A stretch of 32,000 bases of DNA from Candidatus Fokinia solitaria (GTDB lineage Bacteria > Pseudomonadota > Alphaproteobacteria > Rickettsiales > Midichloriaceae), in assembly GCF_003072485.1 (NCBI RefSeq), contig NZ_CP025989.1, positions 60,001 through 92,000 of the forward strand, given 5' to 3'. The notes beneath the pieces are model-generated. The model saw nothing but the letters and a program-made list of their open reading frames with translations, was not told the DNA's origin and made no database searches. This document shows, piece by piece, positions 1 through 32,000 of this stretch (positions are counted from its first letter, which is position 1; every line of letters starts with the position of its first letter). A program made the position numbers and the translations under genes.

Positions 1-1032
1 GTGCACTTCAAAAAGTCCGATTTGATTTGATACATGTTCTTCACCGAAGAAGGTATCACTCATAAAGCCTATTCTAAATCTGCTAATTCCATATGAAGCA
101 CCTAGATACATACTGCTTTCATCTCCCTTTAGTGATTCTGCAATATTATCGAATAAAGCGCCAGCAAGGGATAATTGTGCGCCCATGTATCCTATTTTCA
201 TACCATATATCATACTGCTACAACGATTGTTACTTCTCTCTAAATATGCGTTTTCTCCACCACACCAAGTGGCAAAATCTACGTTTTTAAATTTACCGCA
301 ATAAGAGACGATGGCACGTATGTTATCTCTGTACTGTTGTGGCGTTATACTTGCTGTATGCGGAAGGATTGATGTTTTTCCTAGATATTCGCTTGTATTC
401 GGTACATAAGTAACGCCAACGGTAAAATCGTTATAGCATCCTACGAGACTGACTTTATTAGCAAATAACTGATTATTCTCGTATAGTGGTTGTTCACCAA
501 GAAATGAAGAATATGGCTTTATGTTAGCGATGTTTTTAGTATCCGCGTCATCAGTGCTTAAACTCTGTTGTAGTAATGCAATAGGGATATATCTCATAGT
601 ATGAGTACGAAATCCTATCAATTGATACTCTAGTGGATTGATGCTTTTATCCGTTTTCATGCTTAATACTAACTTTTGGTATGTGCCAGGAGTAATGTCG
701 TGCTTTAAAATACCGTATACATTCTGCAGTATAGGCATACCATTCATTACTTCACTCCATGAGGTATATATTGCCCCTTCTACGCCTATGATGTACTTTA
801 AGTAATCTGAAATTCTCTTTTTATATTTTAGCTCTCCTGTTAGAATAAGGTTATTACCGTATGTAACATCGTTACCACTTTGTTCGCTTAATGTATTCCA
901 CATCTCAAATCCCATTTTCGAAGAAAACACGCCTTTTGTAGTATTTTCCTCGTTGTTGCTATACGCATTGGAGTATGATGTAGATGTACAAAATAGATAA
1001 AATGCATATAATGCACCAATATATTTGTACAT
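1..1032 (-). CDS. Putative outer-membrane beta-barrel / porin-like protein. The N-terminus is at 1032 and the C-terminus runs off the window start (partial).
   Basis: Not in the ORF track because it is open to the window edge. I checked every frame-1 plus-strand triplet from 1 to 1032 and found no TTA, CTA or TCA, so 344 codons are open on the minus strand. ATG is at 1032-1030, with an in-frame stop immediately upstream (1033-1035). The N-terminus MYKYIGALYAFYLFCTSTSYSNA looks like a signal peptide. The remainder is rich in alternating aromatic/polar stretches (SMYLGASYGISRFRIGFM, DFTVGVTYVP) typical of beta-barrel strands. Confidence 0.5.
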   Translation of the reverse strand, partial: MYKYIGALYAFYLFCTSTSYSNAYSNNEENTTKGVFSSKMGFEMWNTLSEQSGNDVTYGNNLILTGELKYKKRISDYLKYIIGVEGAIYTSWSEVMNGMPILQNVYGILKHDITPGTYQKLVLSMKTDKSINPLEYQLIGFRTHTMRYIPIALLQQSLSTDDADTKNIANIKPYSSFLGEQPLYENNQLFANKVSLVGCYNDFTVGVTYVPNTSEYLGKTSILPHTASITPQQYRDNIRAIVSYCGKFKNVDFATWCGGENAYLERSNNRCSSMIYGMKIGYMGAQLSLAGALFDNIAESLKGDESSMYLGASYGISRFRIGFMSDTFFGEEHVSNQIGLFEVH

Positions 1033-1110
1033 TCAGAGCGCAGATGTTTATTTATAAAAAGTAATTAACTATAATTTTTCAGGGTAGCAATAGAATATTT
1101 TTAATATAGC

Positions 1111-2811
1111 GTGATTAATAGAAACCAAAACACCGATACTCCTATCAAAAATGCATTAAGTGCAATACGCACGATGGTGTGGTATGCGATTCTTACAAGT
1201 AGTGCTTCTGCTGCTTTAAGTGTGTGGATCTCGTTTTTTAGTTTAAATGTGTTAGATAAAGCTATACCTAGTGGCAATCTCGATACTTTAGGCGCTTTTA
1301 CATTTCTAGTAATAGTCGCTTATCTTGTAAACAGTGCAATTACCGGTGGTAGAGCTTTCGTAATGAGTAAGATCTCTTCATGGTTTGAGTATAAGATTGC
1401 AGATGCAGTACTTCATAATGCGATAAAGACTTCACTCGTTGCAAAGAGTAATGCTGGTAGCCAAAGTATCAGAGATTTACAAACTCTTTGTAACTACATT
1501 GCATCAAATGCACCAGTGATGCTTATAGATGCACCTTGGTCGCTTGTATTTACTATAATACTTTTCCTCATACACCCTATGATGGGCACTTTGGCACTCA
1601 TAGGATCTATCGCGATAATTATAGTAGGTGTCGTGAATGAGAGATATACGAAGAAACTTGTGGAAAAGCATAATGAAAATTTTATCGCAAGTATGAAATA
1701 TGTAGATAATCTCACTAGAGGCGCAGAGGTGCTTGAATCTATGGGAATGTCAAGAAGAGGTGTAGAAATATGGCATAAGATTAATCTGAAAGTGAACGAA
1801 TCGAGGATAGATAATAGCAAAAGACAAGCTTTTGCCACAGAATTCAGCAAACTTGTACGTGGTATATTACAGGTGTTTACGACTTTAACAGGTGCTTATC
1901 TTGTAATTAAAGGCGAAATAACATCAGGTGCTATGATTACTGGCTCAACGTTGGTTAGTAAAGCGTTAGAACCATGGGGAAATGCATTAAATGCGGTGAA
2001 AAATGTGCTTAATGTGAAAAAAGCTTACGAAAGACTAAATAGTGGATTTAGAAGCTTTGTTCATGATGAGGAATTGATGCAAATGCCCGCTACTGAAGGA
2101 GTAGTTTCTATAGAAAATGTGTATTACGCACCGCATGGTAGTAATACGTACTTCATAAAGGCGATTAACATGCATATGAAGCCAGGACAAGTTTGCGCTT
2201 TGATTGGTCCTAGTGGCTCAGGAAAATCTACTCTTCTTTCGATCATTGCTGGCGCTAAAGAACCTGGACTTGGAATAGTAAGGATAGACGGTAGTGATAG
2301 AAAAAATCTTCGAAAAGAGGATTTAGGAAGTTCTATAGGATACTTACCTCAAGATGTACAGTTGCTTTCCGGTACTGTTAAAATGAATATCTCGAGGCTT
2401 GATGCTGATGCAAATTATGAAGATATCATACAAGCGGCACAGATAGTAGGTGCACATGAAATGATTACTCGTCTCCCTAATGGTTATGATACTGATGTTG
2501 GAGTGGATGGTAGTAATCTTTCTGGCGGACAGAAACAAGCAATAGGATTGGCGCGTGCATTCTATAAAATGCCTCAGATCGTATTGTTAGATGAAGCCGA
2601 AGCAAGTCTTGATGATTCAAGCAGGGTGAATCTTGTAACAGCTATAGAAGTACTAAAGGAACAAAAAGCTACCGTTGTACTTGTGACGCACAACCCTATG
2701 ATGCTTCAACTTGCTGATACTGTAGTGGTAATGAGAAGTGGCGAAATAGTGATGTCAGGACCTTATGCGGAAGTGACTAAAGCTCTGCAGCAAAAGCAGA
2801 AGATTCAGTAG
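1111..2811 (+). CDS. Type I secretion system ABC transporter (permease/ATPase), PrtD/AprD/HasD-like class without an N-terminal C39 or CLD domain
   Basis: 566-aa ORF with a GTG start. The hydrophobic transmembrane domain begins at about residue 20. The C-terminal NBD has Walker A GPSGSGKST, ABC signature LSGGQKQ and Walker B IVLLDEA. It ends 19 nt before a HlyD-family gene. Confidence 0.85.
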   Translation: MINRNQNTDTPIKNALSAIRTMVWYAILTSSASAALSVWISFFSLNVLDKAIPSGNLDTLGAFTFLVIVAYLVNSAITGGRAFVMSKISSWFEYKIADAVLHNAIKTSLVAKSNAGSQSIRDLQTLCNYIASNAPVMLIDAPWSLVFTIILFLIHPMMGTLALIGSIAIIIVGVVNERYTKKLVEKHNENFIASMKYVDNLTRGAEVLESMGMSRRGVEIWHKINLKVNESRIDNSKRQAFATEFSKLVRGILQVFTTLTGAYLVIKGEITSGAMITGSTLVSKALEPWGNALNAVKNVLNVKKAYERLNSGFRSFVHDEELMQMPATEGVVSIENVYYAPHGSNTYFIKAINMHMKPGQVCALIGPSGSGKSTLLSIIAGAKEPGLGIVRIDGSDRKNLRKEDLGSSIGYLPQDVQLLSGTVKMNISRLDADANYEDIIQAAQIVGAHEMITRLPNGYDTDVGVDGSNLSGGQKQAIGLARAFYKMPQIVLLDEAEASLDDSSRVNLVTAIEVLKEQKATVVLVTHNPMMLQLADTVVVMRSGEIVMSGPYAEVTKALQQKQKIQ

Positions 2812-2830
2812 TTATAATTACAATTTTCCT

Positions 2831-4447
2831 ATGAAGTATATGAAAAGATTTTTAAACTGGTTTTCGAGAAAATTCAGTACTTTTACCTCGTTTCTTGGTT
2901 ATAAGAAGCGAAAGAATGAAAGTGAGATAAAAGATGTTTCTCTTAGTAAAGAGGATGCAAATTCTAATGATGTAAAAAGTGCTCAGATTCAGCATCTTTT
3001 ATCACAGTTCTTACAGAGTGAACATAAATGTAAGAAAACTCTCAAAGATGGATGGAAGCTTATCCAATCATCTATTTGTGAAATTGTAGCTTTCCTTAAA
3101 GGTGAAGGTGGCGCAATTCCTGCGCTTCAGGAAAAAATAGACCAAAGTTTAAAAAGTGCTGTCAAAAAACCGATAAAGTTTGTAATGCTAGCATTGGCAA
3201 CGTTTTTTGTAATATTCATACTATGGGCAGGATTTGCCCCTATAGATAGTGCGGTAATTGCTAGAGGAGTATTAGTTTTAGAAAATAATAGAAAAAGCAT
3301 ACAACATCTAGAAGGAGGAGTCATAAAAACAATATTTGTCAAAGACGGGGATATAGTAAAGAAAGGCGATCCGATAATACAGCTGGAGGGCGCGAGTGTT
3401 GTATCAGATATGCAAGCAACTCTTTCTACTTTGAGATTTCACATAGCTACTGAAATACGTTTACTTGCTGAGCTGAATAAATATAAGACACTCAATTTTA
3501 ATAGTCCTGAGCTTGATCCTAGTGATCCAGAAGTGAAGGATATTATCGCTACTCAAATTCGAGTTTTTAATGCAAGAAAAGAAGATATGCAGGAAAAACT
3601 TGCACTTTTCGCAAGCGAAAAGAAAAGAAAATTAGATGAACTGAAAGAATATGAAAAACAGCTTGAAGTTAGCTCTAAGACTCTAAAGCTAGAAGAGCAG
3701 AAACTACAAGATGTAGAGAAATTGTCAGAATCTAAAATATTGTCAAAATTTCAGTTAAGCGATACACAAAGGATATATAATGAACATCTGAATGTAGTGA
3801 GTAAGCTGCGTGGCGCAGTTGCTGTGACTCAAGAAGAAGTGAAAAATAGCGATGTAAGAGTGGCAAGTTATTTAAAAGATACAGTCTCTAAAATCTCCGA
3901 TGAATATAAACAGAATCATCTCGAGCTTTTGCAGTTAAGAAGCAGATATCTGCAAGCTTTGGATCGTTATCAGAGATTGATTATTAGAGCGCCAGAAAGT
4001 GGCTTGGTTACTGGTCTTAGATATCATACCGAAGGCGGAGTGATATCTCATGCAGATAATACTATTGCAAGTATTATTAATCCTAATGACGATATAATCG
4101 TAGAAGCTTATATAATGCCGCAGGACTTAATTAGAGTGCAAGAAGGAATGAAGGCTAAAGTGCAACTTGAAGCAGAGAAGCAGCGTCTAGTACCTAAATT
4201 ACCTGCAGAAATCTTCTATGTTTCAGCAGATAGACAAGAGAGACCTCAGACTTCTCAGACCCTTCCTCCTGAATTCTATTTGGTGAAATTAAGAATACTT
4301 GGTGAAAAAGTAGAGTTCTTAGGTAGTGAAGTTGAGCTAAGGCCAGGAAAACCTGTCAGTGTGTACATAAGTAAAGGTGCAACTACCATGGCGAAGTACT
4401 TCCTTGGCGCTATATTGGATAGCATGAATAGAGCTATTGTAAGGTAA
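2831..4447 (+). CDS. Type I secretion membrane fusion protein, HlyD/AprE family
   Basis: 538-aa ORF with a single TM helix (FVMLALATFFVIFILWAGF, about residues 117-135). This is followed by the HlyD-type segment APIDSAVIARGVLVLENNRKSIQHLEGGVIKTIFVKDGDIVKKGDPIIQLE, a long K/E/L-rich coiled-coil region and a C-terminal beta domain. It lies immediately downstream of the T1SS ABC gene. Confidence 0.85.
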   Translation: MKYMKRFLNWFSRKFSTFTSFLGYKKRKNESEIKDVSLSKEDANSNDVKSAQIQHLLSQFLQSEHKCKKTLKDGWKLIQSSICEIVAFLKGEGGAIPALQEKIDQSLKSAVKKPIKFVMLALATFFVIFILWAGFAPIDSAVIARGVLVLENNRKSIQHLEGGVIKTIFVKDGDIVKKGDPIIQLEGASVVSDMQATLSTLRFHIATEIRLLAELNKYKTLNFNSPELDPSDPEVKDIIATQIRVFNARKEDMQEKLALFASEKKRKLDELKEYEKQLEVSSKTLKLEEQKLQDVEKLSESKILSKFQLSDTQRIYNEHLNVVSKLRGAVAVTQEEVKNSDVRVASYLKDTVSKISDEYKQNHLELLQLRSRYLQALDRYQRLIIRAPESGLVTGLRYHTEGGVISHADNTIASIINPNDDIIVEAYIMPQDLIRVQEGMKAKVQLEAEKQRLVPKLPAEIFYVSADRQERPQTSQTLPPEFYLVKLRILGEKVEFLGSEVELRPGKPVSVYISKGATTMAKYFLGAILDSMNRAIVR

Positions 4448-4465
4448 TTAGAAAGCTATTCGTGG

Positions 4466-4502
4466 AAGTTTTCTGTTAGCAACGTTGCACTTCAGAAAAC
4501 TT
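4466..4502 (+). terminator. Inverted repeat / possible terminator after the T1SS operon
   Basis: aagttttctg (4466-4475) pairs perfectly with cagaaaactt (4493-4502). The loop contains the palindrome gcaacgttgc. A T-run (cttttt) follows only about 10 nt later, so this is not a textbook intrinsic terminator. Confidence 0.35.
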
Positions 4503-4862
4503 TCATCGTACTTTTTAGTAACGTTCTACAAGATTTAAGATAGAGGCCAATATGTGTAATATGAGTGCTATTGGTGCGAAGTAGCAGTTTAGCACGTTGA
4601 GGAATTGCGCTAAAAAAATCGTAACGCTATTGAGAGTTATGAAATAATCAAAGTTTACAATAAAACATATTGTTTATCTCAAAATGATTATTTTTTTTAT
4701 TTCGAGCTAAAAGATCGTAAATAGATATGTACGTATGTTGTTTTTGAATTTAGTGTTTGTGAGAAATAAAAAATATTGCCTTATTTATTACATGATATGC
4801 TAGTATATTGCATCGAGTTGTGCTACCCTTACGGAGGTATTTTATAAGCTAGTAACAGATTT

Positions 4863-5729
4863 ATGTCACATTCTTCCAATCTCGATTTGCACAGATTATT
4901 TGATGAATTTATTAGAAAATTGGAACTCAGTGTGAATTATGACGAAGATGGTGTTGATTTTTGGTATGCAAGAAAATTGCAAGAAATTCTTGAATATAAA
5001 GAATGGCTACTTTTTCAAGAGGTAATAAAAAAAGCAGCGTATGCTGCTTGTAGTGCTGGTATGGCAGTTGAGAAGAATTTCCAGGAAATCTTTACTGATA
5101 TTGAAGGTAAGAAGGAAAGTGATTATCGACTTACGAGATATGCATGCTACATGATAGCGCAAAATGCGGATGCTGGTAATAAGGCGATCGCTTTAGCACA
5201 AACTTACTTTGCTACATTAGTGAGAAAACAAGAGATAGAGCAAGAAAGAGAACAAGAAATAGAGCGTAGAGTGGAATTAAGAGAAATGTCAAAAAAAGAG
5301 AATAAGAAATTGACCAAAGCCGCAAAAAATGCAGGAGTCAGAAATTATGGAGCGTTTCAAAATGCAGGCTATCGAGGTCTATATAATGGTAAAACGTCAT
5401 CGGATATTGCGAAGTATAAAAAGTTACCTGAAAGTGCTACTATTCTCGATCATATGGGCAGTGAAGAACTTGGAGCAAATCTTTTTAGAATAACGCAAGC
5501 TACAGGCAAAATACAAAGAGAGAAGGTAAAAGGAGAGTCAGCAGCAAATAAGATTAATTATGACGCAGGATTGCTTGTTAGAGACACGATCGAAAAAATG
5601 GGAAATACTATGCCAGAAGATTTACCTACTGCAGAAAATATAAAAAAAATAGCGCAGCAGAAGAAGAAATTGCAAAAAGCTAATGATAAAGATTTTAAAA
5701 AAGTAGAAAAGAAAGAGCAGAGAAGCTAA
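4863..5729 (+). CDS. dinD: DNA-damage-inducible protein D (DinD) family protein
   Basis: 288-aa ORF. The N-terminal half has the DinD-family pattern GVDFWYARKLQEILEYKEW...RLTRYACYMIAQNADAGNKAIALAQTYFATLVRKQE. This matches my memory of E. coli-type DinD (LTRYACYLIAQNGD...AQTYFA). The C-terminal half is lysine-rich and low complexity. Confidence 0.7.
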   Translation: MSHSSNLDLHRLFDEFIRKLELSVNYDEDGVDFWYARKLQEILEYKEWLLFQEVIKKAAYAACSAGMAVEKNFQEIFTDIEGKKESDYRLTRYACYMIAQNADAGNKAIALAQTYFATLVRKQEIEQEREQEIERRVELREMSKKENKKLTKAAKNAGVRNYGAFQNAGYRGLYNGKTSSDIAKYKKLPESATILDHMGSEELGANLFRITQATGKIQREKVKGESAANKINYDAGLLVRDTIEKMGNTMPEDLPTAENIKKIAQQKKKLQKANDKDFKKVEKKEQRS

Positions 5730-6411
5730 ATGAAAATCAGGTAATTGAAGAAAGGTATATATGGATAGTGTTTTGGCTTATTATGCAAGATTTGATAGCT
5801 TTCACATTAGCATTCGGATTTTGAAAATAGATCATGTAGCGCTTTGTAGAGTTGCTACAGCAGTGTATTTAGTTTTGCTTTGCGCTGGTTTTATAGTTTT
5901 GTTATGGTTTTAAAAGTGAAATAAGCATGTTCATCACAAGATAGCAGTAGTTTTCATCGAGTAATGTTAATTAGATATGTTTTTTACTGATAACGTAGAA
6001 TATCAGGACTTACGAATTAGTTTTTACTATATTACATTTTGTGTCAGAGTTAGCATTAATCATTTTCGTATATCATTCACGTATTTAGCGCTTAAAATCC
6101 TCGAATAGTGCTGAAGTTTCTGCTAGAAAACGTTAAAGAGGCAAGTAGAAGAAATCGTACCTCTACTCTACATAAAATTGCCTCGAGACACCACGCAACA
6201 TACAAATATACTTATGAATACATGCGCAAAACTCTGCTTGTACTTCTTTCCTGTAATGAATCCTCAGTTGACGTTTTGAAAGAATAGCATCTCAAGATGC
6301 AAGAGTAAAAAGCATACCATTCAAACAGCGATCGCATACAGAATTGAAAAAGCTGAACTTCTTTAAATTTTTGATATGCTACTAAGAATGATGCGATTCT
6401 ATAAGATTTTT

Positions 6412-6717
6412 CTACCAACTTGCTTTTCTTACGCCAGGTAATAGTCCTTTAGTTGCCAAATCTCTAAGACATATTCTTGAGAGCATAAAATGTCTATATA
6501 CTCCTCTTCCTCTGCCAGTAATTGCACAGCGTACACGCACTCTAGTATTACTGCCATCTCTAGGCATAGAGTTCAATTTTATTTGCGCTTTGAATCTTTC
6601 TTCGACAGATCTGTTGGTATCTCTAACAATGTCTTTTAACTCTTTTCTTGCTGAAGAATACTTAGCGACCATTTTCTTACGCTTCTCATTTCTTGCTATC
6701 ACGCTTTGCTTTGCCAT
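6412..6717 (-). CDS. rpsN: 30S ribosomal protein S14 (long, non-zinc C-minus form)
   Basis: 101 aa: [20 protein letters not shown]...[43 protein letters not shown]. The S14 C-terminal signature ends in KASW, and there is no CxxC pair. Confidence 0.93.
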
Positions 6718-6881
6718 TAGTTAGAAACCTACTTTACCTTATTATCTACCGTAGAATGATAGCAAAAAACATGCGAAAAACTAGTAAAATTTTACTCTTA
6801 TGAGAAAATCACAAAAACCTTCAGTGAGAACTATGAAAAGTTCATCGCCGAAGGTGTAATGCAGAGTGTTAATTTAATCTC

Positions 6882-8639
6882 TTAGCTAGTTTGACCGCTA
6901 CATTTTATTGAAACAGGGACGACCTTTAGTACGTTATTTTCATCAAATCCTGCGATTTTCAATGTTAGATTTGCCCCTATCATAGCAGTTGTATCGAAGT
7001 CTTTTGTATCACCTAGTATATCCTGCATATTAGCTATATCGATATGTACGGAGAACTCTCCTGCTACTTCCGCTTCTAATGAAGAAGTTCTAACTTTTGT
7101 AACTACGCCATTCACTGATTCTTGTTTTTGTAGTGATTCAATAACGGTATTGATCTCCTCTCTTTCTTTGCCTATTGCTCTAATGCTACACGTAATCTTT
7201 TCCTGTTGTGCATCTGTTTTTAAAACGAGACACTTCAACTTCATATCAGCAGTATAGTTCTTAATCTTTTCCTGTGCATTTTTCCACGCTATTTCCAATA
7301 TTGGCACGAGTAGTATAAGAGATGTATTTTGCTCAGGCACGACAAAAAGACCAAATTCTTCAGATACATTCTTTACAACGACATTCAAAATAGTACCTAC
7401 AGGAGTTTGCGCTATGAAATCCACCCAAGGATTTGGTTCGCACTGTTTTTTACTAAGGCTTATTTTTCTTTCTTCAATATTAAATTCTAAGATCATCACC
7501 TCTATTACGTCTCCTACCTGTATCGTTTTATTTGCTGTCATGACTTTCTGCGTCCAGCTAATCTCTGAAGAGTGTACTAATCCACAGATACCGAGTGTAG
7601 GTTCTATATCTACAAATACGCCATAATTTACTATTCTTGTAACAACGCCTTTATGTTTTGTTCTAACCTGATATTTGTCTTTGACATCGTACCAAGGATT
7701 TTTTTGCATCTGCTTTAATCCTAACGATATCCTCTTAGTATTTGGATCATAACTTATAATCATTGCCTCTATCTCTTGTCCTACATCTAATACTGCAGAT
7801 GGATGTGGTACTTTTTGCCATGAGATATCGGTAATATATAGAAGACCATCAACGGGACCAAGATCGATGAAAGCACCATAATCGGTGACATTTTTCACGA
7901 CACCTTTCACGACAGAGCCTACTTGAATACTTTTTAAGTATTCGTCGCGATACTCATTTCTCGTTTCTTCTATGCATGCTCTTCTTGAGACTACAAGATT
8001 ACCGTGCGTATCATCCATCTTAATTATCTTTACTAGTATTTCATCTTCTAGTAATACCTCCTCTTTAATAGGTCTAACATCGACTTGGCTACCAGGTAAG
8101 AAAGCTATCAAATCACCAAATTCATCAATTTGACTAGATTTATCTTCAACAATAGTACCTAGCAGTTTCACTGCGAAGCCGCCCTTTACCTTGCCTATTA
8201 CCAGACCTCTAACAGCTGATTGAGAATTAAACGACTCTTCTATCTTTTTCCAACCATCTGCTAGCATCGCTTTTTCTCTACTAAGGAGAGTGAGTCCTCC
8301 TACTTTTCCTCCATCTATATTTTCGACATACACATGTACTTGATGTCCTATCTTTAACTCAGAAGCGTTTTTGAACTCTGAAAGCAATACTCTGCCTTCA
8401 CTTTTTCCACCGATGTCTATCGTAGCACACTCTTTATCTAAGCCTACTACTACTCCATTAGCGAAACCACCTTGCAGAGAGGACGAAGTGGATTCTCCGA
8501 GTAATTCTTCGAAATCCTCATTAATTTGGATATCGAATTCGTTATTTTGATTCTTCTTATTATGAGAAGGATTGTTGTCGTGCATACGAAAGATTTCTTT
8601 GTTAACAGAAATGCAGCTACTTCGTGAGGCGAAACTCAA
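6882..8639 (-). CDS. rpsA: 30S ribosomal protein S1
   Basis: 585-aa maximal ORF containing repeated S1 (OB-fold) domains, for example GVVKNVTDYGAFIDLGPVDGLLYITDISW, GVVTRIVNYGVFVDIEP..GLVHSSEISW and VVVGLDKECATIDIGGKSEGRV. It lies directly downstream of cmk, the conserved cmk-rpsA order. The true start may be the internal ATG at 8585 (MHDNNPSH...), because 8639 abuts the cmk stop. Confidence 0.92.
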   Translation of the reverse strand: MSFASRSSCISVNKEIFRMHDNNPSHNKKNQNNEFDIQINEDFEELLGESTSSSLQGGFANGVVVGLDKECATIDIGGKSEGRVLLSEFKNASELKIGHQVHVYVENIDGGKVGGLTLLSREKAMLADGWKKIEESFNSQSAVRGLVIGKVKGGFAVKLLGTIVEDKSSQIDEFGDLIAFLPGSQVDVRPIKEEVLLEDEILVKIIKMDDTHGNLVVSRRACIEETRNEYRDEYLKSIQVGSVVKGVVKNVTDYGAFIDLGPVDGLLYITDISWQKVPHPSAVLDVGQEIEAMIISYDPNTKRISLGLKQMQKNPWYDVKDKYQVRTKHKGVVTRIVNYGVFVDIEPTLGICGLVHSSEISWTQKVMTANKTIQVGDVIEVMILEFNIEERKISLSKKQCEPNPWVDFIAQTPVGTILNVVVKNVSEEFGLFVVPEQNTSLILLVPILEIAWKNAQEKIKNYTADMKLKCLVLKTDAQQEKITCSIRAIGKEREEINTVIESLQKQESVNGVVTKVRTSSLEAEVAGEFSVHIDIANMQDILGDTKDFDTTAMIGANLTLKIAGFDENNVLKVVPVSIKCSGQTS

Positions 8640-9323
8640 TTACAGACAAAAAGCGGAAATTTTTAATAACACAAACGCTGCTAGAAATTCCACGATCTCC
8701 TCTATACTTGCAACTTCTGAATCTACTACAATCGCATCCTCGCTTACAGATAACGGATCGAGAATTCTCATTACATCACCTGTATCTCTATCCTTTACTT
8801 GCCGCAATATCGACTCATGTATAGAAGAGAATTTTGAATTTTTCAACTGTTTTACTCTTCTTTTAGCTCTCTCTGAAATAGATGCTGTGATGAAAATTTT
8901 ACATAAACAACTATTTCCTGCTACCAATGCTGCGTCTCTTCCTTCCAGAAGAAGAAATTTATAGCGATGTTTATACATCGCAATCATATCAAGTTGTACC
9001 TGTGTCGCTAACTTTCTGATTGAAGAGTATGCGGCAATCTTGGAAGTGATACTAGATATATTTGGCGTATAAAGCAGTGCATCAGATACTTCAGAGAGGT
9101 GATGAACGATATCATGTGTAACTTCTGCTGCTAAATTATTACACTCTGCTTCAAAAGCGATATCCGATAAATGCTCTACCTCTACTTTTTCGCAAAGGAG
9201 AACTGCTAACTTTCTATATATGCTGCCAGAGTTTATATGATATCCGTCCAGCTTTTTTGCTAGTGCTGAAGTGATGGTACCTTTTCCAGATGCGGCAGGG
9301 CCATCGATTGCTATAATATTCAT
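8640..9323 (-). CDS. cmk: Cytidylate kinase
   Basis: 227 aa with N-terminal P-loop MNIIAIDGPAASGKGT. It also carries the ..GRD.. and RRVKQL.. motifs of CMP kinase, and is upstream of and co-oriented with rpsA. Confidence 0.9.
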   Translation of the reverse strand: MNIIAIDGPAASGKGTITSALAKKLDGYHINSGSIYRKLAVLLCEKVEVEHLSDIAFEAECNNLAAEVTHDIVHHLSEVSDALLYTPNISSITSKIAAYSSIRKLATQVQLDMIAMYKHRYKFLLLEGRDAALVAGNSCLCKIFITASISERAKRRVKQLKNSKFSSIHESILRQVKDRDTGDVMRILDPLSVSEDAIVVDSEVASIEEIVEFLAAFVLLKISAFCL

Positions 9324-9488
9324 TAAATATCACTCTATGTTTATAATCATTGTGATGATATAAATCTCGATAAAATATGCTAGTAAGGAAACTAGTTACA
9401 TGCTATATCGAAGTTATTAGAGATTTAATTTAGCTACGATAACTGTGCAATAGTTTATTGCGCAAGTATATGATGAAGACTTATCGTT

Positions 9489-11018
9489 ATGAATCACAAA
9501 AAAGTATTTATACTTGGTTTTTCTATTACAGGATGCGCGATACTGAAGCATGTATTGTGTTATTTTTGTGATGTGACGCGTATATTCTGTGTAGATGATC
9601 TAATATCTGAAGAAGAATTTGTCGCGAGGACATCGTTAGATTGTGACGATGAGAGGATTATTTTTACAAATTCAATACAAGCCTCTCGTGTTATAGAAAA
9701 CATGAAACAGCATGAAACAAAAGATGTGATTGTTTTTTGCAGCCCAGGAATACCGATGGATAATACTTTAGTAGTGACATGTAAAGCATGTAACATTGCT
9801 TTATCATGTGATTTTGATCTGCTATATACGGCTTTACTTCGGCACGGTATCAGTTTTCATGATGGAAATGATATTGCGATATTTATTACTGGTACAGTAG
9901 GAAAATCTACCACTTCTTTTGGATTAGCATCAGAATTGAGAAAGATGGAAAATGAAAATCTTGCTGTAATACTGTCCGGGAATATTGGTATACCTGTTTT
10001 ATCGGTATATGAAAATATTATTGCAGCAAAAAGAGAAAGGAAAAGAGTAGTATGTATCTTTGAATTATCTTCCGCACAACTTGAGCTATTGAATGAATTT
10101 AGTCCAACAATCAGTATTTGTCTTACAGTTTGTGTAGATCATTTAGATCGGTATAACTCGATAGAAGAGTATCTATATTATAAAAGTAAGATATTTTGCC
10201 ATCGAAAGCATGAACCAATCTATAATGTATTGTGTATAGATTCAGAATACTCTCAGCATATTCTAGATAACGTCAGAAAATTCCATAATCTTGAGAGTAC
10301 TGCCGTAAGCTATGTAGATAGAGCGAATGAGTGGTACGCGCTTGGTGCAGTGTGTGAAAAAAGAGAGTTTATACCATTTTCCACGAGAGATATTGCCAAT
10401 GGAGTCAGCTTTTCTGAGGGAGTATTAAGTATGAGATATAAGGAGAAAAACCGCTGCGCATTTCAAATTGAATCAACGGCCGCCATACCGAAAGAAAATA
10501 TTGGCGTTATAGCGCTTCTGACATTTCTGATTACTAATACACCTCCTACTGCACAGATAGATTTGCAAACTTTGCCGCATTGCTTGGAGCAATGTTATCC
10601 CAAGAGTAAGAAATATGAAGTGGTAAAGTTTATCAATAATAGCAAAGCCACAAAGCAAGCCGCAGTGGAATATTCGTTATCTTTGTATAAGAATGTATTG
10701 TTAATTGTAGGAGGAAAATCTAAGGGAGAGAAATTAATCGAAATTCTTACGAAATTTCACAATATTAAGGCAATTTTCCTAATAGGAGAAACTACTGATA
10801 GATTTGCGTATGAAATAGAAATATCAAATGCGTCATTGCAGTATTACAGATGCTACACATTAGATATAGCAATGAGGAGTATAAAGAATGTTCTTGACGA
10901 AGGTATTGCGCAACCTTATACCGTGCTACTATCGCCGATGTGCAGTTCACTCGATCAATGGAAGAACTTTCAAGAAAGAGGTACTTTTTTCAAAAATTTC
11001 ATAATTGATCATTATTGA
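9489..11018 (+). CDS. murD: UDP-N-acetylmuramoylalanine--D-glutamate ligase (divergent MurD)
   Basis: 509 aa. The Mur-ligase P-loop is ITGTVGKSTTS. The C-terminal region LLSPMCSSLDQWKNFQERGTFFKNFI resembles the MurD terminus (SPACASFDQFKNFEERG). The N-terminal Rossmann-like segment is VFILGFSITG. Confidence 0.75.
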   Translation: MNHKKVFILGFSITGCAILKHVLCYFCDVTRIFCVDDLISEEEFVARTSLDCDDERIIFTNSIQASRVIENMKQHETKDVIVFCSPGIPMDNTLVVTCKACNIALSCDFDLLYTALLRHGISFHDGNDIAIFITGTVGKSTTSFGLASELRKMENENLAVILSGNIGIPVLSVYENIIAAKRERKRVVCIFELSSAQLELLNEFSPTISICLTVCVDHLDRYNSIEEYLYYKSKIFCHRKHEPIYNVLCIDSEYSQHILDNVRKFHNLESTAVSYVDRANEWYALGAVCEKREFIPFSTRDIANGVSFSEGVLSMRYKEKNRCAFQIESTAAIPKENIGVIALLTFLITNTPPTAQIDLQTLPHCLEQCYPKSKKYEVVKFINNSKATKQAAVEYSLSLYKNVLLIVGGKSKGEKLIEILTKFHNIKAIFLIGETTDRFAYEIEISNASLQYYRCYTLDIAMRSIKNVLDEGIAQPYTVLLSPMCSSLDQWKNFQERGTFFKNFIIDHY

Positions 11019-11065
11019 TTTATGCACTAGAATCAAAAACAGATGGTGCGATTGCCTCATGAAGT

Positions 11066-11827
11066 GTGATTTCTTATCGTTTACTGCTGTGTACACTGTT
11101 TGTTCTCGTAGCGTGGTGCACTGCTGCTGCTGAGGTACAGAATGATAAGTTTATATTTTCAATATATGGCGCTGCTTCTAATAGTACTGCAGTCGACGTG
11201 ACTTATACTAAGGATAGCGCCGCAAAGTTTTCTAATATTTCTTCCGGATTATCTCCACGTATTGGTGTGCAGATTGGAGGCCTTCTTTGTAAGAGAGGTC
11301 ATATTGGTATTGATGCATCATATGCACGTAGTCTCTATGCTAATTCTGAATTTTCGATATCTCAGAACTCGATCGCGATAGCAGGGTATGGTACAGGTTA
11401 TTTTCCTCTAAAGAGTGAGTACTATCTCCTATTAGGTGGTTTTTACGGTTTTGAATATAGTATTTTCGAGCAGCAGGATAATGGCTTTTGGAATGATACA
11501 ATTGCTTTGCAATTCGGAGGAGGAAAAACATTTAATAAGATAAGAATAGAATTTTTTATCAATGCTAGAGGTATAAGTTACGACAATGTGGTATTTATAC
11601 CGCAGAAGTTGAATAATAATTTGGCTCAAGACAGTATTGTGATGCCAGAATCAGCGGCACGTGTAAGTGATATCACAAAGTATGATGCAAGTACAAATGT
11701 CGTTCACAATAAACCAACTTTATATCTGTTACTCAATCAAGAAGAGACAAAGAACACTAGTATCACCGATTTACGTCCAAGTAATAGTGCGATAGAATAC
11801 GGATTGCGTCTAAGCACTACTTTTTGA
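11066..11827 (+). CDS. Putative outer-membrane beta-barrel protein
   Basis: 253 aa with a GTG start. The signal peptide is MISYRLLLCTLFVLVAWCTAAAEV. It has alternating beta-strand-like segments and a C-terminal ...YGLRLSTTF ending in Phe, the classical OMP C-terminal signature. Confidence 0.55.
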   Translation: MISYRLLLCTLFVLVAWCTAAAEVQNDKFIFSIYGAASNSTAVDVTYTKDSAAKFSNISSGLSPRIGVQIGGLLCKRGHIGIDASYARSLYANSEFSISQNSIAIAGYGTGYFPLKSEYYLLLGGFYGFEYSIFEQQDNGFWNDTIALQFGGGKTFNKIRIEFFINARGISYDNVVFIPQKLNNNLAQDSIVMPESAARVSDITKYDASTNVVHNKPTLYLLLNQEETKNTSITDLRPSNSAIEYGLRLSTTF

Positions 11828-11831
11828 TTGT

Positions 11832-12242
11832 ATGAAATTTCAGCGTATTTTCTCTAACAAGTATGGAAAATTCGGAGAGGAACTTGTGAGTGAAATGTTG
11901 TCAAAAAAGAATCATATGAGGATTGCGAGCAGATATAAGACTCCCTACGGAGAGATCGATATTATCACTGCGTATGGTGAAAATTTAGTTTTCAGCGAGG
12001 TAAAAGCACGCAATTTTCATAAAAGTGCGTTCAATGTATGTGATCGTGCAATTACTAATCACATATCATTTGATGAATTTGAAAAGATTTTTTCTGAAAG
12101 GCAAATGCAGAGGATAATAAATGCGGCAAGTTTCTTTAACGCTGAAAATCAACAATTTTCGAACTATAATCAGAGATTTGACTTATATATCATAAGAGGA
12201 AAAGAAATAATTGAGTACTTTGAAAATATATCAATGCGATAA
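11832..12242 (+). CDS. YraN family (UPF0102) endonuclease-like protein
   Basis: 136 aa. GEELVSEML..KNHMRIASRYKTPYGEIDIITAYGENLVFSEVKAR matches the YraN/UPF0102 core (GEiDli...lvFvEVKtR). Confidence 0.7.
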   Translation: MKFQRIFSNKYGKFGEELVSEMLSKKNHMRIASRYKTPYGEIDIITAYGENLVFSEVKARNFHKSAFNVCDRAITNHISFDEFEKIFSERQMQRIINAASFFNAENQQFSNYNQRFDLYIIRGKEIIEYFENISMR

Positions 12243-12247
12243 CTTCT

Positions 12248-12460
12248 TTACTTGAGCGAGTCATAAATAATGCTTCCCCTATAATATGTGGATTTAGGAG
12301 TGTCGTTTCTCGTTTCATTGACTGTTAGAGACTCACATTTTAGACGCGAGCTGATAACATGGTCTCCATCTCCACGAGAGAGAATACTCCAAGATCTATA
12401 TGTAAAAAGGCAAAATACTATGACAGAAGCTAGTAAAATTGCCTTTCTTAGATAAAACAT
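12248..12460 (-). CDS. Small hypothetical membrane or secreted protein
   Basis: 70-aa ORF starting 5 nt after the htpG stop on the same strand. The N-terminus is hydrophobic (AILLASVIVFCLFTY). No recognisable family. Confidence 0.3.
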   Translation of the reverse strand: MFYLRKAILLASVIVFCLFTYRSWSILSRGDGDHVISSRLKCESLTVNETRNDTPKSTYYRGSIIYDSLK

Positions 12461-12465
12461 ATGAT

Positions 12466-14349
12466 TTATTTAAACATGTTATCTAACATTGTTTCGTATA
12501 AAAATTTCGTAAATTTATGCGGAGTTTGTATTGGCTCATCTTGCATCAAGCATGCGCATGTAAATAGTGCTTCAATCATATCATTAAGCTTTTCAACATT
12601 CTCATTTCTTTTCAATCTTATTACCATTTCATCTATTAATGGATGCGATTGATTGATTTCTAATACCTTTGTAGATCGTTTTGATAATTGCCCTTGTTCA
12701 ATTAAAAGCTTCTCTACTTTAGAATTCATTCCTCCTTTTGGAATAGATAGACATACTGGACTTTCTTCTAGTTTTTGCGATATCACAACGTCTTTCACTC
12801 TTTCTTTCAATACCTCCTTCATGTGATCTGCTAATTTTTGCACATCTACTTTAGCTTCGAGATGTTCTTTAGTAGTGTCATCTTGCTTATTATCGAGTGA
12901 TATATCTGCGTTCAATACCGATTGAAAATTTTTCTCTTGGTATGATGATACAACAGTTGTCCAGAAGTCATCTACAGCATTAGTTAATAGTAGCACTTCT
13001 ATATCCTTTTTCTTGAATGATTCAAGCTGCGGATTTTGCATTAATTCTTCGAGATTTTTCCCTGTGATATAGAAGATTTCCTTTTGATCCTCTTTCATAT
13101 TGCGTATGTATTCATCCAACGATATAAGCGTGTGCGGAGATTTTGTCGTATAGAATCTGCTAATTGCTAAGATAGCATTTCTTTCACTCTCTAGCATATA
13201 TTGTTCACACAAGCCTTCTTTTATTATTTCTCCAAATAAATTCCAGAATTTTTGACCTTTTTCTTCTTCCATCATCATTTTGCTGATTTCTTCTAGTGAC
13301 TTCTTAACAACAGCGCGTGATATTTTTGTGCACTCATCATTTAATTGAATCGATTCACGATTTATGTTCAACGGTAAACTTTCTGTATCTATTATACCGC
13401 ATAAGAATCTGAGATACGGAGGTATGATGCTAAGTTCGCGATCGCCGATAAAGACTCTTTTGACATACAATTTTACTCCTTTTGCTTTTCTTTCATGATC
13501 GAATAAATTAAAAGGCTTTATACTTGGTACGAATATCAGCGCTTTATATTCTACTCCGCCTTCAGCAGTCCAATGTATGGTACTCATAGGAGCATCCGGA
13601 AGGTAAGAAAGTTTTTTGTAAAATTCATTATATTCTTCTTCAGAGATTGTCTTTTTATCTCTTAGCCATAGCGCTATACCACTATTTACTGGAGTTTTTT
13701 GATCTGCGGAGACGTAGTATATTTTGAAAGGAATGTGTTCAGAGTAAGTTCTGATTATGTCTGTAAACTTGTACTCGTTTAAAGCTGCTGCTGCCTCACT
13801 TTTCAGTTTCAATCTTACTACCGTACCGTGCTTTTTAGTTTCGTCACTCTTTTCTATTGTAAATTCTTCTACTCCGTCCGACTTCCAGATAAAAGTTTCA
13901 TTACTGCCGAATTTTGTAGATATTACGGTTACTTCATCAGCTATCATAAAGCTAGCATAGAATCCTACTCCAAACTGACCAATTTGACCGTTTGCTATTT
14001 CTTTGGAATGTTCTTGTATAAACTTTTGAGTACCAGATCTCGCCACTATACCTAAATTTTGCTCCATTTCTTCCGCTGTCATACCGATACCATTATCGGA
14101 TATTTCTACAATGCCATCTTTCTCATCAAATTTAACCGTTATTTCATATTCTTCCTTTACTGAGTCGATATCTGTACTTTGTTCGCCGGATTGTAAAGTG
14201 TACCTCAATTTGTCACATGCATCTGATGCATTGGAGATCAGCTCACGAATTGCAACATAATCGCCTTGTTTTGTATAAACTGAATGTATCATCATGTGGA
14301 GAAGCTTGGTAGCTTCTGCGCCAAATTTAGATTTTTTAATTGTCGACAT
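12466..14349 (-). CDS. htpG: Molecular chaperone HtpG (Hsp90)
   Basis: 627 aa. LLHMMIHSVYTKQGDYVAIRELISNASDACDKLRY, ISDNGIGMT and IGQFGVGFYASFMIADEV are canonical Hsp90 GHKL motifs. Confidence 0.95.
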   Translation of the reverse strand: MSTIKKSKFGAEATKLLHMMIHSVYTKQGDYVAIRELISNASDACDKLRYTLQSGEQSTDIDSVKEEYEITVKFDEKDGIVEISDNGIGMTAEEMEQNLGIVARSGTQKFIQEHSKEIANGQIGQFGVGFYASFMIADEVTVISTKFGSNETFIWKSDGVEEFTIEKSDETKKHGTVVRLKLKSEAAAALNEYKFTDIIRTYSEHIPFKIYYVSADQKTPVNSGIALWLRDKKTISEEEYNEFYKKLSYLPDAPMSTIHWTAEGGVEYKALIFVPSIKPFNLFDHERKAKGVKLYVKRVFIGDRELSIIPPYLRFLCGIIDTESLPLNINRESIQLNDECTKISRAVVKKSLEEISKMMMEEEKGQKFWNLFGEIIKEGLCEQYMLESERNAILAISRFYTTKSPHTLISLDEYIRNMKEDQKEIFYITGKNLEELMQNPQLESFKKKDIEVLLLTNAVDDFWTTVVSSYQEKNFQSVLNADISLDNKQDDTTKEHLEAKVDVQKLADHMKEVLKERVKDVVISQKLEESPVCLSIPKGGMNSKVEKLLIEQGQLSKRSTKVLEINQSHPLIDEMVIRLKRNENVEKLNDMIEALFTCACLMQDEPIQTPHKFTKFLYETMLDNMFK

Positions 14350-14403
14350 GTTAGTGAAAAAAAACTTTCTATTTCATACCAGTAGAATATCTATGTCTAA
14401 ATC

Positions 14404-15438
14404 TTAAAAATCCAAATTTTTATCTGTAGAATGCAATAATTCTTTGAGTAGCATAAGTAAAAATGACGCTAGAGGTATTGCGAGTAGTATGCCTAATATA
14501 TTGCCGAATTTTGCGAATACGAGAACGGAAAATATAGTAATAATTGGATGTAATCCGAGTTTCGTCCCTATTACGTTTCTTAAGAAGATGAAATTTAGAA
14601 CAGAATATCCAGTGAAGAAGAGTAGTAATCCTAAGATTTTAATTCCAATTCCGAATTTAGCTATAGCGACTATAAAGATGCAAGAATACATGAGAATACC
14701 TCCGATATATGGAATATAATTAGAAATCGCTGCTACAATCGACAATTTTAATGCGCTGTCGATACCGAAAATGCAAAGCGCTGCATACGTAGCAGAGCCA
14801 TGAATAAAGGATAAAGTAGTATATAAGGAGAAATATTTTATTAAGATTCCGCGTCCGTTATCTCCGATTTTTTTGAGTAGAATAATTTTTTGCGGAGAGA
14901 ATATCTTTGATGTTAGCAATCTGTACGTATTTGCCTCTTTCATGGCGTAGTATGACGTAAACGGCACTATACAGATAAATAGTCCGAATGATATAGCATT
15001 GAGCCAGGATATCTGAAATACATCATATATAAGCTTTGTATAATGTCCTATATTGAGATTTGACATCACTTTATCAATGTACATGCCGTCCGCTGTCATG
15101 GCAGTGCTTTCAATAATTGATTTGATATCATCAAGGTACGATGTAAAATATGCATCTTTATTGCTGACTGCATTATGTATTATGCTGATACCTGCCATTA
15201 TCCCCCAGATGATTATTGCCCAGAAAAGCAGCACTATAATCGTGCTTAGTGCAGCCGATATTAGCGCTGCTATGTTTTTATTGCGCAGCCGCTTTGCTAA
15301 CGGCAAATAAAATGGAAGAGTGATGTATCCGAGTGCGCCTCCATATATGAAAGGTTTTGTTATGTCATTCATGAGACTTATGCATATAATTAACATTATA
15401 ACAATGAGATATATACTTTCTTTCTGTTTGATGCTCAT
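14404..15438 (-). CDS. AI-2E family transporter (PerM-like permease)
   Basis: 344-aa polytopic membrane protein with about 7-8 hydrophobic segments. The ...NYIPYIGGIL... motif is typical of the UPF0118/AI-2E family. Confidence 0.7.
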   Translation of the reverse strand: MSIKQKESIYLIVIMLIICISLMNDITKPFIYGGALGYITLPFYLPLAKRLRNKNIAALISAALSTIIVLLFWAIIIWGIMAGISIIHNAVSNKDAYFTSYLDDIKSIIESTAMTADGMYIDKVMSNLNIGHYTKLIYDVFQISWLNAISFGLFICIVPFTSYYAMKEANTYRLLTSKIFSPQKIILLKKIGDNGRGILIKYFSLYTTLSFIHGSATYAALCIFGIDSALKLSIVAAISNYIPYIGGILMYSCIFIVAIAKFGIGIKILGLLLFFTGYSVLNFIFLRNVIGTKLGLHPIITIFSVLVFAKFGNILGILLAIPLASFLLMLLKELLHSTDKNLDF

Positions 15439-15516
15439 ATCTTGACTTCTGAATCCTCATTTTATACCTTCAGCACGATATTAACGAGTTATCATGCATG
15501 GTTATTTATAAATAAT

Positions 15517-16242
15517 ATGAAATATTCTACTGTCATTGCCAAATGTTTTTTGTGTTGCTTTCTTGTTTTTAAAAGTGTTTTCGCTTTAGGAGTAGAGGAA
15601 TTGAGAATAGGAACAGAAGGTATGTATCCTCCATTTGAGTTCTATAAGAATGGAGAAATTACAGGATTTGACATAGAGCTAGCGAAGTTGATTGCGCAAC
15701 AACTCGAAATGAAGTGCGTATTCGTGGATATGGCTTTCAGTAGTCTCTTTCCCGCTGTAAATGTAGGAAAAATCGATATGGCAATTGCTACAATAACAGC
15801 TTCAGCAGCAAAAAGAAAAAACTTCGCATTTTCTGATTCTTATCATAAGGATGAAATAGGCATGCTGTATATCAGTGATAAAATAAGCAAAAAAGAAGAT
15901 CTATCAGGAAAGATTATAGGAGTGCAATTCGGTAGTACTGCTAATGTCGCATGGGTTAACGAGAACTGTAAAGATACAAAGATAATCTATATGGATAATA
16001 GCAATATGTTGGTAGAAGCACTGCAAGCTAAACGTCTTGACGCTGTGATTGTTGATGCGCCGCAAGCAAAGTATTTTGCTAAAAATAATAAGCTGAAATG
16101 GAAGCTTTTAGGTACTTTATCTGACGGTTATAGGATAGTAATGAAAAAGGATTCGAAATTACTTCCTAGAGTGAATGATGCATTAAAGACACTTATTAGT
16201 AGTGGAGCAGTCGATAAACTCAAGAAGAAATGGGAATTATAG
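15517..16242 (+). CDS. Amino-acid ABC transporter substrate-binding protein (family 3 SBP, GlnH/ArtJ-like)
   Basis: The ORF track begins at a TTG (15442). The ATG at 15517 gives a clean signal peptide, MKYSTVIAKCFLCCFLVFKSVFALG. The mature part reads LRIGTEGMYPPFEFYKNGEITGFDIELAKLIAQ..., typical of polar amino-acid SBPs. No cognate permease or ATPase is adjacent. Confidence 0.8.
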   Translation: MKYSTVIAKCFLCCFLVFKSVFALGVEELRIGTEGMYPPFEFYKNGEITGFDIELAKLIAQQLEMKCVFVDMAFSSLFPAVNVGKIDMAIATITASAAKRKNFAFSDSYHKDEIGMLYISDKISKKEDLSGKIIGVQFGSTANVAWVNENCKDTKIIYMDNSNMLVEALQAKRLDAVIVDAPQAKYFAKNNKLKWKLLGTLSDGYRIVMKKDSKLLPRVNDALKTLISSGAVDKLKKKWEL

Positions 16243-16497
16243 TATTTTTCATTATCTGTATCATGTCCGTTGAGAAAAGTTTCATGAGATGATTGTCGAG
16301 TGCTTGTATCCTGTTGGATTAACTGCTTGAAAAGCACTTCAAGTTCTTATGAGAAGCGCTATAAATACTAATGCTGATATTTGCCTCTTAGAGAAAAAGA
16401 TTCAATTCACTCACTCTTCAGAGAATTAATATCATAAGAGAGGAAGGCTCATTCTGTAGAACTGACAGCTGATATCAAGCAATATTTGATAATTTAT

Positions 16498-16519
16498 TTA
16501 AGCACTTATTGGTGCTTAA
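16498..16519. terminator. Stem-loop between convergent genes
   Basis: ttaagcac (16498-16505) and gtgcttaa (16512-16519) form an 8-bp perfect stem with a 6-nt loop. It lies in the 465-bp gap between the convergent SBP and ABC exporter genes. There is no strong T-tract. Confidence 0.3.
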
Positions 16520-16707
16520 TTCGCCAACAATCAAAATGAAATACAATACTTCACTCCCTACGCCCTGTATAAAGAAGCTTTGTTCACGGGCAAATCCTCG
16601 CTTAAATTTGTTCGATGTAAAAACGTTAAGACGTACTGCATATTCGTACTAAAGCGAATGAAATGAAGAGTGATATCGATTCACTATAGTATTCAGCTAC
16701 TGACGCA

Positions 16708-18546
16708 TCATACTTTTGATACTCCTCCTCTTGAGTAGTACATTTCCCACAAATAGGAATAATGTCCGTTCTTAGCCATTAGTTGCTCGTGTGTACCATC
16801 TTCAACAATTTTCCCTTCATTAAAAACGAGTATCCGATCTATATGCTGCAGTGTGGAAAGTTTATGCGCTATCATAATAACGGTTTTATTTTTCATTAAC
16901 ATTTTCAATGCTTCTTGAATTTTCTTATCGGTGGTAGAATCAAGTGACGATGTGCATTCGTCCATAATTAGTATTGGCGCATTTTGTATCAGCGTTCTTG
17001 CTATGCCTATTCTCTGTTTTTGCCCTCCAGAGATGGAAAATCCTTTCTCTCCGATTATTGTATCATAGCCGTTTTCCAAAGAGGTGATGAATTCATGACA
17101 TTGGCTTAATTTAGCACTTTCTTCCACTTTATCGAATGGTATGTTGTGATTACAATACGCTATGTTATCGCGAATACTTCTGTTAAATAACATCACTTCT
17201 TGCGGCATTATGCTGATTAATTGACTTAGCTCTCTAGGAGAGTACTCTTCGATTTTTTTACTTCCTATTAAAAGTTCTCCACCATGTTTCTTGTAAAATC
17301 CGATAATGAGATTTACGAAGCTTGTTTTACCACTGCCAGAAGTACCTACTAATCCTACTCTTTCTCCTTGTTTGATGACTACAGATAAATCGGAAAATAG
17401 CACTTTGCTGTCATGATACCCGAATGTGACCTTATCGAATACCAAAGTATGATCGCTTTGATGCTGATGAGATATATCATCTTCTTGAGAGAGAAATTCT
17501 TCATGAGTACTATATAAGACTACATGTTCTACTAGTACATCTTCGCGTACATTTTCCGTTACGACATTAATACTCTGTTTTGCACGTCCAGCTTCCAAAA
17601 GAGTATAAGTGATTTCATCTGCAACAAACCACATTGTACTCATTATATTCATGCTATTTTGCACGATGAAGATTACATCTCCTGTCGATATTATATCTGC
17701 TGTCCACATTTTCGCAGCTACAAAAAAGAGGAAACTTACGCTAATAATGCTGATGCTTCCTAAGCATAGTTTGACTAGTTCTATATTAATCAACGAATAT
17801 CTGCTTGCTCTCATTTCATCTCCTTGTATTTTGCTTATATATCTCATTTCATGATGTTGTTTTGAGAGAGCTCTGATTATGAAATTATTCATTATTGTAT
17901 CTAGAATAGCAGCTTGTACTCTGCTGCGTTTCTGTGATGCAGTTTGCGTTAGTCTTACGGAGCGCTTAGAAAGTACCACCATTACTACAATGTATATTGA
18001 AAGCCATGCGATAAACATGGACGATAGTATTGGATGTACGTCGAATAAAAACAGCGATGACAATATGATCGAGATGATAACGGGGATAAATAAGTTTGTT
18101 ATGTTATCAAAGATCATGTAAAGGCTGCGCGGTAAGTCATCTATCCGATAACTGAATGCATTCAATTTTTGCCTGTCAAGAAAATGTTCGTGCTCATGCT
18201 TCAGTACGCTTTTAAGGCATGATAATCTGATATCTGCTTCGAATTTTGGAATAAAATGAGATGATGTGAGACCTTTTGTTCTGCTAATTGCTTCTAGTAT
18301 GATCCAAAAACCTATACCTACACCTAAACTTTGGAAAAAAATACGCGTATCGTGTGTTTTATCAGAAATATCATTTAATATATCAACTAATTTTCCTGTG
18401 ATGTACGGTAATACGACATTGTGAGATAAATTACACAATATGCCAGTGCTTAATATAAGAAATGCACTAAGAAAATGTCGTCTGAGAAAGAACTGCAAAA
18501 ATCCGAATACGGTTTTTGGAAGTGGAATATTATTACGTGTAGTCAT
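16708..18546 (-). CDS. ABC exporter, fused permease/ATPase (MsbA / multidrug-type)
   Basis: 612 aa. The N-terminal domain is a 6-TM type. The NBD has Walker A GTSGSGKTS, signature ISGGQKQR and Walker B ILIMDECTSSLD. Confidence 0.85.
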   Translation of the reverse strand: MTTRNNIPLPKTVFGFLQFFLRRHFLSAFLILSTGILCNLSHNVVLPYITGKLVDILNDISDKTHDTRIFFQSLGVGIGFWIILEAISRTKGLTSSHFIPKFEADIRLSCLKSVLKHEHEHFLDRQKLNAFSYRIDDLPRSLYMIFDNITNLFIPVIISIILSSLFLFDVHPILSSMFIAWLSIYIVVMVVLSKRSVRLTQTASQKRSRVQAAILDTIMNNFIIRALSKQHHEMRYISKIQGDEMRASRYSLINIELVKLCLGSISIISVSFLFFVAAKMWTADIISTGDVIFIVQNSMNIMSTMWFVADEITYTLLEAGRAKQSINVVTENVREDVLVEHVVLYSTHEEFLSQEDDISHQHQSDHTLVFDKVTFGYHDSKVLFSDLSVVIKQGERVGLVGTSGSGKTSFVNLIIGFYKKHGGELLIGSKKIEEYSPRELSQLISIMPQEVMLFNRSIRDNIAYCNHNIPFDKVEESAKLSQCHEFITSLENGYDTIIGEKGFSISGGQKQRIGIARTLIQNAPILIMDECTSSLDSTTDKKIQEALKMLMKNKTVIMIAHKLSTLQHIDRILVFNEGKIVEDGTHEQLMAKNGHYSYLWEMYYSRGGVSKV

Positions 18547-18660
18547 TCACATACTCTACTATGTATGATCATAAAAAGCTCCTTGGATGCAGAGTGCCAA
18601 GTGTATATTATAAATTTAAACAGCGAAAGCTGAATTCTCTATAGAAATTTTGTTTCAAAT

Positions 18661-19110
18661 ATGAGTATCGAGAGCAATAACATGATATCATGCACAAAGA
18701 AGATAGAGTTTGATGCAGCACATAGAATTATTGATCACCATGGCGCGTGTAAAATGTTGCATGGACATCGTTATGTTATAGAGGTAACTTTTTCGAAATT
18801 TCTCAAGGATTTTACTAATCACGACATGGTAATCGATTTTATCATCATAAAGCAAAAATTAGATAGTTGGATAAAACAGCACTGGGATCATAATACGATA
18901 CTTTCCGAACAAGACAAAGATCTCGGTAATTCTATTGAAAAGTGCACTTCTCAGACGATTTTTTACTTGAAAAAGCAGCCTACTGCAGAAAATATGGCGA
19001 TATTCTTGATGCAAGAGATTATACCTGTGCTTTTTGACGAATATGGCGTAAAATGTACGAGATTGAGATTAAGAGAAACACCATCATCATTTGTCGAGGT
19101 ATTGATGTAA
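18661..19110 (+). CDS. queD: 6-carboxy-5,6,7,8-tetrahydropterin synthase / 6-pyruvoyl-tetrahydropterin synthase family
   Basis: 149 aa. KIEFDAAHRI..H.GACKMLHGHRYVIEVTF is the PTPS/QueD zinc-binding His motif. Confidence 0.85.
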   Translation: MSIESNNMISCTKKIEFDAAHRIIDHHGACKMLHGHRYVIEVTFSKFLKDFTNHDMVIDFIIIKQKLDSWIKQHWDHNTILSEQDKDLGNSIEKCTSQTIFYLKKQPTAENMAIFLMQEIIPVLFDEYGVKCTRLRLRETPSSFVEVLM

Positions 19111-19382
19111 TAAGCTTATCCAGCTGTTCTTGTTTTTATTATTAATATTATTTGTCTTTTATTACAGCGTAGATATTGAGCCATAATTTGACATCCAATT
19201 TGCATCTAGAATTCTATTGGAAGCGATATATTGCTGGCTTTACAGCAATTACCGCAGCTGTAGGAAAGTAGATGAACTTTTTATTTTAGAGAAAGGTATA
19301 TATACTCTACCGTCGATTGAGCTCATAATTTTAATATTTTATGAAAAATCAATCGATCGTTAAATAAATAATATATAATCCT

Positions 19383-20633
19383 ATGAACAATATTACCATA
19401 GCGAATAATTCTTTCATATCAATATATCGTTCGTGTTTGAAGCACGCTCTAACATTACAGGAATGTGTTACCGATATTATGTCAAAAGAATTGAAATCGT
19501 TGTATAATGGTGCGATACAAAACTTATCTAGAATATCGTACGCTATAGACATCAAAACAGATGAATCGCCTGAGCTAGATGCGGAATACATCCAGATGTT
19601 AAATAAAACAGCATTGCGCAATCAAACTCTTTATTTCTTCAAATCTGAAGCGCTGCTTGCGCATGAAAAAATGATGAGAGAACACATTGAAATTATGCAA
19701 GACATGGATGATCAATATGAGGAGATGATTCACCTTCGTACTCTTATTGCACATGGTAACGATATGCTACCGCCTATACGAGCAGAGCAAAAAGAAATGA
19801 GAAGTAATATATATGATTCAGACGATAAGATACAAACTCTAAAGATGATGAAGCCAGTGCTGTATAATGCTGCGTTATACGTGATCCATACGAAAGAAGT
19901 AGCGCCTACAGCGAAAGATTATCGTCTTTTACAGCATGATATGCTTATAGCTGAAAAACTAAATGAGATGCAAATTAAAGAGAAATATGCTGAAAAATTT
20001 ACTGATGCAGATACTTTTATAAAAGAGCACTATGGCAAAGTAGAGGAGTTGCAGGACATTATATCTCATCTTCTAGGTAAGTCCGAAGTCATGATACTTA
20101 CATATCACTCAATGCGTAAGATTCATGAAGAATTAGCAGCGGAGAATATGATGCTTCTGCAATTGAGAATAAAAGAGCAAGTTATGCGGACGCAGCTGAA
20201 AGCTATAGAAAAGGAATATTCTGATATATATGCATTTATTGTAAAAAGTATAGATCTTAAATACACTGGTATATTAGGTGAAATGCACGAACTCTCGGAA
20301 TACATGATAGATTTGCTTTTTGGTACATCTGTTAATACGACGAAAGATGCAGTGATATATAATGTATCCTCGACAGAGTACGAGCAAGCGCCTCTTTCCT
20401 TCTTATCTAAGAGAACGAATGTAGTAAATGATATGCAAGCTGAGCACATACAAGATTCTGTAAATGATACGCAAGCTAAGCACCTACAAGATTTTGTAAA
20501 TGATACACAGGATGAACAGTTATCAGATGATGTACAGAATGAATCTTTAGCAAACTCTGCAGATAACATTAGTTATGAAGAATCAGAATTTAATGATGCA
20601 TCATCTAACATTGCTATGCATAATGATCTGTAA
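19383..20633 (+). CDS. Hypothetical protein, tandem paralog 1 of 3 (helical, with an acidic repeat-bearing C-terminus)
   Basis: 416-aa ORF with no signal peptide, TM segment or enzyme motif that I can recognise. It is rich in E/K/L/M/Q heptad-like stretches. The C-terminus has 3 x 12-aa repeats (VNDMQAEHIQDS / VNDTQAKHLQDF / VNDTQDEQLSDD). Coding status is supported by conservation of the frame across three diverged copies. Confidence 0.8.
   Translation: MNNITIANNSFISIYRSCLKHALTLQECVTDIMSKELKSLYNGAIQNLSRISYAIDIKTDESPELDAEYIQMLNKTALRNQTLYFFKSEALLAHEKMMREHIEIMQDMDDQYEEMIHLRTLIAHGNDMLPPIRAEQKEMRSNIYDSDDKIQTLKMMKPVLYNAALYVIHTKEVAPTAKDYRLLQHDMLIAEKLNEMQIKEKYAEKFTDADTFIKEHYGKVEELQDIISHLLGKSEVMILTYHSMRKIHEELAAENMMLLQLRIKEQVMRTQLKAIEKEYSDIYAFIVKSIDLKYTGILGEMHELSEYMIDLLFGTSVNTTKDAVIYNVSSTEYEQAPLSFLSKRTNVVNDMQAEHIQDSVNDTQAKHLQDFVNDTQDEQLSDDVQNESLANSADNISYEESEFNDASSNIAMHNDL
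20424..20531 (+). repeat. 3 x 36-bp in-frame tandem repeat inside paralog 1
   Basis: The three units are gtaaatgatatgcaagctgagcacatacaagattct, gtaaatgatacgcaagctaagcacctacaagatttt and gtaaatgatacacaggatgaacagttatcagatgat. A degenerate fourth unit occupies 20532-20567. Confidence 0.9.
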
Positions 20634-20821
20634 GAAATAGCAAAGATTCACATACGTCAATTATCGATAGCACACTTTTGCAGCTAATTCTTACAGCTGT
20701 AAGGAAGTAAATTAACTTTTCCTCCAGAGGAGCGCATACATGATAATTGACGATCGATCACGCAATTTTGGTATTTGATAAAAAAATCGATCAATTAATT
20801 GAATAAATAATATATAATCCT

Positions 20822-22072
20822 ATGAATAATATTACTATAGCGAATAATTCTTTCTTATTGATGAATGATACATGTATAAGGTATAGTTTATCATTACAAG
20901 AATGTGTCACTGATATTGTGTCAAAAGAATTGGAATCGTTGTATGATGATGCAGTGCGAAACTTCTCTAGAATGTCGCGTACTATAGGTATCAAAACAGA
21001 TGAATCACCTGAGCTAAATGCGCAATACATTCAGATGTTAAATAAAACAGCGTTACGCAATCAAACTCTTTATTTCTTCAAATCTGAAGCGCTGCTTGCG
21101 CATGAAAAAATGATGAGAGAACACATTATATTAATGTATGATGTAGAGAAGCAGTATAAGGAAATTACTCATCTTCGTGCCATTGTTACGCATGGTAACG
21201 ATCTGTTACGGCATATACGAGCAGAGCAAAAAGAAATGAGAAGTAATATATATGATTCAGACGATAAGATACAAACTCTAAAGATGATGAAGCCAGTGTT
21301 GTATAATGCTGCGTTATACGTGATCCATACGAAAGAAGTAGCGCCTACAGCGAAAGATTATCGTCTTTTACAGCATGATATGCTTATAGCTGACAAGCTA
21401 TATGAGATGCAAATCAAAGAGAAATATGCTGAAAAATTTACTGATATGGATACTCTTATAAAAGAGCACTATAGCAAAGTAGAGGAGTTGCAGGACATTA
21501 TATCTCGTCTCTTAGATGATTCCGAAGTCATGATACTTACATATCACTCAATGTGTAAGATTCATGAAGAATTAGCAGCGGAGAATATGATGCTTCTGCA
21601 ATTAAAAATAGAAGAGCAAGTTATGCAGATGCAACTTGAGACAGTAGAAAAAGAGTACTCTGATGTATATGCATTTATCGTAAAGAGTGTAAATCTTCAA
21701 TATACTGGTATATTAAGTAGAATGTATGAATTGTTGCGATACATGGAAGATTTGCTTTTTGGTACGTCTATCAAAACGATAGAAGACGCAACAGTACATA
21801 ATACATCCTCGACAGAATACGAGCAAGTGCCTCCTTTCCTCTTATTTTGGGGAACGAATGTAGTAAATGATATGCAAGCTGAGCACATACAAGATTCTGT
21901 AAATGATATGCAAGCTAAGCACCTACAAGATTTTGTAAATGATACACAGGATGAACAGTTATCAGATGATGTACAGAATGAATCTTTAGCAAACTCTGCA
22001 GATAACATTAGTTATGAAGAATCAGAATTTAATGATGCATCATCTAACATTGCTATGCATAATGATCTGTAA
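20822..22072 (+). CDS. Hypothetical protein, tandem paralog 2 of 3
   Basis: 416-aa ORF, collinear with paralog 1 and with no net length change. Long blocks are nearly identical at nucleotide level to paralog 1, and other blocks are closer to paralog 3. Confidence 0.8.
   Translation: MNNITIANNSFLLMNDTCIRYSLSLQECVTDIVSKELESLYDDAVRNFSRMSRTIGIKTDESPELNAQYIQMLNKTALRNQTLYFFKSEALLAHEKMMREHIILMYDVEKQYKEITHLRAIVTHGNDLLRHIRAEQKEMRSNIYDSDDKIQTLKMMKPVLYNAALYVIHTKEVAPTAKDYRLLQHDMLIADKLYEMQIKEKYAEKFTDMDTLIKEHYSKVEELQDIISRLLDDSEVMILTYHSMCKIHEELAAENMMLLQLKIEEQVMQMQLETVEKEYSDVYAFIVKSVNLQYTGILSRMYELLRYMEDLLFGTSIKTIEDATVHNTSSTEYEQVPPFLLFWGTNVVNDMQAEHIQDSVNDMQAKHLQDFVNDTQDEQLSDDVQNESLANSADNISYEESEFNDASSNIAMHNDL
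21863..21970 (+). repeat. 3 x 36-bp in-frame tandem repeat inside paralog 2
   Basis: Same position and sequence as the paralog 1 repeat, with one substitution (VNDMQAK instead of VNDTQAK). Confidence 0.9.
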
Positions 22073-22119
22073 GAAATAGCAAAGATTCACATACGTCAAT
22101 TATTGACAGCACACGTCTT

Positions 22120-22149
22120 CATGTCGGTACTTTAAATCGTACTGACATG
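22120..22149 (+). terminator. Stem-loop downstream of paralog 2 (possible terminator)
   Basis: catgtcggtac (22120-22130) pairs with gtactgacatg (22139-22149). The stem is 11 bp including one G:U pair, with an 8-nt loop, and is followed by cagatctgatttt. Confidence 0.4.
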
Positions 22150-22303
22150 CAGATCTGATTTTGTAGCTAATTCTTGCAGTTGTAGGGAAGTAAATTGACT
22201 TTTTCTCCAGAGGAACGCATACATGATCATTGACGATCGATCACGCAATTTTGGTATTTGATAAAAAATCGATCAATTAATTAGAGAAATAATATATAAT
22301 CCT

Positions 22304-23497
22304 ATGACTAATATTACTATAGCCAACTATTCTTTCGTATCGGTATATAATACATGCATGAAGTATAATTTGACATTACAAAAATGCGTTATCGATATCA
22401 CATCAAAAGAATTGAAATCGTTGTATAATGGCGCGACACAAAACTTGTCCATAATGTCACGTACTATAGGTATTAAAACAAATGAATCACCTGAGCTAGA
22501 CGCGGAATACATCCAGATGTTAAATAAAACAGCGTTACGCAATCAAACTCTTTATTTCCTAAAATCTGAAACTCTGCTTACGTACGAAAAAATGATGAGA
22601 GAACACATTACGTTAATGTATGATGCGGAAGATCAGTATAAGGAAATTACTCATCTTCGTACCATTGTTACGTATGGTAACGATATGCTACAGAATATAC
22701 GTGCAGAGCAAAAAGAAATGAGAAGTAATATATATAACTCAAATGATAAAATACAAACTCTAAAGATGGTGAAGCCAGTGCTCTATAATGCTGCATTATA
22801 TGCGCTTCATACGAAAAAAACAGGACCTACAGAGAGAGATTATTACTTTCTACAGCATGATGAGATCATGATGAACATACTCGAGGAAATGAAGATTAAA
22901 GAGAAATATGCTGAAAAATTTACTGATGTTAATACTCTTACAAAAGAACATTACAGTAAGGTAATGGAGTTACAAGGTATCATACATCACCTTCTAACAC
23001 TCCCTCCTATTATGATATTGATATATGATTCAATGTGTAAAATTCATGAAGAATTAGCAGTAGAGAGTATGACGCTTCTGCAATTAAAAATAAAAGAGCA
23101 AGTTATGCGGATGCAACTGACAGCTATAGAGAAGGAATATTCTGATGTGTATGCACTTACTATAAAGAGTGCAGATCTTAAGTACAATGGTATATTAGGT
23201 GACGTACATGAATTCTCAGAGCATATAGTACATCTTCTTTTGCAGCCTATTATGAATGTTAATGCGTACGGCAAAATGGCGAAGGAAGCTATAGTAGATA
23301 TGCTTTCAACAAAATCAACAGAACACGAGAAAGCGCATAATGCTTCTCTTTTAGTAAATAAGACAGATGAAGTAAACGACATGCAAACTAAACATCTGCA
23401 AAATGTCACAAATGATAGCAGTCATGACGCATTAAATTATGAAGAATCAGCACTTAATGATACGTCATCTAACGTTACTATGCATAATGAACTGTAA
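22304..23497 (+). CDS. Hypothetical protein, tandem paralog 3 of 3 (most diverged, with a shorter repeat tail)
   Basis: 397-aa ORF, collinear with paralogs 1 and 2 over about 330 aa. The C-terminal region differs and retains only about 1.5 copies of the 12-aa repeat (VNDMQTKHLQN VTNDSSHD). It has the same terminal motif, ..NYEES.LND.SSN..MHNEL. Confidence 0.8.
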   Translation: MTNITIANYSFVSVYNTCMKYNLTLQKCVIDITSKELKSLYNGATQNLSIMSRTIGIKTNESPELDAEYIQMLNKTALRNQTLYFLKSETLLTYEKMMREHITLMYDAEDQYKEITHLRTIVTYGNDMLQNIRAEQKEMRSNIYNSNDKIQTLKMVKPVLYNAALYALHTKKTGPTERDYYFLQHDEIMMNILEEMKIKEKYAEKFTDVNTLTKEHYSKVMELQGIIHHLLTLPPIMILIYDSMCKIHEELAVESMTLLQLKIKEQVMRMQLTAIEKEYSDVYALTIKSADLKYNGILGDVHEFSEHIVHLLLQPIMNVNAYGKMAKEAIVDMLSTKSTEHEKAHNASLLVNKTDEVNDMQTKHLQNVTNDSSHDALNYEESALNDTSSNVTMHNEL

Positions 23498-23544
23498 GAA
23501 ATAGCAAAGATTCACATACGTCAATTATTGACAGCACACGTCTT

Positions 23545-23574
23545 CATGTCGGTACTTTAAATTGTACTGACATG
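23545..23574 (+). terminator. Stem-loop downstream of paralog 3 (possible terminator of the array)
   Basis: Same 11-bp stem as at 22120-22149: catgtcggtac (23545-23555) and gtactgacatg (23564-23574). A tttttt run follows at 23583-23588. Confidence 0.45.
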
Positions 23575-23880
23575 TAGATACGTTTTTTCCGTTATTTCTC
23601 CACAATTTTAAAAAGCAAATAGAGAGATACACTTACTTGTTATACCGATAATTGAAGAGGTAATGCACCGTAGCTTTCTGTGATTAGCTTCCGTCTCGCC
23701 GAATGATAGAGAAAGATGTTAAATGTGCGGTATTTCTCGATTTTTTTTTACGTATCACTTCTGCGCTTTGATACTAAGTTTGAAGCTGCGTGCTTTTGAG
23801 GAGAATGTATGAGCGAGTTTCGATAAGACTACTGTTGCTATACAAAAGTGTAATGAAATAAGTAGTAAAACTACTAAAGG

Positions 23881-23956
23881 TGGTGGAGGCAAACGGATTC
23901 GAACCGATGACCCTCTGCTTGCAAAGCAGATGCTCTACCAACTGAGCTATGCCCCC
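23881..23956 (-). tRNA. tRNA-Ala (anticodon UGC)
   Basis: The reverse complement folds by hand as GGGGGCA TA GCTC AGTTGGTA GAGC A TCTGC TTTGCAA GCAGA GGGTC ATCGG TTCGAAT CCGTT TGCCTCC ACCA. It has the G3:U70 Ala identity pair, anticodon TGC, an encoded CCA and a length of 76 nt. Confidence 0.93.
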
Positions 23957-23967
23957 ATTCTGCATTT

Positions 23968-24042
23968 TGGAGCAGGCGAAGGGAATCGAACCCTCGACTT
24001 CAACCTTGGCAAGGTTGCGCTCTACCACTGAGCCACGCCTGC
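23968..24042 (-). tRNA. tRNA-Gly (anticodon GCC)
   Basis: The reverse complement folds as GCAGGCG TG GCTC AGTGGTA GAGC G CAACC TTGCCAA GGTTG AAGTC GAGGG TTCGATT CCCTT CGCCTGC TCCA. It is 75 nt with an encoded CCA, and lies 11 nt upstream of tRNA-Ala on the same strand. Confidence 0.93.
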
Positions 24043-24338
24043 ATCCTCACGAAATGTATAACTGAAAATATCAAAATTTACAATAAACACAATAAAAAAC
24101 TACGAGATACTGTATGCAAGGTAGTCTCCATCAGCGTGATCGATGTGGAAAAATCAGCTACAGTGTAAAAAGTATAAAAAGTGCAGTAAATCCAGTCTTA
24201 TACTAAGTGCTAATATCTTGCATAATGCTTTGATTCTATCTCGTGGAAATGCTTTTCGTTTGCTTTTGTAGATACCTTGATGTAGGCTATGTTAGTTCAT
24301 GGCATTTGTACATCTGCAAATTGTCTCATCTGTAATAT

Positions 24339-24605
24339 TTGTTTAAATTCAAAATCGTGAACGATATCCAACAAAGTGTTTACATGATTGTAGCGGAAAA
24401 GTCAGGTTTTTCCGTTGAGAAGATAAATGATGAGCTAAATCTGAAAGAAGAGATTAAGGTAGATAGCCTTACCTCTGTAGAACTCGTTATGGCATTAGAA
24501 GAGAAGTTTAGAATTGAAATCTCTGATGAAGCGATGCAAAAGGTTGAAACTGTCGGCGATATCATAAAGATAGTTGAAGCTTTAGTAGCAGAAACGAGAA
24601 AATAG
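24339..24605 (+). CDS. acpP: Acyl carrier protein
   Basis: 88-aa ORF from a TTG. A GTG at 24357 or the ATG at 24384 are alternative starts. The phosphopantetheine attachment motif is KVDSLTSVELVMALEEKFRIEISDE, followed by ..VETVGDIIKIVE, as in ACPs. Confidence 0.8.
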   Translation: MFKFKIVNDIQQSVYMIVAEKSGFSVEKINDELNLKEEIKVDSLTSVELVMALEEKFRIEISDEAMQKVETVGDIIKIVEALVAETRK

Positions 24606-24644
24606 TAGTAAATAGTAGCATGTTAATTTTTTCCATATAAGTCG

Positions 24645-24995
24645 ATGCGTCATAGGATTGGTCATAGAAAATTTGGCAGAAATTGCGGTCATCGTACTGC
24701 TATGTTTAGAAATTTGCTGAAGTCTCTTATTACTCATGAGAAAATAGTTACAACCGTGGCTAAAGCTAAGGATGTGAGACCTCTAGTAGAGAAATTAGTT
24801 ACAAAATCTAGAACGGAGTCGTTACATACTAGACGATATGCGATATCTCTCTTAGGTGGTAATTGTACTGCAGTAAATAAGTTGTTTACTCTTGGTGCAA
24901 AATATACTTCGAGAAATGGCGGATATACGAGGATCGTAAAAATTGGATACAGAAAAGGAGATTCTGCACCATTAGCAGCAATTTCTTTTGTTTAA
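24645..24995 (+). CDS. rplQ: 50S ribosomal protein L17
   Basis: 116 aa. MRHRIGHRKFGRNCGHRTAMFRNLLKSLITHEKIVTTVAKAKDVRPLVEKLVT is the canonical L17 N-terminus. Confidence 0.93.
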   Translation: MRHRIGHRKFGRNCGHRTAMFRNLLKSLITHEKIVTTVAKAKDVRPLVEKLVTKSRTESLHTRRYAISLLGGNCTAVNKLFTLGAKYTSRNGGYTRIVKIGYRKGDSAPLAAISFV

Positions 24996-25183
24996 TATTT
25001 CTTAGTTTGTGTGCTTTGCTGCTTTTCGCTAATAGTATGAGATAAGCAGTATTTCGTAACTTTCCGTAAGAGATTCTCGGAAAGAGCGCTTGGCGTTTTC
25101 GCTTGTTTTGCCTCCGGTAATGGAAGAGATAGAGTATGAAATTTTAGGACGTTTATCTGATTACTCTCTGTGAATTACTGGTA

Positions 25184-26449
25184 TTATCCTTTATATAGTA
25201 GAAGAGTACAGTGCGCATATATTGCATCTTCAGTAAAGATACCTGTATTCTCGGTAGTAGTCGCTTTGACTGTTATATTAGTTGACGAGGTAAGTGTTAG
25301 GAGTGCTATATTTGCCCTCATATCCTGTACATAAGGCTGTATTTGCGGCTGATCAGCAATGATTGATATATCGATATTGCCGATTTTATACCCTTTTCGC
25401 TTCATCAGAGTGACTGCATGTTGTACAAAGACTTCGGATTTGGCATTTTGCCACTTTATATCGCTATTTTGAAAATGAGTACCGATATCAGCTTCTCCTA
25501 TTGCGCCTAATATTGCATCTGTAATTGCATGTAATACTACATCTCCGTCAGAATGTGCCACAATGTTGTACATGCATTTAAACATTATTCCGCCAAGTGA
25601 AATTTGCTCATACTTCTCGGATTTTTTCAATCTATGTATATCTATGCCAGTGCCTATTTTGAAGATATTACGATTTTCATTGTGATGTTTTATACTCTCT
25701 TCTGCCATAACGTATTTTCTTGCTTTTTCTAATTGCTTTGGAAAAGTGATCTTAAAATTATTTAACTCTCCTTCTACTCTTAATATCTTGTAATTTGTTG
25801 CATGATGCTTATTAAGATAGTAAAGTAGTCCAATATCGTCTATTTTTGCTTCATTCGGTATTTCATGTAGCCTTTGATAGGCATGTTCTATTACTGGAAA
25901 TCTGAAAATTTGAGGAGTCTGTATTGTATAATATTCTTCTCTTTTGTATACGGATTCTTCTCCACTATATAGCCTAATTGCGTCAACGATTGGTAGTGTT
26001 GGCTCTATGGCATCGTATTCAGCATGAGATGACATATATTGCAGCCAATCATCTACTGATTTGTGATTGAACAAAGGCCTAACGGAATCATGTATTGCGA
26101 CTATAAGTTTATTTAAGCTCCCTCTATCTTGCTCAGCTTTATGCGTTTCCTTTATTGCATTGATAGCATTCATTACGGACAATGCTCTTGTTTCTCCGCC
26201 ACGTACTATAACAAGATCCTTTTGAGAAGCATTGCGATATCTTGCTATAAGTTGCTCATGTTGTATGAATGCTTTATCAAGTACAAGTACGATATACTCT
26301 AATGGTAGTAGCTGAAATTTTGATATAGTGTACTCGACTATATCAGTATCATGGTGCAATTTGTGAAATTGCTTTGGTATGGTACCATCTGAGAATCTTA
26401 TACCTTGTCCAGCTGCAAGTATTATTCCGATATTAAGCATCAGATGCAT
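25184..26449 (-). CDS. ispDF: Bifunctional 2-C-methyl-D-erythritol 4-phosphate cytidylyltransferase / 2-C-methyl-D-erythritol 2,4-cyclodiphosphate synthase
   Basis: 421 aa. The N-terminal IspD motif is ILAAGQGIRF...VRGGETR. The C-terminal IspF motifs are IGTGIDIHRL, AHSDGDVVLHAITDAILGA and ...ITVKATTTE. The fused form is typical of alphaproteobacteria. Confidence 0.9.
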   Translation of the reverse strand: MHLMLNIGIILAAGQGIRFSDGTIPKQFHKLHHDTDIVEYTISKFQLLPLEYIVLVLDKAFIQHEQLIARYRNASQKDLVIVRGGETRALSVMNAINAIKETHKAEQDRGSLNKLIVAIHDSVRPLFNHKSVDDWLQYMSSHAEYDAIEPTLPIVDAIRLYSGEESVYKREEYYTIQTPQIFRFPVIEHAYQRLHEIPNEAKIDDIGLLYYLNKHHATNYKILRVEGELNNFKITFPKQLEKARKYVMAEESIKHHNENRNIFKIGTGIDIHRLKKSEKYEQISLGGIMFKCMYNIVAHSDGDVVLHAITDAILGAIGEADIGTHFQNSDIKWQNAKSEVFVQHAVTLMKRKGYKIGNIDISIIADQPQIQPYVQDMRANIALLTLTSSTNITVKATTTENTGIFTEDAIYAHCTLLLYKG

Positions 26450-27263
26450 AGAAATGATTTAACTCATCAAAGATAGATAAAAGCTCAATTCTTGTCATAT
26501 TTTCTGCTCTTTTACCGAGATCAATCCCTTTAGCGCAGAGAGACTGCGTGAAAGCATCATAATTATGTAGGGATTTCAGCACATTTCTTATACTTTTCCT
26601 TCTATTGTGAAATAGTATTCTTCCAAACTTCATTAAAGATTGGCAGTCGTATTTTGTATCAGCTATCGGCTCTATATATATCAAAGATGATTGTACTTTA
26701 GGTGGTGGAGAGAAGACATTAGGCTGAAGATCGAATAATACCTCTGTTTTACATAATGTGTTGATAACAAAGCTTAGAAAGTTACTGCATTTTTCCGCAT
26801 CTTCACATATCAGATCAGCTACTTCTTTCTGTATCAATATGGTAAAACTCGAGAACATATTAATAGTTTTAAGCCATTTCCAAATAAGTGCTGTAGCGAT
26901 ATTATACGGTAAATTACCTATAATAGTGATTTTACCTTCAATTTGCTGCGAGAGAACATCTCGTATTACGGCATATTCATCTACTTCAAGCGCATCGCAA
27001 TGTACTACACCTAAGTTACGATATAAAGCTGCAATTTTCTCAAGATGTGAAATGAGATTACGATCTCTTTCTAAGCATATAAGAAATTTAGGCATGCCAA
27101 CCTTCATTATAGATTGTGTCAATATTCCACACCCACCGCCTATCTCAATGACTATGTGATCTGTAATATGATTTGCATGTAATACTATTTTATCAGTGAT
27201 ATCAGAATTTGTTATGAAATGCTGTCCTAGCGCTTTTATCGGCTTATGATTAATGCTGTCCAC
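26433..27263 (-). CDS. rsmA: 16S rRNA (adenine1518/1519-N6)-dimethyltransferase
   Basis: 276 aa. It has KALGQHFITNSDITDKIV, the SAM motif EIGGGCGILT and GNLPYNIAT. It overlaps the ispDF start by 17 nt. Confidence 0.9.
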   Translation of the reverse strand: MDSINHKPIKALGQHFITNSDITDKIVLHANHITDHIVIEIGGGCGILTQSIMKVGMPKFLICLERDRNLISHLEKIAALYRNLGVVHCDALEVDEYAVIRDVLSQQIEGKITIIGNLPYNIATALIWKWLKTINMFSSFTILIQKEVADLICEDAEKCSNFLSFVINTLCKTEVLFDLQPNVFSPPPKVQSSLIYIEPIADTKYDCQSLMKFGRILFHNRRKSIRNVLKSLHNYDAFTQSLCAKGIDLGKRAENMTRIELLSIFDELNHFYASDA

Positions 27264-27272
27264 AGAGGTAAC

Positions 27273-27878
27273 TTAAATATGAAAGGCAGTTTTTATTTTA
27301 CTCTTATACTGTCCGAATGTTCTTGCTTTTGAAAGACCTCTATCAATCTGCTGATAGCATTCTTCTTGATTTGCCGTTTCTTTCGAAAGAGATGAGAGTA
27401 ACGTATAAAGAATTGCGCTAAGAATGAGTCTTTTAGTGTAAAAATTTATATCACTAGATGTATCACGGACTTTTCGCCATATGATATCAGCTTGACTGTA
27501 GCAAGTTGCCGTAGTGGTAATCTTATTCTCAATTCTTGTAGCGTAATTGAGTATCGGAAGTCTTTTTTCTCCTAATGATAGGTATGTGTCGCATATCGTA
27601 TATAATATAGCTCTTATATTTTCTGTTATGCTATTGGATTGCAGTGGAAAATCCTCCAAGCACTCGGTAGTTAGATACAGTTGCAAAAATTTTGTATAAC
27701 CGGAAATTGTGCTATCGGTAAAGTAAAACGCTAGCCATTTTGCATCCATTACACTCCACAGATATTCTAATATGTCTTCATTCCATCCAATTTTAGAAGA
27801 GATCTCGAAGCTTTTGTGCATTAACTCATTTCCTTCAGAACGATGTCTCTTTACAAGAAAACTGTACATCTCATTCAA
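27273..27878 (-). CDS. COQ9 family protein (rpsU-divergently-transcribed protein family), tentative
   Basis: 201 aa. The C-terminal segment DTSSDINFYTKRLILSAILYTLLSSLSKE....IDRGL resembles the COQ9 family core (D.s.D.n.YTKR..La.vY.sT...w..D.S......FL.RRI). It ends 9 nt before rsmA. Recognition is from memory only. Confidence 0.5.
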   Translation of the reverse strand: MNEMYSFLVKRHRSEGNELMHKSFEISSKIGWNEDILEYLWSVMDAKWLAFYFTDSTISGYTKFLQLYLTTECLEDFPLQSNSITENIRAILYTICDTYLSLGEKRLPILNYATRIENKITTTATCYSQADIIWRKVRDTSSDINFYTKRLILSAILYTLLSSLSKETANQEECYQQIDRGLSKARTFGQYKSKIKTAFHI

Positions 27879-27968
27879 AAATGTTTATCATCTCGTACAC
27901 TGACGATGCGACTTGAGTTGCTTTGTTAAAGCACTTTTCGTTGCGATGAACATAAAGTAGATTTAGAA

Positions 27969-28538
27969 ATGTCATATGTCAATCAATTGGTGAGTATTGA
28001 AAGTACTCCAAATCCAGAAGCTAAAAAGTTCGTCTTTCAAGCTAGATTAATAGAAAGTTCAACATCGTACATATTCGATAGATCGAGTATATCAAGGTCT
28101 TATACTTCCGAATTAGCGGATCTTATTCTAAAGAATGAGGCAGTTTCTGATGTAATGATTGCCGGTGATTTTGTTGTAGTGACAAAAGTTAAAGGTTCTG
28201 AATGGAGTTCTCTACAAATGGAGTTATCCTGCTTGCTTGTAGAATATTTCTGCAACTCTCAAGGAGATATCGTAAAATGCACTAATGATGAAGAAAAAAA
28301 CTGCACCAATGATGAGATTTCTAATCAGATAAAAAAGCTTTTAGATGAACTCGTTAAGCCTGCAGTTGCACAAGATGGCGGAGATATTGTTTTTGTGAAA
28401 TTTGAAGAAGGAAAAGTATACGTTAAAATGACAGGCGCATGCAACGGGTGTCCGAGTTCAACTTATACTTTGAAAAATGGCGTTGAGGTAATGCTGCAGC
28501 ATTATATCCCTGAAGTAGTGGAGGTGATTGCTATTTAA
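27969..28538 (+). CDS. NifU/Nfu-type Fe-S cluster assembly scaffold or carrier protein
   Basis: 189 aa. The N-terminal Nfu_N-like region is IESTPNPEAKKFVF. The C-terminal NifU domain is VKPAVAQDGGDIVFVKFEEGKVYVKMTGACNGCPSSTYTLKNGVEVML, which carries the CxxC motif. Confidence 0.85.
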   Translation: MSYVNQLVSIESTPNPEAKKFVFQARLIESSTSYIFDRSSISRSYTSELADLILKNEAVSDVMIAGDFVVVTKVKGSEWSSLQMELSCLLVEYFCNSQGDIVKCTNDEEKNCTNDEISNQIKKLLDELVKPAVAQDGGDIVFVKFEEGKVYVKMTGACNGCPSSTYTLKNGVEVMLQHYIPEVVEVIAI

Positions 28539-28555
28539 TTAATCAGTAATGAGCT

Positions 28556-28882
28556 ATGAGTGATATACAGAAAAAAATAGAAGATATTATCAATGCGAAT
28601 GATATCGTGCTTTTCATGAAAGGTACTGCCTCTATTCCAATGTGCGGTTTCTCCAGTACGGCAGTAGCGATTTTGAATCGTTTTAATCTACACTTTTTGA
28701 CGATTGATGTATTGTCAGATAATGATATCAGAAGCGGTATCAAGATATATTCAGAATGGCCAACAATCCCTCAGTTATATGTTAAGCAGCAATTCATAGG
28801 AGGTTCTGATATTATGAAGATAATGTACGAAAATGGAGAATTTGAATCGTTGTTGAGAAAACACATGTTGTATGATGAGTAA
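28556..28882 (+). CDS. grxD: Monothiol glutaredoxin (Grx4/GrxD family)
   Basis: 108 aa. VLFMKGTASIPMCGFSSTAVAILN has the CGFS active site, followed by WPTIPQLYVKQQFIGGSDI. Confidence 0.92.
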   Translation: MSDIQKKIEDIINANDIVLFMKGTASIPMCGFSSTAVAILNRFNLHFLTIDVLSDNDIRSGIKIYSEWPTIPQLYVKQQFIGGSDIMKIMYENGEFESLLRKHMLYDE

Positions 28883-29486
28883 TAGTATCAACTATAAAAA
28901 TGCTACATTTGTATGTGGTACTACAAGCGTTAGTTATGCGTTAAAGCAACTACAGTATCCTGAGATTGCCGTATACGGAAGGTCGAATGTTGGAAAATCA
29001 AGTATTATCAATGCAATCACGGAATGTAAGGGATTATGTCGAAAATCGATGAAGCCTGGCTGTACAATGCAGCTTAATTATTTTTTGATTGATGACAAAT
29101 TGATGATAGTCGATATGCCAGGGTATGGCTTCGCAAGACGTAGTAAAGTCGAGATCGGAAAAAGCTATAATATTGCAAGAAATTATATAGCGAATAGCAC
29201 ATCTCTGAAGGCTTTACTGTTACTGATTGATATAAGGAGAGGATGCAAAGAGAATGATATTGAGATGATAAAGCTATTATGCGAAGAAGGGAGAAGATTT
29301 GTAATAGTATTCACTAAAGGCGATAAAGTATGCGAAGAAGCGAGAGAGCATGCTAGATTGAATCTAGAGAGTATTTTAAAAGAGCATGGCCTAGATGAAG
29401 GTATAGGAGAAGCAACGATTGTCACAAGTAGTAAAAAAGGTAAAAATATATCAGCATTAAGAGAATTAATCAGTGAAGTTATTTAG
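28872..29486 (+). CDS. engB: Ribosome biogenesis GTP-binding protein YihA/EngB
   Basis: 204 aa with G1 GRSNVGKSSIINA, G3 DMPGYGFA and G4 TKGDK. It overlaps the grxD stop by 11 nt. Confidence 0.88.
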   Translation: MMSNSINYKNATFVCGTTSVSYALKQLQYPEIAVYGRSNVGKSSIINAITECKGLCRKSMKPGCTMQLNYFLIDDKLMIVDMPGYGFARRSKVEIGKSYNIARNYIANSTSLKALLLLIDIRRGCKENDIEMIKLLCEEGRRFVIVFTKGDKVCEEAREHARLNLESILKEHGLDEGIGEATIVTSSKKGKNISALRELISEVI

Positions 29487-30078
29487 AATCGCGATCGATA
29501 CTAACACCACTGCCTGATTTAGGAGTAACAAGTTTTACGGAATGTTTTGATATATATTGCTTCCACATAGATTGCGATTTGATAGTGCTACTGTGTTTGA
29601 TGCACAATAAGACTGCACCTATAGTAGCTATCAGTAAGATAAAGCCTATCAGTATTACGTACTGATAATGAGAGTCGTACAATGCAATACCGATTTCTGT
29701 TGCTTTGAATACCTTTGGCTGTTTGACTTCGCCTTCTATGTTGAGTAAATACACGTTTACGCACAACAGCGGTACTACTCCAAGAAATGGCCATAGTGCT
29801 ATTTTTGATTTTTCGTGCATCTCACTTTCTTGTGACATGCCTACTATTGCGAATAAGAAAAGTACCGCAATCGCGCCTACGTATACTATGAGTAGCATGA
29901 AGGCAAGATACTCCGCACCCATCATTATGTATAAAAATGATGTACCTACAAACGCAAGTATTACACCAAGTGTAGTGTAAACAAGTACTGATGAAATAAC
30001 GGTGTATGCTAAGCACAAAATAATAGTGGAAGATATGCAGACGAAAAGAAAGTCGGCGGATAATATCGTTGGACTCAT
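29479..30078 (-). CDS. nuoJ: NADH-quinone oxidoreductase subunit J
   Basis: 199-aa hydrophobic protein. GAEYLAFMLLIVYVGAIAVLFLFAIVGM is the NuoJ/ND6 signature region. There are 5 predicted TM segments. Confidence 0.85.
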   Translation of the reverse strand: MSPTILSADFLFVCISSTIILCLAYTVISSVLVYTTLGVILAFVGTSFLYIMMGAEYLAFMLLIVYVGAIAVLFLFAIVGMSQESEMHEKSKIALWPFLGVVPLLCVNVYLLNIEGEVKQPKVFKATEIGIALYDSHYQYVILIGFILLIATIGAVLLCIKHSSTIKSQSMWKQYISKHSVKLVTPKSGSGVSIDRDSK

Positions 30079-30094
30079 GAACTCGAGATTGTTA

Positions 30095-30170
30095 TGGTGA
30101 TCCTGATGCGACTCGAACGCATGACCTACTGATTAAAAGTCAGTTGCTCTACCGACTGAGCTACAGGATC
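30095..30170 (-). tRNA. tRNA-Lys (anticodon UUU)
   Basis: The reverse complement folds as GATCCTG TA GCTC AGTCGGTA GAGC A ACTGA CTTTTAA TCAGT AGGTC ATGCG TTCGAGT CGCAT CAGGATC ACCA. It is 76 nt with an encoded CCA. Confidence 0.92.
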
Positions 30171-30534
30171 ACGGCAGTATCTTGACACTACGAGTGGATG
30201 GTATAAAAATATGGCTGACTTGTCTATATAATTCGGAAGTTTTCTGAAAATTTCCAAGAAGTTGCTTGGTGAACCGATTGGCGCTGAAGAGATGAGGAGA
30301 GGAGGGGAGGAGATGATGGAGAACATGTAATTCTATTTTGTCTCTGAACTTTCGATGTCTTAAAATAACTCACCAAGCAGGCAGGGAGGGCTGTTTCCTT
30401 CATGCGAGTTAACGATCATAGACTGTCACAGTTTGAAACTGTCTCAAGTAGCGCTTTAGAGTATTTCTCATATCCGTTGAATTATTTGGTAGAATTTGGT
30501 AAATCGTACCAGATATGAATGTAGAGCGGATGAT

Positions 30535-32000
30535 ATGAGCTTTGAATTGCTAGGCACGCTGAATAGAGTTCGCAGAAAGAGTAATAAAGGATACGATGTG
30601 CTAAGTCCTATTTATGAACTACTTCTCAATGCTGTCAATGCCGAATGTAATAACGAGAAGGTAGATAAAGATGTTACTATCGAGATAGAATACACAACGA
30701 AGGAGATACATAAGAAAAAGTATATTAATTATATTAAAATTTCTGATTACGGAGTTGGATTTAGCGAAGACAATTTTCAATCATTCAAAAATCTGTACTC
30801 AAGTACAAATCAAAAACTTGGCTGTAAGGGAGTAGGAAGATTTCAAATTATGAGATCTTTTCATCAGATCAAAGTTAAGAGCTTTGATGATAATAAAAGA
30901 TTTTCTTTCGATTTAGCGGAGTGCAACTATAACCAAAACAACATAGAAGGATTTTCAGAGAAACAGAGCCTTAATAGTTGCGATGCTGAAGCGAAAAAAA
31001 CGGTAGTTGAATGTGTTTATGATATAGCGAAAAAGAATAAGGATTTTGATGATGCTATACCTATGGCAGCGCCTGATGAAGAGGACGTGAAGGAGAAAAT
31101 TTTTTCAAAATTACTACTGAAATTAATATTACTTAAGAAAAGTGAATTTTGCATCGATATTAAATTGCAAGGTAAAAGTTTCATTACAAATACTGATATT
31201 GACGATCTGTCTGATATTGAGCAATCTTTTACTATCAAGGATATTGATGATAAGTTTACAATCTATCATTTGGTGACTAACCGTATTAAAGCAAAAACGA
31301 ATGAATGTAGAAATTATATTACATATGTAGCGGATGCTGTTGAGGTGACGAAAGACACATCTTTTTTTCAAGGTAAATCAAAATTTTTATACGAAGATGA
31401 TGAGAAGAAGCGATATATAGGTATTATAGAAAGTGACTATTTAAATAAACATGTTTCAGATAATAGGGAGGAATTTGATATAAAGCAGGAGACTTTTGAT
31501 AGTATTACAGAGAGTTGCAATGAACAAGTTGAGCGTAAGCTGAAAAAGGAACTCGAAAAGTACTATTCTGTTCAAGAGGATAAAATTAATAGAGTAAACG
31601 ATATGTATCCATTCTTAAAAGTAAAAGATCGATGTTTTGAGTACAAGCCGGATGACACGGAGGATGATATAGCTGAAAAAGGTTACATTTATTTGGCAAA
31701 AAAAGGATTTAAAAGCTTTAATGGTCTTAAAGAAAGGCTACTACAGTTCAATGAGAAGATAGCAGATAACATAAAGGACAAACAAGGAACATTATTTCCA
31801 GAGACTTCTTTAAAAGAAGAAATTTGTAATATAGCTGACGCAATTCAGAATGTTAGGAAGGATTCTTTAGCACGCGCGGTAACAGAAGAGTATGTAATCT
31901 TGCGGTTACTCGAAGAATATATTAAGCAAGAAAGTAAAGAATCTTGTATACATGAGCTTGTCTTTCCAAGATTTAAAAAGTACAGTAACGAAGAAAAAGA
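30535..32000 (+). CDS. GHKL-superfamily (Bergerat fold; MORC/Hsp90/MutL-like) ATPase domain protein. The 5' end is complete and the 3' end runs off the window.
   Basis: Absent from the ORF track because it has no stop in the window. I translated 488 codons by hand from the ATG at 30535 without meeting a stop. The N-box is YELLLNAVNAE, the G1 box is KISDYGVGFSEDNF and the G2 box is LGCKGVGRFQIMRSF. The rest is K/E-rich and helical, ending in ...ESCIHELVFPRFKKY at the window edge. Confidence 0.75.
   Translation, partial: MSFELLGTLNRVRRKSNKGYDVLSPIYELLLNAVNAECNNEKVDKDVTIEIEYTTKEIHKKKYINYIKISDYGVGFSEDNFQSFKNLYSSTNQKLGCKGVGRFQIMRSFHQIKVKSFDDNKRFSFDLAECNYNQNNIEGFSEKQSLNSCDAEAKKTVVECVYDIAKKNKDFDDAIPMAAPDEEDVKEKIFSKLLLKLILLKKSEFCIDIKLQGKSFITNTDIDDLSDIEQSFTIKDIDDKFTIYHLVTNRIKAKTNECRNYITYVADAVEVTKDTSFFQGKSKFLYEDDEKKRYIGIIESDYLNKHVSDNREEFDIKQETFDSITESCNEQVERKLKKELEKYYSVQEDKINRVNDMYPFLKVKDRCFEYKPDDTEDDIAEKGYIYLAKKGFKSFNGLKERLLQFNEKIADNIKDKQGTLFPETSLKEEICNIADAIQNVRKDSLARAVTEEYVILRLLEEYIKQESKESCIHELVFPRFKKYSNEEK

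Follow-up and report, generated by a model that had tools for sequence, protein, structure and literature searches.

To our knowledge, almost no host-interaction factors have been experimentally defined in protist-associated Rickettsiales. In the Anaplasmataceae, the msp2/p44 and omp-1/p28 arrays are made up of head-to-tail paralogues whose products are signal-peptide-bearing β-barrel outer-membrane proteins, and they comprise expression sites and donor cassettes. Effectors of the VirB/D4-type (rvh) T4SS carry a positively charged C-terminal translocation signal, as in Agrobacterium and Anaplasma. A further reference is provided by TRP32, TRP47, TRP75 and TRP120 of Ehrlichia, which are type I secretion system (T1SS) effectors with acidic tandem repeats (PMC3417381, PMC10225607); T1SS substrates generally have an acidic pI and contain few cysteines or none (PMC10225607), and both features are found in the proteins described below.

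Here, we analyzed a 32,000-nt stretch (hereafter, the window) of the genome of Candidatus Fokinia solitaria (Midichloriaceae), an endosymbiont of Paramecium, in which three plus-strand ORFs annotated as hypothetical, Fsol_00080 to Fsol_00082, form a tandem array. The first-pass annotation had proposed a triplication at 19250-23575 with ATGs at 19383, 20822 and 22304, as well as a conserved upstream block and a conserved 3' flank in every unit, and both proposals were confirmed. A repeat finder returned three head-to-tail copies with start-to-start distances of 1439 and 1482 nt, that is, units of approximately 1.44-1.48 kb each consisting of its own upstream block, a coding sequence (CDS) and a 42-nt 3' flank, while alignment placed the bounds of the repeat at ~19238 and ~23575. 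The upstream motif AATAATATATAATCCTATG occurs exactly three times, vs. 0.04 occurrences expected by chance, the 19 nt preceding each ATG are identical in all copies, and GAAATAGCAAAGATTCACATACGTCAATTA follows the stop codon in each of the three.

The upstream block of copy 1 (19238..19382, plus strand), a presumed promoter/leader recognised by alignment and by an exact 19-mer found three times, has homologous counterparts in the right-hand portions of both inter-copy junctions. It precedes a CDS of 416 aa (Fsol_00080, 19383..20633, plus strand) and the conserved 42-nt 3' flank (20634..20675, plus strand), after which no hairpin was detected (fold z-score +0.37). Copy 2 comprises an upstream block in which the palindrome ATCGAT occurs twice, at 20753 and at 20786 (20676..20821, plus strand), a mosaic CDS of 416 aa (Fsol_00081, 20822..22072, plus strand) and a hairpin segment of 43-44 nt (22115..22158, plus strand; core 22120-22149, -21 kcal/mol, z -5.9) followed by a weak U4 run. 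In copy 3, the upstream block (22159..22303, plus strand; ATCGAT palindromes at 22236 and 22268) is followed by the most divergent CDS, of 397 aa and with a shorter repeat tail (Fsol_00082, 22304..23497, plus strand). Strong hairpins are thus present 3' of copies 2 and 3 only, and that of copy 3 (23540..23588, plus strand; core 23545-23574, -20.7 kcal/mol, z -5.7), with a U6 run 3 nt later, is likely the intrinsic terminator of the array. A consensus promoter/terminator scanner returned nothing specific, and an Rfam scan detected tRNAs only. The lack of a Shine-Dalgarno sequence upstream of the copies, already remarked on in the first-pass annotation, was observed but is nothing special, as only 1 of 24 window genes has one.

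The comparison across relatives suggested at that stage was carried out with one sister genome, that of F. crypta, which blastn showed to be collinear with the window on both sides of the array. The left anchor, queD (18661..19110, plus strand), shares 81% amino acid identity with its F. crypta orthologue, and the right anchor (23881..24042, minus strand), formed by tRNA-Ala(UGC) at 23881-23956 and tRNA-Gly(GCC) at 23968-24042, is the same pair in both species. Between them, blastn against the F. crypta locus delimited an F. solitaria-specific segment from the queD stop to tRNA-Ala (19101..23878, plus strand), in which the array is bordered by non-repeated flanks at 19111-19237 and 23591-23878. 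The spacer measures 4,778 nt in F. solitaria vs. 90 nt in F. crypta. Over 28 kb, just three indels interrupt the collinearity of the two genomes, and the present locus is one of them. The array is absent from the F. crypta locus, and neither there nor elsewhere in the window was a fourth copy or fragment detected.

The encoded family, described in the first-pass annotation as unrecognisable, has remained so. An HMMER profile run against 1.84 billion representative proteins retrieved only the three array proteins. When 5.8 billion cluster representatives (~15 billion proteins) were searched twice with a word filter, once at E <= 10, only self matches were obtained; the protein database searched included the F. 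crypta proteome, as its HtpG was recovered at 87% identity. Scans of the three proteins against Pfam, NCBIfam, PHROGs and PADLOC gave nothing significant, the best sub-threshold family matches being DUF4649 (E 0.006) and asnA (E 0.005), both far below the cut-offs. A PDB profile search yielded a single match, to a GCN4-fusion chain (E 0.06). Likewise, no match came from genome, metagenome or viral contigs, which were scanned by pattern plus tblastn, or from plasmids and phages, which were queried by tblastn. A contig search with the neighbouring ABC exporter led to unrelated bacteria only, the sister genome having been found via HtpG. An F. crypta orphan of 261 aa was considered as a relative and rejected (hhalign probability 0.1%). 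Judged by sequence comparison, the family is a true orphan with no homologue beyond F. solitaria in the databases searched; the housekeeping relationship that would have weakened the original proposal did not emerge from Pfam, NCBIfam, PDB or the protein databases. Since no homologue was found and the syntenic F. crypta spacer is only 90 nt long, the array can be regarded as species-specific. The accompanying statement that all other genes in the window can be assigned was mostly true, but the ORF at 11066-11827 had no family match.

At the protein level, copy 2 shares 80% and copy 3 shares 60-66% identity with copy 1. The three proteins have a pI of 4.74-5.75, 2-3 cysteines each and 1.2-2.0% glycine. 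As previously claimed, no signal peptide or transmembrane (TM) helix was detected in them, the maximal 19-residue Kyte-Doolittle hydropathy being 0.87-1.47; the first 10 residues contain no K or R, and the maximal 10-residue hydropathy within the first 40 is 0.99-1.27. The acidic repeat tail is also real: a 36-bp (12-aa) unit, VNDxQxxHxQDx, is repeated three times in copy 1 (20424..20534) and in copy 2 (21863-21973) and ~1.3 times in copy 3 (~23372-23443), all on the plus strand. The C-terminal 50 residues, which contain no K or R in copies 1 and 2, carry a net charge of -13 in these two copies and -7 in copy 3, vs. 0.4 ± 3.6 in 21 other window proteins. The AlphaFold modelling that had been called for, performed with AlphaFold2, gave no usable structure, with pLDDT values of 34.5 for the full length and 41 for a 276-residue core; the models are all-helical at low confidence, and the proteins are probably mainly α-helical. 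Coiled-coil character, which had also been proposed, did not hold up in a crude home-made test of heptad (a/d) periodicity, where the best 28-residue contrast (0.70-0.75) fell below the 95th percentile of shuffled sequences (0.72-0.78).

With regard to export, the window contains a T1SS gene pair (1111..4447, plus strand) encoding an ABC permease/ATPase (1111-2811; TIGR01842, 527 bits, cut-off 510) and an HlyD-family adaptor (2831-4447; TIGR01843, 288 bits, cut-off 209). The pair is a candidate export route only: it lies 15 kb upstream, has no physical linkage to the array and is also conserved in F. crypta, where the array is absent. A composition heuristic for T1SS substrates looks for C-terminal 50 residues that are rich in LDAVTSIF and poor in KHPMWC. 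The LDAVTSIF content of the array proteins (0.56-0.60) does not separate them from housekeeping proteins (0.55 ± 0.09 in 21 others); for KHPMWC, the values are 0.06 (copies 1 and 2) and 0.14 (copy 3), with a background of 0.18 ± 0.07. The array proteins have no match to the RTX nonapeptide patterns GG.G.D or G.G.D, and searches of the protein databases, PDB, NCBIfam and Pfam linked them to no known TRP or RTX protein. Further, their C-termini carry a negative charge and not the positive charge of the T4SS effector signal, and, with no signal peptide and low-confidence all-helical models, they do not resemble Sec-dependent β-barrel surface proteins. An MsbA-like ABC exporter encoded at 16708-18546 was considered as a dedicated transporter and rejected, scoring below every T1SS cut-off.

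An effector or surface role, as put forward in the first-pass annotation, is suggested only by analogy, and that the array encodes exported host-interface proteins is a reading that we favour tentatively, with less than even confidence. According to this model, each copy would be transcribed from its own duplicated upstream block, with copy 1, lacking a terminator, probably being read through into copy 2. The products would be acidic and largely α-helical proteins lacking a Sec signal and ending in an extremely acidic, lysine- and arginine-free tail with 12-aa repeats. They would most likely be exported without cleavage via the T1SS whose ABC and adaptor genes share the window, and might then act at the bacterium-host interface of a vacuole-free cytosolic symbiont. 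F. solitaria is found naked in the cytoplasm of its host and shows a fibrillar rim and a 'tail' (PMC4701390), whereas F. crypta/cryptica resides within a vacuole (PMC5118934), a contrast that covers two species, which differ at further loci too. It is a long shot that the array is the factor behind the naked lifestyle of F. solitaria in the Paramecium cortex, with its ribosome-free fibrillar rim and trailing 'tail'; here, an acidic helical protein with a new fold, arisen or acquired after the split and exported without a leader, would serve in the fibrillar coat or in vacuole escape/autophagy evasion, and amplification and conversion would tune its dosage and variability.

Much of the same evidence would also suit a lineage-specific helical protein that stays in the cytoplasm in a structural, regulatory or chaperone-like capacity, has no direct contact with the host and has had its dosage raised by amplification. 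The lack of a signal peptide or TM segment, of a discriminating secretion signal and of linked secretion genes, together with purifying selection on the helical core, is in line with such a role. However, a new cytoplasmic function gained in one of two sister species with a shrinking genome, and then triplicated, would be unusual, the dN/dS of the array is 2- to 10-fold that of the housekeeping genes nearby, and a repeat tail of such extreme acidity is seen more typically in proteins that are exported or act at an interface. We consider the cytoplasmic alternative somewhat doubtful.

The position of the array had been taken as a classic neighbourhood for acquired DNA, and 383 nt indeed separate the stop codon of copy 3 from the tRNA-Ala 3' end (23881, minus strand). 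Lineage-specific DNA at this tRNA is borne out by the comparison with F. crypta, but an integrase, a tRNA-derived repeat and a clearly foreign composition are all missing. The segment between queD and tRNA-Ala holds just the three paralogues and no integrase, and no tRNA-Ala/tRNA-Gly fragment that could represent an att direct repeat flanks it. GC (0.34-0.35 vs. 0.36) and GC3 (0.31-0.32 vs. 0.30) are native-like, and the relative synonymous codon usage (RSCU) distance of 0.47-0.50 is ~1 sd from the background of 0.39 ± 0.11. The tetranucleotide correlation of the segment (0.909) is the lowest in the window, in part because of the threefold repeat. That the array is degraded mobile-element cargo or a horizontal transfer beside tRNA-Ala, largely neutral and with no role in symbiosis, would fit the insertion relative to the sister species next to a tRNA 3' end, the k-mer deviation and the slightly shifted codon usage. 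It is nevertheless unlikely in view of the native-like GC and GC3 and the missing integrase and direct repeat, and also because no PHROGs, PADLOC, phage, plasmid or viral-contig match was obtained and dN/dS is clearly below 1.

In this base composition (35% GC genome), an open frame of ~400 codons has a chance probability of 3e-14, and none of the three frames is interrupted. Among the copies, there is an excess of synonymous over non-synonymous differences (z = 4.3-8.1), with dN/dS values of 0.33-0.46 overall and ~0.1 in core segments. This substitution pattern shows three real genes under purifying selection, all of whose ORFs have been kept open; it also explains the antisense ORFs at 20123-20569, 21697-22008 and 23044-23409, which were rejected as genes. 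For comparison, the 14 flanking F. solitaria/F. crypta orthologue pairs for which a value could be calculated gave dN/dS values of 0.03-0.24, all below those of the array (the UPF0102 pair was left out, as saturated pS gave no value), so that by this measure the array evolves fast relative to its neighbours. The elevated ratio, the loss of repeat units in copy 3 and a variable linker with indels at codons 300-345 could be expected of redundant duplicates heading towards pseudogenisation in a family that is no longer functional. This outcome is decidedly improbable, however, given three intact frames of such length, the low dN/dS of the core and the invariant 19 nt before each ATG. In the last 24 codons, dN (0.28) and dS (0.30) between copies 1/2 and copy 3 are roughly equal, and for this reason conversion, and not selection acting on a signal, may account for the C-terminal similarity.

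The copies differ at 12-25% of nucleotides, in addition to indels and distinct junctions. The most recent gene-conversion tract identified by the runs test (plus strand) joins 20401..20664 in copy 1 with 21840-22103 in copy 2; the two differ at 1 of 264 nt there, whereas 38 sites, in addition to indels, set copy 3 apart. At their 5' ends, copies 1 and 2 are ~20% different (dS ~0.5). Copy 2 is a mosaic, its upstream block grouping with copy 3 and its 3' two-thirds with copy 1, and the runs test was significant (P <= 1e-4) for the tract linking copies 1 and 2 as well as for that linking copies 2 and 3. The repeat units, which are in register, and the mosaic signal show that one gene, together with its presumed promoter/leader block and hairpin terminator, was amplified to three by unequal homologous recombination and that conversion between them is ongoing. 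Although the published assembly contains manual joins (PMC5905368) and exact-protein look-ups yielded no independent F. solitaria assembly, the 12-25% nucleotide difference with distinct junctions, the indels, the uneven presence of the hairpin and a longest near-identical stretch of 264 nt, far shorter than PacBio reads, make it very unlikely indeed that misassembly turned a single-copy gene into a triplication.

The array is a clean example of a reduced genome (837 kb) that is still gaining and expanding new genes. By analogy, it is a good, albeit unproven, candidate host-interaction factor, and it offers a concrete and cheap first experimental target because it is species-specific, selected, amplified and evolving in concert, and distinguishes sister species that live free in the cytosol or enclosed in a vacuole. 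Should the gene prove to be non-exported or silent, the array would be an ordinary cluster of orphan paralogues.

Among known systems, the Ehrlichia TRPs resemble the array proteins in being acidic, lacking a signal peptide, having few cysteines and acidic tandem repeats, and being lineage-restricted in a genome that encodes a type I secretion ABC transporter and adaptor. There is, however, no sequence similarity, the array proteins are putative export substrates that the C-terminal composition heuristic does not set apart, and their repeats are just three units of 12 aa at the end of a ~330-aa non-repetitive helical body encoded by tandem genes. The msp2/p44 and omp-1/p28 arrays share with the present one the head-to-tail arrangement of paralogues, a reduced Rickettsiales genome and mosaics shaped by recombination, but the F. 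solitaria array has three complete genes with their own upstream blocks, and its products have no signal peptide and are predicted to be helical. Similarly, tRNA-adjacent genomic islands also represent extra DNA abutting a tRNA 3' end relative to a sister genome, whereas the array is a 4.8 kb segment with one amplified gene, devoid of integrase, att repeat and clearly foreign composition. Finally, the array proteins have in common with the orphan (taxonomically restricted) genes of endosymbionts their restriction to a single species, fast evolution and low AlphaFold confidence. In contrast to those genes, the array is triplicated, has conserved regulatory flanks and has undergone concerted evolution, which argues for a selected function rather than annotation noise.

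Three tandem paralogous ORFs between queD and tRNA-Ala make up the array: copy 1 at 19383-20633 (416 aa), copy 2 at 20822-22072 (416 aa) and copy 3 at 22304-23497 (397 aa). A protein search matched them at 100% identity to Fsol_00080, Fsol_00081 and Fsol_00082, hypothetical proteins of Candidatus Fokinia solitaria, a Midichloriaceae (Rickettsiales) endosymbiont of Paramecium whose 837,348-bp genome was assembled from PacBio and Illumina data; the main text of the genome paper does not mention the locus (PMC5905368). The three copies were found in register by a repeat finder, with spacings of 1439 and 1482 nt. Alignment of the four non-coding segments delimited a repeat unit comprising an upstream block of ~145 nt, the CDS and a conserved 3' flank of 42 nt, the repeats extending from ~19238 to ~23575. 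In line with the first-pass annotation, the triplication was therefore borne out, including its upstream block, 3' flank and acidic tail. The 19 nt directly before the ATG are invariant in all copies (0.04 chance matches expected). A hairpin-forming segment of 43–44 nt (−21 kcal/mol, z about −5.8 upon folding) lies 3' of copies 2 and 3 and is missing 3' of copy 1; the copy 3 hairpin is followed 3 nt on by a U6 run, and the two together look like an intrinsic terminator. The tRNA-Ala end is located 383 nt past the copy 3 stop.

Five ATCGAT palindromes (19352, 20753, 20786, 22236 and 22268) were also observed in the three ~145-nt upstream blocks, compared to ~0.2 expected from the window-wide density, those of copies 2 and 3 forming pairs 32–33 nt apart. 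The palindromes were copied by duplication, hence they are not independent of each other; they could be part of an operator or promoter. As had been noticed initially, no Shine-Dalgarno sequence precedes the array genes. This is not a special property of the array, since the motif was detected in only one of 24 window genes (14404-15438, minus strand; 25 nt upstream scanned), and translation initiation in F. solitaria therefore seems largely independent of such sequences.

Copies 1–3 are real genes. An open frame of 416 codons would arise by chance with P ~3e-14 at the local base composition, and synonymous differences exceeded non-synonymous ones in all three copy pairs (z = 4.3, 8.1 and 7.4). 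The dN/dS values were 0.46 for copies 1/2, 0.33 for copies 1/3 and 0.36 for copies 2/3, with ~0.1 in the most conserved core segments (e.g. codons 61–100), while in the last 24 codons dN roughly equalled dS between divergent copies. Each paralogue also harbours a Cys/Ser-rich antisense ORF of 103–148 aa (20123-20569, 21697-22008 and 23044-23409, minus strand); these are most likely artefacts of sense-strand codon bias. By eye, copies 1 and 2 differ by an apparent compensated +1/−1 frameshift within ~7 nt (APLSFL vs. VPPFLL; copy 1 20385-20412, copy 2 21824-21851) in the variable linker that precedes the repeats, suggesting weak constraint on this linker.

The proposed orphan status of the family was upheld by profile, protein, contig, plasmid and phage searches. 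No credible match to the array proteins was found in Pfam, NCBIfam, PHROGs, PADLOC or PDB profiles, nor to the family among 1.84 billion representative proteins (full HMMER profile search), nor among 5.8 billion cluster representatives standing for ~15 billion proteins (word-filtered search, performed twice, once at E <= 10). The family was likewise not retrieved from plasmids, from phages or from contigs of genomic, metagenomic or viral origin, and further paralogues were found neither in the annotated F. solitaria proteome nor elsewhere in the window.

The best match to the window HtpG, an orthologue at 87% identity, lies on a contig of 815,586 bp from Candidatus Fokinia crypta (name since corrected from F. 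cryptica); the next-best matches reach only 46–47%. Across 28 kb, the window and the matching F. crypta locus (L005) were collinear (76–82% nucleotide identity), with three exceptions. Firstly, the 4,778 nt containing the array and its flanks (19101-23878) correspond to 90 nt in F. crypta, where tRNA-Ala lies ~82 nt after the queD stop. The array is therefore missing at the syntenic site. The DNA beside tRNA-Ala is lineage-specific, which supports this part of the initial reading. No F. crypta protein resembled the array proteins, its proteome being within the searched database. Secondly, window 4448-6412, another indel specific to F. solitaria (1,965 nt; 697 nt in F. crypta), carries a homologue of DNA-damage-inducible protein D (DinD; ORF 4863-5729; PRK11525, 257 bits, cut-off 242). 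Thirdly, 483 non-coding nt (16242-16724) are matched in F. crypta by an orphan ORF of 261 aa (L005 7119-7904, minus strand), flanked by an MsbA-like ABC exporter and an amino-acid-binding protein. Its product has an acidic, proline-rich C-terminus and no Pfam match, and is not related to the array family (hhalign probability 0.1%). Another ORF, 11066-11827 (253 aa), without Pfam or NCBIfam match, is kept in F. crypta (56% amino acid identity, dN/dS 0.24) and is a genus-level orphan, contradicting the view that every other window gene was assignable.

With regard to the suggestion of a tRNA-associated island, position alone among mobile-island features fits the array segment. Neither an integrase within it, nor flanking fragments of either tRNA, nor phage or plasmid matches were found, and GC, GC3 and codon usage were within ~1 sd of neighbouring genes. 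The tetranucleotide correlation was low (0.909), in part an effect of the threefold repetition.

Divergence along the repeat unit was strongly heterogeneous among the copies. Copies 1 and 2 differ at one of 264 nt from the last 54 codons into the 3' flank, and share 97–99% identity over codons 141–200 and 91–94% over codons 181–260; elsewhere identity was only 77–83%, and dS at the 5' end was ~0.5. Copy 2 sides with copy 3 in its upstream block (31 of the 37 informative sites within the first 100 columns) and with copy 1 in its 3' two-thirds, both tract types being significant in a Sawyer-type runs test (P <= 1e-4). This mosaic would be the product expected of unequal crossing-over in an older pair, yielding a chimeric middle copy, and of later conversion tracts; at least one conversion event is very recent. 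Orthologues of F. solitaria and F. crypta showed dS values of 0.73–2.9 (median ~1.4) and dN/dS of 0.03–0.24 (14 of 15 pairs calculable). Paralogue dS was 0.23 for copies 1/2 and 0.63–0.67 for either against copy 3, reaching 1–1.7 in the least homogenised windows. Judged by these values, the duplications are no older than the species split. Gain of the first copy in F. solitaria is favoured over its loss in F. crypta because the family is absent everywhere else.

The array proteins have a pI of 4.7–5.8, 2–3 Cys, 5.5–6% Met (background 2.5%), 1.2–2% Gly (5.3%) and 1.2–1.5% Pro (2.3%), and neither a hydrophobic segment near TM values nor a signal-peptide-like N-terminus was detected. AlphaFold2 returned helices only, in unusable models (pLDDT 34.5 full length, 41 core), and the coiled-coil character proposed initially gave no significant signal in a heptad test. 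The tail is a 12-aa acidic repeat, with three units in copies 1/2 and ~1.3 in copy 3. The last 50 residues of copies 1/2 are free of Lys/Arg, and their net charge is −13 (−7 in copy 3), vs. a mean of 0.4 +/- 3.6 in 21 other window proteins.

The array is thus a species-specific gene under selection, amplified in tandem together with its regulatory flanks and evolving concertedly; its product may be exported and act on the host. VirB/D4-type secretion signals are basic, and the acidic Lys/Arg-free C-terminus argues against such a signal. Substrates of type I secretion systems (T1SS) are generally acidic in pI, poor in cysteine and repeat-bearing, and have a C-terminal signal that is not cleaved off (PMC3417381, PMC10225607); the array proteins share the first three of these features. 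Two genes side by side at 1111-4447 of the window encode a PrtD/AprD-type T1SS ABC permease/ATPase (527 bits; curated cut-off 510) and an HlyD-family adaptor (288 bits; curated cut-off 209). The case for export is weakened by the 15-kb distance of this pair from the array and by its retention in F. crypta (81% nucleotide identity). It is further weakened by the LDAVTSIF heuristic, which did not separate the array proteins from housekeeping proteins, by the lack of RTX motifs in them, and by the near-parity of dN and dS at the C-terminus.

F. solitaria occurs naked in the cortex of its host, with a ribosome-free rim of fine fibrils and a trailing 'tail', and is often caught in autolysosomes (PMC4701390), while a symbiontophorous vacuole invariably surrounds F. 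crypta, which has no halo (PMC5118934). The array is among the gene-content differences that track the naked vs. vacuolar lifestyle, a correlation of two species that yields a testable hypothesis. The interpretation in the first-pass annotation holds in part; by analogy, the putative effector role that it suggested is plausible. As far as the searches reach, the protein family is entirely new; the kind of locus is familiar, namely a lineage-restricted, tandem-amplified family of an obligate intracellular bacterium, with a putative role in host interaction.

Follow-up and report, generated by a model that had tools for sequence, protein, structure and literature searches.

The open reading frame that runs off the end of the 32,000-nucleotide stretch of Candidatus Fokinia solitaria DNA analyzed here (the window) most probably specifies an ATP-dependent DNA nuclease, made as one polypeptide, from the paraMORC3, or GHKL-type Shedu (type I-D), family, judging by comparisons of its sequence and predicted structure, and would represent a divergent, intact Fokinia copy. 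Alignments and structural models established the domain order, which from the N terminus is a GHKL ATPase, an S5-like transducer, a helical region, and a PD-(D/E)xK nuclease (Table 1). All of the predicted catalytic signatures are kept (E28/N32, DxGxG, GxxGxG, D540, E557-x-K559, and QxxxY). The family is already known and has a validated member, VcSduA; the sole oddity is where this copy resides, namely in an obligate endosymbiont of Paramecium with a tiny genome.

An intact gene of native composition

Translation confirmed that 488 stop-free codons extend up to the window edge, as a previous sequence-only reading of this DNA had stated; the frame is missing from the list of open reading frames solely because it runs past that edge. 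The complete protein (P0001) is 672 aa long and is 100% identical to the window translation across the 488 aa, and the 3′ end of the gene would lie at ∼32553, beyond the window. The start codon at 30535 is backed by a sister protein, P0168 (GCA_021151765.1), with the N terminus MSFDLLG. We sought alternative starts and small open reading frames in the 364-nt intergenic region upstream and found none that were convincing, and a promoter scan did no better than shuffled controls (11 found, 10.5 expected). The protein aligned to the family profile from end to end (profile positions 1–673 to residues 1–669) and is therefore not a frameshifted pseudogene, an alternative that the sequence-only reading had asked to be considered.

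Codon usage is mid-range and GC3 is 0.29, both like those of the neighboring housekeeping genes; the deviation in GC or codon usage that had been proposed as a check is absent, and composition led us to reject recent horizontal acquisition. We agree with the remark that a reduced intracellular genome is not where one would expect such a gene, yet we saw no sign of recent acquisition. The Fokinia copy is thus best described as divergent, compositionally native, and intact in its predicted catalytic residues. It sits amid housekeeping genes, with a nuoJ-like gene in the neighborhood, and the window shows no genes of a flanking island upstream of it. The tRNA-Lys gene upstream was considered as an integration site and rejected: Its 5′ end, not its 3′ end, faces the gene, and no att-like repeat was found.

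Table 1. Features of the GHKL-Shedu (paraMORC3) gene and the nearby tRNA gene, in window coordinates
Feature	Coordinates	Strand	Evidence
tRNA-Lys(UUU)	30095..30170	-	ARAGORN, Rfam
GHKL-Shedu (paraMORC3) gene, codons 1-488 of 672	30535..32000	+	Open frame; P0001 match
GHKL (Bergerat-fold) ATPase domain, residues ~20-165	30592..31029	+	Sub-threshold HATPase_c; Foldseek
Motif I (N-box), E28-x3-N32	30616..30630	+	Invariant, 277 members
Motif II (G1 box), D71-x-G73-x-G75	30745..30759	+	Invariant columns
Motif III (G2 box / ATP lid), G96-C-K-G99-V-G101-R-F103	30820..30843	+	(Nearly) invariant columns
Transducer (ribosomal-S5-fold-like), residues ~180-315, with invariant R311	31072..31479	+	Model, Foldseek
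Long helical middle region, residues ~318-465	31486..31929	+	Predicted model
PD-(D/E)xK (Shedu-type) nuclease domain start	31930..32000	+	Invariant columns; hhalign; weak Foldseek
Nuclease-opening residue E469	31939-31941	+	Invariant columns
Nuclease-opening residue H473	31951-31953	+	Invariant columns

Domains of the predicted ATPase-nuclease

The three Bergerat-fold motifs named in the sequence-only reading were found at the places it gave (ELLLNAVNAE, residues 28–37; ISDYGVGF, 69–76; GCKGVGRF, 96–103), and they persist as invariant columns in proper alignments. Across family alignments of four, 56, and 277 members, residues E28, N32, D71, G73, G75, G96, G99, G101, and R102 were invariant or nearly so, as were E469 and H473 in the segment ESCIHELVFPRFKKY (residues 469–483); the resemblance is therefore not fortuitous. 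By analogy with E27 of VcSduA, E28 would act as the catalytic base. The Pfam HATPase_c model matched the window protein below threshold (score 20.7 bits, cut-off 26.4; E 6e-4; residues 26–108), and among 56 family members, HATPase_c_3 was matched by 23 and HATPase_c by 16. A Foldseek search with the predicted structure returned GHKL-plus-transducer modules over alignments of 330–490 columns (E 1e-8 to 1e-6), namely those of topoisomerase II/GyrB (GyrB43), topoisomerase VI-B, MORC2/4, SMCHD1, the MutL/PMS N-terminal fragment, and Hsp90.

The transducer block is β-rich and modeled with moderate confidence (pLDDT 70–90). The family profile reached residues 216–322 of Mlh1 with E 0.035, and one of the 56 members matched Pfam DNA_mis_repair. 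The middle region was modeled as helices spanning residues 318–335, 337–357, 376–415, 424–440, and 444–463. It is probably the counterpart of the clamp-like middle domain of VcSduA, for which the clamp role comes from a dimer model (PMC12137116).

A PD-(D/E)xK-type domain had been suspected to begin at the window edge, and this impression was borne out: The invariant E469 and H473, both within the segment ESCIHELVFP, open the nuclease domain. Beyond the window it continues with W497, D500, S513, D540, E557-x-K559, and Q573-x3-Y577, of which D540, E557-x-K559, and Q573xxxY577, like E469, are invariant or nearly so in the family alignments. The model of the C-terminal part, built from only 12 sequences, has a pLDDT of 77 and an αβββαβ core. 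Its best Foldseek matches were almost all PD-(D/E)xK nucleases (including Can2, NucS/EndoMS, BspD6I, McrC, Card1, Mus81, and XisH), all of them weak (best E 0.017), and the solved Shedu structures (8TI8 and 8PS4) were not among the best 50 hits for this 12-sequence model.

A link to Shedu came from profile–profile comparison. We used hhalign to compare 277 family C-terminal domains with a Shedu nuclease profile composed of 8TI8, 8PS4, the Vibrio fluvialis Shedu, and eight relatives. The two profiles aligned over 169 columns (probability 83.1%, E 8.9e-6, score 44.4), in a register that lines up the D, ExK, and QxxxY residues and the final β-α unit with the Shedu nuclease; in 14 control comparisons, the probability was at most 0.3%, E was at least 0.18, and the score was at most 16.3. 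When a single-sequence Shedu template was used instead of the profile, the comparison was not significant, and a scan of viral contigs for extra relatives of the Shedu profile returned none. The putative Shedu assignment thus draws on one profile–profile result (83% probability) together with the literature.

The existing Shedu models do not recognize these proteins. Pfam DUF4263 (PF14082) matched none of ∼66 members, P0001 included, at E-value cut-offs of 0.01 to 1, and the PADLOC-DB v2.0.0 Shedu model matched neither P0001 nor any of 56 members. NCBIfam had no match for this protein, and searches of PDB sequences with the single protein and with the 56-member profile returned nothing significant. 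One family member, P0217, carries the NCBI name "DUF4263 domain-containing protein."

If the protein works as other GHKL enzymes do, ATP binding would dimerize it through its ATPase domains, and the transducer and helical regions would close around DNA like a clamp. The binding and hydrolysis of ATP may allow the nuclease at the C terminus to cleave the foreign DNA so captured. The outcome would be direct restriction of the invading DNA rather than cell suicide, and a partner gene would not be needed.

Family, neighborhoods, and alternative readings

The family comprised 3,264 cluster representatives (50% identity clusters) at E ≤ 1e-3, nearly all of them colinear and 655–700 aa long. The best 150 of these were 655–730 aa long and matched end to end, and a consensus query retrieved 2,620 members (90%-identity clusters) at E ≤ 1e-20. 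Phyletic distribution, another check proposed at the outset, proved sporadic across diverse phyla, with members also in Bacillota, Acidobacteriota, cyanobacteria, and Actinomycetota plasmids. Members were carried by 59 plasmids (30 conjugative) and by one phage. The Fokinia protein itself is only ∼22%–25% identical to typical members. It could be aligned over its full length to a V. fluvialis plasmid member (E 1e-19), in which the active-site numbering is E27 and K556, and a search of genome contigs returned distant relatives only. Its sole close relative is P0168 (45% identity), and the two make up a divergent two-member subclade.

The locus of P0168 is a typical defense and mobile island, with GmrSD, a P2-like prophage (tail genes), HipA, and Fic; the gene immediately after P0168 encodes an ankyrin-repeat protein. 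Other homologs neighbor AbiTii and BstA; type I restriction–modification (R-M), Type ISP R-M, RhuM, and TOTE; or an integrase and DUF3800, and a homolog on an IncC plasmid adjoins type I R-M and a canonical Shedu.

The genome of F. solitaria is 837 kb long, with very little phage-derived sequence and almost no insertion sequences (PMC5905368). A defense role in this organism is not evident, because so little of the sequence is phage-derived. We consider it most likely that the Fokinia copy would be a defense or selfish module of long residence, with selection still acting on its catalytic core.

One might suppose instead that a paraMORC3 gene has been domesticated, being kept not for defense but for a housekeeping DNA transaction such as repair, recombination, chromosome resolution, or copy-number control. 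This is in keeping with the native composition, the housekeeping surroundings, the genome almost free of phage and insertion sequences, and a distinct subclade that shares many derived substitutions, at positions conserved elsewhere in the family, around an intact catalytic core; stand-alone paraMORC3 proteins have also been speculated to have R-M-independent roles, possibly a kind of mismatch repair (PMC2292703). We nevertheless regard domestication as unlikely: The sole close relative lies in a defense and mobile island, no conserved synteny with repair genes is evident, and the one member tested is a defense protein. Nor is divergence alone a sign of new function here, as the genome description reports Fokinia proteins to be generally fast-evolving (PMC5905368). 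In a related vein, the Fokinia/P0168 subclade may be a GHKL-nuclease re-tooled for a non-defense role and kept for it in protist endosymbionts, for example maintaining a repair-poor reduced genome or acting on the DNA of a host or competitor. We would give this little credence, too; if true, it would explain the shared derived substitutions, the native composition, and survival in a phage-poor 837-kb genome.

The gene could also be an inactive, decaying leftover of an old defense island, pending deletion. Of the 86 most conserved columns, P0001 retains 54 (family median 83), and few of the 277 members diverge as far; it has a shorter loop after QxxxY and lacks the conserved D of the "YIICD" strand, and the upstream sequence offers no trace of an island. 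On the other hand, the 672 codons are free of frameshifts and premature stops, and all ∼18 strictly invariant residues are present. Moreover, most of the substitutions at conserved positions are common to P0168 at 45% identity; they therefore predate the split between the two proteins and were maintained. Non-functional DNA also tends to be deleted from reduced genomes. A relic is, in our judgment, quite improbable.

The sequence-only reading had placed possible partners beyond position 32000. A helicase, methylase, or nuclease encoded just past that point would make the protein part of a multi-gene R-M or MORC-type system. Many MORC and paraMORC genes do sit in R-M operons (PMC2292703), and some of the homologs examined here come immediately after R-M genes of type I or Type ISP. 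However, no conserved partner gene was found across ∼12 homolog loci, some of which lie amid metabolic genes; the protein has a nuclease of its own; VcSduA acts without a partner (PMC12137116); and nuclease-bearing paraMORC3 genes are typically stand-alone (PMC2292703). Partners are probably unnecessary, and a multi-gene system is very improbable. Finally, an ordinary GHKL enzyme (MutL, HtpG, a topoisomerase ATPase subunit, or a sensor histidine kinase) is suggested by the GHKL motifs and by the GyrB, MutL, and Hsp90 structural matches, but is effectively refuted, as the sequence-only reading had anticipated: HSP90 (PF00183), MutL_C, Toprim, and HisKA are absent from the full-length protein and its relatives, NCBIfam returns nothing, the GHKL domain lies at the extreme N terminus and a PD-(D/E)xK nuclease at the C terminus, the distribution is sporadic and plasmid-borne, and the genuine HtpG is encoded elsewhere in the window (12466–14349, minus strand, 358 bits).

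Reading the gene as a GHKL-type Shedu would give the correct name to a protein publicly annotated as "ATP-binding protein" or "hypothetical." The family of more than 3,000 representatives goes undetected by Pfam DUF4263, NCBIfam, and PADLOC-DB v2, and surveys that use these models will under-count GHKL-type Shedu. When published in 2018, the F. solitaria genome was the smallest complete genome of the Rickettsiales, and it has very few mobile elements. That it holds a fully ameliorated defense-type ATPase-nuclease, with its predicted catalytic residues intact, is relevant to the question whether foreign DNA still reaches obligate endosymbionts of protists or whether the retention of such genes has other causes. 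The divergent subclade, in turn, reveals which family positions tolerate change and which are truly essential. Current understanding is not overturned, and the significance is modest.

Comparison with known systems

The sequence-only reading had proposed a stand-alone GHKL ATPase of the MORC/paraMORC conflict type, and the architecture is that of paraMORC3, defined by Iyer, Abhiman and Aravind (2008) as a GHKL domain, an S5-like domain, and a C-terminal restriction endonuclease (RE)-fold domain with an E-D-ExK signature, RecB-like (PMC2292703). P0001 has the GHKL motifs, the S5 transducer, and the E-D-ExK RE-fold, and the family shares the sporadic, mobile, and often stand-alone character. The 2008 definition was computational and noted a prevalence in Proteobacteria and Bacteroidetes, whereas the phyla found here are wider; the match is one by description. 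MORC proteins proper have a specific signature motif that is absent from paraMORCs (PMC2292703). With MutL, MORC, and type II topoisomerases, P0001 has in common the GHKL-plus-transducer module and the principle of linking a GHKL engine to a nuclease. It differs from them in having no MutL C-terminal endonuclease/dimerization domain, Toprim, or chromatin readers; its nuclease is of the PD-(D/E)xK type and fused in cis.

Canonical Shedu SduA (DUF4263; 8TI8 and 8PS4), which forms tetramers and octamers (Gu et al.), resembles the present family in profile-level nuclease homology and in being a single-gene system of defense islands. Its N-terminal domain is non-enzymatic and inhibitory, whereas P0001 has a GHKL ATPase in that place.

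The closest parallel is VcSduA (A1552VC_00276) of Vibrio cholerae, a GHKL plus DUF4263 protein formerly called paraMORC3 and now type I-D Shedu (PMC12137116). Its anti-phage defense was demonstrated in 2025, and either E27A or K557A abolishes it; the protein has been modeled as a dimer (PMC12137116). Both proteins are single polypeptides encoded by stand-alone genes, with a GHKL domain bearing motifs I–IV, a clamp-like middle, and a C-terminal PD-(D/E)xK domain, and E27 and K557 of VcSduA correspond to E28 and K559 of P0001. The spacing from E to K in the family (mode 531–532) brackets the VcSduA value of 530; the exact E27/K557 pair was absent from the best 150 representatives. From the architecture, the residue numbering, and the Vibrio homolog, we infer that VcSduA belongs to the P0001 family. 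The two differ in setting: VcSduA comes from a free-living pathogen, in which the VSP-II island encodes it, whereas the Fokinia gene lies among the housekeeping genes of an obligate endosymbiont.

Domain architecture of the GHKL-nuclease protein

Translation from position 30535 met no stop codon before the window edge, in line with the sequence-only reading, and its absence from the mechanical ORF list, also noted in that reading, arises solely because the frame overruns the edge. The full-length protein (P0001; 672 aa) was recovered by database search and is 100% identical across the 488 window-encoded residues. Given this length, the gene should end ∼553 nt past the window edge, near 32553.

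Pfam matched P0001 to HATPase_c below threshold (E 6e-4; 20.7 bits vs. a cut-off of 26.4), and NCBIfam and PADLOC gave no match. An exhaustive profile search placed the protein in a large, strictly colinear family with 3264 cluster representatives (50%-identity clusters) at E ≤ 1e-3 and 1151 at E ≤ 1e-30; the best 150 of the 3264 were 655–730 aa long and matched end to end. A consensus query recovered 2620 members (90%-identity clusters) at E ≤ 1e-20.

In family alignments (56 and 277 members), the three Bergerat-fold motifs reported earlier occupy invariant or near-invariant columns. An AlphaFold2 model of P0001 (mean pLDDT 71.5) matched GHKL-plus-transducer ATPase modules in Foldseek (E 1e-8 to 1e-6; 330–490 alignment columns), including type II topoisomerases/GyrB, topo VI-B, MORC2/MORC4, SMCHD1, MutL/PMS, and Hsp90. 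On these matches, residues ∼20–165 are predicted to form a Bergerat-fold ATPase and residues ∼180–315 an S5-like transducer, beyond which come five long helices (318–463).

The conserved residues of the C-terminal third form the E...D...ExK...QxxxY pattern of RecB-like PD-(D/E)xK nucleases. Modelled separately, residues 440–672 (pLDDT 77, pTM 0.77) showed the expected alpha-beta-beta-beta-alpha-beta core. Foldseek matches of this model were weak (best E 0.017), the better ones being mostly PD-(D/E)xK nucleases (Can2, NucS/EndoMS, N.BspD6I/R.BspD6I, McrC, Card1, Mus81, and XisH). Motif set, model, and matches together bear out the earlier impression that the window edge enters such a domain, with invariant E469 and H473 beginning the set.

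Features of the GHKL-nuclease gene and its surroundings (window positions; residues numbered along P0001)
Feature	Position	Strand	Remark
Three tandem paralogues	19383-20633, 20822-22072, 22304-23497	+	416, 416, and 397 aa
tRNA-Ala(UGC) and tRNA-Gly(GCC)	23881-24042	-	11 nt between them
tRNA-Lys(UUU)	30095-30170	-	upstream neighbour of the GHKL-nuclease gene
Non-coding gap, tRNA-Lys to gene	30171-30534		364 nt
Purine-rich tract GAGGAGAGGAGGGGAGGAGATGATGGAG	about 30294-30322		in gap
Short palindrome CAGTTTGAAACTG	about 30428-30440		in gap
GHKL-nuclease ORF	30535-32000	+	488 stop-free codons
First helix of nuclease domain	31930-32000		only part of the domain in the window
ELLLNAVNAE	residues 28-37		motif I, E28-x3-N32
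ISDYGVGF	residues 69-76		motif II, D71-x-G73-x-G75
GCKGVGRF	residues 96-103		motif III, G96-x-K-G99-x-G101-R102
T156, R311			invariant or nearly so (56 and 277 members)
ESCIHELVFPRFKKY	residues 469-483		
E469, H473, W497, D500, S513			invariant (family alignments)
D540, E557-x-K559			invariant (family alignments)
Q573-x3-Y577			>90% conserved (family alignments)

The Fokinia copy and its surroundings

The Paramecium endosymbiont 'Candidatus Fokinia solitaria' (Rickettsiales, Midichloriaceae) has a chromosome of 837,348 bp (PMC5905368). GC or codon deviation, raised as a check by the sequence-only reading, was absent: the GC (0.32), GC3 (0.29), and codon usage of the gene (KL 0.055, mid-range among 25 window genes) are indistinguishable from those of its neighbours, and a recent arrival in Fokinia was therefore rejected. 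We also rejected the tRNA-Lys as an integration site because its 5' end points toward the GHKL-nuclease gene and no att-like repeat was found in the region. The gap between the two holds a purine-rich tract and a short palindrome; it contained no convincing ORF, and promoter-like matches stood at shuffled-control level.

Upstream lie housekeeping genes (nuoJ-like, an engB-like GTPase, glutaredoxin, Nfu, COQ9, KsgA, and IspDF). A housekeeping role re-tooled in the endosymbiont, with which such neighbours and the native composition would be compatible, is unlikely. P0001 is ∼22%–25% identical to typical family members and keeps 54 of the 86 columns of ≥85% conservation (family median 83), the second lowest of 277; its closest relative, P0168, is lowest at 51. 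That such losses mark a relic awaiting deletion is slightly less probable again: the strictly invariant residues are all intact in both proteins, which have most substitutions and several indels in common. These shared changes and intact residues indicate what is probably an old, distinct subclade with its catalytic core maintained, and not random decay. That the Fokinia copy persists in a genome among the smallest of the Rickettsiales, its predicted catalytic residues intact and its composition native, goes beyond routine annotation.

The three tandem paralogues elsewhere in the window have mutual identities of 80% and 60%. For the second and third, the two scanned, Pfam gave no match, and both form singleton clusters in a 15-billion-protein collection, as do P0001 and the other proteins of the window. 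The C-terminus of the predicted products is acidic and repeat-like (NDMQAEHIQDSVND(T/M)QAKHLQDFVNDTQDEQ). The array is a lineage-specific expanded family, possibly of secreted or surface effectors. An ordinary tRNA-Ala and tRNA-Gly pair lies just downstream.

Genomic context of homologues

Distribution of the paraMORC3 proteins is sporadic and laterally mobile, and nuclease-bearing members are typically stand-alone (PMC2292703). The family studied here occurs on 59 plasmids (30 conjugative) and in one phage genome. No conserved partner gene was found across seven neighbourhoods (L001, L002, L005, L006, L008, L011, and L013), and it is highly improbable that P0001 is one component of a multi-gene system with partners unseen, even with a complete type I R-M operon immediately upstream in L005 (Nitratifractor MAG). 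Other neighbours were AbiTii, BstA_C, and DUF4747 (L013, Moritella viscosa); a Type ISP R-M enzyme, RhuM, and a TOTE conflict system (L008, Bacteroidales MAG); an integrase (L002); DUF3800 (L001); and plain metabolic genes (L006, Stellaceae MAG).

L011 (6965–14951 of JAGKWR010000005.1, GCA_021151765.1; ∼35% GC) carries P0168 (45% identity), with a 923-aa ankyrin-repeat protein directly downstream; upstream are GmrSD and DUF4268, beside which lies a P2-like prophage with tail genes, and HipA and Fic are also present. This suggests that the carrier is another host-associated bacterium. In a Clostridiales MAG (L007, 9935–19308), a GHKL protein of only 393 aa, related over the ATPase domain alone, precedes a 280-aa ORF that overlaps it and lacks Pfam matches; next come an N6_N4 DNA methylase and two large ORFs (893 and 1031 aa). 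This paraMORC-like R-M arrangement is of a different kind, with several genes.

Phage vB_RanS_PJN03 (ON245412.1, 40034–41977, minus strand) has a full-length member (96% consensus coverage, 36% identity) annotated 'N-acetylmuramoyl-L-alanine amidase'. The label looks like a misannotation; the gene is a phage-borne GHKL-Shedu example. On the Vibrio fluvialis IncC plasmid NZ_AP028130.1 (1–8013), a canonical Shedu (4619–5998) and a GHKL-type Shedu (5995–8013) are arranged in tandem and overlap by 4 nt; immediately before them is a type I R-M operon with an extra AAA ATPase between hsdR and the methylase. The two variants appear translationally coupled within one island.

Relationship to Shedu and paraMORC3

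By the usual signature, Shedu membership fails. Pfam DUF4263 matched none of ∼66 family members, PADLOC Shedu models matched none, and solved Shedu structures were absent among the best 50 (likewise weak) Foldseek matches of the C-terminal model. The canonical Shedu adjoining the V. fluvialis member matches SduA (PDB 8TI8; E 5e-34). We built a Shedu nuclease profile from it, aligned parts of 8TI8 and 8PS4, and eight metagenomic relatives. Aligned to this profile with hhalign, 277 family C-terminal domains gave a probability of 83% (E 8.9e-6, score 44.4, 169 columns), with the catalytic D, ExK, QxxxY, and terminal beta-alpha unit in the same register. Fourteen controls (reversed profiles, columns shuffled ten times, and the N-terminal and middle portions of these proteins) gave ≤0.3%, E ≥ 0.18, and scores ≤16.3. 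This one profile-profile result, with the literature, argues for a divergent Shedu-nuclease homologue, beyond reach of the current DUF4263 HMM. NCBI names one member (P0217) 'DUF4263 domain-containing protein', and a relaxed cut-off of E ≤ 1 still gives it no DUF4263 match in current Pfam-A; neither NCBIfam nor PADLOC-DB v2.0.0 has a model for this family of thousands of clusters. That the entire family escapes the standard domain and defence libraries, an annotation blind spot, is a second point that goes beyond routine annotation.

Our analysis establishes the domain order of P0001 and the conservation of both active sites, and an ordinary MutL, HtpG, topoisomerase subunit, or histidine kinase is effectively excluded. 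Mechanistically, the GHKL domains would dimerise, driven by ATP, as in GyrB, MutL, and MORC; transducer and helical regions may close around DNA as a clamp, like that modelled for the VcSduA dimer; and the C-terminal nuclease, gated by the ATPase cycle, would then cut captured foreign DNA.

The paraMORC3 proteins of Iyer, Abhiman, and Aravind (2008) combine a GHKL domain whose motifs are intact with an S5 domain and, at the C-terminus, an additional RE-fold domain bearing RecB-nuclease-like E-D-ExK motifs (PMC2292703), a definition the architecture of P0001 matches point by point. The earlier observation of a prokaryotic MORC/paraMORC-type GHKL ATPase is confirmed and its interpretation supported. 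Gu et al. moved proteins of this kind into Shedu as type 1D, homologues whose N-terminal domains are enzymatic (bioRxiv 10.1101/2023.08.10.552793), and the more exact designation of P0001 is probably paraMORC3, or GHKL-type (type I-D) Shedu. In a 2025 study, VcSduA of V. cholerae (GHKL + DUF4263) protected against T1-like phages without host killing; this defence acts without abortive infection and depends on the GHKL glutamate as well as the ExK lysine, either E27A or K557A inactivating the protein (PMC12137116). By residue numbering, the equivalents are E28 and K559 in P0001; the V. fluvialis member, aligned full length with P0001 (E 1e-19), has E27 and K556. The family mode of the E-to-K spacing is 531–532, bracketing VcSduA's 530. 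P0001 is most likely a divergent member of a known, experimentally validated kind.
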